Assembly (NCBI GenBank): GCA_016861265.1
Contig: BOLA01000001.1
Coordinates: 459,569-523,568, forward strand
From: Patescibacteria group bacterium
GTDB taxonomy: Bacteria; Patescibacteriota; Dojkabacteria; J137
Direction of reading: 5' to 3'
Length of the DNA: 64,000 nucleotides
The translations under genes and the position numbers were made by a program. Positions 1 through 64,000 of this stretch are shown here, one piece after another. The notes beneath the pieces are model-generated. The model ran no database searches and was not told the origin of the DNA. It saw only the letters and a program-made list of their open reading frames with translations. How positions within the stretch are numbered: the stretch's first letter is position 1; every line of letters starts with the position of its first letter.

Positions 1-155
1 GATTTGGGAAAACTTTTGGCATTTTTATTAATTTATAAATACAAATTGCTTACAACATTAGTATATTGCTTTTTCCTATTAGCAATCAAATTATATACCT
101 GCTAACTTTTTTAATCAACAGCAAAGTGCTATAAACGTTAACTGACAAGTGGATT

Positions 156-518
156 TTAGTTTAAACTTACAAATTCAAAGTGTTCAATTGAATACTCACC
201 TTCCTTAATTGTTACTCCAACATAATCAAATCGCCAGGGACAATCTTGCATTTTATTTTTATATAACCAGTGATTTATAGTCTTACTAAGATTTTTCTTC
301 TTGGAAGAACTCAAAGTGGAATAAATATCTCTATCCTCATTAAACTTTAGGCTCCTTACCTCCACAAAGACAATAAAATCTTGATCCCTCATTATCAAAT
401 CAAGTTCTCCACCTTTAATATAAAAGTTTCGTTCAAGCAAAATAAAGCCCTTATCTTCAAGGAAGTTAAGGGCTTTTGTTTCGTATAGGTTACCGGAATC
501 TCGTTTATTCCAAATCAT
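156..518 (-). CDS. YraN/UPF0102-family predicted endonuclease
   Basis: 120-aa ORF with a GGELDLI-type core motif and a size typical of the UPF0102 (YraN) family. It sits at the end of the ribosomal-protein cluster. Confidence 0.5.
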   Translation of the reverse strand: MIWNKRDSGNLYETKALNFLEDKGFILLERNFYIKGGELDLIMRDQDFIVFVEVRSLKFNEDRDIYSTLSSSKKKNLSKTINHWLYKNKMQDCPWRFDYVGVTIKEGEYSIEHFEFVSLN

Positions 519-913
519 CTCTTTGAGTATTGTTCTGCCTTTCTTGCTTTTCTCAAACCAGCTTTCTTTCTTTCTACCATTCTAGAATCTCTTACTAATA
601 ATCCAGCATCTTTCAATGCTTTCTTCTTTTCAGGGAATCTTTTAATAATTGCTCTAGCAATTCCTAATTTGATTGCACCTAATTGAGATTGAACTCCTCC
701 ACCTTTTGCAACAACAGTGTAACTTACACCGTCAGTTTCTAGTTCTGCAACTCTGAAAGGTTCTTCAATTTGAGACTGTTCTGGTTTTAATGGATAAACT
801 TGATCTAAAGCCTTACCATTAATTGTACTCTTACCCTTTTTTAAGAATAATCTTACAGTTGCTACCGAAGTTTTTCTTCTTCCTAATGCGTAGTAATATT
901 CTAATTCTGCCAT
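515..913 (-). CDS. rpsI: 30S ribosomal protein S9
   Basis: Basic C-terminus (RKARKAEQYSKR) and an S9-like core (GGGVQSQLGAIKLGIARA). It is adjacent to rplM, as in the conserved rplM-rpsI operon. Confidence 0.9.
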   Translation of the reverse strand: MAELEYYYALGRRKTSVATVRLFLKKGKSTINGKALDQVYPLKPEQSQIEEPFRVAELETDGVSYTVVAKGGGVQSQLGAIKLGIARAIIKRFPEKKKALKDAGLLVRDSRMVERKKAGLRKARKAEQYSKR

Positions 914-922
914 ATTTTTAAA

Positions 923-1369
923 TTAAATTCTTATATTTCTAATATCTACTTGTTGCAATTCTTCAGGTGTATGTGGATGATTTGCATCTGCATAAACCTT
1001 TAAGTTATTGAACATATCATCACCTCTTTTATTTCTTGGCAACATCCCTTTTACAGCAATCTCAATTGGTCTTTCTGGATGTTTGCTGAATGAATCATCT
1101 AAACTTGTGAATTTTAAACCTCCAGGAAATCCTGAATAGTTCTTATAGAATTTAGTCATTCCTCTTTTGAAAGTAAAATCAATATCCTTTGCGTTAATAA
1201 CCACAACCTTTGTACTTGGGTTGTGATATCTTCTTACTAGAGGATTTGTTTTACCCTGTAGTAATTCTGCAACTTTTGTTGCAAGGTTACCAATTCTCAT
1301 TCCAGAAGCATCTACTAGATACCACTTTTCTTGAATTTCAGATTGTTTTATTTTTGTTACGCTCTTCAT
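923..1369 (-). CDS. rplM: 50S ribosomal protein L13
   Basis: L13-like N-terminus (KWYLVDASGMRIGNLATKVAELLQGK), 148 aa, directly upstream of rpsI. Confidence 0.9.
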   Translation of the reverse strand: MKSVTKIKQSEIQEKWYLVDASGMRIGNLATKVAELLQGKTNPLVRRYHNPSTKVVVINAKDIDFTFKRGMTKFYKNYSGFPGGLKFTSLDDSFSKHPERPIEIAVKGMLPRNKRGDDMFNNLKVYADANHPHTPEELQQVDIRNIRI

Positions 1370-1409
1370 AATTTATTTAGTGTGTAAAGCACTTAAAAGT
1401 TTATAATTA

Positions 1410-1883
1410 TTATTTTTTAGTTCCACTAACTGCTTTTTTTACTCTTCCAGTTACTGATTTCTTATTTTCTTCTTTTTGTCTTTTTTCTAATAATTTTTGT
1501 ACTTCAGATTTCTTTTCCTTTACTTCTGCATTCACTAGCATAATGTAAACTTGTGCTGCATTATCACCTTTTCTTGGTAATGTTTTTACAATTCTTGTAT
1601 AGCCTGAATTTCTATCTTGTAGTTGTGTTTCAACTACTTTATTAAATTTAGCAATTGCTTTCTCGTTTGAAGCAAAGAACGATTGAATCATTCTTTGACT
1701 AGATTCTCCTCTTTTTGAAAGAGTCACTAATCTATCAAATCTTGATTTAACAATCTTAGCCTTAGTAGGTGTAGTCTTAATCTGTTGATTTCTAACTAAT
1801 TCCATTACTAAACTTCTAGTAATAGAAGCTACATGACTAGCTGTCTTTCCTTGCATTCTAGGTTTTTTAATCTGTTTATTCAT
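1410..1883 (-). CDS. rplQ: 50S ribosomal protein L17
   Basis: L17-like sequence (KTASHVASITRSLVMELVRNQQIKTT). It lies downstream of rpoA, as in the alpha operon. Confidence 0.9.
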   Translation of the reverse strand: MNKQIKKPRMQGKTASHVASITRSLVMELVRNQQIKTTPTKAKIVKSRFDRLVTLSKRGESSQRMIQSFFASNEKAIAKFNKVVETQLQDRNSGYTRIVKTLPRKGDNAAQVYIMLVNAEVKEKKSEVQKLLEKRQKEENKKSVTGRVKKAVSGTKK

Positions 1884-1887
1884 ACCT

Positions 1888-2856
1888 TTATACTAATTTA
1901 ATTGAGTGTTTCTTTAAAATGTCTAATAATTCAGTAAATGATTTACTACCCATTCCTCTAATATTTGATAATTCTTCTTCTGTTAATCCTTCCAATTTAT
2001 TTAGATCATCATATCCAGACTTTACCAATGCATTAGTTAATCTAGTAGATAGATTTAAATCATTAACTCTTAACTCAGGTTTTGAAACGCTTTGTGAGCT
2101 AACTGTCTGAGCTAATTTTTGTTTTTGATTTAAAGCTACTGTAACTTCGTTACCGGAAAGCATTTGTTCTGTTAAATCTGCTAAGTGATTTGTTAATTGG
2201 TTTAAAATATCTGCAGAAACATGTAAAGCCTCTACTGCAGAAACTGCACCGTTTGTTTCTACAACCAAGTTTAATTGATCAAGTTCTGTTTCTTGTCCTA
2301 CTCTAGTTTGTGTAATTGTATAATTTACTAGGCTAACAGGAGAAAAGGTTGCATCTACTGGTAACATTCCTAATTCTTTTCTTGCAGATTCATCACCTGT
2401 TGCAAATCCGACTCCTCTTTTTACAGTTAATTGAGCCTTGAATCTTGATTTAGCGTTAGTTAGCTTTGTAATTACATATTCAGGATTTATAATCTCTACT
2501 TCTGATGTAGTTTGAATATCACCTGCCTTTACCTCAACAACTTCTCCATCCTTTCCTTTAACATCAATGTCTAGTACTACAGGTTCTAAACTCTTTGATA
2601 CTAAAACAACATTCTTTAAAGATAGAATAACAGCAAGAATATCATCAGATACACCTGCTAATGTTGAATACTCATGTTGTACACCATCGATTTTTACTGC
2701 TGTAATTGCAGAACCTGGAATAGAAGATAATAGAATTCTTCTTAGATAAACTGCTAATGTATGACCATATCCCTTTGGTAATGGTGCAATAGCAAAAGTA
2801 GCGGTATTACCTTTTTCTTCCACTTTCTTAATACTGAATTGATTTAAAGCAACCAT
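1888..2856 (-). CDS. rpoA: DNA-directed RNA polymerase subunit alpha
   Basis: 322 aa with an N-terminal dimerisation domain and an alpha-CTD (NDLNLSTRLTNALVKSGYD...LEGLTEEEL). Order is rpsD-rpoA-rplQ. Confidence 0.95.
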   Translation of the reverse strand: MVALNQFSIKKVEEKGNTATFAIAPLPKGYGHTLAVYLRRILLSSIPGSAITAVKIDGVQHEYSTLAGVSDDILAVILSLKNVVLVSKSLEPVVLDIDVKGKDGEVVEVKAGDIQTTSEVEIINPEYVITKLTNAKSRFKAQLTVKRGVGFATGDESARKELGMLPVDATFSPVSLVNYTITQTRVGQETELDQLNLVVETNGAVSAVEALHVSADILNQLTNHLADLTEQMLSGNEVTVALNQKQKLAQTVSSQSVSKPELRVNDLNLSTRLTNALVKSGYDDLNKLEGLTEEELSNIRGMGSKSFTELLDILKKHSIKLV

Positions 2857-2924
2857 ATTTAAATTTTAAAATTTTAAAATTTAAAATTCCCAAAATTTGT
2901 TCAGGAATTTTAATGTAATTAATT

Positions 2925-3515
2925 TTATCTAGAGTAAAGCTCAATAATTAATCTTTCCTTAATACTTGAGTCCATTTGATCTCTTGTTGGTTCAGCAACA
3001 ACCTTTCCACCTTTTTCTAATCTTTCTATCCAAGCAGGAACAACATAACCCTTATTTTGAGCTAAGATTTCGTTTGCCTTTGGCATTAATCCATCTTTAA
3101 TCATAATCTCATCTCCAGGTTTTAAAATTGTAGATGGAATATTATGTTTTTTACCGTTTAAAGTAATATGACCATGAGTAACGAACTGCCTTGCCATTGC
3201 TCTTGTATTTGCAAATCCAAGTTTATATAAGACATTATCTACTCTAAGTTCTAATAACTGTAAAAGTCTAGTGCTAGTGTTTCCTGAAGATTTTAAAGCA
3301 AGTCCGTAAAATCTTAGGAATTGAGCCTCGCTCATTCCATACATTCTTTTTACTTTCTGTTTTTCTCTGAACTGAATTGCGTATTCAGAAGGTCTCTTTG
3401 ACAATACTGGGAATTGACCTGGCATTGACATTCTTCTTTTCCATTTTTCAGAACTACCTAAAACTGTAGCTTGTTCTCTTCTGTTAATTCTCCATTTAGC
3501 ACCTGTATATCTCAT
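2925..3515 (-). CDS. rpsD: 30S ribosomal protein S4
   Basis: S4 N-terminus ([14 protein letters not shown]) and an S4 RNA-binding domain ([27 protein letters not shown]). Confidence 0.9.
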   Translation of the reverse strand: [196 protein letters not shown]

Positions 3516-3556
3516 ATTGTTATTAGTTTATAATATTTCTTTAATTAATAAAGCTC

Positions 3557-3988
3557 TTATTTCTTTGGAGCTCTTCTTGGTTTGCAACCTCCGTGTGGTA
3601 CAGGGGTTTTATCAGTTAAAAGAGTAATTCTTAATCCGCCGCTTCTAATTCCTTTTACAGCAGCCTGTCTACCTACTCCAATTCCTCTAATTACAACCTC
3701 AGCTTCTCTAGCACCTGCAGTTACTGCTTTTCCAGCAGCATCTTCTCCTGCCTTAGTTGCAGCATAGGCTGTACTTTTCTTACTACCTATAAACCCAACT
3801 TTACCGCAGCTACTCTGAGAAATCACATTTCCTTCGTAATCACATATGCTAATAATTGTATTGTTATATGTAGATCTAATATTAACCATTACCTTTGGTG
3901 ATGTTAATTTTAGTTTCTTCTTTTTTACTACTTTAGCAGCTTTAGAAGCTGGCTTAGCACTAGTTTTTGCTTTAGTTTCCTTTGCCAT
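3557..3988 (-). CDS. rpsK: 30S ribosomal protein S11
   Basis: S11 core (FGSKKSTAYAAxxAGEDAAGKA..., C-terminal GGCKPRRAPKK). Order is rpsM-rpsK-rpsD. Confidence 0.9.
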   Translation of the reverse strand: MAKETKAKTSAKPASKAAKVVKKKKLKLTSPKVMVNIRSTYNNTIISICDYEGNVISQSSCGKVGFIGSKKSTAYAATKAGEDAAGKAVTAGAREAEVVIRGIGVGRQAAVKGIRSGGLRITLLTDKTPVPHGGCKPRRAPKK

Positions 3989-3996
3989 ATTATTAA

Positions 3997-4377
3997 TTAT
4001 TTAGTAACTTTATTTTTTAATCCACCAACTGCAATTCCTCTTCCTTTTCTTGTTTTAGAATTGCTTCTAGTATTTTGACCTCTTACTGGTAAACCAGCCT
4101 TATGCCTTACTCCTCTGTAGGCTCTAATATCCTTGATTCTTTTAATAGCCTGAAAAACACCTTGTTTTACTTGTCCTTCAGTTGGAACATTCTTTTCAAT
4201 ATATTCGTATAGTCTTCTTGTTTCAGCCTCTGACAAATCTTTAGTTCGTTTGTTTGGATCAATGTTTGTTGCTTCTAAAATTTTCTTTGAAGTTGTTAAA
4301 CCAATTCCATAAATATATCTTAGAGAAGCTTCTATTCTTTTTTCATTTGGTATTTCTACTCCGACTATTCTTGCCAT
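3997..4377 (-). CDS. rpsM: 30S ribosomal protein S13
   Basis: S13 N-terminus (MARIVGVEIPNEKRIEASLRYIYGIGLTTSKKIL), 126 aa. Confidence 0.9.
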   Translation of the reverse strand: MARIVGVEIPNEKRIEASLRYIYGIGLTTSKKILEATNIDPNKRTKDLSEAETRRLYEYIEKNVPTEGQVKQGVFQAIKRIKDIRAYRGVRHKAGLPVRGQNTRSNSKTRKGRGIAVGGLKNKVTK

Positions 4378-4404
4378 ATTATTAATTATTTAAGTTATAA
4401 GAGA

Positions 4405-4557
4405 TTATCCCTGTCTTTGTTTGTGTCTGGGATTAGCTTTGCAATATACATAATAAGTAGGTCTAAACTCAACTTTTCCGTTGGTCACCTTTCTTTTATT
4501 TCTTTTTACAATGTAGCAATATCTACATCTTTTTTGAACGCTTGCTTTTACTTTCAT
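4405..4557 (-). CDS. rpmJ: 50S ribosomal protein L36 with a ~14-aa internal insertion
   Basis: Hand-translated 50-aa ORF missing from the ORF track: [50 protein letters not shown]. The L36 ends are conserved (MKVxASVxKxCRxCxIVKR ... NPxHKQRQG) and the position between rpsM and infA is canonical. Confidence 0.7.
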
Positions 4558-4727
4558 GTTCCGAATTATAAAATACATTAGCTATAAAAGCCAGATGTAT
4601 TTTGTTCTATAAGATAAAATCTCAATTTAAAGTTCCCCTTATAGGAGAGTTTCTAAATTAATTGTCTAAATTTTAAATTTAGCCATAAATACACGTCGTG
4701 CATTTATAACAAAAATACCGATTAATT

Positions 4728-5021
4728 TCAACCATTATTCTCTACCTGAACTACCGGCTTCTGTCTACTTGTTAATCTTCTAAAGATAATACCTCTGTCG
4801 ATATCGTAAAGGGAGATTCTTAATAATACTTTATCCCCTAGCTCAAGGTTAATGAATCTGGTCTTCATTTTTCCAGATACGTGACAGGTAAGGGTATGTT
4901 TAATACCTTTGAAGTCAATTTCAACTTTGTATTCTAATTTGGGAAGAGCTGCGACTACAGTACCTTCTACTTCAATTGTCTTATCACTGTCCTGTTTTTG
5001 GGTTTTCATGTATATACGCAA
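4728..5021 (-). CDS. infA: Translation initiation factor IF-1
   Basis: S1-like IF-1 core (EVEGTVVAALP...FINLELGDKVLLRISLYDIDRGIIFRR). The true start may be the internal Met (MKTQKQ..., coordinate 5009). Confidence 0.85.
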   Translation of the reverse strand: MRIYMKTQKQDSDKTIEVEGTVVAALPKLEYKVEIDFKGIKHTLTCHVSGKMKTRFINLELGDKVLLRISLYDIDRGIIFRRLTSRQKPVVQVENNG

Positions 5022-5080
5022 AATTAAGCTTTAAATTTTAACAAAACTAGGCCAAATGTGCAATTGTTAAGGGAATTATG

Positions 5081-5848
5081 TTATTTCTGTCTTTTAATCT
5101 TCCCCCACATTAAGGAGAACCCGGTAAATATAAAACCAACACCTAGTGCAATACTAAGCATAAAACTTGGATTATCTGAGATTGCAGTATTGGGAATTAC
5201 AGTCGGAGTTTCTACAACCGGAGTTGTAGGAGTAGTTGGAGTTGTCGGCGTGGTAGGCGTAGTGTCTGGCTGTGGGTTAGGATTTCCCGCAACTGCCTGA
5301 GCCACGTTAACAGTAACCTCATTTACATTAAACGCAATTGGCTGACCATTTAACCTAGTAAGCCTTGTTCCATCAACAGCCGTAGCAACCTGTACCTTAG
5401 TCTGTCCCTGCTTTTGTGCCTGAAATTCAATTTCAACTACTTCTTTATTTACTTGATAGTCTATACCTGAAGCGGCAGAAGCAGTTACTGAAATTCTTCC
5501 ATCTGCGGCAATATTATCAGTGGATGGATCCTCTACCGTTAGCAGAGTATCCATTATAGTTACCTGAGTTCCAGGACTTGCTGGATCTTTATCTACAACA
5601 CTTAGAAAATCTTTATTATAAGTAATAACAACTTTATATTCACTTACTTTCAAGTCTCCTGTTTTCACCTCTACTCTAACCTTAAACTTGTCACCTACTC
5701 TAACTGTAGGATTATCCCAATTTAAAAGAACACTTGATGTTGTAGTGGAACCTGTGCCCGCTGTAATTTCTCCAAAGGTAGGTTGAGAAATAGCGTCGCT
5801 TGCCTGCGCCTCTACTTTAGGTATTAAAAAATCAATTAAACCTGCCAT
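5081..5848 (-). CDS. Surface-anchored protein with a cohesin-like beta-sandwich domain, a Thr-Pro repeat linker and an LPNTA-type C-terminal sorting signal
   Basis: Short N-terminal leader ending AQA/S. The central region matches the cohesin pattern (VRVGDKFKVRVEVK...EYKVVITYNKDFLSVVDKDP). It carries a (TTP)4 linker, then VIPNTA followed by a hydrophobic helix and a KIKRQK tail, a sortase-substrate-like architecture. Confidence 0.4.
   Translation of the reverse strand: MAGLIDFLIPKVEAQASDAISQPTFGEITAGTGSTTTSSVLLNWDNPTVRVGDKFKVRVEVKTGDLKVSEYKVVITYNKDFLSVVDKDPASPGTQVTIMDTLLTVEDPSTDNIAADGRISVTASAASGIDYQVNKEVVEIEFQAQKQGQTKVQVATAVDGTRLTRLNGQPIAFNVNEVTVNVAQAVAGNPNPQPDTTPTTPTTPTTPTTPVVETPTVIPNTAISDNPSFMLSIALGVGFIFTGFSLMWGKIKRQK
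5220..5264. repeat. Imperfect 9-bp x5 tandem repeat encoding the TTPTTPTTPTTP linker
   Basis: Units ggagttgta, ggagtagtt, ggagttgtc, ggcgtggta and ggcgtagtg lie antisense to the coding strand inside CDS 5081..5848. Confidence 0.6.
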
Positions 5849-6004
5849 ATTATTATTAGTACTTATTATAACGGCTTACACAAACTGTCTTACAATTAAG
5901 AAGTTATCTTATGATATTATATTCTTAACTAACTAAAACTTATAAGCTTAATTTATACTAGCAGAATTTTAGTATTGCTTCTAGTATTTAAAAAAGTATT
6001 AATT

Positions 6005-6817
6005 ATGCAGCAAGAACCACACATTTCAATAGTTATTGTTACATGGAATAGCGAGAAGGATATATTACTTTGTTTAAAAAGTTTAGCAAATCAAACATAC
6101 AAGAATTTTAATATTACTGTGGTCGATAATGCATCTAGTGATAACACAGTCAAAATAATAAGGGAAAACTATCCCAATATTGAACTTTTACCCCAAAATA
6201 CTAATTTATTCCTTACTGGTGCAAATAATCTAGGAATTGAATATTCAGTTAATAAATTTGGCTCAGACTTTATAATGGTCTTAAATCCGGATACCTATGT
6301 AGCGGAAGATTTACTGGAGGAACTCCTAAAACCTTTTGAAAACTCAAAGGTTGGGGCAACAGGCCCAATAGTTAAATTCTGGAAGAATCAGAACGAAGGA
6401 CTAATCAATTCCGCAGGTCTTTTCTATGATGGATTTATGCAAGCGTACGATATAGGCTTCATGGAGGAGGACAAAGGGCAATATAATAAACTAACAGAAG
6501 TATTTGGAGTTACTGGTGCTTGTATTATGTACAGAACGGAAATGTTAATGCAGATTGGACTATACGATAACAAAATCAAAATGTATCTTGATGAAGTTGA
6601 ATTATTTATTCGGGCACATAAGTCTGACTGGAAGGTAATATTAAACCCGAATGCGGTAATTGGGCATAATTATATGCAATCTACAAATAAGAATAAAAGT
6701 TTTAACAAAGAAAAACAGGTAAACAAAGCTTGGTTGATAATAGCTTTAAAACACTACTCTATAAAAAGCAAATTAGCGGTTATTAAATACTTTTTACAAA
6801 GTTACCTTTCTAAATAA
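6005..6817 (+). CDS. Family 2 glycosyltransferase
   Basis: ISIVIVTWNSEKDILLCLKSLANQTY...VVDNASSDNT is a classic GT2 (GT-A) N-terminus. The start is taken at the internal Met (MQQEPH) rather than the longer ORF beginning at 5975. Confidence 0.8.
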   Translation: MQQEPHISIVIVTWNSEKDILLCLKSLANQTYKNFNITVVDNASSDNTVKIIRENYPNIELLPQNTNLFLTGANNLGIEYSVNKFGSDFIMVLNPDTYVAEDLLEELLKPFENSKVGATGPIVKFWKNQNEGLINSAGLFYDGFMQAYDIGFMEEDKGQYNKLTEVFGVTGACIMYRTEMLMQIGLYDNKIKMYLDEVELFIRAHKSDWKVILNPNAVIGHNYMQSTNKNKSFNKEKQVNKAWLIIALKHYSIKSKLAVIKYFLQSYLSK

Positions 6818-6820
6818 AAT

Positions 6821-7828
6821 ATGAATATTCTAGTTACCGGAGGAGCTGGCTTTATAGGTTCTAATTTTATTCGTTACTGGTTAAAAAATAATTCTACCGA
6901 CAAAATATTCAACTTGGATAAATTAACCTATGCCGGAAACCTAGATAATTTACTGAAAGTCAGTAAATTACCGAACTACAAATTTATAAAAGGAAATATT
7001 TGTAATTTCGAAGAGATTTCCAAGGTAGTTAAAGCAAACAATATTGAAGTAATAGTTCATTTCGCAGCCGAATCACATGTCGATAGATCAATTACCGGTC
7101 CTGCGGATTTTATTAACACCAACATAAACGGGACATTTAATATATTAGAAACTATACGCAATAATCCGCACATAAGACTTCACCACATTTCAACAGACGA
7201 GGTTTTCGGAAGCCTAAGCCAAACGGACGCCAAATTTGATGAAAATACAAGATATTCACCAAGGAGTCCTTACTCAGCTTCAAAAGCCTCGTCCGATCAT
7301 CTTGTTAGAGCTTATATTGATACATACGGAATAAAGGCAACCATATCTAATTGTTCAAATAACTACGGTCCTTTCTGTTACCCGGAAAAGTTAATTCCGT
7401 TAGCAATTACAAGAGCACTATCTAACGAACTTATACCTGTTTATGGGTCTGGAGAACAGATCAGAGATTGGATTCATGTAGAAGACCACTGTAGAGGAAT
7501 TGAACTGATATTAAAAAAAGGCCAAATAGGCCAGACCTATTTACTGGGTGGGAATGGTGAAAGAACCAATATATGGGTTATAAAAACTGTTCTTAAATTG
7601 CTTGATAAACCCGAAAGCCTAATTAAATTTGTAGGCGATAGGAAAGGTCACGATTTTAGATATGCAATTAATTATAGTAAAGCTGAGAATGAATTAGGAT
7701 TTAAACCTCAAAAGACCATTGAACAGTGGTTAGAAGAGACTGTTAATTGGTATAAGAATAATCAACAATGGTGGGAACCTCTAAAAAAGAATGCGGATAT
7801 TATTGCTGACAAATACCTTCAGAATTAA
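6821..7828 (+). CDS. rfbB: dTDP-glucose 4,6-dehydratase (NAD-dependent epimerase/dehydratase)
   Basis: TGGAGFIGSNF Rossmann motif and YSASKASSDHLVRAY catalytic YxxxK, 335 aa. The sequence resembles RmlB. Confidence 0.8.
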   Translation: MNILVTGGAGFIGSNFIRYWLKNNSTDKIFNLDKLTYAGNLDNLLKVSKLPNYKFIKGNICNFEEISKVVKANNIEVIVHFAAESHVDRSITGPADFINTNINGTFNILETIRNNPHIRLHHISTDEVFGSLSQTDAKFDENTRYSPRSPYSASKASSDHLVRAYIDTYGIKATISNCSNNYGPFCYPEKLIPLAITRALSNELIPVYGSGEQIRDWIHVEDHCRGIELILKKGQIGQTYLLGGNGERTNIWVIKTVLKLLDKPESLIKFVGDRKGHDFRYAINYSKAENELGFKPQKTIEQWLEETVNWYKNNQQWWEPLKKNADIIADKYLQN

Positions 7829-7898
7829 GTTTTACAAATCAGGAGAATGCTGTTAAATTTAGTCAACCGTAAGTAACGTTCCCTAAGGGGAGGCAACT

Positions 7899-8102
7899 AT
7901 GGTAGCCAGATATAGACAGACTAGTAGGAGTAAAGCACCTACACGTCGCCATGAGTCACAAGGCGGTAAGCATCAAAGATTGGTCTGTACCTGCACCAGG
8001 GACAATTGTCCCGAGTGTGAGAACGGTTCCCACAGATGTGGGCACTGTGGGTATTATGACTGGATCGATGATAAAGCCGCAAAAACTGCGAAAGCAGGAT
8101 AA
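7899..8102 (+). CDS. Hypothetical basic, Cys-rich 67-aa protein in a GC-rich island; alternatively part of a structured RNA
   Basis: Strong Shine-Dalgarno sequence (aaggggagg, 5 nt before the ATG). The product has a basic N-terminus and three Cys pairs (CTC, CPEC, CGHC). Codon usage is GC-rich and atypical for this genome. Confidence 0.25.
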   Translation: MVARYRQTSRSKAPTRRHESQGGKHQRLVCTCTRDNCPECENGSHRCGHCGYYDWIDDKAAKTAKAG

Positions 8103-8135
8103 CAACATAGGGGAGGATTTACTTCTCCCCGATCC

Positions 8136-10367
8136 TTAATCAGTATTGATTTTATCCCAAGGGACTTCATTAACTAGATTAATAATAAAGTCTAGGCTTT
8201 TATTGTAGTTATCTACACTTATAATTCCATCTCTATAGGTAATTACCTTATCCCTATCCAGAATAAATTCCACTTTATATTCCTGTCCTTCGTGGTTAAT
8301 AATTACTGTATTCTTCTCTCCCCATGACTTACCTGGATGTTTTTGTATCAATAACTTATAGCTTCCAGTTGCGTTATAGTTAAGATTATCAGGTAAGTTA
8401 TAACTTACGTTCAGTTGCGATTCGGGAATAGGCGCTTCTGCGGAACCCCTTCGAGAATCAAATTGAATAATATTATCACTTACATACTTTTGCATTTGGG
8501 CATCTTGATATTCATCGGGGTAATAATAAAGGTAGCCCGAGTTATTATATCCATCGGAAACTACGTTAGTTGAACCAGTAGGCATAAAGTATCTTACCCA
8601 TGCTCGATAGGTAAATCTCCCACTCATATCATATTGATCCAAGTACGAATCCTGATATATTTCCGGTTGAACCCAGTGAGTGTATACGCTCTTAGAAATA
8701 TTGCCGTTGTCATCTATATTTACTGTTTGTGTTACGTCGTTTCTTAACCATCGATTAATTTTTAACGCGCAATTCTGAGCCTCGCTTAATTGAAAATAGT
8801 CACCTTCAAAAGTTTTTGCAGTCTCTCCGCTAAAGCCATATTTTTCTAAATATGCTTCTAAAGATGAGTCATTTGGAGCATAAATACCTATATCTTTAGC
8901 TTGTATAGACCCTACCATTGCATTAATTAGCCTTGCTAAGTCGGCAATCTTAAATTCAAATAACTTCTTTTTTGCAGCATTAGCAATGTCCTTAATAATA
9001 GATTTTCGTTCCTTACTTCCTCTATTCTCTACACTATCTGTTTGGGATTTTATTAAATCGTACAATTTGTCGGATGTTACCGTACCGAAACCTTCAACTT
9101 CAAGAGGATCTAATAAGTCTATTAAAGTTTCCGCAAAGTGGTTGTTTATAATTAGTACGTAATTGTAACTAGGAAAATCTGCAGGAGAATAGTAATTAGC
9201 AACATTATAATAATCAGCAAGCATTTGCATTGTGAGTTTAAGATCAGGGTAAATTCCTGCATCCTGCGCTCTCAAATAGTAAGCACCGCAACCTCTTTCC
9301 ATTAATACCAACTGACCGTAGATATTCCTATAACCCACATCAACACCTAAATCGTAAGATACATGAGTTTCTAAATTCCACATGTCTTCAAGATTTATAT
9401 CACCGATTTCACCATTACTCATTGTTAATGTTCCAAAGGCGCTTAACAACCCTCCCGAAGCTCTCATTTCAGTTTCATTTTGAAGAATTACTAAGTAAGT
9501 TGCAGGATCATTTGAACCTATAATTTCTGGCATATGACTTAAAAAATCCATTGTTTGTTTGGATATACTTGGGAATTTAGTAGAAAAATCATCCACTTCC
9601 TTAATTATTTCTGCATAATTAGTTCCGCCGATTTGTGGTACATAGTTAGGATCAATCTTTTTTACCTCGTTAAAGATGTCAATTACCTGAGGTTCAATCT
9701 TACTGTATAAGGCTAAATACTGAGGCAGCTCCTTCATTACTAAAGAAAACGCACTGTCTTCCTTTTTTTCTCCAGTTTCAGGGTCTAGCACTATGACTGT
9801 ATTAGGATCACTCTTCTCGGTTTTAAAACCCGTTATTTTTAGTAGATTCTTTAAGTCAGGTAAAGTTGAATCTAATAAATTAGAAGTCTTATCCAGAACG
9901 GTTCGCATTACTTGAAAATTATCGTAGTAGCCCTTGGTATATTCAAGATTCTCAAGAAATTCAAATCTATCAATTTCTGAATTTACATTATTTAAGTCTG
10001 TTTTTATATTGGCAAAATAAGTATCAATCTTACTTAAATCCTTATTGTCAAAATCAGCTAATAAAGAGGATGCATTGACTTGAATATCATCAACAGATTT
10101 CTTTATTCTGGTGTAAGGCATGTAAACATAGTTATATGCTAAAACTCCCAGGATTGCAGTTAGTACAAAAAGTATACTCAAAACGATCAATAATTTTCTA
10201 CCCCTCTTCCTCTTTGGTTTTGTTTCCGATTTAAAAGAAACGTATTTTGTTTTTGAATCCAGCGAAGATAGTTCATTACCTAAATTAGGACTGAACGAGT
10301 TAGTTAGAGTGGGATTAACTGTAGTTTCCTCTATTTTTTTATTTTTGGTGAATTTAAAAGTTTTCAT
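8136..10367 (-). CDS. Large membrane-anchored extracytoplasmic protein (possibly DUF4012-like)
   Basis: 743 aa with a basic N-terminus, a single TM helix (LLIVLSILFVLTAILGVLAY) and an ILQNETEMRASGGLLSAFG motif reminiscent of DUF4012 envelope proteins. Confidence 0.4.
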   Translation of the reverse strand: MKTFKFTKNKKIEETTVNPTLTNSFSPNLGNELSSLDSKTKYVSFKSETKPKRKRGRKLLIVLSILFVLTAILGVLAYNYVYMPYTRIKKSVDDIQVNASSLLADFDNKDLSKIDTYFANIKTDLNNVNSEIDRFEFLENLEYTKGYYDNFQVMRTVLDKTSNLLDSTLPDLKNLLKITGFKTEKSDPNTVIVLDPETGEKKEDSAFSLVMKELPQYLALYSKIEPQVIDIFNEVKKIDPNYVPQIGGTNYAEIIKEVDDFSTKFPSISKQTMDFLSHMPEIIGSNDPATYLVILQNETEMRASGGLLSAFGTLTMSNGEIGDINLEDMWNLETHVSYDLGVDVGYRNIYGQLVLMERGCGAYYLRAQDAGIYPDLKLTMQMLADYYNVANYYSPADFPSYNYVLIINNHFAETLIDLLDPLEVEGFGTVTSDKLYDLIKSQTDSVENRGSKERKSIIKDIANAAKKKLFEFKIADLARLINAMVGSIQAKDIGIYAPNDSSLEAYLEKYGFSGETAKTFEGDYFQLSEAQNCALKINRWLRNDVTQTVNIDDNGNISKSVYTHWVQPEIYQDSYLDQYDMSGRFTYRAWVRYFMPTGSTNVVSDGYNNSGYLYYYPDEYQDAQMQKYVSDNIIQFDSRRGSAEAPIPESQLNVSYNLPDNLNYNATGSYKLLIQKHPGKSWGEKNTVIINHEGQEYKVEFILDRDKVITYRDGIISVDNYNKSLDFIINLVNEVPWDKINTD

Positions 10368-10470
10368 GTCTGCAATAGTATATCAAAAGAAAAAGTAAAA
10401 GTTTTTATATAGCTTTAAATTGATACTTAATTAAAGCAACTGTATACTTACTAATATTAGTAATAATTAA

Positions 10471-12540
10471 ATGGACCAACCAAAAGAACCAAAAAAAATT
10501 CCCTTAGCTGGGGAAGTACCTGAAACAAAACTTCCACCAGTAGAGCCTGTCAATACTGCTGCTCCGACTGTAATTGATCTTAGTGAACCCAAAGATTATT
10601 CACACTTACCTATTGGTACACAAGCTAGCATTGAACTAGATAAGAAATCTATGCTTCCTGCGAAACCTGTTCCTCAAGATAATGGAACTAATAATATAGT
10701 ACCTAAAAGTGTACTAAAAAATGACTTCAGTAAAAAGTTTTTTAAGATTGGCTTAGGAATATTAGGAGCCTTTCTTGTTTGTTTTGTAGTTTTTCTAATT
10801 TTGTCCATAACCAACATTGACGCTAAATTCGTAAAGATCAATCTTAACGGAGAAATAACAGATGCAAATACGGGTAAGCCAGTTGAAAATGCAGCTATTT
10901 TTATTGGTGACAACGAGGTTGCAAAAACAAATCCGCAAGGTAGATATTCAGTAGATAATCTTGAGATAGGTGACGTACAGGTAACTGTAAAGGCAGACGG
11001 CTACGACGATACAACTGAAACAGTTAGAATAACTAAAGTTCTTTTGGACTACTCTACAAGAAAAGACTTTGCACTTAAATCCTCTATTACAGGGATATTA
11101 TCTGGGAAATTTATTCCAAATAGTTCTGACTATAAATTTACAAACGATAGATTACTCATTGGTGATAAACAGTATAAGATAAATGACGACGGCTCTTTTT
11201 TAATTAATGATATAAAGGTGGGCAAGCTGGACTTTAAATTCAACTCTATAAATTTTAAAGACATTACTCAAAGTATTGACCTTCAAGCGGGTACGAATAA
11301 AATTCCGGATATAACTTTGGTTCCAGGTGGTGACATTGTGGGTGAACTAAAAAGTTATGTAAAAGAGGATTTGGTTTTGAATACAAAATTTTATGTAGAG
11401 AATATTCTACAAGACCAAGTAAATATTACCGAGGATGGTAAATTTGCAGTAAAGGACTTAGACACTGAAAAGAAATACAAGATTAGAGTAACTGCAGATG
11501 GATATAAGACCAGGGATTACGAGATTAATATTCGACAAGGAGAAAACCAATTATTCAACTTCAAATTAGTAGAAAATGGTTCTGCAATTTATCCAATAAG
11601 AGATGGTACTAGTAGTTTTGACCCTATAAAACTCTACAGCTCAGATTTTGATGGTGAAAATAGGAAGCTAATTGCTGATGATACTGCAATAGATTTGTAT
11701 ACAAAATTTTTTAGCATTGAGGAGCAGAATTTATACTATCAGTCATTTAAAGATAGTACATTCCACCAAGCAAGTAATGGTAATACGCTAAAAATGCCTT
11801 ATAAGGTGGATATTGTAAACCCAACTCCTGACAGAATGACAATAAATACAAGCAATTTGAATCAACTAACAGCGAACTTTATTGCAAAGAAAATGCTAAA
11901 TCTTTACGTTAAGCAAGGTGCCATAAACCAACCAGGGCTACAAGTTATGGATATTGATGGCAATAATAGAAAGGATGTAAAACTCTTAACCAACACAAGT
12001 TTTAAATTTGAGAACTTAAGGATATCAAATAATGGAAAGTTTGTACTTTATAGTTATCAAAATAATAATCAGACTGAACTCTATTTGTATAATATTGAAT
12101 CGGAACAGACAAAGAATATTCTAACTAGTCAGAATATAACAGTTTACGATATATCAGAAGACGGGAACCTTGTGCTAATTAGCAGAAAGAATCCAAATAC
12201 AGATTTAATTGACCTGGCTATTGTGAATGTAGCATCAGATGATCTTAGAACTCTAAAAGAAAATATAAAAGGGTTAGGCTACCAATTTGTTAAGAATGAT
12301 ACTAACAAGATTATTTTCTTTGAAACAAGAGAGTCCAGATCAAATATTTATACATTTACCGTTGATAGAAGTCAGGAAGAAAAGATTTCCAGTCTAACGC
12401 CAGACTACACAATATACGGAATCTATCAGGAATCGAATTTGCTATTTTATCAAACTAATAGGGGTTTGTTGGTTTTAGATTTAAATAAGCCTAAAAACTT
12501 TAAGCTTGTGTCATCCGATGCCCATAATTACTTTAGATAA
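10471..12540 (+). CDS. Membrane-anchored protein with carboxypeptidase-regulatory-like domains and a TolB-like beta-propeller C-terminus
   Basis: Pro-rich N-terminus, one TM helix and repeated CarboxypepD_reg-like segments (GRYSVDNLEIGDVQVTVKADGYDD; DGKFAVKDLDTEKKYKIRVTADGYKT). The C-terminus has propeller-like repeats (NNGKFVLYSYQNNNQTELYLYN). Confidence 0.45.
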   Translation: MDQPKEPKKIPLAGEVPETKLPPVEPVNTAAPTVIDLSEPKDYSHLPIGTQASIELDKKSMLPAKPVPQDNGTNNIVPKSVLKNDFSKKFFKIGLGILGAFLVCFVVFLILSITNIDAKFVKINLNGEITDANTGKPVENAAIFIGDNEVAKTNPQGRYSVDNLEIGDVQVTVKADGYDDTTETVRITKVLLDYSTRKDFALKSSITGILSGKFIPNSSDYKFTNDRLLIGDKQYKINDDGSFLINDIKVGKLDFKFNSINFKDITQSIDLQAGTNKIPDITLVPGGDIVGELKSYVKEDLVLNTKFYVENILQDQVNITEDGKFAVKDLDTEKKYKIRVTADGYKTRDYEINIRQGENQLFNFKLVENGSAIYPIRDGTSSFDPIKLYSSDFDGENRKLIADDTAIDLYTKFFSIEEQNLYYQSFKDSTFHQASNGNTLKMPYKVDIVNPTPDRMTINTSNLNQLTANFIAKKMLNLYVKQGAINQPGLQVMDIDGNNRKDVKLLTNTSFKFENLRISNNGKFVLYSYQNNNQTELYLYNIESEQTKNILTSQNITVYDISEDGNLVLISRKNPNTDLIDLAIVNVASDDLRTLKENIKGLGYQFVKNDTNKIIFFETRESRSNIYTFTVDRSQEEKISSLTPDYTIYGIYQESNLLFYQTNRGLLVLDLNKPKNFKLVSSDAHNYFR

Positions 12541-12577
12541 TACATTACCTATTGCAATGGTATAATCTCGTTTAATT

Positions 12578-13756
12578 ATGAACAGTATAAAGGATCTATT
12601 TCCAATATTTAAAAATATTCCGGACTTAATATTTTTAGACAATGCCTCAACAACTCAGAAACCTACCTTAGTATTAGATAAATTGACTGAGGTTTACACC
12701 CAATACAACTCCAATGTTCATAGAGGGCTATATCCTATTGCTGTTCGGGCCGATGAAGAATACGACAGAGCAAGAGAAAAAATTGCAAAATTTATAAACG
12801 CAGATAAAGACGAAATAGTCTTTACTTCGGGCACTACCGACGCTACAAATTTAATTGCTCAGTCATTGTTAAATAGTCAGATAATAAGTAACAATGCGAA
12901 TATTTTAACCACTGAACTTGAACATCATTCAAATTTTTTACCGTGGCAGAGAGTTTCAGGGAATAATTTAGAATTCGCAACTTTCAAAGAGAATCAATTG
13001 AATTTCGATGAAAACAAGAAATTTGATATTGTTGCCTACTCTATTATTAGTAATGTGACCGGTAAATTTACAGATATTAAGGATTTAAGAAAAAACAATT
13101 TAAAAGATGCAATTTTTATTGCGGATGCAGCACAGGCGATTGCACATATGCCAATTAATGTAAAAGAAATGGACATAGATTTTCTGGTATTTTCAGGACA
13201 CAAAATGTTTGGTCCAACAGGCGTCGGAATAATGTATGCAAAGCGAACCTTTCTAGAAAAAATGCAACCTTTCAAGGTTGGTGGAGGTATTGTAGACAAA
13301 GTATCAAGGGAGTCAACCTCCTGGACTCAATCTCCAGAAAAGTTTGAGGCTGGCACCCCACCAATTGCTGAAGCAATTGCTCTGGGTTCAGCTGTAGATT
13401 TTATCAACGAGATGGGATTTAATAAAATTTCACAGATTGAAAATGAACTTAAGGCCTACGCATTGCAAGAACTTTCTGGATTAGAAAAAATAAAGATATA
13501 CCACTCAGAAAATATACATTCCGGTGCGGTAATTAGTTTTACCCTTAAAGGAATTCACCCACACGATATTGCTCAATTTTTAGGAGATAAAAATATATGC
13601 GTTAGGGCAGGTCATCACTGCACGCAAATACTACATCGTGAGGTTTTTGAAATTCCTGCCTCGGTGCGTATATCTATGAGTATATATAATTCAAAGGAGG
13701 AAATTGATTCTTTAGTTTCAACCTTGAACGAATGCATTGCGTTCTACAGAATTTAA
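12578..13756 (+). CDS. sufS: Cysteine desulfurase (class V aminotransferase, SufS/CsdA type)
   Basis: FLDNASTTQKP N-terminus, the PLP-lysine region SGHKMFGPTGVGIMYAK and the active-site Cys loop RAGHHC. Confidence 0.85.
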   Translation: MNSIKDLFPIFKNIPDLIFLDNASTTQKPTLVLDKLTEVYTQYNSNVHRGLYPIAVRADEEYDRAREKIAKFINADKDEIVFTSGTTDATNLIAQSLLNSQIISNNANILTTELEHHSNFLPWQRVSGNNLEFATFKENQLNFDENKKFDIVAYSIISNVTGKFTDIKDLRKNNLKDAIFIADAAQAIAHMPINVKEMDIDFLVFSGHKMFGPTGVGIMYAKRTFLEKMQPFKVGGGIVDKVSRESTSWTQSPEKFEAGTPPIAEAIALGSAVDFINEMGFNKISQIENELKAYALQELSGLEKIKIYHSENIHSGAVISFTLKGIHPHDIAQFLGDKNICVRAGHHCTQILHREVFEIPASVRISMSIYNSKEEIDSLVSTLNECIAFYRI

Positions 13757-14637
13757 CTAGGGGTTAGTAATAACTTATTATTGCTGCCGATTCCATTGTC
13801 TAACGCCTGCTCTTGATAACCTTGCTTACTAACAATCATCTTTTTCTTCAGATATCTTCTCGAAACCCTAAACTGTCCATTTTTATCTGTAATAATATAT
13901 TTAGAATTATCTGAAAGTAGAATAATCGTACCTGCAAGGGGCTGATGGGTCTTAGAATTTTCCACAGTAATCCTCTTTGTAAGTAATAATTTACTTATTA
14001 GCAATAATATTGCCAATAAAAGTACTAAAACTAAAACAGTAAAAAGAACAATAGTTTCTATAGACATTGGCGTTTCCGACGAATCTTTTACCGGTAAAAC
14101 AATATTGTTAATTTGATTAGGCGTTAACGAGCATTCATAATTTGATGTTTGAATTGGCAAATTGTGTACACTTGTTAGAAGATCTAAACTTGTTGTTAGT
14201 TCAGCAATATTGCTATCGTATGTATTGTCTAAACCATCGAATTGTATTTGAAATACAGGATTCTTAGTATGTGCGACAAAGGGTATCTTAGCAAAAAGAT
14301 ACCTTCCATTTATAGAATCGAACCTAACGGCGGTAATTTTAATTTGATTTCCTTCGACCCTGTTATATACATATGACTCATAAGCATTTCCGGGTATTAT
14401 CTGAACGCCATCGACTAAAGGATCGGCGTCTAAAATAGTCACTTCTGTTAAATTGTATTTAATTATTAGATCGGCAGAATTAGAGTATTTGCCTTCGGTA
14501 TCTATAAAAATATCTAGTGTGTAAGAACAATCATCATCATTTAAACTGACAATATTATCTTGAATATAAGAGGCAGCATGAATTTTAACCATAGGGGCGA
14601 TTAAAACAAAAACTAATACCAGTAATAACCTATTCAT
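13753..14637 (-). CDS. Membrane protein with an N-terminal cohesin-like domain and a C-terminal CarboxypepD_reg-like segment
   Basis: Signal peptide, then a cohesin-like motif (DLIIKYNLTEVTILDADP), an internal TM helix (IVLFTVLVLVLLLAILLLI) and a C-terminal TDKNGQFRV motif. Its start overlaps the upstream gene by 4 bp, so they form an operon. Confidence 0.35.
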   Translation of the reverse strand: MNRLLLVLVFVLIAPMVKIHAASYIQDNIVSLNDDDCSYTLDIFIDTEGKYSNSADLIIKYNLTEVTILDADPLVDGVQIIPGNAYESYVYNRVEGNQIKITAVRFDSINGRYLFAKIPFVAHTKNPVFQIQFDGLDNTYDSNIAELTTSLDLLTSVHNLPIQTSNYECSLTPNQINNIVLPVKDSSETPMSIETIVLFTVLVLVLLLAILLLISKLLLTKRITVENSKTHQPLAGTIILLSDNSKYIITDKNGQFRVSRRYLKKKMIVSKQGYQEQALDNGIGSNNKLLLTPS

Positions 14638-15230
14638 AGATTCAAATCCCCACGCTTATGTAAATTATATATTTGATTACTCAAATCTAAGGAGTTTACT
14701 ATGCCATCCTTATTAAAATCGTATCTGGGTTCATTCGTATAGAGTCTGTTTATTACTTTGTTTACATCAAGTCCATTAATATAATTATGATTTATTGCAT
14801 CACCTGCGAGTAAGTATTCATTTTCATTTCTTGCAAGATTGAATTCAGTTGAATAGTTAAAAAAACCTTGAACATTTGAAAACAATTTGCCTAAATGACT
14901 TGCACTTTTTATATAAATTGAATAAATTCCTGGTGTTGTAGAAATTTCTCTAGAACACAAATCTATAGATGAGTAACCATTATTATTTGTCTCAAGATTA
15001 TCTATTCGAAAAATCTCTTGATATAACTGGTCATAAAATACAACCAAATATTTATCTGCAAAATTACCTTCTCTAGGCATTCTCTTCTCCGGTTTAATAA
15101 TCAAGGAAGCAGTACAGCTACTAACACTAGCACTAATGCTAATTTCTCCCTGAGATTGTGCATTAAGGGTGCTAAATGGAAGTAATAGTGAAGCTAAAAT
15201 TAGAATTGAAATCTTTTGAGTTAAATTCAT
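14634..15230 (-). CDS. Secreted protein with a C-terminal dockerin-like duplicated Ca-binding segment
   Basis: Signal peptide (LILASLLLPFSTLNAQS). The C-terminus carries two dockerin-like segments (DAINHNYINGLDVNKVINRL and DFNKDGIVNSLDLSNQIYNL) that fit the DxNxDGxVNxxD F-hand pattern. Confidence 0.4.
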   Translation of the reverse strand: MNLTQKISILILASLLLPFSTLNAQSQGEISISASVSSCTASLIIKPEKRMPREGNFADKYLVVFYDQLYQEIFRIDNLETNNNGYSSIDLCSREISTTPGIYSIYIKSASHLGKLFSNVQGFFNYSTEFNLARNENEYLLAGDAINHNYINGLDVNKVINRLYTNEPRYDFNKDGIVNSLDLSNQIYNLHKRGDLNL

Positions 15231-15232
15231 TT

Positions 15233-16534
15233 TTAGAACTCACTCAAGTGCCAGTAACCAGTCTTTAAACCTGAGCAATCTCTATTCTGACATAAAATTA
15301 TGTATTGTGCTCCATATCCATCATCCCAGAATTTATGCACATAGCCATCGTGAGCTGCAAATATTGGTGCATTCCAAGGTGATCCTATAATATCAATTCC
15401 CGTATGAAAATCGCAGTAGTTCGAATCTCCCCACCAGAAGCATCTGTTTCCAAAACCACTTGTAAAGGTAATGTTCCCTTGCAAAGGTGCATCAAGATAG
15501 CCTCCTCCACAACCATCTACAATACCATCTTTCAAATATCCACATGGGTTCTGTAATTGGTTGTTTATGTATACCATAAAGTGCAAATGTGCACCTGTAC
15601 ATAACCCCGTACAACCTTGTTTACCCATATATGTTCCAGCTACCACATATTGACCATCGTCGGCGGGAACATAGCTGTTAAAGATCTGCTGTTGCACAAG
15701 ACTTGCCTGTGCTTCAAGCTTGGCTTGATCATCATTAAATTGGAACAATCTTGATTGATTACTATTGTTCTGCGCTTGAAGAGCATTTAATTCTTTCTGA
15801 TACGCAGTAATTCTCACATCTGCTTCTTCTCTCTTTTTTGCTAAGTCAGTCTTTTTGACATCAACAATTTCCTTACTCTTATTAACTTCTATCAATTTAT
15901 TGTTTAGCTCTAACTTTTTGTCTTGAAGTTGTTGTTTTAATTCCGCAAGCTCAACCATAACGTCGTTAGTATCCGATTGAATTAGCTCCTTATATTGAGA
16001 TGTTTTAAAGAAAGTATTTATATTCGTTAGATTGAAAACTGTACTAGCATCGTCAGTTGACCTATAAAGTCTAAAATTAAAGTAGTTATCTCTAATTCTT
16101 TCTGCCGATTCTTCTTCCAGACCAGTTATGGTATTTTCTGTCTTTGTAATGTCGGCTTTTTGTTTGTCTATATCTTTATTAAGACTTGCTATTTGAAGTT
16201 CAAGTTGCTTTATTTCTAGGTCTAACTCTTCAATTTGTTTATTGTATAAATCTGCCTCTCCATATAGTCTTGAGAGTTCGGAGCTATAACCATTTATGAC
16301 ATATGCATTTTGGTCTAATTGTGATTGAAGACCCTCTTTCTCTCTCTTAACTTCATCAATCTGCCTATTAATATCATCCAATTGTTCTTGCAATGACTGA
16401 CCCACGCTTACTCCTGGTGCTACATATTGAATTCTTATATTATTCAGAAATGGTACCGAGGTATTGGCAATTACTAATAGAGCTAAGTTAAAGACAACGA
16501 AAGTTATTGTTACTATGTTTTTTAGTTTTTTCAT
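15233..16534 (-). CDS. Coiled-coil (EnvC-like) M23/LytM-family peptidase with a circularly permuted catalytic domain
   Basis: N-terminal TM helix, about 250 aa of coiled coil, then GTYMGKQGCTGLCTGAHLHFMVY...NP, which normally forms the C-terminal half of M23. This is followed by ITFTSGFGNR...HTGIDII...AAHDGYV...GYGAQYIIL...GYWHLSEF, which normally forms the N-terminal half. Confidence 0.7.
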   Translation of the reverse strand: MKKLKNIVTITFVVFNLALLVIANTSVPFLNNIRIQYVAPGVSVGQSLQEQLDDINRQIDEVKREKEGLQSQLDQNAYVINGYSSELSRLYGEADLYNKQIEELDLEIKQLELQIASLNKDIDKQKADITKTENTITGLEEESAERIRDNYFNFRLYRSTDDASTVFNLTNINTFFKTSQYKELIQSDTNDVMVELAELKQQLQDKKLELNNKLIEVNKSKEIVDVKKTDLAKKREEADVRITAYQKELNALQAQNNSNQSRLFQFNDDQAKLEAQASLVQQQIFNSYVPADDGQYVVAGTYMGKQGCTGLCTGAHLHFMVYINNQLQNPCGYLKDGIVDGCGGGYLDAPLQGNITFTSGFGNRCFWWGDSNYCDFHTGIDIIGSPWNAPIFAAHDGYVHKFWDDGYGAQYIILCQNRDCSGLKTGYWHLSEF

Positions 16535-16543
16535 TCTCTACTA

Positions 16544-16897
16544 TTGTATAGTCAATTAAATATTTTGTCCAAAATTACAAATAATCCGATTGACGAAGAT
16601 ACCCTATGGGGGTATTATATTTTTATGGAGAAGATAGATTGTAAAAAAGTCAGTGAAGAGACTACAAAAAATTTAAACCGTGTAAAAGGACAAATCCATG
16701 GAATTGAGAAAATGATTTCAGAGAACCGAGACTCAATAGAGATTGTCACGCAAATTCAGGCAGTTAGAGCTGCCCTCTCTTCCATTGCAATAAACATGTT
16801 AAAGGAAGACTGCAACGAATGTTTTAATAAAAAATCAGAAGCAGATAAAAAGAAACAGTTCGAGGATTTGGTAGTGAAATTTTTTAAAATAAGTTAG
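16544..16897 (+). CDS. CsoR/RcnR/FrmR-family metal- or stress-sensing transcriptional repressor
   Basis: LNRVKGQIHGIEKMISENRDSIEIVTQIQAVRAALSSIAINMLKEDCNECF matches the DUF156 helix bundle. The true start may be the internal Met (MEKIDC). Confidence 0.65.
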   Translation: MYSQLNILSKITNNPIDEDTLWGYYIFMEKIDCKKVSEETTKNLNRVKGQIHGIEKMISENRDSIEIVTQIQAVRAALSSIAINMLKEDCNECFNKKSEADKKKQFEDLVVKFFKIS

Positions 16898-16954
16898 TCG
16901 GGTGTGTTAAATTATTTCTACGAACAATTAAACTTTAATTATTAAATTTATTTT

Positions 16955-17335
16955 ATGGGAATGAGTGCAAATTTACTTCCAGCACAACAAACCAACGCAT
17001 CTGGAGACCTAGTTTTACATTTAACCGACAAGGATTTTTCCGAACAGATTAAACAAGGATACACCCTTGTAGATTTCTGGGCCGAATGGTGTGAACCATG
17101 TAGAGCAATCGCTCCAATTGTCGAAAAATTGGCGCAAAAATATAGCGGTAAATTAAAAGTAGGAAAACTTGATACAGATTCTAACCCGCTAACATCTAAT
17201 ATGTATGGAGTCATGAGCATACCTCTTGTCGTACTTTTTAAGGATGGACAACCAGTGGACAGCCTTTTAGGTGCTAGACCTGAACAATTCTTTGATCAAA
17301 TGATAAAAAAGAATATTCCCGAGTTAGCAGAATAA
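16955..17335 (+). CDS. trxA: Thioredoxin
   Basis: WAEWCEPCR active site (a WCGPC variant) in a thioredoxin fold of about 110 aa, immediately upstream of trxB. Confidence 0.9.
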   Translation: MGMSANLLPAQQTNASGDLVLHLTDKDFSEQIKQGYTLVDFWAEWCEPCRAIAPIVEKLAQKYSGKLKVGKLDTDSNPLTSNMYGVMSIPLVVLFKDGQPVDSLLGARPEQFFDQMIKKNIPELAE

Positions 17336-17337
17336 AT

Positions 17338-18264
17338 ATGAAAAGAAAATTAATTATTGTTGGGTCCGGACCTGCAGGATTAACAGCCGCAATTTATGCT
17401 GCTCGAGCAGATCTTAACCCTCTAGTCATTGCAGGCGTTACTTGGGGTGGTCAATTAATGAATACAACCGAAGTTGAAAACTTTCCAGGTTTCATAGAAG
17501 GAATTAAGGGCCCAGATTTGATGAGTAATATGCTGGAGCAGGCGAAAAGATTTGGGGCTGAAATAATTTATGAGAACGCAACTCAAGTTATAGACAAAGG
17601 TGATAGCAAGGTCGTAAAAACATACGAAAATGAATATGAATCCGATGCAGTTATTCTTGCAACAGGTGCTACTCCACGTTTATTGAATGTGCCGGGAGAA
17701 ACTAAGTTTTATGGAAGAGGAGTTTCTACATGTGCAACCTGCGACGCCGCATTTTATAAAGAGAAAACAGTTGCTGTAATTGGTGGAGGAGATAGTGCAA
17801 TGGAAGATGCCACATTTCTTACCAGATTTGCAACAAAGGTATACTTAGTACATAGAAGAGATGAATTTAGGGCAAGTCCAATAATGATTCATAGAGCTCT
17901 AAACAACCCCAAAATTGAGGTTTTATATAACTCCCAGGTAGAGTCAATTGAAGGCGAATTGAAGGTTAGTACTTTAAATTTACTAAATAACAAGACAAAC
18001 GAGAAAACAAGCTTAAAGGTGGATGGAATATTCCTAGCTATAGGTCATATTCCGGTTACGGACTTCTTAGGAAATACAATTGAGCTTACAGAAGAAGGAT
18101 ACATAAAGAGTTCGGATGGTGTTCATACTTCTATGCAAGGAGTGTTTGTGGCAGGAGATGTAGAGGATCATAAATATAGGCAGGCAATAACGGCTGCTGG
18201 TGCAGGTTGTAGAGCGGCTCTTGATGCTCAGAAATGGCTGGAAACGTTAGAAGATAAGGAATAA
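17338..18264 (+). CDS. trxB: Thioredoxin-disulfide reductase
   Basis: FAD motif (GSGPAGLTAAIYAARA), redox-active CATCD motif and NADPH-binding GGGDSA motif. Confidence 0.9.
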   Translation: MKRKLIIVGSGPAGLTAAIYAARADLNPLVIAGVTWGGQLMNTTEVENFPGFIEGIKGPDLMSNMLEQAKRFGAEIIYENATQVIDKGDSKVVKTYENEYESDAVILATGATPRLLNVPGETKFYGRGVSTCATCDAAFYKEKTVAVIGGGDSAMEDATFLTRFATKVYLVHRRDEFRASPIMIHRALNNPKIEVLYNSQVESIEGELKVSTLNLLNNKTNEKTSLKVDGIFLAIGHIPVTDFLGNTIELTEEGYIKSSDGVHTSMQGVFVAGDVEDHKYRQAITAAGAGCRAALDAQKWLETLEDKE

Positions 18265-18290
18265 AAAAAAGCCCTTCGGGGCTTTTTTTA
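18263..18290. terminator. Bidirectional rho-independent terminator between trxB and infB
   Basis: AAAAAAAA-GCCC-TTCG-GGGC-TTTTTTT: a GC stem with a TTCG tetraloop, flanked by an A-tract and a T-tract between convergent genes. Confidence 0.75.
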
Positions 18291-19880
18291 AAATGCTGAT
18301 TCTAGTTTAAACGCTACTATTTCATCACCCGGTTCAACTTGTTCAATCTTGTTGTCTATTAATATTCCGCAATCTAAACCTTTTTTAACTTCCTTTACTT
18401 CATCCTTTCTAATTCTTAACGAAGTAATCTTTCCTCTTCCTAATTCATAAATATCGTCTTTAACCTGTCTTAGTATTTTTACTCTGTAACCTCTTAACAT
18501 TAAACCTTTAACTACTTCACTTCCATAAACAGCTGAGCCATCGGAAAGTGTGAATACTTGTTTTACTTTCGCCTTTGCGATTTCAACTTCTTCCTCAACT
18601 GGTGCTCCCAAGCTATTTAATACATCTGTTACTTCATCAAACATTTCGTAAATTACTTCGTAGTTTCTTACCAAGACTTTCTCGTTCCGAGCTTGAGTTG
18701 CAATTTTTGAAGGCGTTGGCAATTGAAATGTTACCACAATAGCATGTGCCAACTTTGCTCTAGTAATTTCATCTTCGGTTACATTTCCAGTCCCTGATGC
18801 AAGAATGTTAATTTCAGCCTCTTCAGTTTTAATCCCCTTCAAATGAGACAAAATAGCTTCAAGAGTTCCTTCTGTAGAAGCCTTTACTATTACATTTAGC
18901 TTTTTTACATCCAAACCTTGCTTGACCTCTTCTCTTCCGATTAACATTTTGGCGAACATAGTCTCTGCAGCAGACATACCCTCTACTTCCTCAGTCTTTT
19001 CTTCTTGAGCGATCTCTTTTACTGCTAATTCCTTTGCTAATAATCTAGCCTTATCTTCATTCTCTACAAAGTATAAAGTTTCTCCCGCAGGTAATGTGGT
19101 TCTTAGTCCGGTAATCCAGAACGGCTGTGATTCCATAACCTTGTCAATAGGTTTTTGAGTGTGATCAAGGTAACTTCTTACCTTAAAAATCCCTTCTTTG
19201 GAAACACCATAGATTCTACTATTAAGATTTCCAGATTTTAGAATACATAAGGCAACATTACCAATTTGCTTATCTAAGGAAGATTCTAGAATAAATGCCT
19301 CTGCATTCGTACCTTCTTTAGGCATTACAGACTTTAATTCATGAACCTCAGATAGTAGCTGAATGCCTTCAAGTAATTCATCTAGTCCTGTTCTTTCTTT
19401 CGCAGATATCTCAAAGAATAGCGTATCTCCGCCATATTCTTCTGCTACAACTCCATAACTTGATAATTCAGTCTTAATCTTTTGAAGATTAATGCCTTTA
19501 ATATCAACTTTATTAATAGCTACAATAATTGGGACATTATCTCTTTTTGCGAATTCAATTGACTGTTTAGTTTGCGGCTGCACACCATCATCTGCGGCAA
19601 CAATTAATAGTACAAAGTCGGTAACCTGTGCACCTCTAGATCTCATACTACTGAATGCTTCGTGTCCAGGCGTGTCAATAAAAGTGATTCTAAAACCACT
19701 TTTTGTAACGACCTCGTGGGCCCTTGTATTCTGGGTAATACCTCCTGCTTCCTTATCTGCAACTCTAGTTCCTCTAATTGCATCTAGAAAACTGGTCTTG
19801 CCGTGGTCGACATGCCCCATTACAGCGACTATAGGTGTTCTTACGGAATTTTGTATAACTTTTTCAACTTTGTTTGGCAT
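18288..19880 (-). CDS. infB: Translation initiation factor IF-2 (short form lacking N-terminal domains)
   Basis: G-domain (GHVDHGKTS, DTPGHEAF, NKVD) and conserved IF-2 C-terminal domains. Only 530 aa. Confidence 0.9.
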   Translation of the reverse strand: MPNKVEKVIQNSVRTPIVAVMGHVDHGKTSFLDAIRGTRVADKEAGGITQNTRAHEVVTKSGFRITFIDTPGHEAFSSMRSRGAQVTDFVLLIVAADDGVQPQTKQSIEFAKRDNVPIIVAINKVDIKGINLQKIKTELSSYGVVAEEYGGDTLFFEISAKERTGLDELLEGIQLLSEVHELKSVMPKEGTNAEAFILESSLDKQIGNVALCILKSGNLNSRIYGVSKEGIFKVRSYLDHTQKPIDKVMESQPFWITGLRTTLPAGETLYFVENEDKARLLAKELAVKEIAQEEKTEEVEGMSAAETMFAKMLIGREEVKQGLDVKKLNVIVKASTEGTLEAILSHLKGIKTEEAEINILASGTGNVTEDEITRAKLAHAIVVTFQLPTPSKIATQARNEKVLVRNYEVIYEMFDEVTDVLNSLGAPVEEEVEIAKAKVKQVFTLSDGSAVYGSEVVKGLMLRGYRVKILRQVKDDIYELGRGKITSLRIRKDEVKEVKKGLDCGILIDNKIEQVEPGDEIVAFKLESAF

Positions 19881-19975
19881 TGGAAAATAAAAAATTTTTA
19901 ACTCGTTGATTTTAGCACATTAGGCAATGGAATTAAATTCCAATGGACTTTAGAATAAAATATGTATAATTACTT

Positions 19976-21382
19976 ATGTTCAAATTTGAAAAACTAAAGG
20001 ATACTAAACTTTCTTTTATTCTACCTATACTCAGTCTGTGCGTTATTGGAGGAATTACTGTCTTTTCAACAACTTACGACAACGGGGTATCGGGTATGTT
20101 CACTAATCACCTGGCGTTCTATTTGGTTGGATTTGTGCTTTTCCTTACTATATCCACAATTAATCCTGCCAAGTTAAAGCTAAAGATAGTAAATCTTTTA
20201 ATTGTAGCCTTCTCTATAGCTTCTTTAGTGGCTGTAATATTCCTAGGTACCGAAATATATGGAGCACAAAGATGGATAGACCTAGGGTTCTTCAGTTTTC
20301 AACCTTCGGAGTTTGTAAAAGTAAGCATTATACTATTCACAGCTTTTTGTTTAGGGGTGAGGACAAAAAGAGAAACTGAGGAAATCTTTAATATTTATTT
20401 ATTAAAGGAAAGCAGCTGGGTTCAGATAAGAAGGATGTTAACGTCTGAGGAATTTATTAAATCTGCAATGGCAATTTTATTTTACCTTGTAAGTGTGGTG
20501 CTCATTATAAAACAAAAGTCTTTAGGGAACTCTATTTTACTTACTTTAATATTCTTATCAATACTCTTAATAAATCTAAATATTAGTCCTGCTGCACTAT
20601 TATTTATTGTTCCGCTAGTAGTTGGGATATTAATCAGTTTTAACACTATAGACTTAGGGAATCTTTCTAATTTATTTGGATTTAACTTTTATCTTTTAGT
20701 AAGTATAGTAATAATAATCTTAATTTATTATCTAGGTAAAAGACTTAAATTAAATACTATTATTATGTACTTCTTTTTTGGGGTGGGACTTTTAGCGCAG
20801 CCTGCTATAAGCTTCTCATATAATCAAGTACTTGAACCTTATCAAAGACAAAGAATTGAATCGTTTTTGGGTGCAGAAGATGATGTAAATTTATTCCAAA
20901 ACGAAGATTTTAATAGGCAAATGTCTATTCTAGCAGTCGGCTCTGGAAGAGTTTTTGGCAAGGGACTACTGAAAGGTAATATTGTGAATTCTAGACTGCT
21001 CCCCTTTGCTTTTACAGACTTTGCTTTTGCTGGTTTTGCTGAACAATTTGGATTTGTCGGTGGATTATTGATTATAAGCCTTTATATTATTCTCTTAATT
21101 AAAATCTTTAAAATATTTCTTAAAACTAACGATAACTTCTACAGGTTTATTTGCATTGGAGTGATTTCCTTAATATTTTTTAACTGTGCACAACATATTG
21201 CTATGAATATGGGCATTACGCCAATTACTGGGGTTCCTTTGCCTTTGATTAGCTATGGTGGAAGTTCAATACTATCTATATTTATAGGCTTGGGGATAGT
21301 TAATGCTATTGATATTTTTGGAGACCAAGATGTGCAAATAGAAAGTCTTAAGGCTGATTACGGTTTTAACAATAGAACTTAA
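19976..21382 (+). CDS. ftsW: SEDS-family peptidoglycan glycosyltransferase (FtsW/RodA)
   Basis: Polytopic membrane protein with the SEDS signature (PFAFTDFAFAGFAEQFGFVGG). Confidence 0.8.
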   Translation: MFKFEKLKDTKLSFILPILSLCVIGGITVFSTTYDNGVSGMFTNHLAFYLVGFVLFLTISTINPAKLKLKIVNLLIVAFSIASLVAVIFLGTEIYGAQRWIDLGFFSFQPSEFVKVSIILFTAFCLGVRTKRETEEIFNIYLLKESSWVQIRRMLTSEEFIKSAMAILFYLVSVVLIIKQKSLGNSILLTLIFLSILLINLNISPAALLFIVPLVVGILISFNTIDLGNLSNLFGFNFYLLVSIVIIILIYYLGKRLKLNTIIMYFFFGVGLLAQPAISFSYNQVLEPYQRQRIESFLGAEDDVNLFQNEDFNRQMSILAVGSGRVFGKGLLKGNIVNSRLLPFAFTDFAFAGFAEQFGFVGGLLIISLYIILLIKIFKIFLKTNDNFYRFICIGVISLIFFNCAQHIAMNMGITPITGVPLPLISYGGSSILSIFIGLGIVNAIDIFGDQDVQIESLKADYGFNNRT

Positions 21383-23609
21383 TAGTTTCTAGAGCCTTAT
21401 TAACATAGCTTGATTCCTCTATATTTATTGCTGCGGAACTTGTAATCGAGTTTACTAGTTCTTTGTCGTTTAATAACTTCTCTACTGCTTGTGCAATTGC
21501 ATCTGAGGAATTGTTCTCTATTTTGAATACTTCATTGTTTAATTCCTCAAAGGCCTTGATATTTGTAACTATTGTAGGATTCAATGAAGCCAGTGTCTTT
21601 TCTACAGCCGCACTAGCTGATTCACCAGCAATATCAACATAAGCAAGTATATTAATATCTACCGCTTGTAAAATCACTTCTATGACCTTACGGTCTAGAA
21701 AATCAGTAACCAACATAACATTATCCTGTAATTCCGACTTATTTATCTGTTCTTTTATAGAATTAAGGAGTCCACCAGCAAGAATATTATTTGATGACAC
21801 TGCACTTAAAGCGATAAACAATATCTTATTGTATTTTTTCTTTAATAAACCTACTGCTTCAATAATATGCTCTACTCCCTTATTGGTATTTAACAGTCCA
21901 TGCGTAGCAATAATTGGTGTATTTTCTGCTAATCCTAAGGTTTTTCGTAGAGTAAATTTATTTCTATTCCTATACTCTATCCTTGGAATTCTCATTAACT
22001 CACAATTATCAAAAGTTTGCTTTGCATAATCTGCATCTTCTTTATTATGAAAAATTATTTTGGTTGCATATTTTAAATTCTCACAAGACTTAATAAGATC
22101 AAAACCGGTGGATCTTACTGAATGAAGCGTTACAAAAGTCTTAACCCCTAAGTAACTTAATTTAAGCAGAAACTCATTTAACGATTCAGGAGAAAATGCG
22201 CCAGTATGGTACTGAATATGGAGATAATCAATTTCTTCGGTCTTTAGGAATTCTATTACTTCATTGAATTGAGTTTCGCCCGTTGACCAGTTTCTTATTA
22301 CATTTGCTGCATCGGGAGCTGTCCTATCGGCGATATCCGAGTTTGCGAGATAATAAAATTTATTAAAGAGAGCTTCGATGTTCTTGTATAAACCTTCTGA
22401 ATAAAAATGAATGCCTGTCTGATCGTTCAAAAAGGTAAGTACTGCTATATTTTGATTTTTTAATTCTGCTGCACCCTGAACCTTGCTTATAAACTCAATA
22501 GTTTTCTTTGCTGAGTTAGCCCAGTTTATTTTATCGGCCGATATTTTGGCTTTACTTACCCTCTCTTCAAGCTCTAGTTTCTGAGCCTTAGAACCTTGAG
22601 TTACGGTATAAAAAACTTCTTTCATGTAACTTTTTAGCTGGTCTATATCTGGTTCAGCCCAGTATGAGTTTAAGTTTACAATCTCGTTCTTACTTGAGAT
22701 TTCTAACTTAAAATCAAGTAGGTACGAATTATTGTAATCACAAAAGTCCATATGACCACTGTATCCTGTAGTAATTACCGGTATCCCGATTTTCATAGCT
22801 TCTAGTATAGGTAAGCCGAATCCTTCTCCTCTTGTCGGATAAACAACACAGTCACAGGCTCGGTTTAAATCCCCAATTTCTTCATCCGTAAAATCAGCTG
22901 AATTTATATGGATAACCTCCGGAGAGTTTTCCGACTTAAGTTCATTAATTAATTGATCAACAATATTATCGGGTCCGGGAAAGCTTTTAATTACAAGTGT
23001 ACAATCATCTTTATCAGTAAATTCGCTAAAATACGCTTTGAGTAAAATATCTACACCCTTTCTCTGCTTTGCCGTACTTACATGTAAAAATTTAAATTTC
23101 TTATTAGTTTTAATTTCATATTTTTTACCTAGTACAGAACCTAATGTTTCATCTAACGCATTCGATACTACATAAATAGGAACTTTCACACCAGAATTTA
23201 ACAGTGTTTCCTTTACGAATTTTGATGCCACCATAACTCCTTGCAGGTTTGAGTTTATTTCATCTACCCAAATCTCTGGGTAAGAATTATCTTCCCAAGC
23301 TGTATACATTAATTTAACTTTCGCATTTAGATTCTTTAGTCCATGTAAATTGGTAACTGATTTAGGGAAATTATTATAAATTGCAATATCGGTTTCAAAG
23401 GGATCAAATTTAACTTTATCTTTAATATCGGGGAATTTTTCTAAATCGGAAGTTGAAGGTAACCAATCAATTTTATCCTTATCACAATACAAGAAGGCCT
23501 CGTAATTTTCCCCTAGCGAATTTATTGCAGATGCAAGATTTCTATTAACTTTAGCTAAGCTATAGTTGGTAAAATATGGACCAACTATCTGTATAGTTTT
23601 TTTTGTCAT
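21366..23609 (-). CDS. Tandem-domain GT4 (group 1) glycosyltransferase
   Basis: Two GT-B units. The first carries the EGFGLPILEAMKIGIPVI motif (E-x7-E) and the second is GT4-like (IIATHGLLNTNKGVEHIIEAV). Its 3' end overlaps ftsW convergently by 17 bp. Confidence 0.7.
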   Translation of the reverse strand: MTKKTIQIVGPYFTNYSLAKVNRNLASAINSLGENYEAFLYCDKDKIDWLPSTSDLEKFPDIKDKVKFDPFETDIAIYNNFPKSVTNLHGLKNLNAKVKLMYTAWEDNSYPEIWVDEINSNLQGVMVASKFVKETLLNSGVKVPIYVVSNALDETLGSVLGKKYEIKTNKKFKFLHVSTAKQRKGVDILLKAYFSEFTDKDDCTLVIKSFPGPDNIVDQLINELKSENSPEVIHINSADFTDEEIGDLNRACDCVVYPTRGEGFGLPILEAMKIGIPVITTGYSGHMDFCDYNNSYLLDFKLEISSKNEIVNLNSYWAEPDIDQLKSYMKEVFYTVTQGSKAQKLELEERVSKAKISADKINWANSAKKTIEFISKVQGAAELKNQNIAVLTFLNDQTGIHFYSEGLYKNIEALFNKFYYLANSDIADRTAPDAANVIRNWSTGETQFNEVIEFLKTEEIDYLHIQYHTGAFSPESLNEFLLKLSYLGVKTFVTLHSVRSTGFDLIKSCENLKYATKIIFHNKEDADYAKQTFDNCELMRIPRIEYRNRNKFTLRKTLGLAENTPIIATHGLLNTNKGVEHIIEAVGLLKKKYNKILFIALSAVSSNNILAGGLLNSIKEQINKSELQDNVMLVTDFLDRKVIEVILQAVDINILAYVDIAGESASAAVEKTLASLNPTIVTNIKAFEELNNEVFKIENNSSDAIAQAVEKLLNDKELVNSITSSAAINIEESSYVNKALETIKFYC

Positions 23610-24208
23610 TTAGTTAATTCCTCGTAATTTCCTATCAATAGGGTATTATCTTGACTTAAAAGGTCAATAATCATCTGATCCTTTCTCCTTTTTCTTAGTG
23701 CAAACTCATTAGATTTTAAGACCATATAGTGAATCTCCCTCCCTGCAGGTGATTGATAATTCTTAACTAATTCCTCAAGAACAGGTAAGTCAATGTCTCC
23801 AATTACAACTAAATCAATAGGTTGTGATCCATTTACATAGGCTTTTGTAAATGCCGGGGTTAAAAATGCGAACTCTATTTCCCCTATTTTCTTGCTACCG
23901 GTTATAACCTCGCCCCCTAAACCATAAACCTTATGAAACATTGATGCGATATCGTTAAAGAAAATATGTTCTACATTTGCTTTAAAATATTTTCGATTTC
24001 CTTTGCTCTCGCAGACTATAAATTTAGTTTCTTCTAGTCTATTTAATTCTCTCCTTACGGCATTAATTTCCTCTTCGAATTCCCTAACGGCACCTCTTAG
24101 GTGGATAGTTATTCCAGGATTCATTACAAAGTACTTTAGAGTTTTAATTCTTACTTTAGAGATAAATAAGTGTTCCAGAGATTTTAGACCAATATTGTTC
24201 ATATGCAC
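23606..24208 (-). CDS. Hypothetical protein with an N-terminal winged-helix (ArsR/MarR-like) fold
   Basis: Helix-turn-helix-like segment (VRIKTLKYFVMNPGITIHLRGAVREFEEEINAVRRELNRLEE). No confident family assignment. Confidence 0.3.
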   Translation of the reverse strand: MHMNNIGLKSLEHLFISKVRIKTLKYFVMNPGITIHLRGAVREFEEEINAVRRELNRLEETKFIVCESKGNRKYFKANVEHIFFNDIASMFHKVYGLGGEVITGSKKIGEIEFAFLTPAFTKAYVNGSQPIDLVVIGDIDLPVLEELVKNYQSPAGREIHYMVLKSNEFALRKRRKDQMIIDLLSQDNTLLIGNYEELTK

Positions 24209-24273
24209 AGAATTTAATTTTGACTTTAGTGTAAATTAATTAAACAGTATCTACCCTTTTTTAGTCAAGTTTT

Positions 24274-24930
24274 CTACAGAATTTCCTTTATATATTTTAC
24301 TAAAGGACTTACAATTTTAAACTTCTCAGATAAAAATTCGGCAAGATTAGCTTTACCATACTCATTAAATTCAAAGCCTTTAAAGGCAAAAAAGCCTTTG
24401 AGCTTTAAATACTCAGCTAATTCATAATTATCATTGAATTCCGGTGGTACTTTTTTGTAAGTGAATTCCGTACTTAACCCGCCAAAAACTTTATCAAACT
24501 CTTTATTATAGATAATTTCTTCAAAAGTGTCTGGATCTTCTACTATTTTTCTTTTAATTTTTGTTAATTGATCTCGATCTGGAAGGTAAGCTCCTCCTCC
24601 TATAAATAATTGTCCCAGACTATTTATGTGAAAGTGGTAGCCATTTTCCTTTTCTTGTTTATTTGCGGCAAATAGCGCACCGAACTCAGACTTATAAGGA
24701 GATTTATCTTTAGAGAATCTGACGTCTCTATTGATTCGATACGCTACTCGTTTTGGGTTGTAGGTTTCAAAGGTCTTATCAAAACTAATAGAGCTAAACT
24801 TAATGTCTTCTATTAATTTATAAAAATCCTCTCTAAGAACAGTATATTCAGCTCTATTTTGTTCAAACCATTCTTTATTATTATTTGCTTTTAGTGCATT
24901 TAAAAATTTTATGGTTTTTTCAACATTCAT
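24274..24930 (-). CDS. DUF2461 (TIGR02453) family protein
   Basis: NNNKEWFEQNRAEYTV...YRINRDVRFSKDKSPYKSEF matches the conserved DUF2461 signature. Confidence 0.5.
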   Translation of the reverse strand: MNVEKTIKFLNALKANNNKEWFEQNRAEYTVLREDFYKLIEDIKFSSISFDKTFETYNPKRVAYRINRDVRFSKDKSPYKSEFGALFAANKQEKENGYHFHINSLGQLFIGGGAYLPDRDQLTKIKRKIVEDPDTFEEIIYNKEFDKVFGGLSTEFTYKKVPPEFNDNYELAEYLKLKGFFAFKGFEFNEYGKANLAEFLSEKFKIVSPLVKYIKEIL

Positions 24931-24934
24931 TATC

Positions 24935-25960
24935 TTATTGTAATCCTGCTGATTTCTTTACCTCATCCCACACTTCTTTTAACAATTTTTTGTCATTAAA
25001 TAGCAATTCTTTAAGACCTTCTTTTCCTTGCCCCAGATTTTCACCGTTTCTTTTAAACCATGCTCCGGATTTTTCAATTACACCATACTTAACTGCTGCA
25101 TCTACTAAACTGGAGATTTTATCAATTCCCTCTCCGTATCTTATTTCAAATTCAGTTTCTTTGAATGGTGGCGCTACCTTGTTCTTAACAACCTTTACTC
25201 TAACTAAATTACCGACAATATCTTCACCCTTGGTTATTTTTTCTTTAGCCCTAATATCCATTCTAACCGATGCATAGAATTTTAGAGCATTACCACCTGT
25301 TGTAGTTTCCGGATTACCGAACATTACACCAATTTTCATTCTTAATTGATTTAAGAAAATTACGACAGTATTTGTCTTGTTTGCAATACCAGTAATTTTT
25401 CTTAAGGCTTGACTCATTAACCTAGCTTGCAAACCCATGTGCGAATCTCCCATCTCCCCATCAATTTCAGCCTTAGGAGTCAATGCAGCAACGGAGTCCA
25501 CCACAATTACATTTAATGCACCTGATCTTAACAGTGTCTCTAATATTTCCAACGCTTGTTCTCCGTAATCAGGTTGAGAAACTAATAAAGTATCTGTGTC
25601 TATTCCTATTTTTTTTGCATATTCAGGATCGAATGCATGCTCTGCATCAATTAGGGCAGCTGTTCCACCAGTTTTCTGAGCTTCAGCAATAATGTGCATT
25701 GCTAAAGTTGTCTTACCGGAAGATTCAGGTCCATAAATTTCAATTATTCTACCCTTAGGAACCCCACCTACTCCTAATGCGATATCTAAGCCTATAGCAC
25801 CAGTAGAAATTGCGTCGTACTTTTTTACCTTCTCCTCTGCAAGAGTCATTATAGAACCTTCACCAAATTGCTTAGTAATTTGCTGCATCGCCATTTTTAT
25901 AGCATCTGCTTTGTTATCTGTACTTGTGCTAGGTTCCTCTTTTGAAGTTGCTTTTGCCAT
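24935..25960 (-). CDS. recA: Recombinase RecA
   Basis: Walker A (GPESSGKTT), L1/L2 loops and a highly conserved RecA core. Confidence 0.95.
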
Positions 25961-26088
25961 ATTAAAATTTTTAAATATAAACTAAACAATATTAAATTAT
26001 CTTTCTTACAAACTTATTACTAAGCAGAAACAAATATTGTTTTTAAAATAATAAGCCAATATGGTGAATACTGTAAAGGTATACGGCG

Positions 26089-26667
26089 TCAATAACCTTC
26101 AGTTAAGGATAATACGAGCTCAACTGGCTCAACAATTTGTTCACTGGACTCTATTCTAATTACAAAATTTCGATTTGATAGCTCAGGTAGTGTGATAGTT
26201 TTAGGACCATAAGACTCGTCAATTGTATACATTACTAAAGTATCTTTTTCATCTTCAAGATAAACTTTAATTTTGCCCTTTAATTCTTCGGCCATGTAGA
26301 AACTAACCTTTGTTCTTATTACTTGATTATTTGGATTATATAACTCTAAAACTTCCTGTCTTGTTGTTCCCATGCCTAAACCAGGAGAGTTTAACTTTAT
26401 AGAAGCAGAAGAATTGTTGGCATTATTCCTGACTATTGATGAGGTAAAGACCCCTTTAAGGGATGAATTAGATAGATTAACGTCTAATGGGTATTTTTGT
26501 TTCGCATCTGTGGAAATCCCTGCCACACCTGGGCCCTCAAGCATCGCTGTACTTTCCTCTATTATAGGATTGAGTGAAGTAATAGTGACGGTCGCAAGAC
26601 TAATTACGAGAAACAATGCTGATACAGCAAGGGTTGATTGTAGTAGATTGCTATTATTCGAGAGCAT
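26089..26667 (-). CDS. Hypothetical secreted or anchored protein
   Basis: N-terminal signal or TM segment (LAVSALFLVISLATVTI). No recognisable domain. Confidence 0.4.
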   Translation of the reverse strand: MLSNNSNLLQSTLAVSALFLVISLATVTITSLNPIIEESTAMLEGPGVAGISTDAKQKYPLDVNLSNSSLKGVFTSSIVRNNANNSSASIKLNSPGLGMGTTRQEVLELYNPNNQVIRTKVSFYMAEELKGKIKVYLEDEKDTLVMYTIDESYGPKTITLPELSNRNFVIRIESSEQIVEPVELVLSLTEGY

Positions 26668-26798
26668 GAAAACAAATAAACATTTATCTAACTACATACT
26701 AAGTATTAAATAACAAATTGTAAAGTCATAGCATAACCTGATTTTCAAATAGTACTATATAGATTAAAATAAATTACATAAGTTTTTACACTCATACA

Positions 26799-27521
26799 AT
26801 GAGTACCTACGGAATTAAGAGCGAAGCTAATGCTCACAGAGAGCTTTATATGGAATATCGGGATGAAAAATATGCAAGATTTCCTGTCGAAACTCCTATT
26901 GTGAATATAGGTGATGATCTAAATAAATTTATTGAAGATTATGCAAGTCCTTACTTAAAAGAAGGGGACTTTTTATGTATTTCCTCAAAAATAATAAGCA
27001 TTACTCAAAAGTTTGTTGTTCACAGATCTGAAGTAAAAATTACCCCGTTAGCACGATTAATTGTAAAGTTCGTAAAAAAGTGGCCAAATGATTATGGGTA
27101 CTCTCTTCCAGAAAAAATGCAAGTAGCTATTAATATGGTTGGCTACCCTAGAATGATAATTGCATTACTAGGCGGTACTATAATGAAGATCTTAGGGAAA
27201 CCTGGTTACTTCTACAGGATTGCAGGTCATAATATAAATGCAATTGATGGTTTTATACCAACCGCAATGAAACCATTTAACGAATATGCCTTTTTGCCAC
27301 CAATTAACGCCGACAAAATTGCAGAAGATCTTCAGAATAAAATTGGATTTCCGGTAGCAATTGTAGATGGTAACAATATCGACAACAACATTATAGGGTA
27401 TAGTTCAAAACTAAAAGAATCATATTCTGTTCAGGATTTGATGGAAATATTAAAAGGGAACCCTCAAGGTCAGGATGATGACGGAAACATAACCCCAATG
27501 TTAATTATTAGAAAATCTTAA
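26799..27521 (+). CDS. CofE-like (coenzyme F420-0:L-glutamate ligase family) protein
   Basis: Alignable to CofE: GDDL...GDFLCISSKIISITQ (compare GDVLVVCSTVISKAEGR), GHNINAIDGFIP and the IGFPVAIVDGNN region. Confidence 0.5.
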   Translation: MSTYGIKSEANAHRELYMEYRDEKYARFPVETPIVNIGDDLNKFIEDYASPYLKEGDFLCISSKIISITQKFVVHRSEVKITPLARLIVKFVKKWPNDYGYSLPEKMQVAINMVGYPRMIIALLGGTIMKILGKPGYFYRIAGHNINAIDGFIPTAMKPFNEYAFLPPINADKIAEDLQNKIGFPVAIVDGNNIDNNIIGYSSKLKESYSVQDLMEILKGNPQGQDDDGNITPMLIIRKS

Positions 27522-27551
27522 TTAATTTATAGTAAAATAAACTTATTATCC

Positions 27552-27579
27552 GTATACCGGTATACGTTCACGTGAAAAA
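27552..27579 (+). promoter_or_regulatory. Conserved 27-bp palindromic element, copy 1 (GTATACCGGTATAC-g-TTCACGTGAAAA)
   Basis: A perfect 14-bp palindrome followed by a 10-bp palindrome (TTCACGTGAA). It overlaps the GTG start of the downstream secreted-protein gene. A near-identical element occurs at 30641..30667. Confidence 0.5.
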
Positions 27580-28213
27580 TTTGATCAATTCTATAAAAAA
27601 GCCTTTATTAATAATAGTTCTGCTAGCTACACTAATAACACCTATAGTAATTTCGGCACAGGACTTAACTACACAGTCTCAATCCCCACAAATTCAAGAT
27701 GTTGAAGGTCTAAGAGCCGAGTTTAAAGAATACACCCAAGATCCTGCTACCAGAAAAATAAAATACGAGATGATTCTAAAATCAAATATAGATTCTGATA
27801 GAGTCAGGATTACTTGGACTACTACGGGTGCAAACGTATTTGAACCACAACCTGGCTATACAATAGAAGGAACTGTTGCTAGAGGAAATGTTTCAATAAA
27901 GAAGGGACAAACTTACTCTATTCCTATAGAAATTACAGTCACCGGAGAAGCCGTTAATGAGTTATTTGGTAGAGCCGAAGCATTTCTCGCATCTAGTACT
28001 TATGTTGCAACTGTAAGAAAAAACTATGCTTCGAATAATGAAGGCGAAGTACTTCCACTAACAGACCAATATAACCAGGCAAAAACACAAAACTTAATAC
28101 TAAATGTTTTAGTAATTGTAATTGCAGTGGTACTACTTCTAGTTGGACTTTATACAGCACTAAAGCTGTTCTTAAAGTGGCTAGATAAGGACGAAAGGGA
28201 TTTAGGGAATTGA
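27572..28213 (+). CDS. Hypothetical secreted protein with a C-terminal membrane anchor
   Basis: Signal peptide (LLIIVLLATLITPIVISAQD) and a C-terminal TM helix plus basic tail (LILNVLVIVIAVVLLLVGLYTALKLFLKWLDK). The start codon GTG lies inside the palindromic element. Confidence 0.45.
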   Translation: MKNLINSIKKPLLIIVLLATLITPIVISAQDLTTQSQSPQIQDVEGLRAEFKEYTQDPATRKIKYEMILKSNIDSDRVRITWTTTGANVFEPQPGYTIEGTVARGNVSIKKGQTYSIPIEITVTGEAVNELFGRAEAFLASSTYVATVRKNYASNNEGEVLPLTDQYNQAKTQNLILNVLVIVIAVVLLLVGLYTALKLFLKWLDKDERDLGN

Positions 28214-28252
28214 TGTAAACCTTTTGTAGAAAATTGTGGTATTCTCTCACTT

Positions 28253-29935
28253 ATGGAATGGATTTTACCCGAACAATTAGATATTCCCTTGGTTGACTGG
28301 ATATATAAAACAAGGGGAATAGATGTAAATAATAAAAAATTTTTCTCCCCAAGCAATCAGGATTTATACTCTCCCCTATTGCTTCACGATGTCTATAAAG
28401 TGGCGGATGTGCTAAAGGAGTTCATTGGAACTGAACGGAAAATATATATACATGGAGATTTTGATGTTGATGGCATTACAGCTACTTCAATAATGTGGCA
28501 GTTCCTATACAAAGACCTAGGTCTAAAGGCTATGCCTTATATTCCATCTCGCTTTACTGAAGGCTATGGATTAAGTGAAGATTCAATTAATAACATTCTT
28601 GAAGCAGGAGCAGAACTCATAATTACAGTCGACTGTGGTGTTAAAGATATTGCCTTAATTAATAAATATTCAAGTAAAGTACAGTTTATTATTACGGACC
28701 ACCATACACTTCTATCAAAGGATATAGAAATGGAAGGTGCACGAACAAGTGGAGAATTTCTTATTTCAGATAAAGCCAAAGCTGTTTGCCATCCTAGGTT
28801 AGGGGATTATCCATTTACAGAACTATGCGGTGCGGCGGTTTCATGGAAGGTCTGTAATGCAGTTAATGAAATATTAAATTTGGGAATAGATACACACAAG
28901 TACCTAGACCTTGCTGCTATTGGGACCGTTTGCGACATCATGCCGTTAATTGATGAAAATAGGATTATTTTGCAACTGGGATTGGAAAAACTAAGAAACA
29001 CTAAGAACGTAGGTCTTAGAGCCCTGTTCGAGTTATTAAATATTCAGACAAGAGAAATTGATACCTATCATCTAGGCTTTGTTGTTGGTCCAAGAATTAA
29101 CGCTACAGGCAGACTAGAGGACGCAATGGATGCTGTTAGGTTACTTACCACAGCGAACCCAGAATTTGCACGTCAAATGAGCTCTAAACTCGATATTTTG
29201 AACTCAGAAAGACAACTACTCACTCAAAAATACATAGAACTTGCAGATGAACAAATCAAAAATCAATCTGGCGATAAACTCTACTTTGTTTATGGTGATG
29301 ATTGGCCCGAAGGTATTATTGGTCTAATCGCCGGCAAGCTAACAGAGAAATACCATCGACCTGTAATTGTCGGCTCCCTCAAGGAAAACAGAATTAAAGC
29401 CTCTGCACGTAGTATCGAAGAATTCCATATCGCAAATAATCTTTCAAAACACTCTACTCTGCTTCTCACTCACGGAGGACATGCACAGGCGGCAGGTTTA
29501 AGCTTACAGATAGATAATTTAGAGTCATTAGTAAAAGTACTAAAGGAAAACGCTGAACACGAATTAACAAATGTAAATTTAACAAGGAAGCTGCGAATTG
29601 ATGCAATTGCTAATTTAGAAGATGTAAGTTTAGATAATTACAATAAGATTTCTGCCCTTTCACCTTTTGGAATGGCTAATAAGAAACCACTTCTCGCTTT
29701 TTTGAATATTATTCCAGATAAGATAAAAGTTTTTGGAAAAGAAAATAATCACATAAAGTTAATATTCACCCACGAAGGAAAAGAATTGGAAGGACTTGTT
29801 TTTAGCAACATTACCTACATCAGTTCTATAGACTTTTCTAGGCCAATCGATGTTGCAGGATCAATTGAAAAAAATGAGTGGAATGGAAAAATCTCTACGT
29901 TTATAAAAATTGATGATATAAGACAATCTGTCTAG
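28253..29935 (+). CDS. recJ: Single-stranded-DNA-specific exonuclease RecJ
   Basis: DHH motifs (IHGDFDVDGITAT; ITDHH), a DHHA1 region (GGHAQAAG) and the size expected for RecJ. Confidence 0.85.
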   Translation: MEWILPEQLDIPLVDWIYKTRGIDVNNKKFFSPSNQDLYSPLLLHDVYKVADVLKEFIGTERKIYIHGDFDVDGITATSIMWQFLYKDLGLKAMPYIPSRFTEGYGLSEDSINNILEAGAELIITVDCGVKDIALINKYSSKVQFIITDHHTLLSKDIEMEGARTSGEFLISDKAKAVCHPRLGDYPFTELCGAAVSWKVCNAVNEILNLGIDTHKYLDLAAIGTVCDIMPLIDENRIILQLGLEKLRNTKNVGLRALFELLNIQTREIDTYHLGFVVGPRINATGRLEDAMDAVRLLTTANPEFARQMSSKLDILNSERQLLTQKYIELADEQIKNQSGDKLYFVYGDDWPEGIIGLIAGKLTEKYHRPVIVGSLKENRIKASARSIEEFHIANNLSKHSTLLLTHGGHAQAAGLSLQIDNLESLVKVLKENAEHELTNVNLTRKLRIDAIANLEDVSLDNYNKISALSPFGMANKKPLLAFLNIIPDKIKVFGKENNHIKLIFTHEGKELEGLVFSNITYISSIDFSRPIDVAGSIEKNEWNGKISTFIKIDDIRQSV

Positions 29936-29950
29936 TACCCTACTTTCAAT

Positions 29951-29975
29951 AAAAAAGCCCTACTTGCGTAGGGCT
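29951..29975 (-). terminator. Rho-independent terminator of hup
   Basis: AGCCCTAC-TTGC-GTAGGGCT hairpin followed on the minus strand by TTTTTT. It lies between convergent recJ and hup. Confidence 0.65.
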
Positions 29976-29996
29976 CAATGCTAAAAAGAAAATTGT

Positions 29997-30272
29997 TTAT
30001 TTAGCAACAACTTCTCTGAAATGTTTTCCTGGTCTGAATCTTGGAACATTCTTAGCTTTTACCTTTACTGGTTCACCAGTCTTAGGATTTCTTTTCATAC
30101 TTTCTTTTCTTCTTACAGAAACAAAAGTACCAAAGTTAGTTAATGTTACTGGTTTTCCTGACTTTACAGTTGCTACAACTGCATCAACGATTGCATCTAA
30201 AGATGCATTAACGTCTTTTTTTGTCATTCCAGTCTTATTTGCAACGTATGCAATTAATTCTGCTTTATTCAT
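29997..30272 (-). CDS. hup: DNA-binding protein HU
   Basis: MNKAELIAYVA...FGTFVSVRRKESMKRNPKTGEPVKVKAKNVPRFRPGKHF, a canonical HU arm, 91 aa. Confidence 0.9.
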   Translation of the reverse strand: MNKAELIAYVANKTGMTKKDVNASLDAIVDAVVATVKSGKPVTLTNFGTFVSVRRKESMKRNPKTGEPVKVKAKNVPRFRPGKHFREVVAK

Positions 30273-30640
30273 AAAATTTGAATAAATAAAATAAATTAAT
30301 CCCTTTCGGGTTTTCCGAAGCCTTTCGGCTTGAGAATTACAATAAGTTTATGTTTTTATGTACTCAATTGTCAATCACTCTACCCTACAATGATTTTTTA
30401 AAGAAAGCGTTAATAATTCAATTTGCACAATACTTTTTTGACAAAGACACAACAATAGCCTATAACTAATACTTAGCTTCGCTTGTATGGATGGCTTTAA
30501 ACACGTTGAATTCAGACATAGGTTTTATACCGTCACAAAGTGGCAACAAACACCAAAATAGAGTAGAGCAATATTTTAAATAGATAAAAAATCTACTAAA
30601 ATACCACTGGGAAAGTATTTAACAGTACTTAGAAAGTTAG

Positions 30641-30667
30641 TTTTCGTGTGAAAGTATACCGGTATAC
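30641..30667 (-). promoter_or_regulatory. Conserved 27-bp palindromic element, copy 2 (GTATACCGGTATAC-t-TTCACACGAAAA, minus-strand orientation)
   Basis: Same 14-bp palindrome with a 12/13 match in the flanking TTCACrYGAAAA as copy 1. It lies immediately 3' of the sufU-like gene and about 370 nt upstream of hup. Confidence 0.5.
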
Positions 30668-30671
30668 TTTA

Positions 30672-31034
30672 TTAAATTCTTGATTTCTGTAATGCATCAA
30701 GAGGGAGTAGAGCACACTTCATTCTACTTATAGTCAAAGGTATTCCCACCATATTCAAAACAAACTCCTGGTTAATGCTATCCATTTCACTAATGTTCTT
30801 TCCTTTCAAGTATTCACATAGTAGAGAAGTAGAGGCAATGGAAATCGAACAGCCTTCCCCTTTAAAGGAGATATCTTCGATTACGCTATCCTTATTGATT
30901 TTAAACCATATTTGCAGCTCATCTCCACATGAAAGATTCGAAGCTCTCGCAGAATGTGTTGGCATAAAAAGAGGCTCACCAAAGTGGCGAGGATTATGAT
31001 AATGGTCTAACAATTGCTCTTGAAACTCATTCAT
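30672..31034 (-). CDS. sufU: SufU/IscU-like Fe-S cluster scaffold or sulfur-transfer protein
   Basis: HYHNPRHFGE...NLSCGDELQIWFKI...ISFKGEGCSISIASTSLL matches the NifU N-terminal / SufU pattern with three conserved Cys. The start is taken at MNEFQEQ. Confidence 0.7.
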   Translation of the reverse strand: MNEFQEQLLDHYHNPRHFGEPLFMPTHSARASNLSCGDELQIWFKINKDSVIEDISFKGEGCSISIASTSLLCEYLKGKNISEMDSINQEFVLNMVGIPLTISRMKCALLPLDALQKSRI

Positions 31035-31093
31035 TATATGTATATAAACGTATAATTTTAACACTATAAGACAAAACTTCCGACTCCCATTAA

Positions 31094-31702
31094 CTACAAG
31101 TCATTTATTGCCTCAACCTCATCTTGAATTATTGTCTGGGCATTTACATAATCAATATAAACATCCACAAGAATTTGTGCAGTATTCTTATCCTTAGAAC
31201 CTGCAATAAGCTCTGATTTATCCAAACTGCCAATTCTAATAAAGTCTTTAATTACAAATTCAATCTCGGATTCTAATAACTCGGGGTAGAGCAGCCTACA
31301 GTAATTAATAGTGTTAACTATTAACAAATTCTTGCTTAATAACCTAATTGTTACTAAGACTATAGGAATTGCAATAGACCAAAGCAGAGCAACAACAATA
31401 GCTACAGAAAAATTAAAATACAGAACAAAGATACCGAACAAGGAAGAAATTATTACAAACTCAAAGGCTAAAAAATTGTTTAAGTTATTCTGTTTAGATT
31501 TGTATAGTTTGTGAACCTCGGGAATCTTTAATCTACTAGGCTCTGGAGGCTCCTCGACCGAAAATAAAAGATATATTATGGAAAAAAGAAACAACAAAAA
31601 CCCAACAATACCTGCAACATCCTGAAACCCAAGAAGAGATGCAGTAAGTAACAGAACATTATTAATAATTCCCAATAATACAAATATTTTAAACCTATTC
31701 AT
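31094..31702 (-). CDS. Hypothetical polytopic membrane protein
   Basis: Four to five predicted TM helices. No recognisable family. Confidence 0.45.
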   Translation of the reverse strand: MNRFKIFVLLGIINNVLLLTASLLGFQDVAGIVGFLLFLFSIIYLLFSVEEPPEPSRLKIPEVHKLYKSKQNNLNNFLAFEFVIISSLFGIFVLYFNFSVAIVVALLWSIAIPIVLVTIRLLSKNLLIVNTINYCRLLYPELLESEIEFVIKDFIRIGSLDKSELIAGSKDKNTAQILVDVYIDYVNAQTIIQDEVEAINDL

Positions 31703-31907
31703 ACTATACAGAATAATACATCTTTAAGAGTATATATATGAGAAATCTGCAAAACTGGGTGTAAATGTAATTTTTATACACACATCAATAGAATAAATAG
31801 GATTCGCCATATTGTTGCCCTTACTGGGAGACAAATACACACAAGAAAAAATGGCCAAAAGGTACATAATGTAAACCCGACAGAATGAAATTAGCCTATA
31901 ACTTGCA

Positions 31908-31936
31908 TTGACACATTTAGTTTATTAATTTATTAT
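31908..31936 (+). promoter_or_regulatory. Sigma-70-type promoter upstream of rpoB (TTGACA-N17-TATTAT)
   Basis: Consensus -35 at 31908..31913, a 17-nt spacer and a near-consensus -10 at 31931..31936, about 175 nt upstream of the rpoB ATG. Confidence 0.45.
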
Positions 31937-32058
31937 GAGAATACGCTTTACTTTTAGGGTAAAACCATGTTATAAATAGTCCACATTAAAAGAGTCCCTA
32001 AAAAGCTATATATAGCAATGCTAAACAAGAAAATTTTATTCTAAAGAACTCGAGATAA

Positions 32059-32087
32059 CACACTCAAAGGGAGGAGTGTGCTTTTTT
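32059..32087 (+). terminator. Attenuator-like hairpin and U-tract in the rpoB leader
   Basis: CACACTC-AAAGGGAG-GAGTGTG stem-loop followed by CTTTTTTATTGCTTTTT. It ends about 25 nt before the rpoB start codon. Confidence 0.5.
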
Positions 32088-32111
32088 ATTGCTTTTTAAG
32101 TTTTATACAAT

Positions 32112-35100
32112 ATGACTGCAAACAATAGAGTAAACCTCACTAAGAACCCCACCCCAAAAATGCCAATGGACTATCTAGAAGCCCAGAAGGAATTTTTTCA
32201 AAGGTACAAGACTGAAGGTTTCGAAGAATTATTTGATGAAATCAATCCTATAGCCGACTATACAGGATTAAATTGGGAAATCGCATTCGAAGGCTTCGAA
32301 TGGGGAGATCCAAAAATCAGCTTCAGAGATGCACAACTACTAGGACAAACCTACGATGCTCCTGTGCATGCAAACGTTAGACTCCTAAATAAAAAGACAG
32401 GTGAAATTAAAAAGCAAAAAATATACCTATGCGACATGCCATTAATGAGCGACAGAGCCTCATTTATGATTAATGGTAACGAAAGAGTTGTTGTTTTCCA
32501 GATTTTAAGATCAGAAGGTTTATTATTCTCTGAAAGCAAGGCTTCTTCTTCAAAGAAGAAACTTTATTCAGTTAAGTTAATGCCTCACAGAGGAAACTGG
32601 TACGAATTCGAAGTTAATAAATACGGTGTAATGAGTATCAAACTATTACAGAAAAGACCTAGAATTCTTTTGACTACTTTATTAAGAGCTTTAGGCTACA
32701 GTTCCGATGCAGATATTAAAAGAGTGCTTGGTGCTGTTGACGAAGGTGAAACAAGCTTTATTGATGCAACACTAAGAAAAGACCCTACAAAAAATACAGA
32801 AGAAGCTCTAGTAGATATCTATAGAAAATTAAGACCAGAAGATACTGTTACTATAGAAAATGCAAAAGCTTTAATTGAAAATATTTTCTTTAATAAAAGA
32901 AGATTCTATTTAGGAAAAATCGGAAGATATAAACTAAACAAGAAACTTGGAGTAAAAGAAGAAATTACAAATGCTGATTACATTCTAAAAAAGAGAGACG
33001 TTGTAGAAGTAATAAAGAGACTAATCCAATTAAATCATGGAGCATTACAACCTGATGATATTGACTCATTGAGCAATAGAAGAATTAGAGGAGTAGATGA
33101 ATTAGTTGCAGAAAAAATTAGAGTAGGAGTTCTAATTATGGAAAAGAACATCAAAGACAAGATGGCTACTTTCTCCACAGACGAAAAAGTAACTCCTGCC
33201 ATGATTGTAAATACTAGACCTATTGTGTCTGCTATTAACCAATTCTTTGGTAGTTCTGCATTAATGAGATTCATGGACCAGAGCAATATATTCTCTGAGC
33301 TTGAGGCTAAAAGAAAGATTACTGCTGGAGGACCAAGAGGTTTAACAAAAGAAAGAGCTACATTCTCTGTTAGAGACGTACACAATTCTCACTATGCGAG
33401 ATTATGTCCTGTTACTACACCAGAAGGTCCATCTATCGGTATGGTAAACCAATTAGCTATTTATACAAAAATAAATGAATATGGTTTCCTAGAGGCTCCA
33501 TACTTCAATATAGTGAATAAATTTGTTGTTGAAAAAGATAATGTTGCAGATTTTGCGAACAGAACATTACTTGAAGATTTAGTTGTTGACGGTAAAAAAG
33601 TAGGTAAAACCGGTGAAACAATTAGCAAAGAAATGGTAGAGAAGGCAAGAAAAGCAGGATTAACTGAATTCAAGATTAGACCATTTGTAACTGACGAGAT
33701 TGTTTATATTGATGCAGATACTGAATTAGAGCATAAAATTGCCAGCGCAAGTGTTCATAGAGATGAACAAGGTAATTTAGTAGAAGATCAGACTTACGTA
33801 AGAGATGGTCAGAATTATGCAAAAGTAAAGATTTCAGAAGTAGACTATCTTGACATTAGCCCAGCACAAATTGCATCTATGGGATTAGCATTAATTCCAT
33901 TTGCAGGTAATGACGACCCAAATAGAACATTAATCGGTGCTAAGACTCAAGGTCAAGCAATTCCTTTAATAAGAAATCAATCACCTATTGTTGGTACGGG
34001 CTTCGAAACTGAAGCTGCAAGGGCTAGCGGAAGAACTGTATATGCTGAAGATGACGGAATGGTAATCTATGCAGATGCAGCAAAAGTAACTGTGAGCTAT
34101 GGAAAGAATGATATTGTAGACTATCCTGTCGAAAAGTTTGTAAGAACTAACCAGAATACATCATTCTCACAAACTCCTATTGTTCTTCCTGGACAAAAAG
34201 TAAAGAAGGGAGATGTTCTAATTGATGGACCTTGTACAAAAGAAGGAGAGTTAGCACTTGGTGTAAACTTAAGAACTGCATACATGGTATACGACGGATA
34301 CAATTTTGAAGACGGGATTGTGATTTCACAGAGAGTTATAAAAGAAGATCTTTTAACTTCGGTACATATTCAAGAATATATTCAAGAAGTTAGAGAAACA
34401 AAACTTGGTAATGAATTAATTACAAGAGACATTCCTGGTGTTGGAGAACACGCACTTAGAAACCTAGACGAAGAAGGTGTAGTAAGAATCGGTGCTAGTG
34501 TTTCAGCTAACGATATTTTAGTTGGAATTATTGCTCCAAAAGGAGAAAGTGAATTAACAGCTGAAGAAAAACTTTTGAGAGCAATCTTTGGAGAATACGC
34601 AAGAGATGTTAGAGATAACTCTTTAAGAATGCCTTATGGAGAACATGGAGTAGTTGTTGCAGTTCAAATTCTTGATAGAGATTCAGGCGCTAAGTTAAAC
34701 GCTGGAGTTCTAAAGCAAGTTAAAGTTTGGGTTGCTAAGACACACAGAATTGGAATTGGAGATAAATTAACAGGATTCCACGGAGACAAAGGTGTTATTA
34801 CAAAAGTTGTTGCAGAGGAAGATATGCCTCATACAGCTGATGGACACCCAGTAGACATTATATTAGGTCCATCTTCTATGATTAGAAGAATGAACATTGG
34901 ACAATTAATGGAAGTACACGTTGGAGAGTTAGCAAGAAAAACCGGCGTAAAAGTACAAGTTCAACCATTCTCAGAATTTAGTCTAAATCCTTTATTGGAC
35001 TTAGCTAAACAAAAAGGAGTAGATTACGAAGAAAAAGTTGATCTATACGATGGTAGAACTGGAGAGAGATTTAAACAAAAAGTAACTGTTGGAATGAAGT

Positions 35101-35543
35101 ATATGTTCAAGTTAGACCACTTGGCTGATCACAAAGTTCATGCAAGATCTACTGGTCCATACACATTAGTTACTCAACAGCCACTTAGAGGTAAAGCTCA
35201 AAGAGGAGGAAGAAGATTCGGAGAAATGGAAGTTTGGGCACTTGAAGCTCATGCGGTACCAAATGTATTGCACGAAATGCTTACAATTAAGTCCGACGAT
35301 GTTGTAGGTAGAGCAGCAGCTTATAAGGCTATTATTTCTGGTCAAAAAATTACAGCACCTAACGTTCCTGAATCATTCAATGTATTGGATAAGGAATTGG
35401 CAGGTTTAGCAGTAAAGCTAGACAAGATTAACGCTGAATACGACGATGAAAGAGCTGATATGGCACTTGAGGAAATTGTTGACTCAATTGGAAACGGAAA
35501 CGTAATGGAGGATCCTAACTTAACAGTTATGGATGCTGAATAA
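32112..35543 (+). CDS. rpoB: DNA-directed RNA polymerase subunit beta
   Basis: 1143 aa with conserved beta regions (GDKLTGFHGDKGVI; RFGEMEVWALEAHA). Confidence 0.97.
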   Translation: MTANNRVNLTKNPTPKMPMDYLEAQKEFFQRYKTEGFEELFDEINPIADYTGLNWEIAFEGFEWGDPKISFRDAQLLGQTYDAPVHANVRLLNKKTGEIKKQKIYLCDMPLMSDRASFMINGNERVVVFQILRSEGLLFSESKASSSKKKLYSVKLMPHRGNWYEFEVNKYGVMSIKLLQKRPRILLTTLLRALGYSSDADIKRVLGAVDEGETSFIDATLRKDPTKNTEEALVDIYRKLRPEDTVTIENAKALIENIFFNKRRFYLGKIGRYKLNKKLGVKEEITNADYILKKRDVVEVIKRLIQLNHGALQPDDIDSLSNRRIRGVDELVAEKIRVGVLIMEKNIKDKMATFSTDEKVTPAMIVNTRPIVSAINQFFGSSALMRFMDQSNIFSELEAKRKITAGGPRGLTKERATFSVRDVHNSHYARLCPVTTPEGPSIGMVNQLAIYTKINEYGFLEAPYFNIVNKFVVEKDNVADFANRTLLEDLVVDGKKVGKTGETISKEMVEKARKAGLTEFKIRPFVTDEIVYIDADTELEHKIASASVHRDEQGNLVEDQTYVRDGQNYAKVKISEVDYLDISPAQIASMGLALIPFAGNDDPNRTLIGAKTQGQAIPLIRNQSPIVGTGFETEAARASGRTVYAEDDGMVIYADAAKVTVSYGKNDIVDYPVEKFVRTNQNTSFSQTPIVLPGQKVKKGDVLIDGPCTKEGELALGVNLRTAYMVYDGYNFEDGIVISQRVIKEDLLTSVHIQEYIQEVRETKLGNELITRDIPGVGEHALRNLDEEGVVRIGASVSANDILVGIIAPKGESELTAEEKLLRAIFGEYARDVRDNSLRMPYGEHGVVVAVQILDRDSGAKLNAGVLKQVKVWVAKTHRIGIGDKLTGFHGDKGVITKVVAEEDMPHTADGHPVDIILGPSSMIRRMNIGQLMEVHVGELARKTGVKVQVQPFSEFSLNPLLDLAKQKGVDYEEKVDLYDGRTGERFKQKVTVGMKYMFKLDHLADHKVHARSTGPYTLVTQQPLRGKAQRGGRRFGEMEVWALEAHAVPNVLHEMLTIKSDDVVGRAAAYKAIISGQKITAPNVPESFNVLDKELAGLAVKLDKINAEYDDERADMALEEIVDSIGNGNVMEDPNLTVMDAE

Positions 35544-35578
35544 ATAATTATTATTGATAAATCTTAACCTAATAACCT

Positions 35579-38500
35579 ATGCTTAAAGATTTTAATGCAG
35601 TAAAGATTTCAGTAGCGTCACCAACAGACATTATGAATTGGTCTCATGGTGAAATTGCAAGAGCTGAAACAATCAACTACAGAACATTCAAGCCTGAACC
35701 AGGAGGATTAATGGCTGAAGAAATTTTTGGTCCAACTAAAGATTTTGAGTGTTACTGCGGTAAATACAAAAAAATTAGATACAAGGGAATTGTTTGCGAC
35801 AGATGTGGAGTTGAAATAACACACAAAAGAGTAAGAAGAGAGCGAATGGGTCATATTAAATTGGCTGCACCTGTTGCTCATGTATGGTTCTCTAATGGAG
35901 TTCCAAACAAACTATCCCTAATTCTTGATATTCCTCAAAAGAAATTGGAGACAGTAATTTACTACGCCAGATACGTTGTTACTAATGTAATTGATGAGGA
36001 AAGAGTAAAAGCATTGGCTAGTCTTGAGGAACTAAAAAAGAGCGAAATGGCTGATGTTGAGACTGAATTAGAAGACAAAATAAAGGAGATTAATGCCCAA
36101 TTTGAAGAAGAATCAAATGATATTAAGAAGGCAACAAAAGAAAAAGCTAAATTAGACTTACAATTAGAAAGAGTAAGAAATAACGAAAAGACTCAAATTG
36201 CAAGAATCAAATCTGCATATAAACAGAAGCAAGATAATATAGAAAAGAAGTTTGTAGACCTAAAAGCTCTAATTGAAGATGTAACACTAGGCTCAACATT
36301 ATCAGAGGAAGAATACCAAATGTTAGATTCATACGGATTCTACTTCTTTGAAGCAGGAATGGGTGCTGAGGCAATCAAGGAATTATTAGACAAGCTAAAT
36401 GTAGCTGAAGAAATCACTCTTTTAGAAGAAGAAATGAAAACAAGCAAATCTGTTCTAAAAAAGAGCAGAATTGTACAAAGATTGAGAATAATGAAGGGTC
36501 TTTTAAAATCAGGAGTACATCCAGCATGGATAGTCTTAGAAGTATTACCAGTTATTCCACCAGATTTAAGACCTATTGTTCAATTACCTGGAGGTAGATT
36601 TGCCACATACGATCTAAATGACTTATACAGAAGAGTAATTAACAGAAACAACAGACTTAAGAGATTAATAGCTTTGGGAGCTCCAGAAATCATTCTAAGA
36701 AACGAAAAAAGAATGCTTCAGGAAGCTGTAGACTCTTTATTGGATAATAACCATAAACCTGGTGCACCATCTTTAAATACAAGAGGTCTACCATTCAAGT
36801 CATTATCTGACATGTTAAGAGGAAAGCAAGGTAGATTTAGACAAAACTTATTAGGTAAGAGAGTAGACTACTCAGGAAACGCAGTAATTGTTCCAGGACC
36901 TGAATTATCATTCGATCAATGCGGTTTACCAAAAGTAATTGCATTAGAATTATTCAGACCATTTATTATTAGAGAATTAATTGCAAGAGGATTTGCGGCT
37001 AACCCAGCTAAAGCAAAATTGATTTTTGAAAGTCAAATTGATGAAGTATGGGATATTCTTGAAGATGTAAGTAAAGACAGACCTGTTTTACTAAACAGAG
37101 CTCCTACATTACAGAAGCAGAGTATTATTGCATTCTTCCCAACATTAATTGAAGGTAATGCTATTAGATTACACCCAATGACCTGTGCCGGATTCAATGC
37201 CGACTTCGATGGAGACCAAATGGCTGTACATTTACCACTATCCGATAAGGCTGTGGAAGAAGTTAAGGAAAGAATGTTTGCTAAGAATAACCTTCTATCT
37301 CTAAAAGATGGTTCACCTTTATACAACGTATCTAAGGACATGGCATTCGGAATTTACTTCTTAACATTAATGAGAGGTGATGAAAAAGATGCAGTAAAGG
37401 TATATTCAAACTTGGAAAATCTAATTTCAGCTTATTATCTAGGTGAAATTCACTTTGATGAGCCTGTAAAATTATTGCTAGACGGTAAAATTATTGTAAC
37501 TACTGCAGGTAGAGCAAGATTAAATAAGGCTTTACCAGAAGGACATGAATACATTAATACAGCACTAGGACTTAAAGATATATCTGCATTATCTGCAAAT
37601 ATCTTTAATGTATATGGTAACGAAGTAGCCCTATTAACACTTGATAAAATTAAAAACTTAGGCTTTATATATGCAGGAAAATTAGGATTCTCAATTTCTA
37701 TGGATGAATTTAGATTTGGAGGAAACGAGATTCTTGAAGAAAGATTAAAGCAATTCGTGAAAGTGGAGGATTCATTAGGAAACGATTACGTTGAAGGTTT
37801 CATTACAGAAAACGAATTGAAATGGAGAAGAAGAGATGAATGGCAGAAAGAAGTAGACAAGATTCAAGAGGAAATTTGGAATCTAGCTCAAGAGAAATCA
37901 ACAAATCTTGTTGATTTAAGTAACTCAAAAGCTATTCCAGTTGCACCATGGGTTAAGAAGATTTCTGGAGTTCAAGGTTTTGTAACAGACCCATCTGGAA
38001 ATATTGTAGACCTACCTTTAAAGAATAATTTTGAAAAAGGTTTAACAAACTTTGAATACTTTGTTGCTGCTAGAGGTGCTAGGAAAGGTTTCGCAGACGT
38101 AGCTCTAAGAACAGCAGACTCTGGTTACCTAACAAGAAGATTGCACGATGTAGCTCAGGATATTATTACAAATACTGAAGATTGCGGGACAACAGAAGGC
38201 GTATTTATTGAAAGATCTGCAAAGAGAATTCAATCATTTACAAATAGATTGAAGGGAAGATACTTAGCTGAAGACTTAGTAAATCCTAAGACTGGCGAAG
38301 TAATCTTAAAGAGAAATGATGCAATTACATTAGACATGGCCAAGAAGATAGACGCTATAGCCGAAGTTGAACAAGTAAAAGTAAGAAGTGCGATTACTTG
38401 TAATGTGGCCCATGGAATATGTCAGAAATGTTATGGTTACGATTTGGGAACAGGAAAACCTGTTGATATAGGAGTAGCTGTAGGTACAATCTCTTCTCAA

Positions 38501-39538
38501 TCATTAGGAGAGCCTGCAACACAGTTAACTCTAAAATCTAAATCAGATGCTAGAGCAGGTAGTGCAGACATTACTCAAGGTTTACCTAGAGTAGAGGAAT
38601 TACTAGAAGCTAGAACACCAAAAGCATTATCTTTATTATCCGATATTTCCGGTGTAGTAAAAGTAATTGACGATAAGAAGAAGGTTGTAATTAGAGTAAC
38701 TGGTGAAAAGAAGATGTCAAAGAAATACACTCTTGATAACGCAGAAAACATTGTTGTAAAAAATGGAAAAACTGTAAAGACTGGAGATGTATTAGCCGTA
38801 GTAAAGAAGAAAGAATTACAGGCAGAATTTGGAGGTGTAGTGACCGTTGAAGGCAACTCGATTACTTTGGATGGCTCAAAGGAAGTTGAAGTAGAAAAAG
38901 AAACTGAAAGCTTAATTAACTTAGTAGTTAAAGATGGCCAGACTGTAGAAAAAGGAGATCAATTAACATTTGGTTCAATTGACCCTAAGGAATTAGCTAA
39001 ACTAAAGAGTATTGAAGAAGCACAAAAGTACATTATTAAAGGTGTTCAAGAAGTATTAGGTATTTCTGGTATTGAAGTAGACGACAAGCACTTAGAAATT
39101 GTTGTAAGACAAATGGCAAGATATGGAATGGTTTCTGACAGCGGTGATAGTGAGGAATACTTACTAGGAGACTATGTAGATATTCTTGATCTAGAAACTG
39201 AAAACCAGAGACTTGCAGAGGAAAAGAAGAAGCCTATAAAGGCAGTTAGAGTATTAATGGGAGTTACAAACTCAGCATTAAGAACCGAAAGCTTCTTATC
39301 TGCTGCATCATTTGAACAGCAAGTTAGAGTATTAACAGATGCTGCTTTAATTGGTAAGATAGACCATTTGAGAGGATTGAAAGAAAATGTTATAATCGGC
39401 AGACCTGTTCCACTTGGAGACGAGTTAAAGAGAAAACTAGGTCTAATTGAAGAGGAATCTGAGGAATTAGACGAACCAGATATGGATGAGCAGAATGAAG
39501 ATTCTTTAAATACTTTAGGAACAAACGATAATTTATAA
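35579..39538 (+). CDS. rpoC: DNA-directed RNA polymerase subunit beta'
   Basis: 1319 aa with a zinc finger ([20 protein letters not shown]) and the NADFDGDQM catalytic motif. Confidence 0.97.
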   Translation: [1319 protein letters not shown]

Positions 39539-39555
39539 AATATTTTAATTAAACT

Positions 39556-40020
39556 ATGGCAAGAGTTTCGCAATTAGTTAGAAAGGGAAGAAGTCCAAAG
39601 ACTAAGACTGTTAGATTTAAAGGACTATTATTCTCTGAAGACGATAAAATTAAATCAATGCACTTCAATTACAATGGTGTAAAGAACAAGTACTACATGA
39701 GTCCTAACCCATTCAGAAGAGGAGTTTGCATTTCTGTAAAAACAATGACGCCTAAGAAACCTAACTCTGCTTTAAGAAAGATTGCGAGAGTAAGACTTTC
39801 AAACAAGCAAATTGTGACTGCATATATTCCAGGAGAAGGACATAACCTTCAGGAGCACTCTGTTGTTCTTTTAAGAGCCGGAAAAAAACCAGACCTACCG
39901 GGAGTAAAATTCCAGGTAGTAAGAGGTGTTTACGATGCAGCTCCAGTTGAGAGCAGAAGACAGGCTAGAAGTAGATACGGAAGAAAAAAGCCTAAAGCAG
40001 GCGAAGGCGCAAAAAAATAA
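39556..40020 (+). CDS. rpsL: 30S ribosomal protein S12 with a ~28-aa N-terminal-region insertion
   Basis: [10 protein letters not shown]...[35 protein letters not shown] is the canonical S12 core. An extra segment ([29 protein letters not shown]) follows the N-terminal helix. Confidence 0.9.
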
Positions 40021-40200
40021 GACTTAATAAAGTCCCTAGCAAGTAAGAACATTACCTGTTAAGTCTTTTTTCTATAAGATATCTGCCTTAATTGAATTGT
40101 TTAGCTAAAGCTAAAAATAAATAAAACTGTAAGTAAAGAAGAGTATTCCGAAAGGGAGAACTTTGTAATTTACATAATTCTTAAATATTAATATAAAAAA

Positions 40201-40668
40201 ATGAGAGGAAAGAGAGCACCAGTAAGACCACTGAAGCCAGATGAAGTTTACGGAAGTGAATTAGTTTCAAAATTTGTAAACTATGTGATGTTAGACGGTC
40301 AAAAACAAACTGCTAGAACTATTGTTTACAAGGCAGTAGAGGATTTAGCAAATAGAACAAAGACAAAGGGCACAGAAGCTTTAGAGAAGGCAGTAGAAAA
40401 TGTAAGACCAAAAATCGAAGTTAGAAGTAGAAGAATTGGAGGAGCAAACTTTCAAGTTCCTGTACAAGTAAGTGACAAAAGACAAACAGCTTTAGCTCTT
40501 AAATGGATTATCGAAGCTGCAAGATCCTCAAGAAAGAACACAGAATTCTGGGTTGTTTTATCAAGAGAATTACAGAATGCATACAATAAAGAAGGTTCTG
40601 CAATTAAGAAGAAAGATGAAGTTGTTAGAATGGCTGAAGCAAACAAAGCATTTGCTCAATTTGCTTAA
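40201..40668 (+). CDS. rpsG: 30S ribosomal protein S7
   Basis: Canonical S7 sequence (MRGKRAPVRPLKPDEVYGSELVSKFVNYVMLDGQKQTARTIVY), 155 aa. Confidence 0.9.
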   Translation: MRGKRAPVRPLKPDEVYGSELVSKFVNYVMLDGQKQTARTIVYKAVEDLANRTKTKGTEALEKAVENVRPKIEVRSRRIGGANFQVPVQVSDKRQTALALKWIIEAARSSRKNTEFWVVLSRELQNAYNKEGSAIKKKDEVVRMAEANKAFAQFA

Positions 40669-40694
40669 TACATAGCTATTTTAGAAGTTATAAC

Positions 40695-40716
40695 CCCGCG
40701 AAAGCGGGGTTTTTTA
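40695..40716 (+). terminator. Rho-independent terminator after rpsG
   Basis: CCCCGC-GAAA-GCGGGG hairpin with a GNRA loop, followed by TTTTTTATTT. Confidence 0.8.
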
Positions 40717-40800
40717 TTTCAAAATTTAGTTATCGCCAACTAAAGGCGACTGACACCAAGCCAGAAGAACCCCTATAGCATTGCAAAACAAAGACAAAAT

Positions 40801-40841
40801 GTGTTAAAACATTTTGACACTTGAATTTTATTAATTATTAT
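40801..40841 (+). promoter_or_regulatory. Promoter (TTGACA-N16-TATTAT) overlapped by a 20-bp imperfect inverted repeat upstream of the TrmB-family gene
   Basis: Inverted repeat GTGTTAAAAcaTTTTGACAC at 40801..40820, whose right arm contains the -35 (40814..40819). The -10 TATTAT lies at 40836..40841, only 8 nt from the ATG, suggesting a leaderless mRNA. This is a candidate autoregulatory operator. Confidence 0.4.
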
Positions 40842-40849
40842 CTTTATTT

Positions 40850-41641
40850 ATGAATCTAAAAGTAGACAAGTCTGTTAAGAACTTCCTATTGGATTTCGGA
40901 TTAACAGATAAAGAGATTACCGTATATACAACTCTCCTTAAGACAGGGCCAAACACCATCATGAATTTGGCAAGAGAAACTGGCATTAAAAGATCAACAA
41001 CTCATAATACAGTTGAAGAATTAATCAAGAAGGGGTTAGTGAGCCAAACTAACTATGGAGAGAGAAGAATGGTAATAGCAGAAGACCCAGACAAACTAAA
41101 GTTCTTAATGGAACAGAAGAAGTGGGATATAAATAAATTGGAGAAGAATTTGCCAGAAATCATTTCCACTATTACAGCCGCCTTACCTAATAGCAACTCC
41201 GATGACAATAAAATGGAGGTAAAATACTACACTGGAATTAAAGGTGTACAGTATATATATTCAGAAGCTGCCAAATCCAAAGAACTAAGGTCATATGTAA
41301 ACATATCTAGAATATTTGAAACATTTCCTGAAAATCCCCAGCTATTCCCAGACAATGTAACAAAAGGATTACAAATGTGGGAATTTATTGAAGATTCACC
41401 CATTTCAAGAGAGTATGTCTCCAAACTTAATAGTGCTAACTACCGATACAAATTTTTTCCAAAAAAAATGAATATGGATGTATTTGATTATATGATTTTT
41501 GACAATAAAGTTGCCATTATTACCTCAGACCACATGAACCATGTTACGGGGATACTGATACAGAATAAAAATGTATACGAAAACGCTAAGTTCGTGTTTG
41601 AAATGACATGGGAGTTAGCACCTATACCAAATATTAAATAA
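40850..41641 (+). CDS. TrmB-family transcriptional regulator
   Basis: The N-terminal winged helix (FLLDFGLTDKEITVYTTLLKTGPNTIMNLARETGIKRSTTHNTVEELIKKGLV) matches the TrmB helix-turn-helix. It also has a C-terminal effector-type domain. Confidence 0.65.
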   Translation: MNLKVDKSVKNFLLDFGLTDKEITVYTTLLKTGPNTIMNLARETGIKRSTTHNTVEELIKKGLVSQTNYGERRMVIAEDPDKLKFLMEQKKWDINKLEKNLPEIISTITAALPNSNSDDNKMEVKYYTGIKGVQYIYSEAAKSKELRSYVNISRIFETFPENPQLFPDNVTKGLQMWEFIEDSPISREYVSKLNSANYRYKFFPKKMNMDVFDYMIFDNKVAIITSDHMNHVTGILIQNKNVYENAKFVFEMTWELAPIPNIK

Positions 41642-42668
41642 AGGTAGCCCAGTACATTTTTCGTTCTATGGTAGGTTTGAATTTCAATTTAAATTCATCT
41701 AAAGATTTGAATTCAGACCCACCTAAATTTAGATACTTTACCCCCATAGCTTCTAGCTTTAAAAGCAAGTCAAACATCAAAAAATCAGTCAGGTAATTAT
41801 CAACTTCTCTATCAGTAATAGTAGCGTATAAAGATGCCAATTCTTTACTTTGATGCTCGACAATATACATTCCAATCGGGTCATCTTCCTTGTAAATTAT
41901 TGTTTGAGTATAGATATCATCTGGTCCATGAAAATCAATAATATTGTGGTAGTCCTCAGGTCTAGAAATTAAGTATTCCCGCTGTTTAAAAAATTTTGCA
42001 ACTAATTCCCTGGAATCCTCTTTATTTTCAAAGATACTTTTGAATGAGTAAATATTATCATTTTTAGTCTTTAGGTAGTTTCGAAGCGATCTATTCAATT
42101 GTCTAGTTCTACCCAAACTTCTCGCTAATTCTATAGTTTTGTTTACATCAAGTATTCTTTCAGGATAAGTATCATCCTCTGAGGGGACATCATTTTGCCA
42201 AGGACTTAATTTAACATCAGAAAAGCCTTTTGAAATTAAAGTATCATAATCCCCTTTAAATATCTTCTTAACATATGTTCTTGTACCGAACTTAGTCTTT
42301 ACTATATCTGCCAGTTTGATAATGATGTCAATATAGTCTTTTCCCATTGGCCTAACGATATAGAAAGGAATGACATCCTCATGATGCAGCTTAGGATAGA
42401 AACAAAGTGAAATCAGATTCTCCCCATCATAATATTTATATCCGATTCCATAATCTCCAATTCCATACATTCCTTGTATAATGTATGTCCATGCATTACC
42501 ATAAGTTTCAGGAGACGCAACAAAGAACTTTTTATAAAGTTCATAATCTCCGGGACTAATGGGTGTTATATTTGTCATATCCAGTGACAACTCTGACATC
42601 ATCTCATTTGCTTTTTTCAGCGGATTCATAAAGACCTTGTTTATAAAAGGATCAAGCGATTTTAACAT
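41634..42668 (-). CDS. Hypothetical GNAT-fold protein, possibly DUF2156/FemAB-like (aminoacyl-tRNA-dependent transferase-like)
   Basis: 344 aa. It has a YELYKKFFVASPETYGNAWTYI N-region and a C-terminal LNLGGSEFKSLDEFKLKFKP, reminiscent of LPG-synthase-C/Fem-family folds. This is a weak assignment. Confidence 0.3.
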   Translation of the reverse strand: MLKSLDPFINKVFMNPLKKANEMMSELSLDMTNITPISPGDYELYKKFFVASPETYGNAWTYIIQGMYGIGDYGIGYKYYDGENLISLCFYPKLHHEDVIPFYIVRPMGKDYIDIIIKLADIVKTKFGTRTYVKKIFKGDYDTLISKGFSDVKLSPWQNDVPSEDDTYPERILDVNKTIELARSLGRTRQLNRSLRNYLKTKNDNIYSFKSIFENKEDSRELVAKFFKQREYLISRPEDYHNIIDFHGPDDIYTQTIIYKEDDPIGMYIVEHQSKELASLYATITDREVDNYLTDFLMFDLLLKLEAMGVKYLNLGGSEFKSLDEFKLKFKPTIERKMYWATFI

Positions 42669-42699
42669 ATTTCAAAATATATTCCGATGATCACTTATT

Positions 42700-43467
42700 T
42701 TAATTAATTAAATTCCACTGAAAATCAAATAACTCTCTTGATATCTCATAAAATGATCTGTTCTCAATTACGACGGCATGTGGATTAGGGAAACCATATA
42801 CAATAGCAACATTCCCGTCATAGATTAAATAATCCATGGAGTCGAATTTGACGGATAAGGGTAAATTCTTAATTTGAAAATTAGGATATATTCTTGAGAA
42901 CTCTTTGACAGGCTCCTCAATGAAACTATCGAAATGATGGAAATCCCAAAGTTTCAAACCATTGACAACCCTTTTCATAAATCGTTCCCAATTTAAAGGA
43001 AATACCTTTATAATTTCTTTTGCATTCACATAGGTACGAACCTCTTTCGATTCTAGAATCCTATCGTATAACCAATCAATTGAGTCAATATTTGTAAAAT
43101 ACTTAACTTGTGTTTCTGTAGCTTCTTTAATAAAGGATGTTTCTCTATATATAGACTCTATTAATGGTTGCATCATAAGTGACTTCTTTTTAAGAATTTG
43201 CTCTTCTCGTTCCAAGATACTCATTAAACTTTCAGGTGATAAACCTTTTAACTTTCTCTTAGCTTTAACTTGCAACTCTACTACTATTCCTACTTCCTTC
43301 AACTTTTCACATAACAAATGAGCGCTTGTGCGATTCAAATTCAACCTGTTAGACAATTCCATCACAGATGCGGGACCAGAACGAAGCAGAGACAAGTAAA
43401 TTTGGGATTCTTTCTCAGATAAACCAAATTGTTTCAGAAGAACGAAAACTGTGCTCATGTTAACCAA
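42700..43467 (-). CDS. TrmB-family transcriptional regulator (second copy)
   Basis: LLKQFGLSEKESQIYLSLLRSGPASVMELSNRLNLNRTSAHLLCEKLKEVGIV matches the TrmB helix-turn-helix. Domain architecture is similar to 40850..41641. Confidence 0.6.
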   Translation of the reverse strand: MVNMSTVFVLLKQFGLSEKESQIYLSLLRSGPASVMELSNRLNLNRTSAHLLCEKLKEVGIVVELQVKAKRKLKGLSPESLMSILEREEQILKKKSLMMQPLIESIYRETSFIKEATETQVKYFTNIDSIDWLYDRILESKEVRTYVNAKEIIKVFPLNWERFMKRVVNGLKLWDFHHFDSFIEEPVKEFSRIYPNFQIKNLPLSVKFDSMDYLIYDGNVAIVYGFPNPHAVVIENRSFYEISRELFDFQWNLIN

Positions 43468-43611
43468 GACTTAACAATTTAATATACAACATTTATAAAG
43501 CCCTGCAGAGTTGCCTATAGGACTAAATTCTGTTGTAAAAATTATAACATTTGTTGTCTAAAATATAACAACAATACACATTGAAAACCACATTGGAAAT
43601 ATAATCAATAC

Positions 43612-43884
43612 ATGAATAAAACAAATCTAGGTCAACGTATCAAATATTTTCGAAAACGCTCAAAGCTATCTCAAATGGAGCTAGAGCTTCGAATAAATGC
43701 CTCCTTTGGAAGTGTTAGTAGAATGGAGAACGGGATTACAAATCCAACTAAGGAAACACTATTTTCAATTGCAGAGGCTCTTGAACTTTCTGCAGTTGAA
43801 ACAGCTACTTTGTTTGGAATAAATATTTCAGAAGAGAACACTGACTTTATAACTGAGTTATTTGATAATATTTTTCAAGTTTAA
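43612..43884 (+). CDS. XRE-family helix-turn-helix transcriptional regulator
   Basis: LGQRIKYFRKRSKLSQMELELRINASFGSVSRMENGITNPTKETLFSIAEAL matches the Cro/C1-type helix-turn-helix. Confidence 0.7.
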   Translation: MNKTNLGQRIKYFRKRSKLSQMELELRINASFGSVSRMENGITNPTKETLFSIAEALELSAVETATLFGINISEENTDFITELFDNIFQV

Positions 43885-45670
43885 AGCCCCTATTAGCGTA
43901 GTATTCCCTTGTACCTATACTAGAGATCACAGCCAGTTTAGCAAAACCACCTTCAACTGATATTTCTTTAGCTTTCTCTATTAATTTTGTTCCTAGACCC
44001 AAGTGCTGAGCCTGACCAGTAGAATCCTTGCTTAATTCCATACTAGGACCATAGACATGAATCTCTCGAATAATTGCACAGTCGTTTAGCTCATCGGTTA
44101 TTATATTCTGTTTACTCTTAGGTAAAGACAGCCTTAAAAAACCAGCTATTTCGTTTTTAGCAGTCACAAATTGCAAAAAGAACTCATTAGTTAATTCAGT
44201 AGAATAGGGCACTATTTTCAGGCTTAAATCTTCAAATTTCAGGCTCTTTGACTTAACTTCCCTTGCCCTAATATTATCGTTTTTCCTTCCTTCTGATTTT
44301 AGTTTAAATTCAACCACTTCTCTTAAATTTGTAGTTTTATTACCATCTGCGATTTCTGTTGATGGAATATCCCTAATTATTCTTGTAAGTCTGCAGTATT
44401 CGGGAGTAGATTCCATACAATCAGCTATTAAATTAACTAATTGCTCCGAAGTATATGGAACATACTTGCCTTGCTCCCATAAAGTATACAGCTCTGTGTT
44501 TTTTATTATTGAGGTAGGATAAATTTTTAGTTCGTCCGGCTTATACTCGGGACTATCGAACAATTCTCTATATACACTTAGGTCCAGCTCAGGTGTTGAA
44601 CCATACAAGTTGGGCATAATATGTGCGTGAATTTTAAAACCACCTGCTCTAAGTAACTGAAAGGCCTTTGAGGTATCAATTCGATGTTCGCCCCTTTTAT
44701 TTAAATCACTGATTTTATCGTCCAGAGTTTGTATTCCTAGTTGAATTTTAGTCGTCCCTAACTTCCTTAAGTCTAGTACCTCTTTGGGTGTAATAGTGTC
44801 AGGTCTTGTTTCTAATACTAAACCAACGCATCTGCAGTTGCATTTAGAATTAATATCCTGCTGCTCATTTAAAGCTTCCCAAGTAATGTCTTTCTCAGGA
44901 ATTATCTTGCTAGAAAACTCTTCTTTAAATTCCTTGGTTTGAATAAGCTGGTTATATGGCTTGTTGCCGTAAATAGTCCTTAGATTATCATTAAAGTCAT
45001 TTTTTAAATCCCCTCTAATATCTATATTCTTTAATTCTTCAACATTTTGATTTTCTACGTCAATTTGCTCTTCGTATTTTCTACTAAAGTCGTTCATTGC
45101 CCTAAAACATTCATGAATAAACCATATTTTGTAGCTCTTTGAATAGTAGCTCCAGGTTCCCCCCAAAATTAACAATTCAATTTTCTGAGTAGGGTGACCA
45201 ATATTCTTTAGTGCCTGTAGCCTATTAAAAACCTGCCCGTATGGACTGAACCTATTCATTAAGGCTCTTTGAGCTCCCGGTTCGCTGGCGATATAACTTT
45301 TAGGCATTCTTACATCGTTAGGGCAGAATATGCATTGGCCTGGACATGCGAACGGCTTAGTAAGCACTGTTACCGTAGTCACTCCGGATGCCGTTCGCAT
45401 AGGTTTTAGTTTTATGGCATCAATTATGTCTTCAAAGCGTTCAATATCGGTAGGCTCGAAGCCAGCTTCGATTGCATTTTCAGAGATTGCAAAGAATTTT
45501 AGTCCTGCAATCAGATTATCTCTGCTAAAAATCTCATTTTTATCTTTAGGGTGTCGTTTTAAAATCTTATCCAATTCCCGTAAGGTAAATTCTTCTTTAG
45601 ATAAAATTTCAAATATTATCGAACTTAATTCTGTTTTATATTTTTCTACTGAAAAGCTATAGTTTTGCAT
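43847..45670 (-). CDS. elp3: Elp3-family radical SAM / GNAT protein (putative tRNA uridine-34 carboxymethyl-modification enzyme)
   Basis: Radical-SAM CX3CX2C motif (FACPGQCIFCPN) and an Elp3-like TIM-barrel region. The C-terminal GNAT/KAT domain (REIHVYGPSM...QHLGLGTKLIEKAKEIS) mirrors eukaryotic and archaeal Elp3. Confidence 0.75.
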   Translation of the reverse strand: MQNYSFSVEKYKTELSSIIFEILSKEEFTLRELDKILKRHPKDKNEIFSRDNLIAGLKFFAISENAIEAGFEPTDIERFEDIIDAIKLKPMRTASGVTTVTVLTKPFACPGQCIFCPNDVRMPKSYIASEPGAQRALMNRFSPYGQVFNRLQALKNIGHPTQKIELLILGGTWSYYSKSYKIWFIHECFRAMNDFSRKYEEQIDVENQNVEELKNIDIRGDLKNDFNDNLRTIYGNKPYNQLIQTKEFKEEFSSKIIPEKDITWEALNEQQDINSKCNCRCVGLVLETRPDTITPKEVLDLRKLGTTKIQLGIQTLDDKISDLNKRGEHRIDTSKAFQLLRAGGFKIHAHIMPNLYGSTPELDLSVYRELFDSPEYKPDELKIYPTSIIKNTELYTLWEQGKYVPYTSEQLVNLIADCMESTPEYCRLTRIIRDIPSTEIADGNKTTNLREVVEFKLKSEGRKNDNIRAREVKSKSLKFEDLSLKIVPYSTELTNEFFLQFVTAKNEIAGFLRLSLPKSKQNIITDELNDCAIIREIHVYGPSMELSKDSTGQAQHLGLGTKLIEKAKEISVEGGFAKLAVISSIGTREYYANRGFKLEKYYQITQL

Positions 45671-45790
45671 CTGGCAATTTTACCATACTATAGGCCATTA
45701 TAGTTTTTAGGTTGATTATTTCAAAGCAATCAAATTATTCAAAAAAACGTAATTGCGTTCTGATAAAATAGAGTAGATTAAGCTGAATTT

Positions 45791-46477
45791 ATGGATTTAT
45801 ATTCTACATACGCACAAGAATTTTCAAATACAAGACAGGCCCCATGGGATGGCTGGAAGCACCTTTTAAAATACCTAAAAGATGTGCCGCACCCCAAGAT
45901 ACTTGATTTAGGCTGTGGGAATGGTCGATTCCTAAAGTATTTGATTAATTCTGAAATTGATATTGGAGCCTATGTGGGCATAGATAATTCCTCAGAACTT
46001 TTGAAAATGACCGATGAATTCATGGATAAGACTAGAAAGTCCAATAATTTGTCAAAATTCCAACTATTAAACATCGATTTTGAAAACTTAAACTGGGGAA
46101 CAGAAGTAACCGATCAATTCGACTTTATCGGAGCCTTTGGAATTACACATCACTTAAAATCTGTAGAAAGTCGCAAGAAGTTTTTTGAAACGGTAAATTA
46201 CTTACTAAAGCCAGGAGGTTTTTTTGCAGTTACATTTTGGGAATTTTTAAAACTCGAAAGATATGCCAATAAAATTACTCCTGTAACAATCGACGGTTCA
46301 AAAAATGATTTTGAAATGACATTTGGTACTAATGGAGCAAAACGATTCTGTCATTACTACAACCCTCTAGAAATAATAGAGTACACACATAATCTACCTT
46401 TCAAACAAATTGAAGAATTTAACGAAGATGGCGTAGAAAATAATCAAAACCATTATATTGTTTATAAAAAGAATTAA
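45791..46477 (+). CDS. trm9: Trm9/ALKBH8-like SAM-dependent tRNA methyltransferase
   Basis: Alignable to yeast Trm9: YAQEFSNTRQAPWDGW (compare YNEIAPHFSQTRYKPWPIV), ILDLGCGNGRFL (compare IDVGCGNGKYL) and GITHHLKSVESRKKFFETVNYLLKPGG...TFWEF (compare AVVHHWSTRERRVEVIRHVLSKLRQGG...YCWALEQ). Confidence 0.6.
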   Translation: MDLYSTYAQEFSNTRQAPWDGWKHLLKYLKDVPHPKILDLGCGNGRFLKYLINSEIDIGAYVGIDNSSELLKMTDEFMDKTRKSNNLSKFQLLNIDFENLNWGTEVTDQFDFIGAFGITHHLKSVESRKKFFETVNYLLKPGGFFAVTFWEFLKLERYANKITPVTIDGSKNDFEMTFGTNGAKRFCHYYNPLEIIEYTHNLPFKQIEEFNEDGVENNQNHYIVYKKN

Positions 46478-47145
46478 TGGATTTTAGAAGAAATACAGGA
46501 ACAAGAAGTTTAAGTACTCGTAAATTTAACACCAAGATACAGGTTTTCAGGGACAATTACCTAAACATAAAATCCATAATTAAGTTTTTGCTGCCGTTTA
46601 TTATTGTTCTTGCTGTTACTCCCATTGCACTTGTATATTTAGTAAATATCACCTATCAAAGAAGAACAATCACTACAGATTCAGAGATTCCGCTTGAATT
46701 AAGAACTGGTGTAGTAATTTTAAAACAATCAGATATTCTGTATGACTTTGATAATGCAAAGAAAATTATCGACCTTGTAAAAGATTTGTATTCAAAAAAA
46801 AGAGTTACCCAAGTCTTAATTATTTCCTATAACAACGATAGAGCAATTATCCCGTCGATTGAACCCTATCAACAGTTTTTCAAAGATATACCCACAGATA
46901 ACTACAAAATTGATATCTCTACAAATTCAATAACAGAGGCGTGCGATGTTATTAAGAACAAATACAGCATTCAGAAGTTTGTATTAAGCTCCTATGGAAA
47001 CTTACTACCTAGATTAAGTTTTGCATGTAGTTTTCAAGATCTATATGTAAAGCCATATCTTCCTAAAGATCTTTATATAATTACCCCTGCAGATGACTTT
47101 AACGAAACACTAGATCTTGTATTAAAAACTATATTCCCCGAATAA
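46477..47145 (+). CDS. Membrane-anchored hypothetical protein, possibly DUF218/SanA-like
   Basis: N-terminal TM helix and weak resemblance to SanA/YdcF. Its start overlaps the trm9-like stop (TAATG), indicating translational coupling. Confidence 0.3.
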   Translation: MDFRRNTGTRSLSTRKFNTKIQVFRDNYLNIKSIIKFLLPFIIVLAVTPIALVYLVNITYQRRTITTDSEIPLELRTGVVILKQSDILYDFDNAKKIIDLVKDLYSKKRVTQVLIISYNNDRAIIPSIEPYQQFFKDIPTDNYKIDISTNSITEACDVIKNKYSIQKFVLSSYGNLLPRLSFACSFQDLYVKPYLPKDLYIITPADDFNETLDLVLKTIFPE

Positions 47146-47226
47146 GATTCTTACTCTTATTGAACAATAAATTACTTAAATCCGTGGCGAGTCCGTTGTA
47201 GAATGTAATTAAGTTAAAAAATTATT

Positions 47227-48336
47227 ATGAATGGAAAAAAGACAATATTTATAGGAATTATAGTTGCAGTAGTCGCCTTGGTACTGACTATTGTAATCCT
47301 TTTGCTATCTCAGCTTAGCAATATTACTGGAAACAATAATTCGCCTGCTTCGATACCCGTAAGTAACCCAAACAATGTAAATATTATTGATTTAAATAAC
47401 TCCAAAGGAGGTGCCTTTGAATATGCAGTAATTAGACCTGACGACACAATTGAATTAAGAAATAAGCTAAACGAAAAATTTATTATTGGATTAGAAAAAA
47501 GGAACTGGAAAAGTCTAAAATGGAGCCCGGACGGAAAACTTGTTGCGGTTCTTGGAAAATCTACTCCAGCAATCTACGACATATATATATATAACTTGGC
47601 CCAAAAAGAGTGGAGTACAGCAACTGATTTTAAAAACTTTAGTACTGGGGTTGATCAATACAACTGGGTAGAAAACAATACAATTCTATTTACTCAAGGA
47701 GAAGACCCTACAAGATGGATACATAGATTCAATTATGTTTCAAAAGAGATTCTCAAGGTTGCAAATGTTTCGGGAGATATAGTAAGCCAAAGCCCGGATC
47801 TTAAATATATTGTTGTTAAAGCCGACAATGCTGTTCCTCAGATTTTTAATGCATCAGGTGAGCTACAGGAATTCCCATTAGGCACACTGACAGATGCTGA
47901 GACAGCAAATCCTATTGCGTTAAATGAAATTAAGTTTTTTAATAACTCCGAGAAAGTATTAGCAAGAGATGTTTATGGCGACTTTTATAAATTTAACTTG
48001 GGCGACAATACTGCCGTGAGAACAACAATAAATTCCTCAACTTCTTTGGTGTGTTCCTTGACCGAGAATAGTTTTAATGGCTTTACCTCTACAAGTAATA
48101 CTTTATCGTATGGAACATATTCTTCTAAAGATAATGTTTTTAATATTCTAGGTGAAGAATCCTTTAAGCTTTCCTTTACTGTGGACTTACAAAATTCATA
48201 TTGTGCTAACGGGAACATATATCTAAAGCTTCTATTTGCAGATGAAAGTACTCAGTGGTATAAACAAGAAGCTACCAAAATAGAGGCAGATGGAGTTCTG
48301 GATGGTAATTTAGAAACAGATATTATAGAAAAATAA
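47227..48336 (+). CDS. Hypothetical membrane-anchored extracytoplasmic protein (possible beta-propeller)
   Basis: N-terminal TM helix and a TolB-like LKWSPDGKLVAVLG repeat. No confident family. Confidence 0.4.
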   Translation: MNGKKTIFIGIIVAVVALVLTIVILLLSQLSNITGNNNSPASIPVSNPNNVNIIDLNNSKGGAFEYAVIRPDDTIELRNKLNEKFIIGLEKRNWKSLKWSPDGKLVAVLGKSTPAIYDIYIYNLAQKEWSTATDFKNFSTGVDQYNWVENNTILFTQGEDPTRWIHRFNYVSKEILKVANVSGDIVSQSPDLKYIVVKADNAVPQIFNASGELQEFPLGTLTDAETANPIALNEIKFFNNSEKVLARDVYGDFYKFNLGDNTAVRTTINSSTSLVCSLTENSFNGFTSTSNTLSYGTYSSKDNVFNILGEESFKLSFTVDLQNSYCANGNIYLKLLFADESTQWYKQEATKIEADGVLDGNLETDIIEK

Positions 48337-48686
48337 TGAATTCAAAAGACCTAATAAAAAATGCGGAAGAAATACTTGTAAACGAAGGGGTTGATGTCTC
48401 AAAAAAAAGTGATTCAGAAACCCTAAAAGAGTATATTTTACCTGCAATGGAATCTTCTAAGGATATACTAAGTACCATATACGCATTCAATTCAAGAAGC
48501 AGAGAAGGATTTCTTGGAAAGATAAAAACTAAGATACAACAAAAAATCATTTTTACAGTAATTAACGTGATCGAAAAGCAATCAATGAGACAACAGAAGT
48601 TTAATGAACTTACCTTTAGAGCTGTTGAAAAATTAATTGCGGAGAATGAAAGTCTAAAAAAAGAATTAGAAGCATTAAAAAAGTGA
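48336..48686 (+). CDS. Hypothetical small coiled-coil protein
   Basis: 116 aa, charged, with a C-terminal coiled coil (LIAENESLKKELEALKK). It is co-oriented and start/stop-coupled with the upstream gene. Confidence 0.4.
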   Translation: MNSKDLIKNAEEILVNEGVDVSKKSDSETLKEYILPAMESSKDILSTIYAFNSRSREGFLGKIKTKIQQKIIFTVINVIEKQSMRQQKFNELTFRAVEKLIAENESLKKELEALKK

Positions 48687-48699
48687 TATAATTCAAGCA

Positions 48700-48872
48700 A
48701 ATTCGCAACTACCTTAGATTAACGTCACTAGGGGAGAAAAGGAAAGAATGTTGTTTTGTAGAATCCTTCGGGACAAGCCCGTTACAGCTTATGAAAAGAG
48801 CCTGCGCTAGCAGGAACTGAGGTGGTACCGCTGGAATCAGCCCTCATAAATAGTAACTTTTACTTTTATATT
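48700..48872 (+). promoter_or_regulatory. Candidate T-box-like leader upstream of valS
   Basis: GC-enriched 5' leader. It contains a CCTGC-GCTA-GCAGG hairpin (48801..48814) immediately followed by AACTGAGGTGGTACCGCTGG, which matches the T-box consensus AAUUAGGGUGGNACCGCG with UGGU for a tRNA with discriminator A. A GUA codon followed by a purine lies in the upstream stem region. Confidence 0.35.
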
Positions 48873-51515
48873 ATGAGTTTACCAAACGGACCATACAACC
48901 CTCAGGAAACAGAAAACGAAATCCTGAATTTTTGGTTAGAAAATAAGCTATACAAACCCGAATATAACCCATCGGAAGATAGAATCATGTCTACTGAAGA
49001 GATGAAAGCAGATGTACGCGAAGCATGGGCATTAATTTGCCCACCTCCAAACGCATATGCAAGACCCCATATCGGAAATATTTCAGGGTATGCCTACCAA
49101 GATGCGATGGCAAGATACGCCAGAATGCAGGGCAAAAAAGTTTTAGTACTGCCAGGTAAAGATCATGCGGGACTAGAAGGTGAAGGTGTTTTTGTTAGAG
49201 AAGTTTTAGAAAAACAAGGCAGAAATAAGTTCGATATAAAAAGGAAAGACTTTTACGCAGAAATGATGGACTTCTTTATGAAGAACATTGATATTGCAAG
49301 AAATGATGAAAAAACAATTGGTTTATCCGCTGACTTTGATAGAGATACATTCACACTTGACCCAGCTATTGTTGAAACAGTATTAGACACATTCGTAGAA
49401 ATGTATAACGATGGCAAAATTTATAAAGGAGTTAGAATTGTAAACTGGGATCCTAAGGCTAGAACAGCAGTTGCTGACAACCAAGTTGAATTTAAGGAGT
49501 CTCAAACACCCTTCTTTTATTTTAAGTACTCCTTCCCCGAGCCAGAAACCAAGGCAATCGAGCTAAGAAGAGAATACGAAGGAAAAGGCGTATTGTGGAA
49601 GGTGCAGGAATCTGACGAGAAAACCTATTACCTAATGGGAGAAACTCATAAGGGAATTAAGATACTAGGTGTTGGCTATGACAAAGTACCTGCAGGAAAC
49701 GAAGTAAACGGTGAGGTAATAGGAATACAAATGAGATTAGATGGAGACTTTAGACTTGTAGTAAAAGGAATAGACTTTGAAGGCGATATACAATCCGAAG
49801 TTAATAAAGTAACTTTAGAATTATTTAGTAAGATTGCCGGATCGCACATAATATTGTTCGCGAATAACCACGATGAAAAGCTATACACTAATGGCTTTGT
49901 TATAGGAACAGTAAGGCCTGAGACAATTTTTGCAGATACGGCAATAGCATGCGATCCAAAGGATGCTAGATACAAGCAATATGTAGGTAAAAAAATAGAT
50001 GTCGAATTCTTGGGAGAAAAGAAAACACTTCACTTTATTGAGGATTATGCAGTAGATAAAGATTTTGGTACAGGATTACTAAAAGTTACTCCCGCACATG
50101 CGGTTGAGGATTGGGAAATTGCACAAAGGCACACAGAATGTTTGCCGGCAATACAGGTAATTGGCTACGATCTAAGACTGAACAAACTAACAGGCAAATA
50201 CAACGGTATGGGGATTAAGGAAGCAAGAAGAGCAATGCAGGAAGATATGCTTGCGAATGGCAATCTTGTTTATGTAGACGAAAATTATCAGAATAAGATT
50301 AAAATTGCAGAACGAACAAAGGCAGCTATAGAACCGCTACTATCAAGCCAATGGTATTTAAAATACGATGGAATAAGGGAAGCAGCAATAGAGATGGTAA
50401 AAAGTAATCAAGTTACAATTCACCCAGACAACATGGTTAAAAAGTTTGATCATTGGATGGAGAACCTTAGGGACTGGGCAATATCCAGAAGTTTATGGTG
50501 GGGCTACAGACTTCCTGTTTGGTATGCGGGTAAAGTTTTTGAAGAAATCGATGATAACGGACATGTAAAAGAATTTATTGAGATTAACGGAAAAAAGGAG
50601 GAATTGGATTATAAAAATTCAAATCATTTGAGAGTACAGAAACAAAACCCAGGAAAAGGCTGGATTCAAGACGAAAATGTTTTAGATACCTGGTTTAGTT
50701 CAGGGCAATGGGTTTATGCAACCTTAACAAAATATAATTTAATGGATAAATTTTTCCCTACGAGTGTATTAGTGTCAGCACATGATATTCTAGAAAATTG
50801 GGACTCTAGAATGATGATGTTTACTTACTTTAAACACAAACAAATTCCTTTTAAAGATTTATTCTTAACTGGCCTTGTTTTAGGAACAGATGGGCAGAAA
50901 ATGAGTAAATCCAAAGGGAACTTAATTGACATGGATAAAGTAAGAACTGAATTTGGCACCGATTCTGTTAGAATGACCTACTTCTATCAAAATAGTGCGG
51001 GAGCAAGTTATTCTGTAACTCCCGATAAATTAAAAAACTTTAAGCAGTTTAACAATAAGATCTGGAATGCGGCTAAGTTTGTATTAATGAATGCAGAAAA
51101 TGCTACGGACTATACATATTCACAGCCCAAATTAGAAGGCTTGAAATTAGAGAATAGTAAAACAATATTTAACCACATTATCAATACTAAGGCTGCCGTA
51201 ACAAAGAATATTAATAATTTTGAATTCGGCTATGCAACAGATACTTTGTATCAGGAATTCTGGCATACTTTCTGTGACTTATACATTGAATCTAGTAAAC
51301 AGTATCTAAATACAATTAAAGATAAAGAAAGTGGAGAAGTAATAAGTGAACCTAGTCTAGATGATAAACAAGAAACCTTAAACGTTTTAATATATTCGCT
51401 AAAAGAATTCATTAAAATGCTTCATCCGTTTATTCCGTTTATCACAGAAAAGATCTGGAGAGAATTGCCTAAAGTAGAAGGAGACCACAAAACTGTAATG
51501 TATTCTCGATGGTAA
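48873..51515 (+). CDS. valS: Valine--tRNA ligase
   Basis: Class I aaRS with PPPN...HIGN (at the HMGH position), the ValRS-type RYARMQGKKV region, KMSKSKGN and an anticodon-binding C-terminus. Confidence 0.9.
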   Translation: MSLPNGPYNPQETENEILNFWLENKLYKPEYNPSEDRIMSTEEMKADVREAWALICPPPNAYARPHIGNISGYAYQDAMARYARMQGKKVLVLPGKDHAGLEGEGVFVREVLEKQGRNKFDIKRKDFYAEMMDFFMKNIDIARNDEKTIGLSADFDRDTFTLDPAIVETVLDTFVEMYNDGKIYKGVRIVNWDPKARTAVADNQVEFKESQTPFFYFKYSFPEPETKAIELRREYEGKGVLWKVQESDEKTYYLMGETHKGIKILGVGYDKVPAGNEVNGEVIGIQMRLDGDFRLVVKGIDFEGDIQSEVNKVTLELFSKIAGSHIILFANNHDEKLYTNGFVIGTVRPETIFADTAIACDPKDARYKQYVGKKIDVEFLGEKKTLHFIEDYAVDKDFGTGLLKVTPAHAVEDWEIAQRHTECLPAIQVIGYDLRLNKLTGKYNGMGIKEARRAMQEDMLANGNLVYVDENYQNKIKIAERTKAAIEPLLSSQWYLKYDGIREAAIEMVKSNQVTIHPDNMVKKFDHWMENLRDWAISRSLWWGYRLPVWYAGKVFEEIDDNGHVKEFIEINGKKEELDYKNSNHLRVQKQNPGKGWIQDENVLDTWFSSGQWVYATLTKYNLMDKFFPTSVLVSAHDILENWDSRMMMFTYFKHKQIPFKDLFLTGLVLGTDGQKMSKSKGNLIDMDKVRTEFGTDSVRMTYFYQNSAGASYSVTPDKLKNFKQFNNKIWNAAKFVLMNAENATDYTYSQPKLEGLKLENSKTIFNHIINTKAAVTKNINNFEFGYATDTLYQEFWHTFCDLYIESSKQYLNTIKDKESGEVISEPSLDDKQETLNVLIYSLKEFIKMLHPFIPFITEKIWRELPKVEGDHKTVMYSRW

Positions 51516-51597
51516 TTGACAGCTAAGTTTTTAGTGAATAAAATTCAGTGCTAAATACCGACTGGAGGAAAACCATGGCTGGTTAAAATTTAGCATC

Positions 51598-51627
51598 GAG
51601 AGTCGTTCCTCGTAGGGAACGACTCTT
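51598..51627. terminator. Hairpin between convergent valS and the Mur ligase gene
   Basis: GAGAGTCGTTCC-TCGTAG-GGAACGACTCTT, a 12-bp stem. It overlaps the last codons of the minus-strand Mur ligase gene and has weak U-tracts on both sides. Confidence 0.45.
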
Positions 51628-52954
51628 AAACTTTTCCTAATAATGATTGTCTCACAGCTTCTGTGTCGCTCCATTCATAATCCACATGACTAAAAGAGAG
51701 TGTATCTTCGTCCCCTTTTCCCACAACAAATACTATATCTCCTGGTCTTGCTGATTTTATAGCAAAATCAATTGCGTTAAGCCTGCTGGTAAAATCCTCT
51801 GCATCGAATGCTACAAAAGGAACATCGTTATTCTGTTTAACTCTATCAATTTTTAATTTTAAGTTATCCTTATTAATCCAGGAATATTCTTCTTGTGAAC
51901 CGATTCTTTCTACTAACACAGCCCTGTTCGGTTGAGCTCTTAAGTGTAACTCCGTATTAATGTCAGCAGTTCTTTCACTCCTTGGATCTTCGGCTGCTAA
52001 AACTACCATTCCTGAATATTTTGCCGCAGAAGAGGCAATTCTTCTTCTTTCCCTGTGCTGATCTCCACTTGCACCCAGAACGGTTATTATTTTTGAGTTA
52101 TATGGTTTTATTAAGTGCAAATACATTAATGCATCTTCAAGCATGTCAGGTGTAAATGCGTAATCAACAATTACTGTAAATGGTTGCCTTTGCACTACTT
52201 CCATTCGTCCTCTAGTAGGTTGATAGTTTGAGAGAGCAGGCGATATTACATGAGCTGGTAAATAAGCCTGGGCTAATTTTGCAGCTTGTGCTGCATTAAA
52301 TATATTTGCAGTTCCAATTGCAGGAACAACAAAAGGCTGGCCTTCGAATTCAAAAGCCACATTATTTGTTGAATGTCTGATTGCTCCCAACTTATTAAAA
52401 TCAATCCAATAGGAATAAATACTATTTTTAATTTTGCCGGCTTCACTCAAGATCCAATTTGAGATATCGGCATTATGATTATTAAAGACTACTAAACCAC
52501 CATCTTTTACTTTGGCAAGAAAATCTATCTTTGTTTTTGCATATTCCTCCCAATTTTCGTAATCATCCGGTCTATCAAAGAAAATATTAGTAAGGATTCC
52601 AGAATCAAAGGTTATACCTTCAAAAATTTTATTTCTTAGTCCGCTTGAATTTACTTCAACAACAGCGTGAGTAACACCATTTTTTACCATTTGTGCCAGT
52701 ATTTTATTTAACTCAATTGAGTCCATTACATTCGCATATGTATCTCTCTGTTTTTTTTGAGTATCTGTTGTGTAGCCGGTTGTAGTTATAAAACCAGTAG
52801 GTAATCCACCTTCCTTTAAGATATGATGGAGCATATGTGCTGTAATTGTTTTTCCTCGTGTTCCTGCAACTCCAATAACTTTTAATTTATTTGAAGGATT
52901 GCCGTTTGCCAATGAAGATAACAATGATTTTTGTGCGTTGATGAATCTAATCAT
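51626..52954 (-). CDS. murE: Mur ligase family protein (MurE-like UDP-MurNAc-tripeptide synthetase)
   Basis: ATP-binding GVAGTRGKTIT motif and Mur ligase middle and C-terminal domains. At 442 aa it is shorter than typical MurE. Confidence 0.65.
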   Translation of the reverse strand: MIRFINAQKSLLSSLANGNPSNKLKVIGVAGTRGKTITAHMLHHILKEGGLPTGFITTTGYTTDTQKKQRDTYANVMDSIELNKILAQMVKNGVTHAVVEVNSSGLRNKIFEGITFDSGILTNIFFDRPDDYENWEEYAKTKIDFLAKVKDGGLVVFNNHNADISNWILSEAGKIKNSIYSYWIDFNKLGAIRHSTNNVAFEFEGQPFVVPAIGTANIFNAAQAAKLAQAYLPAHVISPALSNYQPTRGRMEVVQRQPFTVIVDYAFTPDMLEDALMYLHLIKPYNSKIITVLGASGDQHRERRRIASSAAKYSGMVVLAAEDPRSERTADINTELHLRAQPNRAVLVERIGSQEEYSWINKDNLKLKIDRVKQNNDVPFVAFDAEDFTSRLNAIDFAIKSARPGDIVFVVGKGDEDTLSFSHVDYEWSDTEAVRQSLLGKV

Positions 52955-53062
52955 ATTCTTTTATATTATTCCTCAATAGAGGATATGTATCAAGTACAAA
53001 TAAGGCTTATCCCTTGAGTCTTCTACTAAGCGTACAAATATCTTAAACAATGCGAGTAAACT

Positions 53063-53491
53063 TTATTTGTTTTCGGTGGGAGTCGACTTATTTAAGAATC
53101 GTACAGACTTAAAGTTCTTTTCTACACTAATAATGTATATCGCTAAAGCAATAAAAACAATGTTCTTAAAAACGAATTCCCCCTCAAGTGTAAATACTGT
53201 TTTTGCACTAAAAAAATAATTAAAGTTTAAAAGTAGAGCAGAGAATGTTCCTAATAAATGAAATATTACGGCAAATGCAGCTAGTGTTCTTGTTTGTTTG
53301 TAAACCAGACCAATTCCAATAATAACTTCACCTACACCAAGTAAGCCTATAATTGCTTTATTAAAGAAAGGGAACCCCGCACGTATTAATTCCTCTACAG
53401 AACTAATTCCAAATATTTTAGGCAGACCAAATGCAACGTAAACTGCTGCCAAAGACAACACAAGTAATGTGTATATATTTATCTTTTTCAT
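53063..53491 (-). CDS. DoxX-like small membrane protein
   Basis: Four TM helices in a DoxX-like arrangement, 142 aa. Confidence 0.4.
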   Translation of the reverse strand: MKKINIYTLLVLSLAAVYVAFGLPKIFGISSVEELIRAGFPFFNKAIIGLLGVGEVIIGIGLVYKQTRTLAAFAVIFHLLGTFSALLLNFNYFFSAKTVFTLEGEFVFKNIVFIALAIYIISVEKNFKSVRFLNKSTPTENK

Positions 53492-54114
53492 CTGTTTGAT
53501 TTTCGATTATTTACAAAATAAATTAATATTACCCATATTCCACTTGATAGCATCAAGCCTCCAATACCTATAATAACTAAGTCAAAGTATATTTGACTTA
53601 TAGATGCAAAATAACCTGCTAATAATGCGAACACGGCCCCAGCGGCGCTCATTATTGTGTCATATACGGCATAGTTGTAACCTTCTCTTCCCCTATCAAG
53701 ATTACTTGCGAATAACTTTCTCCAACTTACCAGATTCATTGCACTCCCTAAACCCAATATGAACTGAAGTATAAAATATGGTAAGGCTGTAGTTATTACT
53801 GGATAAAAAAAGAAGGGTAGCCCCATTAAAATATTTCCTAGTAAGAGAAAAACTATGTCATCTTTATCCTTCTTTATTCTATCGGTAAATAGCCCCACAG
53901 GAATCTGTAGTCCACCTTTTGCCAAATAGTACATAGCAGTGCCAATTCCAATGTATTCAATTGCTCGTCCGCCCAATTTATTTTCAAGGTAAATACCTAC
54001 AATACTGTTTACCATAAAATATAAACCCCATGTGAAGATATCTGATAACGTCAGATAAAAAATAACTTTGTTAATTAGATATTTTGAAATAATAAAATTT
54101 TTTGGATGACTCAT
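53488..54114 (-). CDS. Half-size MFS-like membrane protein
   Basis: About six TM helices with an MFS motif-A-like GLFTDRIKKDK loop. It is coupled to the downstream DoxX-like gene by a 4-bp overlap. Confidence 0.4.
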   Translation of the reverse strand: MSHPKNFIISKYLINKVIFYLTLSDIFTWGLYFMVNSIVGIYLENKLGGRAIEYIGIGTAMYYLAKGGLQIPVGLFTDRIKKDKDDIVFLLLGNILMGLPFFFYPVITTALPYFILQFILGLGSAMNLVSWRKLFASNLDRGREGYNYAVYDTIMSAAGAVFALLAGYFASISQIYFDLVIIGIGGLMLSSGIWVILIYFVNNRKSNR

Positions 54115-54204
54115 ATTCTTGATTTAATATATCACAATAGGTAAGTGAGTTGCTTTAAAAATATTAAGTTGGTAAAGTTATACAGTTATTCATCTCCATA
54201 TTTT

Positions 54205-54462
54205 ATGAAAGAAGAAGAAAAAGTTACTGTGGATTTTAGAAACAAAAGCGACCACGTTCATTTTAAAAGCAGAAAAAGAATATTAACAGATAACTTTTTA
54301 GGTGGAATGGCTTGGGGGCTTGGCAGTGTAATAGGCGCTACCATTATTGTTGGAGTTCTAGGACTGGCAATTGTTAGATCAAAGACAATTCCTTTAGTTG
54401 GAGACGTAGTAAAAGTAATTATTAGTGAAATCCAGGTAGGAGTGCAGGAATTCACAAAGTAA
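54205..54462 (+). CDS. Hypothetical small membrane protein
   Basis: Single TM helix (GGMAWGLGSVIGATIIVGVLGLAIV). It is directly upstream of, and coupled to, the ECF sigma gene. Confidence 0.35.
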   Translation: MKEEEKVTVDFRNKSDHVHFKSRKRILTDNFLGGMAWGLGSVIGATIIVGVLGLAIVRSKTIPLVGDVVKVIISEIQVGVQEFTK

Positions 54463-54463
54463 C

Positions 54464-54985
54464 ATGACTACTCAAGAAATTCAGCATCAACTTTCTACAA
54501 TCTACGATAGTGAATTTCAAAGAATTTATTCGTTTTTCTATTATAAAACCTTATCTAAAGATATCGCAGAAGACTTAACCAGCGAGACCTTTCTAGTCCT
54601 AGCTAATATATTGTCTGGGGACTCCGATAAAAGAATCGATAATTTAAAAGCGTTTTTATTCGGAATCGCAAAAAATGTATTCGTAAAGTACCTTCAAAAG
54701 AAATATAGAGGAGAAATTCCCTTTTCAAACTTTAGCGATGATTTCGAAGACTATGTTGATTCATTCGTAGTGGAGAAGGAGAAATCAGAGCCCCTGGAAG
54801 ATAAGTTAATACAATATTTAAAATATTTACCTAAAAAACAGGCTGTTGTACTGGAATTGAGATTCATACAAAAATTATCTCTTCAGGAAATATGTGAAAA
54901 GCTGGGGAAAAACATGAACTACGTAAAAACCACTCAGAAAAGGGCCTTTAAATCCTTACGGGATATAATTGAAACAAGTATTTAG
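54464..54985 (+). CDS. ECF-type RNA polymerase sigma factor
   Basis: Region 2 (DIAEDLTSETFLVLANI) and a region 4 helix-turn-helix (LSLQEICEKLGKNMNYVKTTQKRAFKSLRD). Confidence 0.8.
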   Translation: MTTQEIQHQLSTIYDSEFQRIYSFFYYKTLSKDIAEDLTSETFLVLANILSGDSDKRIDNLKAFLFGIAKNVFVKYLQKKYRGEIPFSNFSDDFEDYVDSFVVEKEKSEPLEDKLIQYLKYLPKKQAVVLELRFIQKLSLQEICEKLGKNMNYVKTTQKRAFKSLRDIIETSI

Positions 54986-55019
54986 CTTGTACACTAAATA
55001 GTACTATATTATTGAAATT

Positions 55020-55985
55020 ATGAATAAATACAACAAAGAAGAAAAAGAGTTTTTAAGCTTGCTGGATAAGCAAAATGCCGTTGCGAATCCTATGTTTAAA
55101 GCTCAGCTAAAAACCAAGATGCTAAGAGAATTAGAGCCAAAAACAGGTTTTTTCGGCTTTTTAAACACGGCTAGCTTTAGTTTCCTAGCAGTTATTGTAT
55201 TTAGCTTTATTACAGTAATGTCCGGGTTCTTAATAATTTCGGAGTTAAACAAGAACGATACAGTTAAAATAAACCCCGTGGTTTCGGACCAAATTAAGCA
55301 AGAGGTAGTAGAAAAAGTATCGGAAAAGACTTCCGTAACTGCACTTAATTTGCTTAAAGTAGACAATTTAATGGAAAGCGATACTATAGCTAAACCTATA
55401 AAACCCACAGAAGAAGACTACAACTTTAAAACCACAGAAGTTACTTATATTCCAAAATCAGATTACCTTGCCGTTTGCAGCAATTTAAATCTGCCGGAAA
55501 AGCTCACTGTTACCCAGCTTTATGAATATTTTGACGATAATAGGGCAGTATCCAAAATAAAAAAAGATAATCAGACCTTAGCTGTTGTAGAATTCCTTGA
55601 AGAGGAGATAATTCCAACTAGCTTTCCAGTATCTTATGCTCCTGTAAGTTTTGCTGTTCCTCAAGATAGAGTTGAAGATAAAATACTTGATCTAAGTAGT
55701 AACTTTGAACTTACTGAAAATTCATTAGAAAATACAAAAACATTTGTAATAACGGATTATGTAATGTTTAACTGTACTAATCCATTATCTTATCCTGCGT
55801 CTTTTTCAGATAACCAAGATAAGATTATTAGAGAATTTATCCTTAATCCTGATTTCTCAGTTAAAACTGTAAACTTGTACTTAAACCAAATATCTCAAGA
55901 TAATAGACTAGCAGAAATTAATATTACAGCATCGACAAAGACTATAACAAGAGAGGTTGCTGATCAGATTTTACTTGAAGATTAA
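55020..55985 (+). CDS. Putative membrane-spanning anti-sigma factor
   Basis: Immediately downstream of the ECF sigma gene. It has a short cytoplasmic N-terminus, one TM helix (FSFLAVIVFSFITVMSGFLII) and a large extracytoplasmic domain. Confidence 0.4.
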   Translation: MNKYNKEEKEFLSLLDKQNAVANPMFKAQLKTKMLRELEPKTGFFGFLNTASFSFLAVIVFSFITVMSGFLIISELNKNDTVKINPVVSDQIKQEVVEKVSEKTSVTALNLLKVDNLMESDTIAKPIKPTEEDYNFKTTEVTYIPKSDYLAVCSNLNLPEKLTVTQLYEYFDDNRAVSKIKKDNQTLAVVEFLEEEIIPTSFPVSYAPVSFAVPQDRVEDKILDLSSNFELTENSLENTKTFVITDYVMFNCTNPLSYPASFSDNQDKIIREFILNPDFSVKTVNLYLNQISQDNRLAEINITASTKTITREVADQILLED

Positions 55986-56021
55986 CTCTAAATTCATAAT
56001 ACGGAATTACAATAATTAAGT

Positions 56022-56756
56022 ATGATCACTTTAATTGCGTCTTCTTTTTTAGCAGGAGTATTAACCGTTCTTACCCCTTGTACACTGCCATTGCTGCCGG
56101 TAGTTTTGGGCGGTTCACTAAATAGTAAGTCCAAGTACAGAAGCATACTTATTATATCTTCATTGGCATTATCCGTTTTTCTATTTACATTAATATTAAA
56201 GACAGGTTTGAATGCACTAATAGTGGATGATTCCTTGATTAGAGCTCTCTCTGGATTAATTATACTTGCCCTGGGTCTATTTAATTTATATCCAAAATTT
56301 TGGGAAAAAATCACTAATAGAGTTGGGCTAACCAATAAGTCTAATCAAGTTTTATATATTTCAGGAAATAAGAAGGGAGTATTAAGTGCAATACTCACAG
56401 GATTTGCCTTGGGTCCCGTATTTAGCAGTTGTAGTCCTATGTTTGGCTATATACTTTTTGCAATATTACCTTTGAGCTTTGCTCAGGGGGTTATCTGTTT
56501 GTTAGCTTTTATATTGGGAATGAGTATTTTTTTAATGTTAATAACCGTTTTGGGGCAAAGAATTGTGAATAGAACAAAATGGGCAGTGAACCCTAATGGT
56601 AGTTTTAGAAAATTCATAGGATTTTTATTTATAGCAGTTGGTCTAGTAATAATACTAAGAATAGACAAAACAGTTGAGTCTTTCTTACTAGAGCAGCCAA
56701 TTATTCAGAACGTGTTGTTAAATAAACTTGAACAAAATATTATTAACTCATTTTGA
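56022..56756 (+). CDS. ccdA: Cytochrome c-type biogenesis / thiol-disulfide transporter CcdA (DsbD-family transmembrane domain)
   Basis: LTPCTLPLLP in TM1 and SSCSPMFGYILF in TM4 are the conserved redox cysteines. Six TM helices. Confidence 0.75.
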   Translation: MITLIASSFLAGVLTVLTPCTLPLLPVVLGGSLNSKSKYRSILIISSLALSVFLFTLILKTGLNALIVDDSLIRALSGLIILALGLFNLYPKFWEKITNRVGLTNKSNQVLYISGNKKGVLSAILTGFALGPVFSSCSPMFGYILFAILPLSFAQGVICLLAFILGMSIFLMLITVLGQRIVNRTKWAVNPNGSFRKFIGFLFIAVGLVIILRIDKTVESFLLEQPIIQNVLLNKLEQNIINSF

Positions 56757-57272
56757 CTTTAGCAGCTCAACTTCTTTTTTCAATTCATTGATTTGTTTCT
56801 GAAGTGATATAGTCTCAAAACTTCCAGCAAAACTATATCTAATGTATAAAGCAAAGATTAAGATTAGAATACTTACCAGTAGGACTACTACTCTTAACAC
56901 CCCTATAATAAAGTTCAATACTTCAGAGTAAAGGTTAGACTGATACTTATCGATCGGCTCGTTAATTCCATTATTTAAAATATTATTTATTGTATTGGAA
57001 ATATTAATTTGAACATTAGAAACTTGAGTTAATGTTTTATCAACTGATCTTAGGTTTTGGGCAAGTATGGTGTTTTCAAAATTTGATTCTACAAAGCTTT
57101 TGTAAATAGAAGGCAGAAACAGAGTAGATAATGCAATTAGCACTGTCACTGGAAATAAAATCTTAATAAACAATAAACTTAATCCCAGTATTTTTCTATA
57201 AAAAACAAAACCTAATGTAATACAAATAATGGCGAATAATATAATAAGTGTTAGTATGTCATTAATATTCAT
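56748..57272 (-). CDS. Hypothetical membrane protein with a C-terminal coiled coil
   Basis: Two to three TM helices, a C-terminal LQKQINELKKEVELLKSK, no family assignment. Confidence 0.4.
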   Translation of the reverse strand: MNINDILTLIILFAIICITLGFVFYRKILGLSLLFIKILFPVTVLIALSTLFLPSIYKSFVESNFENTILAQNLRSVDKTLTQVSNVQINISNTINNILNNGINEPIDKYQSNLYSEVLNFIIGVLRVVVLLVSILILIFALYIRYSFAGSFETISLQKQINELKKEVELLKSK

Positions 57273-57335
57273 ATTCTTTAAACAGCAAATTAAATTATAG
57301 GTATAATTTACATTGAATAGATTATTATTACCATT

Positions 57336-58148
57336 ATGAAAACTTTTAAGTTAGGTAACCAGCACATTCCCGCAATAGGCTTTGGAACATGGAAACTGAC
57401 AAGCATTGTATGTACAGATTCGGTAAAGATGGCCTTAGATATCGGATACAGACATATAGATACTGCAGATATTTATGGCAACCACAAGGAAGTTGGCATT
57501 GCGCTTAAAAACTCAGGGCTTAAAAGAGAGGATCTTTTTCTAACTTCCAAGGTCTGGTATACAAATCTGAAAAGAGAAAAAGTAATTGATTGTGCAAAAA
57601 GAAACCTAGATGAATTGCAGACTAATTATATGAATCTTTATTTAATTCACTGGCCTAATAGAAATATTGATATTCGGGAAACGGTAGAAGCACTTGAGGA
57701 ATTAAAAAGAGAGAATCTTATTATGGATTGGGGTGTTTCAAACTTTAACGAACATCATATTAAAGATTGTGTTGATTTTGGATTTAAACCAATAAATAAT
57801 CAGGTTGAATTTCACCCGAGCTTTTACCAAAGAGATTTAAAACAGTTTGCAGATGACAATAATATTCTGTTAACTGCATATTCACCTTTAGGACAAGGCT
57901 ATGACTTAAACTTACCCGAAATAATTGAATTGAGTTCAAAGTATGGGAAATCGGCCGCACAAATAATTTTGAATTGGATTAGTTCTAAAAATATTGTTGT
58001 AATTCCCAAAGCTACAATTTACGAACCTATAAAAGAGAATTTTGAAAGTTTAAATTTTACAATAGAACAGGAAGATCTAAACAAAATTGACGATATTAAA
58101 ATAAATAAAAGATTGTTAGAACCAGATTTCTCAGATTTTAATTATTAA
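57336..58148 (+). CDS. Aldo/keto reductase
   Basis: AKR catalytic tetrad context (HIDTADIYGNHKEVG...LIHWP) and a C-terminal IPKA motif, 270 aa. Confidence 0.85.
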   Translation: MKTFKLGNQHIPAIGFGTWKLTSIVCTDSVKMALDIGYRHIDTADIYGNHKEVGIALKNSGLKREDLFLTSKVWYTNLKREKVIDCAKRNLDELQTNYMNLYLIHWPNRNIDIRETVEALEELKRENLIMDWGVSNFNEHHIKDCVDFGFKPINNQVEFHPSFYQRDLKQFADDNNILLTAYSPLGQGYDLNLPEIIELSSKYGKSAAQIILNWISSKNIVVIPKATIYEPIKENFESLNFTIEQEDLNKIDDIKINKRLLEPDFSDFNY

Positions 58149-58150
58149 AA

Positions 58151-58564
58151 ATGGAAATAGTTATTGTAATTGTAGTAATTTTAATAGTTATTGCGATAGT
58201 TGCACTAGTTGCAAGTTCGTCAGGTGGAGAGGATGAAGCCCAGTGGAAGAAAATTGCGAAAAGCAATATATACAAAGCAGAGTCTAAAATTAATTCCAAT
58301 AACTACTACGAGGTAAAGGACTCCTTAGTTGAGTTAGATAAATTACTAGACTATCTACTTAAAAATAAGAGGGTTAAGGGAGAAACTTTAGGGGAGAGAT
58401 TAAAGAATGCTAGTCCAATGTTTACAAGAAATGACTATAATGACTTGTGGAATGCACACAAATTACGAAATCAATTAGTCCATGAAGTTGAACATAGTAT
58501 TAGTATTACTACCATCAAAAACAACTCAAGAACAATGGCTTCTATAATTAAAAAATCTATTTAA
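58151..58564 (+). CDS. Hypothetical membrane-anchored protein
   Basis: N-terminal TM helix (IVIVVILIVIAIVALVA), otherwise uncharacterised. Confidence 0.35.
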   Translation: MEIVIVIVVILIVIAIVALVASSSGGEDEAQWKKIAKSNIYKAESKINSNNYYEVKDSLVELDKLLDYLLKNKRVKGETLGERLKNASPMFTRNDYNDLWNAHKLRNQLVHEVEHSISITTIKNNSRTMASIIKKSI

Positions 58565-58596
58565 CGTATAGGCAATTTATATTGTAGAATATATTT

Positions 58597-59193
58597 ATGA
58601 TTAATATTAAAAGACCGAAATCTAAAACAGCATTAATAGCAGAGACAGCAAGCGAACATCTTTTTACTATTGCTGCAGGGTTGTTCGGAGTATTAATTTT
58701 AGGTCTTGGCACTTATATTGTGGTTAAATCGAATTCGGTAAAGACTTCAGGAGGTTCGGTTGCAGGTATTCAAATCGATAAAACAGAAAACTCCGAAACA
58801 GATCTATTGAATACAATTGCACAAGAATCCAATTATAAATATTTCTTTGATGCATTAACAAAGACAGGTTTATACAATACCTTAAAGGGAGAGGAAGTTT
58901 ATACTATATTAGTACCTTCTGACTCTGCATTCAAAGCTATGGGAGGATCTGAATTAAATAAATTATTTGCAAATAAAGATAGATTAACCAAGCTTGTTCA
59001 AAATCACATAATTAATGGAAAACTAAACAGGTTAGATTTTGACAAAGTAGAATTCATGAAAGCAGATAGCGGCAGATTAATTACAATTAAGAAGACCGAC
59101 TTAGGAACATTATTTAATAATTCCAAATTAATGAGTAGTGGGACAGAGGCTACAAATGGAATTATATACGAAATTGATTCTCTAATACTCTAA
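58597..59193 (+). CDS. Fasciclin (FAS1) domain protein
   Basis: N-terminal TM anchor, then YTILVPSDSAFKAMG...LVQNHIINGKL, which matches the FAS1 H1/H2 motifs. Confidence 0.7.
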   Translation: MINIKRPKSKTALIAETASEHLFTIAAGLFGVLILGLGTYIVVKSNSVKTSGGSVAGIQIDKTENSETDLLNTIAQESNYKYFFDALTKTGLYNTLKGEEVYTILVPSDSAFKAMGGSELNKLFANKDRLTKLVQNHIINGKLNRLDFDKVEFMKADSGRLITIKKTDLGTLFNNSKLMSSGTEATNGIIYEIDSLIL

Positions 59194-59678
59194 ACTAAGA
59201 TTGAAATCTCGCTAACTTTCTGATCAAGTATCTTATTACTCTTATCCATCTTAAAGTATGCATCAATTTTCTTACCTTCTAATACTTGGGGCAACCAGAA
59301 TTTGTCATCTGGCCACATTCTATCTAGAGGAAGTGAATTTACATTAAACCATTCCGGCTTCATTTCTTCTGATTCTCTTGGTTCACCTTCCCAATTCTCT
59401 ACAAAATATACATGAACAAATTGATCCCATTCAGGATTATCTGGAAATTCGAATTTAAGAATTGCAACTTTTTTTAGATCGTTTGGATTGATTGTTACAG
59501 TAATTTCCTCAAAAGCTTCTCTGCAAGCAGCATTTAATATGTCTTCTTCAGGATTAACTTTACCTCCCACACCATTAAACCAACCTGCACCGAAACCCCG
59601 CTTCTTCATTGCTAGCAGAACAGACGTTACATTGGAATCTAAAGACTCGACAAGAAAACAAAGAGTAGTATCTCTCAT
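59190..59678 (-). CDS. NUDIX hydrolase (MutT-like)
   Basis: Nudix box GGKVNPEEDILNAACREAFEEITV (GX5EX7REUXEEXGU). Confidence 0.8.
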   Translation of the reverse strand: MRDTTLCFLVESLDSNVTSVLLAMKKRGFGAGWFNGVGGKVNPEEDILNAACREAFEEITVTINPNDLKKVAILKFEFPDNPEWDQFVHVYFVENWEGEPRESEEMKPEWFNVNSLPLDRMWPDDKFWLPQVLEGKKIDAYFKMDKSNKILDQKVSEISILV

Positions 59679-59702
59679 TAAAATATTTTATTTATATCTA
59701 AA

Positions 59703-59924
59703 TTACATTGGCCTTTCTTCAGTATCTAGAAGTAATTCAGCCTGCTTTAACTTATTTTCACTTTCAAAGACTATATTGTCAAAATCTTTTTTTGTCTCTA
59801 CGGTTAAAAGTCCCGTTTCGGCAAATTGTTCCATTAAGTCTTTAGAAAATTCTAAAAGACGCTGCATTATTTCACTCAAATCTTCTAGAGTAGAGGCTAT
59901 CTCTAAAGCTTTATTTTCGTCCAT
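59703..59924 (-). CDS. Hypothetical small acidic protein
   Basis: 73 aa, helical and acidic, with a strong Shine-Dalgarno sequence (GGAGGT 7 nt upstream). Confidence 0.4.
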   Translation of the reverse strand: MDENKALEIASTLEDLSEIMQRLLEFSKDLMEQFAETGLLTVETKKDFDNIVFESENKLKQAELLLDTEERPM

Positions 59925-60077
59925 ATTGTTACCTCCTTTCCGTGTATTTAGTTAAGTTTAGGGTTAATAATTTCATCAGTCAACATGTTTTATAATCGTG
60001 AGCACAATTACATTTTGCCACCACAAATTGATATCTCCGTGATATAATATTTACGTGCTAACCAAAGGAGGTAACGC

Positions 60078-60389
60078 ATGAGACGTTTTGTTGATGCTTT
60101 GGTACTTGGGACGATCATTGCAATGGCAGGGATTGAATACCTCGCGTGGAGGACAAGCATAGAGTTAGGTCTGTACCTGCTCTTGTGCTACTCTGCAGTC
60201 TGGGCTGCGATTGTAATCGCAATTCGGGCAAGCGTGAGGGGAGATCTACTACGCCAAAAGGTGAGAGAGTTCCGGGAACAGGGCAGAGAGTACCACAGGT
60301 TTAGCCGGAAGATATGGCTGATTGCCCTTCTTCCGGGGATACTAGTGTTACTCGCGTTAGCCGTGAGGCTGCTTCAAACTCTTAGGTGA
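60078..60389 (+). CDS. Hypothetical small Arg-rich membrane protein encoded in a GC-rich island
   Basis: 103 aa with three TM helices. Strong Shine-Dalgarno sequence (aaggaggtaacgcATG). About 50% GC against a one-third background, and it uses Arg rather than the Lys favoured by neighbouring genes. Confidence 0.45.
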   Translation: MRRFVDALVLGTIIAMAGIEYLAWRTSIELGLYLLLCYSAVWAAIVIAIRASVRGDLLRQKVREFREQGREYHRFSRKIWLIALLPGILVLLALAVRLLQTLR

Positions 60390-60437
60390 TGCACATCACC
60401 CATGGTGCCGGAGGTGACTTCGGCACCCTTGGGGGGA

Positions 60438-60836
60438 CTAAGACTTAATCTTTTTTATAATTTCTTCAGCCTCCTCCTTTTTTAGTTCTGTTTTACTCCT
60501 AGGGTTAAAGTTTTCTGCTTCCTGCATATTACGCATAGGGTAGAGCTTGGCGTGTAAGTGATTTATTTCTAGTCCTTCAAACATTAAAATAGTACGCATT
60601 GTATTAAGTTTTTCATCTAACATTAACGCTATTTTTCGAACGTATTCCCAGTACCTATTCATAAACTCCTGACCATGGCTAAAAACATATGAGTCTTTTT
60701 GAACTTTCGGAATAACTAATGTTTGAGCATAACTAGATGGATAAGAGTCTAGAAAGGCCATAAAATCATCTTCTTCATCAAGAATGTATGCAGGAATTTC
60801 CCTTTGCGCAATTTTTTCGAAAATTGTTTTTTCCAT
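60438..60836 (-). CDS. HIT-family hydrolase
   Basis: IFEKIAQREIPAYILDEEDDFMAFLD...TLVIPK and a histidine-triad-like INHLHAKLYP. Confidence 0.65.
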   Translation of the reverse strand: MEKTIFEKIAQREIPAYILDEEDDFMAFLDSYPSSYAQTLVIPKVQKDSYVFSHGQEFMNRYWEYVRKIALMLDEKLNTMRTILMFEGLEINHLHAKLYPMRNMQEAENFNPRSKTELKKEEAEEIIKKIKS

Positions 60837-60921
60837 AAAAAGATTTGATTAAAAATGGTATACGATATTTAAAATGAATTTAAATACTGATTAATATTAT
60901 AATACACTTTAAATTTATATT

Positions 60922-61293
60922 ATGAGTAAATCAATCCAGGAGATCACCCACCAGATAGTCGAATTTGCCGAAGCAAGGGGCTGGAAAAACGAGAACCCTT
61001 CCCACTTACTAAATGCTATTTTTATTGAGATGGCTGAACTGGGAGAACACTATCAGTGGAAGAATGACTTTAATAAATTTAAGGATATGTCAGAAGAAGA
61101 TAGGACCTCTTTAGGCTTTGAATTTGTAGATGTAATATTTTACTTATTTAGATTGGCTCATAATAGTGGAATAGATATAGAAGAATACTTTGACAAGAAA
61201 CTCCCAAAATTAAACGAAAAGTTCAAAATTGGCACTGACTACGGTAAGGCCCACAAAGATTATAGGGCAACTGGGAAAAATAAACTATATTAA
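60922..61293 (+). CDS. MazG-like nucleotide pyrophosphohydrolase (small single-domain)
   Basis: EMAELGE...EFVDVIFYLFRLA fits the EExxE/D MazG helices, 123 aa. Confidence 0.6.
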   Translation: MSKSIQEITHQIVEFAEARGWKNENPSHLLNAIFIEMAELGEHYQWKNDFNKFKDMSEEDRTSLGFEFVDVIFYLFRLAHNSGIDIEEYFDKKLPKLNEKFKIGTDYGKAHKDYRATGKNKLY

Positions 61294-61299
61294 GGGGGT

Positions 61300-61335
61300 G
61301 GGGTGAAGAGCTGTCGGCATTTCGTACTTCACCCC
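61300..61335. terminator. Hairpin between the MazG-like gene and the GC-rich gene
   Basis: GGGGTGAAG-(18 nt)-CTTCACCCC with a U-rich tract on the minus-strand side. Confidence 0.45.
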
Positions 61336-61340
61336 GTTTG

Positions 61341-61748
61341 TTACATTAGATTGAGCGGCATTATTCCGTCTACTTCCAAGACGATCTTAGGCCCCAAAGG
61401 TTCCTCTGGGTTCACCTCAAGTCCCTTGGTCCAGAAACGGACTAAGCCAAAGTAGATCAGAACAAAGTTCTCTGCTATCCAGAAGTTTCTGAATACAACA
61501 TCTGAATTTGAAGCCAGAGTTACCTTTGTTCCTTTGACACCCTCAATGTTCAGAGGGGTCGTGTCCTCAGGTGCAAAGCCAGTCAGTTTATACCTATGAC
61601 CTCCCATCTGAGGAGTGCCTTCAATCAACCTGAAGATTGTCCTCTGTTTGCCCACAAAGACAAGATAGAACCCCTCGCCCTCGTGGATCAGCTCAATCCC
61701 TTTGATTGTATCGAGCATACACACTCCATCGCCGACAGCTGGTGACAA
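61341..61748 (-). CDS. Hypothetical protein in a second GC-rich island
   Basis: 135 aa, no recognised family, about 47% GC with atypical codon usage. Confidence 0.4.
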   Translation of the reverse strand: MSPAVGDGVCMLDTIKGIELIHEGEGFYLVFVGKQRTIFRLIEGTPQMGGHRYKLTGFAPEDTTPLNIEGVKGTKVTLASNSDVVFRNFWIAENFVLIYFGLVRFWTKGLEVNPEEPLGPKIVLEVDGIMPLNLM

Positions 61749-61818
61749 TTATAACAGCTAAATGCCATAATCTTAAATTATAAGATTATGTATAATAAGA
61801 GTAGTTAAATAAATTTAT

Positions 61819-62355
61819 ATGGAATTAGAAACAGCAACTTTTGCAGCAGGATGCTTTTGGTGTGTAGAGGCTATATTTGAGAGGGTTAAGGGAGTTTCGG
61901 AGGTGGTATCGGGTTATTCAGGGGGATTCATGGAAAACCCAACTTATGAACAGGTATCTAGTGGCAAGACGGGACACGCGGAAGTAACTCAAATAAAATT
62001 CAATCCCGACATTGTATCTTACAAAGACCTTGTTAATATTTTTTTTCTGACTCACGATCCAACAACCTTAAATAGACAAGGTAATGATGTAGGAACTCAA
62101 TATAGATCTGCAATTTTCTATCATTCTTTGGAACAAAAGAGAGCAGCAGAGGAAGCGAAGAAGGAAATTGAAGACAAAAAAATATATCAAGATCCGATAG
62201 TCACGACTATCGAAGAATTTAAAAGATTCTACTCAGCGGAAGACTATCATCAGGACTTTTATAATAATAATCAAGATTATCCTTATTGTAAAATTGTTAT
62301 TGACCCAAAGGTAGCTAAGTTTAGGAAAGAATTTATTGATAAAGTTAGTGAATAA
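61819..62355 (+). CDS. msrA: Peptide-methionine (S)-S-oxide reductase MsrA
   Basis: [19 protein letters not shown] active site and a conserved MsrA C-terminal region. Confidence 0.9.
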
Positions 62356-62381
62356 AAAAATGGGACTTGCGTCCCATTTTT
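62356..62381. terminator. Bidirectional rho-independent terminator after msrA
   Basis: AAAAATGGGAC-TTGC-GTCCCATTTTT between convergent genes. Confidence 0.75.
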
Positions 62382-62393
62382 AAGATTACCTTA

Positions 62394-64000
62394 TTACAGA
62401 GGTCTAGCAGGTTCTACTACACCCGGATCTGTTACATATGTCCCCTTTACAGAATTGGTTACTAGCTCGCTTATTTTAGTCAAACCATCTTCGTTAGCAG
62501 AACTATATCCATTAAAGTTCCCATCTGCTGCAGGATCGTATATTGAATCCACTGAACCACTTGCAAAAGAGGACTCAGTTAATGTGTACTTATTATTACC
62601 ATAACTAAAGATTAGGACATATTGTTTTCTAATACAATCTTCTACACAACCATTAACACCTCCATCTACAGGCATTATATCCATATAAGGCAATATATTT
62701 GGTTGGTCAATTTCGTAAGAGTAGAGATTAGCAGTAAGATTTTGTCCATTAATAGTTATGTTTGTTGATGTCTGTGATTTGTTACTAATATCACTCCACA
62801 ACATGCTGTTTAGTATGGCTTTTTCGTCGTCATTACTAGAGTAGATATTTACTGAGTAAGAAGTATCATCTTTAGAGTAAGATACCGTACCTAGTGCAAG
62901 AGGAGTATTAAAGTAGTTTATTGCAATACCATTGTAAGCATTAAACATACTATCTCCTAGTGTACCTGCAGGGTAAAAATTTCTATCTGTGTAATAACTG
63001 TCTGTTTGAACAAAGAAAGTATCTTTAGTTGAGTAGTTAAAGTAGGCATACTGATTTATAACACTTACAGAAGGAACTATAACGGAAATATTTTCTGCCT
63101 TTATATAATCCATAGTTTTTCTTATTTCATCATCTGGATTATAGGTGTTTACAGCTGTTGAATTATCTACTTGAATATCAATAATTGGTACATTGAATTC
63201 AAAATTAAAGTTTGAAGAAACACTAGCGAAATCTATATCGGCATTCTGATTAATAGTTTCAGTTGCTTCAATTAAATTATCGGAGCTAACAGAGTTAATG
63301 TATGTTTCAGTTTTTAATATCTGATAATCTTGTGTATCTGCATAAGTCAATGTAAACATTGTTTTATTATCCTGAGCAGTATCGTTGTCCCATCTATTAA
63401 GATTTATATAACCTGCACAGTTAACTTCGTAACTTGTTTGTACTACATAATAGTCTTTCCCATTTATTGTTTCAGTTCTTAGTACTTCAGCAGAGTCACC
63501 AAAATAATTTATTGGTTCAGCAGGTAGAGTTGTAGCCTCATTTGAACTTACTGAATCACTAGAGCTAACTGAAGATTCATTCTTAAGCATAGGTTCCTCA
63601 ACACCTGGTTCTGCAGAAACACTAAGTGGTCTAACATCTGTACTGTATTCTCCAGAAGTTCTAACAGCATAACTTCCACCAAAGAAAATTATGTTCTGAT
63701 ATGTATATTTATCTTGAGCCTGGTTACTTGTAGAAAGGGAGTAATTATTTACAGAATTATCGCTATTATAAGCAACATATTTTGAGTAATTTGCATTATC
63801 TGTATTGTAACTAAAACTTTCGTAAGTAGGTACAAATAAGACCTCGCTCTGATCAATTCCGTAATTACATGAATTAAATGCAGGACCTCTCGTTGTTGTC
63901 GTTTTGGAATAATAGTAATTAAACTCCGAGTTAATTGGAAGTCCTGGAGCAATGAGTTTGGAACTTGCAGCATCGCTTGCATTAAAAGATTCGGCAGTAG
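62394..64000 (-). CDS. Large Ser/Thr/Asn/Tyr-rich extracytoplasmic protein, 5' end beyond the window
   Basis: The reading frame stays open from the window edge to 62394. I hand-translated 63591..64000 (SAESFNASDAASSKLIAPGLPINSEF...EPMLKNESS) with no stop codons. The track ORF begins at the first in-frame Met. The composition is typical of a surface or S-layer-like protein. Confidence 0.5.
   Translation of the reverse strand, partial: TAESFNASDAASSKLIAPGLPINSEFNYYYSKTTTTRGPAFNSCNYGIDQSEVLFVPTYESFSYNTDNANYSKYVAYNSDNSVNNYSLSTSNQAQDKYTYQNIIFFGGSYAVRTSGEYSTDVRPLSVSAEPGVEEPMLKNESSVSSSDSVSSNEATTLPAEPINYFGDSAEVLRTETINGKDYYVVQTSYEVNCAGYINLNRWDNDTAQDNKTMFTLTYADTQDYQILKTETYINSVSSDNLIEATETINQNADIDFASVSSNFNFEFNVPIIDIQVDNSTAVNTYNPDDEIRKTMDYIKAENISVIVPSVSVINQYAYFNYSTKDTFFVQTDSYYTDRNFYPAGTLGDSMFNAYNGIAINYFNTPLALGTVSYSKDDTSYSVNIYSSNDDEKAILNSMLWSDISNKSQTSTNITINGQNLTANLYSYEIDQPNILPYMDIMPVDGGVNGCVEDCIRKQYVLIFSYGNNKYTLTESSFASGSVDSIYDPAADGNFNGYSSANEDGLTKISELVTNSVKGTYVTDPGVVEPARPL

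Follow-up and report, generated by a model that had tools for sequence, protein, structure and literature searches.

What can a cohesin and a dockerin, encoded side by side behind a peptidoglycan hydrolase, be doing in a tiny-genome member of the Patescibacteria? Members of this group spend their lives fixed to other cells, with an envelope whose proteins are for the most part unexplained. Few known protein-protein locks are stronger than those between cohesins and dockerins, which, to our knowledge, have been studied almost only in plant-fibre-degrading bacteria. The question was raised by an operon in the 64 kb stretch of DNA analysed here (the window), which a sequence-only reading had described as three tightly packed minus-strand genes with a 2-bp gap and a 4-bp overlap. 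Both the ORF coordinates and the letters at the junctions agree with that description (Table 1), with TAA-aa-ATG between the M23 and X-dockerin genes and ATGA between the X-dockerin and cohesin genes. A promoter-like site just upstream of the M23 start is a candidate operon promoter by its consensus match, and the same consensus scan of the operon found no terminator-like site between the three genes.

Table 1. Features of the operon and of the second cohesin gene in the window.
Feature	Position	Strand	Basis
Gene 1, M23 peptidase, 433 aa	15233..16534	minus	ORF
N-terminal membrane anchor or signal (gene 1)	16445..16534	minus	
Coiled coil (gene 1)	about 15680..16402	minus	SMC/PcsB-like coiled-coil matches
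M23/LytM domain, circularly permuted (gene 1)	15236..15679	minus	Pfam Peptidase_M23 and TagE alignment
Gene 2, X-dockerin, 198 aa	14634..15230	minus	ORF
Signal peptide (gene 2)	15159..15230	minus	
X module, beta-sandwich (gene 2)	14820..15149	minus	Invariant PEKRxP and SHL motifs, Cys39/Cys92 pair
Dockerin, two F-hand repeats (gene 2)	14637..14810	minus	
Gene 3, membrane cohesin, 294 aa	13753..14637	minus	ORF
Signal peptide (gene 3)	14575..14637	minus	
Divergent cohesin domain (gene 3)	14158..14574	minus	AF2 model, Foldseek, Pfam matches of homologues
TM helix (gene 3)	13981..14061	minus	
C-terminal CarboxypepD_reg/transthyretin-like domain (gene 3)	13756..13980	minus	CarbopepD_reg_2 E 6.6e-5
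Promoter-like site TGGACA-17-TACAAT, just upstream of M23 start	16543..16571	minus	Consensus scan, 10/12 matches
Orphan cohesin protein, 255 aa	5081..5848	minus	ORF, family profile
Cohesin domain (orphan protein)	about 5351..5740	minus	
Putative sorting signal: IPNTA, hydrophobic segment, KIKRQK (orphan protein)	5084..5197	minus	

The product of gene 1 consists of an N-terminal anchor or signal, a coiled coil and a circularly permuted M23/LytM domain. Pfam Peptidase_M23 matched it with an E-value of 8e-12, split over two stretches, and alignment to TagE (5j1l) placed the HLH half (query 291-337, TagE 121-167) ahead of the HxxxD half (query 375-431, TagE 63-117), confirming the permutation noted in the sequence-only reading. 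The canonical HxxxD-then-HxH order of Peptidase M23 (LytM) is not followed, with all motifs present (HLH at residues 316-318, HTGID at 377-381 and WHLS at 428-431). By homology the protein is an M23 member with a non-canonical topology, and as judged from the alignment its domain retains every catalytic residue, with a predicted role as endopeptidase.

The peptides that the sequence-only reading had quoted were all found in the products of genes 2 and 3, at residues 144-163 (DAINHNYINGLDVNKVINRL) and 171-190 (DFNKDGIVNSLDLSNQIYNL) of the 198-aa protein and residues 56-73 (DLIIKYNLTEVTILDADP) of the 294-aa protein. For the first two, described as dockerin-like F-hand segments, we looked for two tandem 12-residue calcium loops with Asp/Asn at positions 1, 3, 5, 9 and 12, each followed by a helix. 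Repeat 2 (DFNKDGIVNSLD) is canonical, but repeat 1 (DAINHNYINGLD) keeps only positions 1, 9 and 12 and has Ile and His at 3 and 5, with no acidic residues there; in the wider X-dockerin family this first loop is 2 residues longer. A search with Pfam Dockerin_1 (PF00404), proposed earlier as a check, left the window protein below the cut-off (20.7 against 22.9 bits, E 4.8e-4), but it matched 11/11 close homologues and 22/28 wider-family members (E<=0.01), and two of ten wider-family proteins checked scored above the cut-off (29.1 and 23.5 bits). Family profiles also matched many solved dockerins (E 2e-4 to 8e-3), with profile A8 finding 4wi0_B best (2.3e-4), followed by 4u3s_B, 5k39_B and 2b59_B, and its alignments to 4wi0_B, 4u3s_B and 2b59_B spanned both X module and dockerin (E 2.3e-4 to 1.4e-3). 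The top five Foldseek matches of the gene 2 model are X-Doc chains, aligned over about 155/156 residues, although the model is weak in its dockerin part, which has a pLDDT <50 and two helices predicted after the loops. On profile and model evidence the protein is a type II X-dockerin dyad, with the X module directly N-terminal to the dockerin, and it carries no cargo other than the X module. The cysteines of the X module were both present in 20 sequences and both absent in 8, never one alone, and Cys39 and Cys92 probably form a disulfide.

For gene 3, the earlier proposal of a cohesin-like exported N-domain on a membrane protein was upheld by structure prediction. The AF2 model (pLDDT 78.6, N-domain mostly 72-93) places nine strands, all within residues 23-158, in a beta-sandwich, as in the cohesin fold, and of the 50 best PDB matches that Foldseek gave for this domain about half are cohesins (2xdh, 2y3n_A, 3ghp and 6kgd_A among them), with 2xdh the best single-domain fold match (TM 0.59). 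Pfam Cohesin (PF00963), the other check proposed earlier, did not match the window protein or its 10 close relatives, but did match 19/29 trimmed homologous domains (homology E<=1e-23, best match 6e-8), which nothing else matched consistently, so that transitive homology, and not a direct match, links gene 3 to Pfam Cohesin. Three family members scored 46, 27 and 43 bits against a cut-off of 24.1 (P0037, P0042 and P0045), the match lying inside the profile-matched region in P0037 and P0042, and a direct profile search of solved cohesins with the gene 3 family gave no significant match (3ul4_A, E 0.19 to 0.4). As delineated by profile search, the domain belongs to a large, hitherto unannotated family, described here for the first time, with 624 clusters at 50% identity, whose named members are Patescibacteria or Saccharibacteria. 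The linker is poorly modelled yet holds the most conserved motif (NTYDSNIAE). In Foldseek the C-terminal domain resembles the NTE of SusC and the transthyretin-like domains of carboxypeptidase D; it would be cytoplasmic, an odd placement for which the positive-inside rule is the one argument.

Comparison of loci separated the pair from its neighbour. In 24 of 26 metagenomic loci, or 24 of the 25 that are testable, the gene directly upstream of that for the cohesin, and on its strand, encodes an X-dockerin; one exception lies at a contig edge. The same adjacency was found in 4/5 further loci (L012, L013, L014 and L015) amid unrelated flanking genes, and the 4-bp overlap recurs in L004 and L006. 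The pair is kept one-to-one across very different contexts, down to about 30% identity, and its recurrence in independent metagenomic loci is not chance. The permuted M23 gene, on the other hand, is linked to the pair only in loci sharing the whole synteny of the window (L004, L006 and L012), and does not adjoin it in any of the 26 metagenomic loci or in L010, L013, L014 and L015. Since the whole neighbourhood is syntenic within the lineage of the window, the M23 linkage is weak evidence of function there; the three-gene layout of the sequence-only reading is real, but the conserved unit is the X-dockerin and cohesin pair. A gene for a WxLIP_PGBD (DUF916) peptidoglycan-binding protein adjoins the pair in 7 other loci, with none in the window, and mraZ adjoins it in L015.

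Our searches for a glycoside hydrolase, CBM or multi-cohesin scaffoldin found none, which fits the earlier non-cellulolytic reading, and family-specific HMMs run over the 64 kb detected no other dockerin and no cohesin beyond the one at 5081..5848. A cellulosome was rejected, as there is one cohesin per protein, no enzyme on the dockerin protein and no further dockerin in the window. The cohesin-dockerin docking system proposed earlier is supported in both of its domain types, which withstand the refuting outcome named with the proposal (no significant cohesin or dockerin profile matches, and models without the 9-stranded sandwich or the F-hand pair). A use in assembling surface proteins, as a cellulosome would, lacks any evident component to be assembled, because the dockerin protein has no cargo beyond its X module. 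We know of no precedent from which the function of a cargo-less dockerin protein could be read.

We consider it probable that the products of genes 2 and 3 are cognate partners, a non-cellulosomal cohesin and X-dockerin of type-II-like kind, encoded by a conserved two-gene module of Patescibacteria and best read as a cargo-less pair at the cell surface with ties to the wall. Both proteins would be exported via Sec signal peptides, and an extracytoplasmic location is suggested by the signal-peptide-like N-termini and the co-varying cysteines of the X module. The cohesin would remain on the cytoplasmic membrane through its one TM helix, with the CarboxypepD_reg-like domain inside the cell, and the anchorless X-Doc would be held at the surface by calcium-dependent docking onto the cohesin. 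The X module would then be exposed and, equipped with its PEKRxP and SHL motifs and a probable disulfide, may serve as the working surface of the heterodimer, most likely touching peptidoglycan or another component of the wall or host surface. The M23 gene upstream in the window and the WxLIP_PGBD protein elsewhere both point to the wall. In the lineage of the window the pair is predicted to be translationally coupled, and co-transcribed with the membrane-anchored coiled-coil M23 endopeptidase, so that the complex probably shares its compartment of the wall with an enzyme that cuts peptidoglycan.

The second cohesin in the window offers another docking site. Its family profile matches type II cohesins (2y3n_A E 0.006, 1tyj 0.013), Pfam Cohesin matches 2/14 family members (best 3.7e-5), and a motif of IP[ND]T[AG], hydrophobic stretch and K/R tail is kept in 14 sequences, all in agreement with the earlier claim of a cohesin-like protein with a sortase-type anchor at this position; it also has a Pro/Thr-rich stalk. 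X-Doc might dock mainly on this orphan, which would be wall-attached and sortase-anchored, and be handed from membrane to wall; the membrane cohesin would then be a secondary partner or an assembly intermediate, if it is a partner at all. This would draw on a second true cohesin being present, with IPNT[AG] in its sorting signal, on its distant relationship to the cohesin domain of gene 3 (hhalign E 1.8e-4, local HMM E 0.003), and on its lack of a dockerin gene nearby in the three contexts in which it was found, always between a GT2 gene and infA. We regard it as unlikely, as X-Doc adjoins the membrane-cohesin family in 24/25 testable loci, the scanned part of the window yielded no sortase gene, and the orphan lacks a normal signal peptide, its N-terminus (MAGLIDFLIPKVEAQA) being short and without a basic n-region, with only 9 codons of open frame upstream of the start.

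A role in division is the next alternative. FtsEX positions or gates hydrolases in other bacteria, and the three genes could be a trans-envelope control unit of a cell-division hydrolase, in which the M23 protein corresponds to EnvC, PcsB or CwlO and is positioned or gated by the cohesin/X-Doc pair and its cytoplasmic domain. The union of coiled coil and hydrolase in one protein, with weak matches to PcsB, SMC and MepM, the tight packing of the operon, FtsW 3.4 kb away and the mraZ gene in L015 are in keeping with such a unit, as is another Saccharibacterium in which an FtsX gene adjoins that of a coiled-coil CHAP protein (supplement of PMC10633639). The M23 gene is nevertheless missing beside the pair in all of the metagenomic and four of the further loci, its product contains neither cohesin nor dockerin, and the operon encodes no ATPase or FtsX-like partner, which makes this explanation quite improbable.

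Finally, the partners of non-cellulosomal cohesins and dockerins are often unknown, both domains here are divergent and mostly under Pfam cut-offs, and the first calcium loop is degenerate, so the folds might not bind each other at all, the dockerin serving only as a helical cap stabilised by calcium or to bind glycans or ions, the cohesin being a generic surface beta-sandwich and their adjacency co-expression only; we judge this very unlikely, given that one-to-one retention to such low identity is what interacting partners should show and that the closest solved relatives, X-Doc and type II cohesin, are each other's partners.

A cognate pair at the wall is thus our preferred reading, and it would represent a minimal version of the lock: one secreted X-dockerin and one membrane cohesin, with genes side by side, kept in a large protein family now labelled 'hypothetical'. 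If the pair binds, about 600 protein clusters would gain an annotation, and the envelope and attachment biology of Patescibacteria a handle; if it does not, cohesin and dockerin folds have been reused for another purpose. A bolder extension, to which we give little credence, is a Patescibacteria-wide, force-resisting envelope or attachment device that connects the episymbiont membrane either with the cell's own wall or with the surface of the host and, in the lineage of the window, works with the permuted M23 enzyme to open peptidoglycan, be it that of the host or its own, where the cells touch; if true, a cellulosome-type docking module would have been re-used for episymbiosis. The pair is small, easily expressed and open to direct testing, and a dockerin-domain protein encoded by a different gene has been found essential in a cultured Saccharibacterium (PMC10633639).

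Among known systems, the M23 protein resembles EnvC, PcsB, CwlO and ShyA/MepM-type M23 enzymes in its N-terminal anchor, long coiled coil and C-terminal hydrolase domain with M23 catalytic residues, but its domain is circularly permuted and no FtsEX gene adjoins it. The WxL/Csc clusters of Lactobacillales, where DUF916 is known as WxLIP_PGBD, are likewise small, combine secreted with membrane- or wall-anchored proteins and putatively assemble into a surface complex on peptidoglycan. No WxL domain was found here, and docking would instead be of cohesin-dockerin type. The closest relatives are the type II cohesin/X-dockerin complexes of cellulosomes, in which, as here, the X module is fused directly to the dockerin (C. 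thermocellum CipA XDoc with SdbA cohesin, PDB 2B59); this complex and A. cellulolyticus ScaA XDoc with ScaB Coh3 (PDB 4U3S/4WI0) gave the best sequence and fold matches for the two partners. Shared features extend to the first dockerin loop, which in the wider gene 2 family exceeds the canonical 12 residues, and to single cohesin domains displayed on a cell-anchored protein. Unlike its cellulosomal counterparts, the X-Doc of the window is secreted as a free-standing protein to which no scaffoldin, enzyme or CBM is joined, a TM helix and CarboxypepD_reg-like domain take the place of SLH repeats in anchoring the cohesin, and the partners are encoded as a one-to-one gene pair in a non-cellulolytic bacterium. 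Cohesin and dockerin folds outside plant cell-wall degradation are also represented by the Archaeoglobus fulgidus cohesin (PDB 2XDH) and the Clostridium perfringens glycosidase modules (2JH2, 2VO8 and 2W1N), but those sit on enzymes or large multidomain proteins, whereas the partners described here lack a catalytic domain and form a conserved operon module of Patescibacteria.

The three minus-strand genes of the sequence-only reading were found again at exactly the coordinates it had claimed, with the spacing it described, a 2-bp gap (TAA-aa-ATG) between gene 1 (M23 peptidase) and gene 2 (X-dockerin, X-Doc) and a 4-bp stop/start overlap (ATGA) between gene 2 and gene 3 (membrane cohesin), and all peptide segments it had quoted were found in their places. 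A consensus scan gave a promoter-like site directly upstream of gene 1, no terminator-like site was found within the cluster, and an Rfam search of the window returned no RNA family. The 3′ end of the cohesin gene overlaps a convergent class V aminotransferase (SufS-like) gene by 4 bp (13753..13756), so that a terminator would not fit between the two genes. Two large envelope proteins are encoded just beyond the aminotransferase gene, and relatives keep both at the same position. Relatives are by annotation uncultured Candidatus Saccharibacteria.

Coordinates of features in the window and at related loci (L numbers, loci with cohesin homologues)
Feature	Coordinates	Strand	Basis
Gene 1, M23 peptidase, 433 aa	15233..16534	-	ORF
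Permuted M23 catalytic domain	15236..15679	-	alignment to TagE
Gene 2, X-dockerin, 198 aa	14634..15230	-	ORF
Gene 3, membrane cohesin, 294 aa	13753..14637	-	ORF
NT[YL]DSNIA[ED] stretch, gene 3 residues 138-146	14200..14226	-	family conservation
CarboxypepD_reg/transthyretin-like domain	13756..13980	-	
Class V aminotransferase (SufS-like) gene	12578..13756		
Membrane protein, 689 aa, CarboxypepD_reg repeats + Tricorn_N-like region	within 8136..12540		
DUF4012 protein, 743 aa	within 8136..12540		
Orphan (second) cohesin, 255 aa	5081..5848	-	ORF
Palindrome	16599..16615		
DUF916-type neighbours	L023:2882-4120, L032:945-2195, L033:2918-4156, L036:3318-4280, L029:763-1767, L013:4490-5419, L022:7230-8495		
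Expanded versions of the pair	L013:5619-6920, L013:7001-11569, L010:149-3913		

A perfect palindrome that is unique in the window (ATACCC-TATG-GGGGTAT) lies in the intergenic region that separates the M23 operon from the divergent gene at 16544/16626..16897, some 30 bp past the putative M23 promoter. It is placed between a TTGACG -35 and a TATTAT -10 sequence on the plus strand; directly downstream lies a CsoR-type (Trns_repr_metal) repressor gene, with genes for thioredoxin and thioredoxin reductase after it. The palindrome resembles CsoR operators, and on this likeness the repressor probably autoregulates.

In the window's own lineage all three genes of the cluster are kept, as is the entire neighbourhood, and retention of the three genes therefore says little about function. 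A metagenome scan with a 10-sequence alignment gave 26 loci, in 24 of which the next gene upstream, in the same orientation, encodes both an X module and a dockerin, with one of the two exceptions located at a contig edge; one of the genome-collection scans was without match, and the other matched two Saccharibacteria MAGs only. The same order, with an X+Doc gene directly before the cohesin gene, was present in unrelated contexts in L013, L014 and L015, while a weak dockerin gene is flanked by two cohesin genes in L010. The permuted M23 gene adjoins the pair only in the three loci sharing the window's whole synteny (L004, L006 and L012) and in 0/26 metagenomic loci, ruling out the M23 peptidase as part of a conserved module. 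The proposed three-gene operon thus stands as a layout in the window, but the conserved unit is, from gene order, the one-to-one X-dockerin/cohesin gene pair. Beyond this pair and the orphan cohesin, no further dockerin or cohesin was found in the 64-kb window. The pair also occurs in expanded versions, in which a 433-aa protein joins fn3 to X and dockerin, and two cohesin domains occur together with Big_5 in proteins of 1254-1522 aa; hence the module can grow toward a small scaffoldin.

Pfam Cohesin was not matched by the gene 3 sequence or its 10 close relatives, a single-sequence search against solved structures gave noise only, and profiles of the domain, one of them built from 29 sequences, matched the cohesin 3ul4_A no better than at E 0.19 to 0.4, so that the cohesin assignment rests on the fold and on transitive Pfam matches. 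In the AlphaFold model (pLDDT 78.6) the signal peptide is followed by a nine-strand sandwich, which a poorly modelled linker connects to a TM helix (193-219); a small beta domain makes up the C-terminus. With Foldseek, the N-domain matched many cohesins, the best being the non-cellulosomal A. fulgidus 2xdh (TM 0.59), and the C-domain matched transthyretin-like/CarboxypepD_reg domains; BcpA-type pilins, the top matches of gene 3, were set aside as two-domain alignments with an rmsd of ~25 Å. For cohesin identity the decisive step was an exhaustive profile search with the N-domain alone, in which 624 representative proteins were matched at E<=1e-3 (259 at E<=1e-10), most of them 500-800 aa in length with the domain N-terminal. 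Pfam Cohesin was above its cut-off in three of the proteins found (P0037, P0042 and P0045), falling within the profile-matched region in P0037 and P0042, and was matched by 19/29 trimmed homologous domains, with no other family matched consistently. Together with the fold, these transitive matches identify the domain, previously described as cohesin-like, as a divergent true cohesin. Annotations found for the family were 'hypothetical protein' only, one being from a Patescibacteria group bacterium.

The relatives combine a signal peptide, cohesin, sometimes Big_5, a hydrophobic segment and CarboxypepD_reg, and gene 3 is, by its predicted domain order, a short version of this architecture. Its CarboxypepD_reg-like domain, C-terminal to the TM helix, should be cytoplasmic by the positive-inside rule, which is unusual for a normally extracytoplasmic fold; in longer relatives (P0039-P0074) this domain lies between hydrophobic segments. 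Across the whole cohesin family, conservation peaks at NT[YL]DSNIA[ED] followed by TSxDLLTSV, and the former lies inside the sole part of the model with pLDDT <50 (136-153) and may be ordered only upon partner binding.

The window X-Doc scored 20.7 bits against Pfam Dockerin_1, slightly below the 22.9 cut-off, and a single-sequence search against solved structures gave one weak dockerin match. Its close family, the profile of which matches a coherent set of solved dockerins, matched Dockerin_1 in 11/11 members, as did 22 of the 28 homologues collected from other loci as a wider family (above cut-off in 2/10 checked). The best solved matches of the wider profile were type II X-module-plus-dockerin dyads, 4wi0_B (E 2.3e-4) and then 4u3s_B, 5k39_B and 2b59_B, with alignments spanning both the beta-sandwich and the dockerin. 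The structure model is moderate (pLDDT 60.7 overall, ~80 in the sandwich, <50 in the dockerin), and the best five Foldseek matches of this model, weak as it is in the dockerin, were all X-Doc chains. The second calcium loop is canonical, while the first retains positions 1, 9 and 12 only. Both X-module cysteines are present in 20 sequences and both missing in 8, with a single cysteine in none, an all-or-none pattern suggestive of a disulfide and of a place outside the cytoplasm.

X-Doc and the membrane cohesin, as products of the conserved gene pair, are most likely cognate partners. The orphan cohesin, whose domain is weakly related to that of gene 3, was claimed as a second cohesin-like surface protein with a sortase-type anchor, and its family profile indeed gave whole-domain matches to type II cohesins (E 0.006 and 0.013), with Pfam Cohesin matched by 2/14 family members. 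Its C-terminus, IP[ND]T[AG] with a hydrophobic segment and basic tail, is a sortase-like signal; at the N-terminus a conserved MAxLIEFLIPKVxAQ of ~15 residues, without a basic n-region, stands in place of a normal signal peptide, and the frame upstream of the start is open for 9 codons only. The gene always directly precedes infA and the ribosomal protein cluster; in three contexts its neighbour on the other side is a glycosyltransferase gene, and none of the three has a dockerin gene close by. The anchor would suit a reading in which X-Doc docks mainly on this protein, but we consider such docking unlikely.

Gene 1 matched Pfam Peptidase_M23 (E 8e-12) split over two stretches. The HLH half (query 291-337) aligns to residues 121-167 of the TagE structure chain and the HxxxD half (query 375-431) to residues 63-117, and by this swapped order the domain, claimed earlier as permuted, is circularly permuted. 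All catalytic residues are kept, in HTGID (377-381), WHLS (428-431) and HLH (316-318), and the protein terminates right after WHLSEF. The permutation is inherited, as the L004, L006 and L012 orthologues align colinearly with gene 1. The N-terminal 285 residues gave SMC-, PcsB- and other coiled-coil-type matches, which would fit EnvC- or PcsB-like control of the M23 enzyme with the help of the pair, but with the pair mostly found apart from this enzyme such a role is improbable. Reuse of the cohesin and dockerin folds without mutual binding, for all the divergence of both domains, is very unlikely next to their one-to-one pairing.

The cohesin is predicted to be tethered to the membrane, and since X-Doc has neither anchor nor cargo, its docking would do no more than bring the X module to the cell surface. 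In seven loci the pair has as neighbour a gene for a protein of the WxLIP_PGBD (DUF916) type, named for the peptidoglycan-binding domain of WxL-interacting proteins, with Pfam WxLIP_PGBD in 4/5 members scanned (above cut-off in L023, L032 and L033, below in L036); the window has no DUF916 gene. This arrangement recalls the WxL/Csc clusters for surface complexes in Lactobacillales. Recurrent neighbours that cut or bind peptidoglycan suggest that the pair works in the wall.

Literature searches gave no description of an X-Doc/cohesin gene pair in Patescibacteria. Southlakia epibionticum has a dockerin-domain protein that is reported to be essential (SEML1_0315, 927 aa; PMC10633639), but this is a different gene, and no cohesin or M23 annotation in the Southlakia Tn-seq tables led to an orthologous pair. 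As no scaffoldin, enzyme cargo or CBM was found, a cellulosome is ruled out, in agreement with the non-cellulolytic role first proposed. Non-cellulosomal cohesins and dockerins are known. The closest parallel is the type II cohesin/X-dockerin anchoring of cellulosomes, and the pair in the window would work likewise.

Follow-up and report, generated by a model that had tools for sequence, protein, structure and literature searches.

Can the two halves of an M23/LytM peptidase domain exchange places along the chain and still form one working enzyme? The question is raised by a single gene in the window, by which we mean the whole stretch of 64,000 nucleotides of patescibacterial DNA that was analysed. 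A preliminary description of this gene had proposed a circularly permuted M23 domain behind an EnvC-like coiled coil. Few cell-wall enzymes have been studied as intensively as the M23/LytM peptidases, which include lysostaphin, LytM, EnvC, NlpD and ShyA. A natural permutant of their domain seems to be undescribed: searches of the full-text literature, which left some journals uncovered, turned up no account of a permuted M23 or LytM domain, and the only 'circularly permuted' statement found alongside LytM concerns NlpC/P60.

The M23 domain is circularly permuted

The open reading frame at 15233-16534 and the protein quoted from it were recovered as first described, with 433 residues encoded on the minus strand, and an exact look-up returned no database record of an identical protein. 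The parts of the gene and protein are listed in Table 1. The promoter-like site at its 5' end matches the consensus at 10 of 12 positions and lies in a region that is not enriched in such sites (11 found versus 15.1 expected).

Table 1 Features of the permuted M23 gene and its product (positions in the window)
Feature	Position	Strand	Evidence
Whole gene, 433-residue coiled-coil protein with circularly permuted M23 domain	15233..16534	minus	ORF list, Pfam, orthologues
Stop codon	15233-15235	minus	ORF list
Hydrophobic N-terminal helix, residues 2-24 (signal anchor or signal peptide)	16463..16531	minus	AF2 helix, alignment A1
Antiparallel helical hairpin, residues 44-286 (EnvC/CwlO-type coiled coil)	15677..16405	minus	AF2, Foldseek, HHalign
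Hairpin tip, residues 159-200	15935..16060	minus	A1 consensus, AF2 loop, HHalign pairing
First M23 segment, residues 288-330, carries HxH	15545..15673	minus	Pfam profile 55-96, TagE 121-167
H316-L-H318, HxH motif	15581..15589	minus	Invariant in 37 family members, coordinates checked
Connector, residues 331-349, CGYLKDGIVDGCGGGYLDA	15488..15544	minus	A1/A2 conservation
Second M23 segment, residues 350-433	15236..15487	minus	phmmer to TagE 63-117, 3slu 205-298, 6jmx 123-200
H377-TGI-D381, HxxxD motif	15392..15406	minus	Invariant in family, coordinates checked
H429 in YWHL	15248..15250	minus	Invariant in family, coordinates checked
Promoter-like TGGACA-17-TACAAT just 5' of the start codon	16543..16571	minus	Consensus scan, weak evidence

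Pfam PF01551 (Peptidase_M23) matched the protein in two stretches (E=8e-12; the score is 45.6 bits, with the cutoff at 28.7). The best stretch placed residues 289-330 on profile positions 55-96 of 96, so that the C-terminal part of the profile comes earlier in the protein. Crossed alignments were also obtained with phmmer against all PDB chain sequences: residues 375-431 aligned to positions 63-117 of TagE (5j1l) and residues 291-337 to positions 121-167 of the same chain, and 3slu and 6muk were crossed in the same way. The first segment corresponds to the canonical C-terminal third of the domain (V..G..iG.qG.TG..TG.HLHF...NP) and the second to its N-terminal two thirds (P.xG.iTS.FG.R ... HxxxD ... 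DG.V ... YxHL), with the connector joining the former C-terminus to the former N-terminus. The chain ends at F433, 4 residues past H429. Since the motifs depart from the canonical order of HxxxD, YxHL and HxH, with HxH (316-318) here preceding HxxxD (377-381) and YxHL (429), the protein was classed as a permuted variant and not as an ordinary M23 member.

We then restored the canonical order in silico by placing residues 343-433 ahead of residues 288-342. The de-permuted sequence matched PF01551 in one stretch from profile position 2 to 96 of 96 and scored 60.3 bits; the same residues in native order gave two stretches and 48.9 bits. It also aligned in one stretch to TagE 63-167, with the E value changing from 3.8e-6 to 2.8e-11 and a gap of only 2 residues at the artificial junction (…KTGYWHLSEF|YVPADDGQYVVAG… versus TagE …KTYYAHLNKIVVK--TGEFVKKG…). 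Furthermore, it was collinear with 25 different M23 sequences of known structure, among them lysostaphin, LytM, ShyA, Csd3 and zoocin A. No solved M23 sequence matched in permuted order, and these 25 were collinear only after de-permutation. The protein holds just two M23 stretches, and residues 1-287 comprise the anchor and coiled coil with no extra half copy. Because the de-permuted sequence aligns end to end, no part of the domain is repeated or lost at the cut, and a clean circular permutation of the M23 domain is confirmed at the sequence level. The order of HxH before HxxxD that had been read from the letters is thus borne out by the Pfam stretches and the crossed phmmer alignments, and the single-stretch match agrees with the earlier claim that the protein stops where the canonical domain resumes in the first segment. 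The preference of the preliminary description for a true permutation over two degenerate domains is supported as well.

The permutation is conserved across a family

As the source is apparently a metagenome-derived genome, an artefact of assembly, frameshift or gene calling in a single contig had to be considered. Full-length orthologues were found in four independent MAGs at 85, 83, 66 and 51% identity (one genome per species scanned), two labelled Candidatus Dojkabacteria, one Saccharibacteria and one Ignavibacteriaceae. All four have the same segment order and end in …GYWHLSEF or …GYWHLSTF, and three of them share the flanking IF2, TrxB, TrxA and SufS-like aminotransferase genes of the window. 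Dozens of divergent clusters, drawn from assemblies of JGI, ENA, NCBI and Logan, share this arrangement. An assembly artefact is ruled out by the four orthologues with their common order and end, and an artefact of any of these kinds has practically no chance of being the explanation. Whether the permutation is conserved, a point that had been left to comparison with related genomes, is thereby answered in the affirmative.

To describe the wider family, residues 285-433 were searched with phmmer against 1.84 billion cluster representatives, which gave 8118 matches at E<1e-3. Exactly one HxH before one HxxxD was detected by a strict regular expression in 46 of the best 150 representatives; with extras confirmed by alignment, about 50 of the best 150 are permuted alike. 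Nearly all of these permuted members match the whole query as a single stretch reaching their own C-terminus, and most, among the best 150 of the 8118 matches, are 395-450 residues long. A short architecture of about 330 residues also carries the permuted domain (P0041, P0046, P0047, P0059 and P0145; plus the 401-residue P0024). Other searches added little: a word-index search with the domain alone returned a single, uninformative match, the canonical-order M23 protein P0001, a search of the word-indexed database with the profile of the domain-only alignment (A2) returned only proteins of <300 residues, mostly canonical M23 fragments, and a single-protein scan of viral contigs gave no match. 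Judged from these sequences, the permutation is conserved across a family of mostly uncultured, ultra-small and Patescibacteria-like bacteria.

Members of this family are poorly annotated. Their precomputed Pfam matches are often 'weak', 'faint' or absent, and the names given to them in databases vary from 'hypothetical' to 'predicted nuclease with TOPRIM domain'; some carry the IMG name 'peptidoglycan hydrolase CwlO-like protein'. Since the permutation halves the profile match and the names mislead, a probable division hydrolase of Patescibacteria-like bacteria is easily missed. The finding is of practical use when division hydrolases are annotated in the genomes of such bacteria.

Catalytic residues and predicted fold of the domain

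In LytM, H210, D214 and H293 are zinc ligands, and H260 and H291 are catalytic residues. In the family alignment (A1), H316, H318, H377, D381 and H429 are invariant in 37 full-length members with 22-46% identity to the query, and these five positions are all the catalytic or zinc positions of M23. Invariance over such divergence implies selection on catalysis. By homology, H377 and D381 would be two zinc ligands, the counterparts of LytM H210 and D214, the HxH motif would supply one catalytic histidine and one zinc ligand, matching LytM H291 and H293, and H429 would be the catalytic counterpart of LytM H260. Zinc would accordingly be held by H377, D381 and H318, and H316 and H429 would complete the active site. 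LytM, lysostaphin, TagE and Csd3 are homologous to the protein over both segments and have the same five catalytic residues, but in canonical order. In the connector, C331 and C342 are conserved at at least 90% (alignments A1/A2), and C415 and C420 are likewise conserved in A2. The C331/C342 pair was absent from the canonical-order proteins inspected, whose ends read NP..YL, and is a putative disulfide.

The full-length AF2 model, built with the family alignment, consists of a hydrophobic helix, a long helical hairpin and a beta domain (residues ~290-433) with pLDDT of 90-97. The domain alone (residues 282-433) was predicted as all-beta with a mean pLDDT of 93.7 and a pTM of 0.87, values that lead us to expect one compact domain and not two independent half-domains. 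In such a fold, the chain would enter at the strand ahead of HxH and run on to the canonical C-terminus (..NP). From there, the short connector, stapled by its Cys pair, would lead it to the canonical N-terminus (P.xG.iTS.FG.R), and it would end just past the YxHL histidine. Foldseek with the domain model against PDB found no M23 structure and nothing significant (best E=1.0), and against BFVD it gave one unnamed match (E 3.2e-4, TMq 0.59); the failure might, at a guess, reflect an order-dependent aligner facing a permutant. The assembly of the zinc site is accordingly inferred, with residues 288-330 and 350-433 probably folding in cis into one M23 domain.

Alternatively, the half-domains might be unable to close in cis, and the active site might form only in trans, through a coiled-coil dimer or domain swap, making activity dependent on oligomerisation. 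The permutation does bring the two ends of the chain to the active site, the long coiled coil could in principle pair between chains, and Foldseek matched the domain model to no M23 structure in the PDB. Nevertheless, AF2 confidently models the domain as a single compact monomer (pTM 0.87) and places the helices in a hairpin within one chain, as in EnvC, and the conserved 19-residue connector suffices to span the old termini. Assembly exclusively in trans is thus very improbable, and closure in cis is adopted in what follows.

The coiled coil relates the protein to EnvC and to ordinary M23 endopeptidases

In the AF2 model, the hairpin helices comprise residues 44-158 and 172-286, and the loop between them (residues 161-177) has low pLDDT. 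A motif at the tip, K-x3-Y-x3-IQ-x2-TN, is conserved in the family (A1) and reads KTSQYKELIQSDTNDVMVEL here (residues 177-196); the tip is a candidate contact site for the partner FtsX. The hydrophobic N-terminus is likewise found throughout A1. The protein would be extracytoplasmic and anchored at its N-terminus, with a long antiparallel coiled-coil hairpin that leads to a hydrolase domain at the C-terminus. The top PDB match of the full-length model in Foldseek was EnvC (8tzl_E, in the FtsEX-EnvC complex), and PcsB (4cgk), EnvC (6tpi) and the RipA N-terminal domain were also matched; this result is dominated by the coiled coil and is informative only on the resemblance to EnvC and PcsB.

As coiled coils match one another easily, we compared profiles with a reversed control. 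The N-terminal regions of the 37 permuted proteins and of 8 canonical-order coiled-coil M23 proteins from the phmmer list were aligned with HHalign, giving a probability of 98.9%, an E value of 2.4e-17 and a score of 122 over 238 columns, versus 73.8% and a score of 42 for the reversed target. The alignment pairs the hairpin-tip regions of the two groups. This homology indicates that the coiled coil is common to the permuted family and ordinary coiled-coil M23 endopeptidases, and that only the catalytic domain was rearranged. Together with the top Foldseek match, it substantiates the EnvC-like coiled coil of the preliminary description. The canonical-order coiled-coil M23 endopeptidases (e.g., P0039, P0048, P0050, P0072 and P0095) also have a signal or anchor, a homologous hairpin and, at the C-terminus, an M23 domain in which no catalytic residue is missing; their length is similar, at ~380-400 residues. 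Their motifs run HxxxD...YxHL...HxH, whereas the permuted family is cut after YxHL and rejoined by the Cys-containing connector, so that its coiled coil leads into the strand ahead of HxH and its chain stops at YxHL.

Among known systems, EnvC of E. coli and V. cholerae (6tpi, 8tzl) has the same architecture, and ftsEX linkage is seen in distant permuted members. In E. coli EnvC, the LytM domain has the canonical order, is catalytically degenerate and serves as an amidase activator, and neither E. coli EnvC nor NlpD has the zinc ligands. In contrast, the permuted family keeps every catalytic residue in a domain that is permuted. PcsB of S. pneumoniae, CwlO of B. subtilis and RipC of M. tuberculosis likewise combine an FtsEX-coupled coiled coil with an active C-terminal hydrolase, but catalysis in these proteins is by CHAP or NlpC/P60 cysteine peptidase domains and not by M23 metallopeptidases.

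These comparisons bear on the suggestion that the protein has no catalytic activity of its own and, as a LytM-type regulator in the manner of E. coli EnvC or NlpD, activates a separate amidase. Such a role would fit the EnvC-like architecture and the ftsEX linkage. However, the HxxxD and HxH motifs and the YxHL histidine do not vary among the 37 members, whereas E. coli EnvC and NlpD lack the zinc ligands, and no amidase gene was seen beside permuted M23 genes at the loci examined. A dead regulator is therefore hardly likely, and the best reading is an active peptidoglycan endopeptidase, probably governed by FtsEX. The permuted enzyme itself would cut peptide cross-links of peptidoglycan directly, instead of merely activating amidases as E. 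coli EnvC does.

Gene neighbourhood and probable control by FtsEX

On one flank in the window, the gene is neighboured by a divergent CsoR-type repressor, thioredoxin, thioredoxin reductase and IF2, and on the other by two small secreted ORFs and then a SufS-like gene. The permuted M23 gene is translationally coupled to the two small secreted proteins here and in L003. As obligatory partners these two downstream ORFs were rejected, since they are present only here and in L003 and absent from L001 and L002. An FtsW/RodA-family gene lies at 19976-21382, 3.4 kb from the permuted M23 gene, and genes of this family are also near it in L008 and L012. No ftsE or ftsX was visible within the 64-kb window, and in the loci compared, ftsEX linkage was absent in the window and its close relatives, including the Dojkabacteria-like L010 and L011 (P0007 and P0003).

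Distant members present a different picture, with ftsE-ftsX immediately upstream in all four long-form members with visible upstream DNA. The order is prfB, a small ORF, ftsE, ftsX, the permuted M23 gene and a second permuted M23 paralogue in L006 (P0008), and prfB-ftsE-ftsX-permuted M23, with FtsW/RodA 1.5 kb downstream, in L008 and L009 (P0012), where the start of the permuted M23 gene overlaps the final base of ftsX. The order ftsE-ftsX-permuted M23 was found in L013 (P0023) and L014 (P0017). L012 (P0010) has the downstream neighbourhood of L008, and its contig stops 60 bp upstream of the gene. In the one short-form locus checked (L015, P0046), the gene follows an HtrA-like protease and shows no ftsEX linkage. 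Separately, L006 is the locus in which two permuted paralogues stand in tandem.

On balance, we consider it likely that the protein is a membrane-tethered, permuted M23 peptidoglycan endopeptidase of the EnvC/CwlO/PcsB class that is governed by FtsEX and arose by M23 duplication inside a coiled-coil-M23 protein. During division or growth of the wall, the FtsEX ABC transporter would use the coiled coil to govern the activity of the enzyme. Such control is suggested by the architecture and by the gene linkage in distant members; as the gene stands away from ftsEX in the window and its close relatives, it is an extrapolation for the protein of the window. In the Dojkabacteria-like clade that includes the window, the gene would have left the ftsEX operon while staying ~3.4 kb from the FtsW/RodA gene.

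The placement of the gene outside any ftsEX operon in the window and its close relatives might instead mean that an active permuted M23 hydrolase works here independently of FtsEX, either as a general autolysin or as an episymbiont's weapon against the host wall. The translational coupling to two small secreted proteins, here and in L003, could be read in the same sense, and Patescibacteria are often epibionts. Against this, the hairpin-tip motif of the ftsEX-linked members is retained here, the N-terminal anchor points to a cell-bound enzyme, and the two downstream genes are missing in L001 and L002. We regard independence from FtsEX as unlikely and retain the reading of an FtsEX-governed endopeptidase.

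The new termini would lie beside the active site, with the coiled coil leading into the strand ahead of HxH and the chain stopping 4 residues past H429, and the permutation may therefore, speculatively, alter the way in which movement of the coiled coil is transmitted to catalysis. It is rather doubtful that the permutation amounts to a new regulatory design, in which coiled-coil movement by FtsEX gates the catalytic centre or half-sites assemble in trans; if true, this gating would be distinct from the 'restraining arm' occlusion of EnvC. In any event, a coiled coil that enters the domain beside the active site offers a natural experiment on FtsEX-type mechanotransmission to a hydrolase.

Origin of the permutation

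A precedent for natural permutation that swaps the order of catalytic residues within a cell-wall peptidase superfamily is provided by the circularly permuted NlpC/P60 families, which include YaeF/poxvirus G6R and LRAT-like proteins (Anantharaman and Aravind 2003, cited in PMC6403190). Those proteins are papain-like cysteine peptidases, with a fold and chemistry unrelated to the permuted M23 domain. For protein evolution, the present case is a clean example of permutation within a fixed multidomain architecture, and it overturns no principle.

Tandem M23-M23 proteins (e.g., P0025, P0034, P0035, P0044, P0051 and P0075) align across their junction to the whole permuted query, and the spacing from their first HxH to their second HxxxD is 55-80 residues, versus a median of 59 in the permuted family. 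The most likely source of the permutation is thus a tandem M23 duplication inside an existing coiled-coil-M23 protein, which would have been followed by loss of the outer halves, with the tandem-M23 proteins as plausible intermediates. Some members of the permuted family have short tails past YxHL (e.g., …WHLDWMLGDEIRYKSEPQ in P0024), and the resemblance of such tails to the start of the lost canonical segment is a hint only.

Cysteine pairs and variants of the permuted M23 family

The permuted M23 ORF contains eight cysteines, which fall into four sequence-local pairs (aa 308/312, 331/342, 365/374, and 415/420; window 15273-15613). Two of these pairs hardly vary across the family: 331/342, which lies in the new connector joining the old C-terminus to the old N-terminus of the domain, and 415/420. 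Many members carry an extra Cys-rich insert between DGY and GGANY. Judged from sequence, these local pairs and inserts suggest that the extracytoplasmic M23 domain is stabilised by disulfides.

Beyond the long form, we recognised a short-form subfamily comprising P0041, P0046, P0047, P0059, and P0145 (approximately 330 aa) as well as P0024 (401 aa). Its members share the permuted M23 domain of the long form but have a shorter helical N-terminal region and a conserved WHLxWM tail of their own; no Pfam matches were recorded for P0046. At the single short-form locus examined (L015, 6001-6999), the gene is preceded by an HtrA-like protease, not ftsEX. Furthermore, one metagenomic contig (L006) encodes a tandem pair of paralogous permuted coiled-coil M23 genes downstream of ftsE-ftsX.

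Gene neighbourhood of the permuted M23 gene

Both the window and loci of distant members of the family (L008, L012, and L004) have a gene of the FtsW/RodA/SpoVE (SEDS) family within 1.5-4 kb of the permuted M23 gene, providing a second, weaker tie to wall synthesis and division.

Features near permuted M23 genes in the window and in compared loci
Feature	Sequence	Position	Strand	Remarks
Small secreted ORF	window	13753-14637	-	294 aa; weak CarboxypepD_reg-like match; hydrophobic stretch at C-terminus
Small secreted ORF	window	14634-15230	-	198 aa; weak dockerin-like match
CsoR/RcnR-type metal-sensitive repressor	window	16544-16897	+	PF02583, E 8.7e-19
IF2	window	18288-19880	-	only 530 aa
SEDS gene	window	19976-21382	+
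SEDS gene	L004	13339-14613
Permuted coiled-coil M23 paralogue 1	L006	10001-11290		429 aa
Permuted coiled-coil M23 paralogue 2	L006	11342-12643		433 aa
SEDS gene	L008	12780-14156
SEDS gene	L012	3193-4545

Directly downstream of the M23 gene lie two small secreted ORFs, the first after a 2-bp gap and the second overlapping the first by 4 bp, a spacing that suggests translational coupling of all three genes. Among the close relatives compared, L003 has both ORFs and L001 and L002 have neither; the two therefore look like a clade-specific insertion. On the other side, the CsoR/RcnR-type gene and the zinc peptidase gene are divergently oriented, an adjacency kept in L001 and L003, and promoter-like sites occur on both strands within 16543-16618. 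Mechanical ORF calling begins the repressor at a TTG codon that probably lies upstream of the true start, as tblastn alignments span only approximately 101 of 117 aa.

Genome affiliation

L001 (JACSRR010000195.1, labelled Ignavibacteriaceae) and L003 (CAYUKX010000012.1, labelled Saccharibacteria) are syntenic with the window, with protein identities of 66-92% for most of the genes they have in common; these bins may be mislabelled, or contaminated by a Dojkabacteria-like contig. The IF2 of the window lacks the long N-terminal region found in typical bacterial IF2, and this short form, a GC content of approximately 33%, and Dojkabacteria orthologues fit a Patescibacteria/CPR genome. Local GC reaches 0.40 at 60001-62000, against a background of approximately 0.33.

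Follow-up and report, generated by a model that had tools for sequence, protein, structure and literature searches.

A divergently oriented pair of genes in the window (the whole 64-kb stretch of DNA analysed here, from a Dojkabacteria-like member of the Patescibacteria) probably constitutes a two-gene tRNA wobble-uridine module, in which an Elp3 homologue would make cm5U34 and a Trm9-like partner would methylate it to mcm5U34. A preliminary description of this DNA had proposed a bacterial xcm5U module of the Elp3-to-Trm9 type, and this is the best explanation of the results presented here, its function being predicted from sequence and linkage. The conserved linkage of the two genes is the strongest evidence for such a module. 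The features are summarized in Table 1; the divergent ORFs of 607 and 228 aa were found where they had been placed, and the spacer, first given as approximately 120 bp, measures 120 bp.

Table 1. Position of the gene pair and adjacent features in the window.
Feature	Position	Strand	Basis or remark
Elp3 homologue, 607 aa	43847-45670	minus	TIGR01211, Pfam and PDB matches, motifs
Shared intergenic spacer between the divergent start codons, 120 bp	45671-45790		
Sigma-70-like site, TTGAAA-16-TATAAT	45724-45697	minus	Facing the Elp3 gene, in the 120-bp spacer
Trm9-like methyltransferase of class I (SAM-dependent), 228 aa, predicted to O-methylate the cm5U34 carboxyl group	45791-46477	plus	
Membrane-anchored ORF without family assignment, 222 aa	46477-47145	plus	Marks the module boundary

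Homologues of the methyltransferase gene had a divergent Elp3 gene upstream at 47 of the 52 independent metagenome loci whose upstream sequence extended over 1.5 kb or more. The loci carrying the pair ranged from 22 to 65% GC and had unrelated flanks, and the neighbours sampled included the bacterial markers SmpB, YidC, MurC and DegP. When eight divergent homologues (28-47% identity) were examined, Elp3 was nearby in all of them and both adjacent and divergent in seven, again with unrelated flanks. Moreover, the pairwise identities of Elp3 and of the methyltransferase were correlated across 61 loci (r = 0.88, Mantel p ~0.001). The pair is also present in Dehalococcoides mccartyi (CP019867), where a Trm9-like methyltransferase gene lies 43 bp from that of the characterized Elp3 (DmcElp3) in divergent orientation. 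This partner scored 72.6 bits with a fungal Trm9 profile and matched Yarrowia Trm9 by blastp with an E value of 2.5e-17, although in a PDB search Trm9 ranked seventh, behind six other methyltransferases. Because the adjacency recurs among unrelated flanks, over such a range of GC and from CPR bacteria to Dehalococcoidia, a simple inherited gene order is ruled out. These results show that the Elp3/methyltransferase pair is inherited as a unit across bacteria and, considering both its recurrence and the TIGR01211 score given below, that the pairing is beyond chance.

The spacer, which the two genes would share as a control region, contains a single strong sigma-70-like site; since promoter-like sites were just as numerous in shuffled sequence as in the region scanned, we regard this site as a lead only. 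At the other end of the methyltransferase gene, the TAATG stop/start junction noted earlier was seen at 46475-46479, and with the start of the 222-aa ORF thus sharing 1 nt with the stop of the methyltransferase gene, both are probably co-transcribed here. The label of DUF218-like (or YdcF-like) previously given to this ORF was not borne out by any profile: no PF02698 match appeared at E <= 0.01 or even at E <= 10, and the Pfam and NCBIfam searches yielded no family, only DpnD-PcfM at a chance-level E value of 0.032. The suggestion that it belongs to the same unit is not supported either, its linkage to the methyltransferase gene being confined to close relatives. The ORF and the two that follow it make up a trio seen only in Dojkabacteria-like loci, which is about 4 kb away in locus L012 and absent in L015-L017 and L098-L099; the ORF itself is absent in L014 as well. 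Hence, the 222-aa ORF is outside the conserved Elp3/methyltransferase module.

The assignment of the 607-aa ORF to Elp3, as a radical SAM protein with a KAT domain, is confirmed by a score above the curated ELP3 cutoff and by the conservation of the catalytic motifs. With NCBIfam TIGR01211 the protein reached 479 bits (cutoff 350, E value 1.6e-143, model positions 47-518 of 522), the second-best NCBIfam family being MnmL/YtqA with 54.9 bits versus a cutoff of 180. The protein is not HemN-like, the best scores with HemN-type models being 15-25 bits versus cutoffs above 200. Pfam Radical_SAM and Radical_SAM_C matched, and Acetyltransf_1, which is faint in the relatives, stayed below threshold. 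In the PDB, the best match was the archaeal Elp3 of M. infernus (6IAZ, 6e-96), together with that of D. mccartyi (2.4e-95), and both alignments consisted of two segments that left out residues 199-265. The radical SAM [4Fe-4S] triad CPGQCIFC (CX3CX2C) at residues 109-116 and the SAM-binding GGTW at residue 170 aligned with the archaeal and D. mccartyi motifs, ETRPD was found at residue 287, and the acetyl-CoA-binding KAT motif (Q-H-x-G-x-G), QHLGLG at residue 555, aligned with QHMGYG in M. infernus and QHRGLG in D. mccartyi. The protein represents a derived subtype, in which residues 1-88 form an acidic N-terminal extension, a further acidic stretch of about 67 aa is inserted at residues 199-266, and the cysteines that bind Zn have been lost, RKNDNIRARE standing in place of LRCRCIRCRE (M. 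infernus) and QKCRCIRCRE (D. mccartyi). The Zn-cysteine motif was present in 44 of 61 tabulated Elp3 proteins and missing throughout the clade of the window protein. Since to our knowledge eukaryotic Elp3 also lacks it, this motif does not define the Elp3 family as a whole. It had been stated too that Elp3 is sporadic in bacteria, which understates its spread: a single search at E <= 1e-50 retrieved 6,522 Elp3-like proteins, including some labelled as Chloroflexota and Bacteroidota, so that bacterial Elp3 is widespread.

For the 228-aa ORF, Pfam and NCBIfam contained no specific curated model that matched, only generic class I ones (Methyltransf_11, 12, 23, 25 and 31, at 1e-11 to 1e-13), and its AlphaFold2 model (pLDDT 93.8) displayed a Rossmann-type topology. 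The best PDB match of the single protein was Yarrowia Trm9 (5cm2_Z, E value 1.3e-7). The same entry was the top match of a 35-member family profile, nearly over its full length (1.8e-16), and of a mainstream CPR-type family member (1.1e-15), but the lead of Trm9 over unrelated methyltransferases in these sequence searches was small (3-8 bits). Fold searches did not single out Trm9, since many unrelated methyltransferases ranked at or above it. Profile-profile comparison of the family with 20 fungal Trm9 sequences by HHalign gave a full-length alignment of 198 columns (probability 99.65%, E value 3.5e-25), and the fungal Trm9 profile, run against the 1,191 ORFs of all loci and the window, yielded 94 matches, 92 of which were members of the methyltransferase family; the 228-aa ORF was the sole match in the window, and the other methyltransferases at the loci were missed. 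Clustered at 50% identity, the family has 2,047 representatives at E <= 1e-30. NCBI names the relatives "class I SAM-dependent methyltransferase", and the JGI pipeline independently labels several members "tRNA (uracil-5-)-methyltransferase TRM9".

The signature residues of the protein are Y4, F11-S-x-T-R15, W19, D39-x-G-C-G-N-G, D65, H120-H121, R128 and W150, followed in the C-terminal half by D173, F178, R185-F-C187-H188, E194 (part of a conserved C-terminal block), D213 and N220; the motifs thus read FSNTR (11-15), GCGNG (41-45), HH (120-121), W150, RFCH (185-188) and N220. Y4, F11, S12, T14, R15 and W19 aligned to Yarrowia Y29, F36, S37, T39, R40 and W44, and Y4 was present in 112 of 115 members; in ScTrm9 this N-terminal substrate block includes Y18 and the essential R29. 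Mutations at R29, D72, H116, W145, W168, R241, Y243 and N271 inactivate or strongly impair yeast Trm9 (PMC4678810). Seven of these eight residues have conserved counterparts in the family: R15 (115 of 115 members), D65 (equivalent to D72, the acidic residue that follows strand 2, 114/115), H121 (111/115, preceded by H120 in 110/115), W150 (115/115), an aromatic F/W178 for W168 (112/115), R185 for R241 (111/115, with H188 in 112/115) and N220, present in 34 of 35 members of the close family and aligned by HHalign to N222/ScN271. The D39-L-G-C-G-N-G motif and D65, conserved in 114-115 of the 115 members, likewise aligned to Trm9. The exception was Y243, which corresponds to Cys187 in the window protein and varies (C, V, Y, I or F) across the family; the yeast Y243A mutant retains about 10% of the activity (PMC4678810). 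The block-by-block alignment with Trm9 claimed previously thus holds at all but this position. Taken together, the active-site residues, the profile-profile alignment and the conserved Elp3 linkage find their best explanation in a Trm9-like 228-aa protein.

The pathway that we propose has two steps. Judging from family membership and from the published biochemistry of the archaeal and Dehalococcoides enzymes, Elp3 would use its radical domain ([4Fe-4S]/SAM) together with its KAT domain, which binds acetyl-CoA, to carboxymethylate U34 at C5 in some tRNAs and thereby produce cm5U34. The conserved active-site residues and the gene linkage then suggest that the methyltransferase would move the methyl group of SAM onto the cm5U carboxylate, giving mcm5U34, with R15 and H121 (ScTrm9 R29 and H116) positioning the carboxylate and H120 and N220 (ScTrm9 H115 and N271) reading the uracil. 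Both eukaryotic and archaeal Trm9 depend on Trm112 to be soluble and active (PMC6144793, PMC5372719). A regular-expression motif scan, which is weak but does match E. coli YcaR, detected no zinc-knuckle ORF resembling Trm112, either in the 64-kb window or in the 6-10 kb around the pair (920 kb, 100 sequences).

It could be that the methyltransferase partners Elp3 and that the product is other than mcm5U, because the enzyme acts on a different intermediate or atom, makes an undescribed xcm5U derivative or accepts cm5s2U alone. The variability at the Y243 position, the failure of the motif scan to find a Trm112 partner near the pair and the Elp3 subtype, whose lost Zn site and acidic additions may change substrate handling, all fit this possibility, as does the rapid conversion of cm5U to other, unidentified species in Haloferax without Trm9, which indicates that the pathway can branch (PMC6144793). 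Nevertheless, the equivalents of R29/H116 and H115/N271 are nearly invariant, which speaks for an unchanged substrate and chemistry, and we consider another product unlikely. It is still less probable that the 228-aa protein is a generic class I methyltransferase whose target is a small molecule, a protein or some other position in RNA, with its place next to Elp3 reflecting inherited order or shared regulation. The generic Pfam matches and NCBI name, the ranking of unrelated methyltransferases in fold searches and the six PDB entries that outscore Trm9 for the Dehalococcoides partner speak for that reading; against it stand the adjacency at loci so different in flanks, GC and lineage, the co-divergence with Elp3 and the nearly family-restricted matches of the fungal profile; furthermore, the Trm9-specific blocks FSxTRxxxW (N-terminal) and RYxHxYxxE...N (C-terminal) are outside the generic Rossmann core, conserved and aligned to Trm9. 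Finally, that the Elp3 homologue is a protein acetyltransferase or another radical SAM enzyme and the pair serves an unrelated process is very improbable even considering its departures from characterized Elp3 and that xcm5U nucleosides are undocumented in bacteria (PMC7663514), since the curated cutoff is exceeded by 129 bits with all catalytic motifs kept, tRNA is the specific trigger for the hydrolysis of acetyl-CoA by Elp3 from bacteria, archaea and eukaryotes (PMC6367351), and the Trm9 active site of the partner can be understood only if cm5U is made.

Compared with known systems, the putative cm5U methyltransferase resembles Trm9, the tRNA (carboxymethyluridine(34)-5-O)-methyltransferase of yeast, Yarrowia (Trm9-Trm112), human (ALKBH8 domain) and Haloferax (HvoTrm9-Trm112), in being a SAM methyltransferase of class I and of comparable size that aligns over its full length, in the Y...FSxTRxxxW, GCGNG, HH pair, W145 and aromatic W168 equivalents, RYxHxYxxE and terminal N, and in its genetic tie to Elp3, the maker of the Trm9 substrate. 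In contrast, identity is just 23-28% approximately, the position of Y243 is occupied by Cys or varies, there is a 5-6 residue insertion before the last strand, and the host is a bacterium in which the motif scan found no Trm112-like gene nearby. The crystallised bacterial DmcElp3 (PDB 5L7J, 6IA6), a stand-alone enzyme with CPGxCxxCP (CX3CX2C) and KAT, is about 39% identical to the window Elp3 and shares with it the divergent Trm9-like neighbour. However, it has 459 aa, without the N-terminal extension or the insertion, and keeps the Zn cysteines, and its partner, which retains the tyrosine (RYY), is closer to fungal Trm9 than the window methyltransferase (48.8 bits). Archaeal Elp3 also acts alone, without Elp1/2/4/5/6, but it carries CX4CX2C instead of CX3CX2C, Zn cysteines and a basic, tRNA-binding N-terminus (PMC7663514) where that of the window protein is acidic, and the archaeal pathway uses Trm112. 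In Sulfolobus solfataricus, the genes for Elp3 and Trm9 are clustered (PMC6144793, PMC5372719), and Haloferax Trm9-Trm112 makes mcm5U (PMC6144793). The canonical bacterial xm5U34 route, MnmE/MnmG with MnmC or MnmL/MnmM, has the same target (C5 of U34) and decoding purpose, but it relies on unrelated enzymes and chemistry, in which GTPase, FAD and methylene-THF lead to cmnm5U or nm5U. No MnmE, MnmG, MnmC or MnmL/MnmM genes were found within the 64-kb window. More tentatively, CPR bacteria, Dehalococcoidia and some other lineages might possess a self-contained, Trm112-free Elp3/Trm9 pathway of the mcm5U type that substitutes for MnmE/MnmG in reduced genomes. On this reading, the tightly conserved divergent pair would represent the minimal ancestral form of the Elongator pathway, and structural studies would gain a tractable Trm9 that is independent of Trm112.

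The pathway itself is known, and it is a bacterial member that would be new. In reviews, cm5U and mcm5U are confined to eukaryotes and archaea (PMC7694415, PMC7663514), with xcm5U derivatives lacking direct evidence in bacteria (PMC7663514) and no detectable bacterial homologues of the Trm112-dependent methyltransferases (PMC5372719), and we found no report of a bacterial Trm9 in the searchable literature. Our analysis suggests that bacteria may also make mcm5U. The presence of a Trm9-like gene beside Elp3 in about 90% of the sampled bacterial loci, including D. mccartyi, makes this a concrete prediction of mcm5U34 in such bacteria. The pair supplies candidates to show whether Trm9 can work without Trm112 and to help understand why DmcElp3, which was studied without its likely pathway partner, is only weakly active in vitro (PMC7663514). 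In genome annotation, some 2,000 protein clusters that currently bear the name "class I SAM-dependent methyltransferase" could gain a specific predicted role.

All three open reading frames of the preliminary description (ORF1, the Elp3 homologue; ORF2, the Trm9-like methyltransferase; and orf3, 3' of ORF2) were found where it had placed them, together with every motif that it had quoted for ORF1 and ORF2. The start codons of the divergent ORF1 and ORF2 are separated by 120 bp, and ORF2 and orf3 overlap by 1 nt (TAATG). The sequence is clearly bacterial: the window, with a GC content of about 33%, encodes an RpoA with the bacterial C-terminal domain, RpoB/RpoC, IF-2, FtsW/RodA, RecA, RecJ and a Mur ligase, and the named relatives were Candidatus Dojkabacteria, WWE3, Parcubacteria and "Patescibacteria group". 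Scans of the whole window for tRNA and Rfam families gave no match. Among the loci fetched around homologues (L-numbers), L008, L009 and L010 likewise have HTH_3 genes in the vicinity of the pair, at non-adjacent positions, and the arrangement of the two TrmB-family paralogues around a 344-aa ORF is the same in L001 (the same contig in the public assembly) and partial in L009.

Features of the window and of related loci that surround the Elp3/methyltransferase pair
Locus	Feature	Coordinates	Strand	Remarks
Window	Class-V aminotransferase	12578-13756		Cysteine desulfurase type (Aminotran_5, E 9e-121)
Window	rpoB, rpoC	32112-39538		
Window	TrmB-family helix-turn-helix paralogue	40850-41641	+	
Window	ORF without family	41634-42668	-	344 aa; LPG_synthase_C match at chance level
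Window	TrmB-family helix-turn-helix paralogue	42700-43467	-	
Window	XRE-type HTH_3 gene	43612-43884		90 aa; convergent with the Elp3 gene, 38-nt overlap at Elp3 3' end
Window	Elp3 gene (ORF1)	43847-45670	-	607 aa
Window	Trm9-like methyltransferase gene (ORF2)	45791-46477	+	228 aa
Window	orf3	46477-47145	+	222 aa, membrane-anchored
Window	Trio (orf3 and next two ORFs)	46477-48686		Second ORF 369 aa, weak beta-propeller matches; third 116 aa, coiled-coil
Window	tRNA-synt_1 gene	48822-51515		
Window	Segment of higher GC	60001-62000		0.40 vs about 0.33 elsewhere
L009	Sua5/TsaE	18608-19702		t6A pathway
L010	rpoB-rpoC	1-2246		With S12-S7
L010	GTP cyclohydrolase II, Q_salvage	4451-5053, 5831-6772		
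L010	Class I aminoacyl-tRNA synthetase (tRNA-synt_1)	14460-17291		943 aa
L096	Methyltransferase	4631-5317		Contig of 22% GC
L098	rpoB-rpoC	1-5894		
L098	QueH	7140-7688		Queuosine pathway
L099	rpoB-rpoC	1-5604		
L099	QueH	6767-7327		Queuosine pathway

Judged by its sequence, ORF1 is a genuine Elp3. Its score with NCBIfam TIGR01211 was 479 bits (cutoff 350; E 1.6e-143), its best solved structures were the Elp3 proteins of M. infernus (6e-96), D. mccartyi (2.4e-95) and eukaryotes (about 1e-76), and its motifs include CPGQCIFC (residues 109-116), GGTW (170) and, for KAT, QHLGLG (555). The alternative against which the preliminary description had set this reading, a HemN/coproporphyrinogen oxidase, was discarded, as HemN/HemZ/HemW-type models reached 15-25 bits against cutoffs above 200. 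The sequence further marks ORF1 as a member of a derived Elp3 subtype. It aligned to archaeal and Dehalococcoides Elp3 in two segments, leaving over residues 199-266, an acidic insertion of about 67 aa, and its 88 N-terminal residues are acidic (13 K+R vs 18 D+E), whereas the tRNA-binding N-terminus of archaeal Elp3 is basic. Likewise, the zinc-binding cysteines present in M. infernus (LRCRCIRCRE) and D. mccartyi (QKCRCIRCRE) are lost in ORF1, which reads RKNDNIRARE at about residues 460-470. When 61 Elp3 proteins from related loci and the window were tabulated, 44 kept the zinc motif and most had a short spacing from GGT to ETRPD (D. mccartyi type, 50); the clade of ORF1 lacks the motif and has a spacing of about 100-155.

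No model in Pfam or NCBIfam is specific for Trm9, so ORF2 matched generic class I methyltransferase models only. We aligned 20 fungal Trm9 sequences (A2) for profile-profile comparison, and the ORF2 family matched them with a probability of 99.65% (E 3.5e-25) over 198 columns that begin at the N-terminal Y...FSxTR block and end with the last strand. As a specificity control, the fungal Trm9 profile was run against all ORFs from 120 aa upwards (1,191) in the whole window and the fetched loci. It matched 94, of which 92 belonged to the family of ORF2, with ORF2 as its sole match in the window; the other methyltransferases in these loci were unmatched. The score lead of Trm9 over unrelated methyltransferases was 3-8 bits only, and fold comparison was taken as uninformative because the fold is very uniform. 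The Trm9 call was partly anticipated by the JGI automatic annotation, which names several family members "tRNA (uracil-5-)-methyltransferase TRM9". The family is large, since an exhaustive profile search at E <= 1e-30 returned representatives of 2,047 clusters (50% identity). The L096 methyltransferase, with no Elp3 in the 4.6 kb upstream, scored 125 bits against the fungal profile, above every Elp3-adjacent bacterial member, and may represent a separate lineage of Trm9, eukaryote-like or of another kind.

Mutagenesis of yeast Trm9 (ScTrm9) has established that R29, D72, H116, W145, W168, R241, Y243 and N271 are required and that H115 contributes, while Y18 has been modelled close to the substrate carboxylate (PMC4678810). 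ORF2 carries the motifs FSNTR (11-15), GCGNG (41-45), HH (120-121), W150, RFCH (185-188) and N220, and its family keeps seven of the eight essential residues. The motif alignment with Trm9 proposed in the preliminary description thus holds for these seven and breaks down at Y243, the lone exception.

Active-site residues of yeast Trm9 and their equivalents in ORF2, with conservation among 115 methyltransferase family members (for N220, 35 members of the close family)
ScTrm9	ORF2	Conservation
Y18	Y4	112/115
R29	R15	115/115
D72	D65	114/115
H115	H120	110/115
H116	H121	111/115
W145	W150	115/115
W168	F/W178	Aromatic in 112/115
R241	R185	111/115
Y243	Cys187	Varies (C/V/Y/I/F)
N271	N220	34/35

The strongest evidence for a Trm9-type role of ORF2 is its linkage to Elp3. 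A scan of genome contigs with ORF2 as a single-protein query gave only three close relatives, and an alignment query would reach further; the pair was sampled more widely by contig look-ups of homologues and by a metagenome scan in which the family alignment was the query. Eight methyltransferase homologues (28-47% identity) were looked up, and the contig of each carried an Elp3 gene, its product 44-68% identical to ORF1, which was directly upstream and divergent in seven and 3 kb off in the remaining one. The flanks of the pair were unrelated among contigs (GatCAB/PolA/ClpB/L19 in L015, IF3-L35-L20 plus a two-component system in L016, and SecE-NusG-L11-L1 in L017). The metagenome scan provided 80 further loci. 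Upstream sequence of 1.5 kb or more was available for 52 of them, and 47 (90%) of these had an upstream divergent Elp3; the nearest aligned segment of Elp3 was at a median distance of about 220 bp, and the GC content of the loci was 22-65%. Since the taxonomy of cluster members yielded few names, the domain of distant loci was assigned from neighbouring genes, which in six sampled loci included the bacterial markers SmpB, YidC/Jag, MurC-type ligases, GlyA/FolD, DegP and bacterial TrpRS; one sampled locus, with 65% GC, is unlike a CPR genome. Moreover, the pairwise identities of Elp3 and methyltransferase were correlated across 61 loci (r = 0.88, Mantel p about 0.001), a co-divergence that fits inheritance as one unit. 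Three full-length family members (L059, L066 and L071; 154-176 bits with the family profile) have no Elp3 in the 2.9-6 kb upstream; they are exceptions to the pairing, and Elp3 may be encoded elsewhere in their genomes.

The pair is also present in D. mccartyi. The sequence of its Elp3 (DmcElp3), taken from the PDB alignment, was traced to the genomic protein (P0263) and its locus in CP019867.1, where a divergent gene 43 bp away encodes a class I methyltransferase of 224 aa; a second, related Dehalococcoidia genome showed an identical layout. This partner carries HH, VPW, a C-terminal RNICLLL and an RYY block with the tyrosine equivalent to Y243, in contrast to the cysteine of ORF2. Its score with the fungal Trm9 profile was 72.6 bits (48.8 for ORF2), and it matched Yarrowia Trm9 with an E value of 2.5e-17 (blastp); in a phmmer search of PDB, however, Trm9 ranked only 7th. 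The rpoB-rpoC genes precede the pair by a few kb in the window, as they also do in L010 (another CPR genome) and in L098 and L099 (Dehalococcoidia), so that the wider neighbourhood is partly common to both groups; shared ancestry and the transfer of a larger block are possible reasons. In several genomes, tRNA-modification genes of the queuosine and t6A pathways were also located within a few kb of the pair.

The third gene, orf3, is outside this conserved module. The preliminary description had called it DUF218-like and placed it in the same unit as the pair; no DUF218 match was obtained even at E <= 10, and the trio to which it belongs is conserved as a block only in Dojkabacteria-like loci. 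The position of the trio is independent of the methyltransferase: it is displaced by about 4 kb in L012, with inserted genes between, and all three genes are absent from L015-L017 and L098-L099, while L014 lacks orf3. The 1-nt overlap suggests co-transcription of ORF2 and orf3 in the window's genome only. Further along, the place of the tRNA-synt_1 gene of the window is held in L010 by the 943-aa synthetase, in which a Ser_hydrolase (PF06821) match lies between two tRNA-synt_1 matches.

The structures of the genes, their family assignments, the conserved active site, the linkage and the co-divergence are directly established, and we believe that they probably reflect a two-step pathway with predicted activities, product and tRNA targets. 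Elp3 would form cm5U34 from acetyl-CoA and SAM, and the Trm9-like partner would methylate its carboxylate to yield mcm5U34. A motif scan of the window and 920 kb of related loci disclosed no Trm112-like ORF, a weak test that covers less than whole genomes, and no MnmE/MnmG was found among the window ORFs of at least 250 aa, which is uninformative for the whole genome. The aminotransferase of the window is a possible sulfur donor for assembly of the Fe-S cluster required by Elp3, or for U34 2-thiolation.

Bacterial Elp3 is already known and is named by the NCBI annotation pipeline. According to a 2020 review, it is restricted to Dehalococcoides and direct evidence of xcm5U in bacteria is lacking (PMC7663514); a 2026 paper refers to "numerous bacteria" (PMC13315578), and a compendium of nucleosides lists cmnm5U, mnm5U and nm5U alone for Bacteria (PMC7694415). 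In archaea, the Elp3 and Trm9 genes are clustered in Sulfolobus solfataricus and Trm9-Trm112 has been shown to form mcm5U in Haloferax (PMC6144793). The literature searched, to which the original description of DmcElp3 did not belong, contained no report of a bacterial Trm9 or a bacterial Elp3/Trm9 pairing. The observation is real, and the core of its earlier interpretation, an Elp3 plus Trm9-type module in a bacterium, is supported; it is a bacterial addition to a known pathway and not a new kind of system. The enzymes, the chemistry and the gene clustering have eukaryotic or archaeal precedents. Beyond that interpretation, the pair is a widespread and tightly conserved bacterial unit that occurs in the model organism D. 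mccartyi and keeps nearly all the essential Trm9 active-site residues with no Trm112-like gene detected nearby by motif scan. These results contradict statements of reviews and predict that mcm5U occurs in bacteria, which is directly testable.
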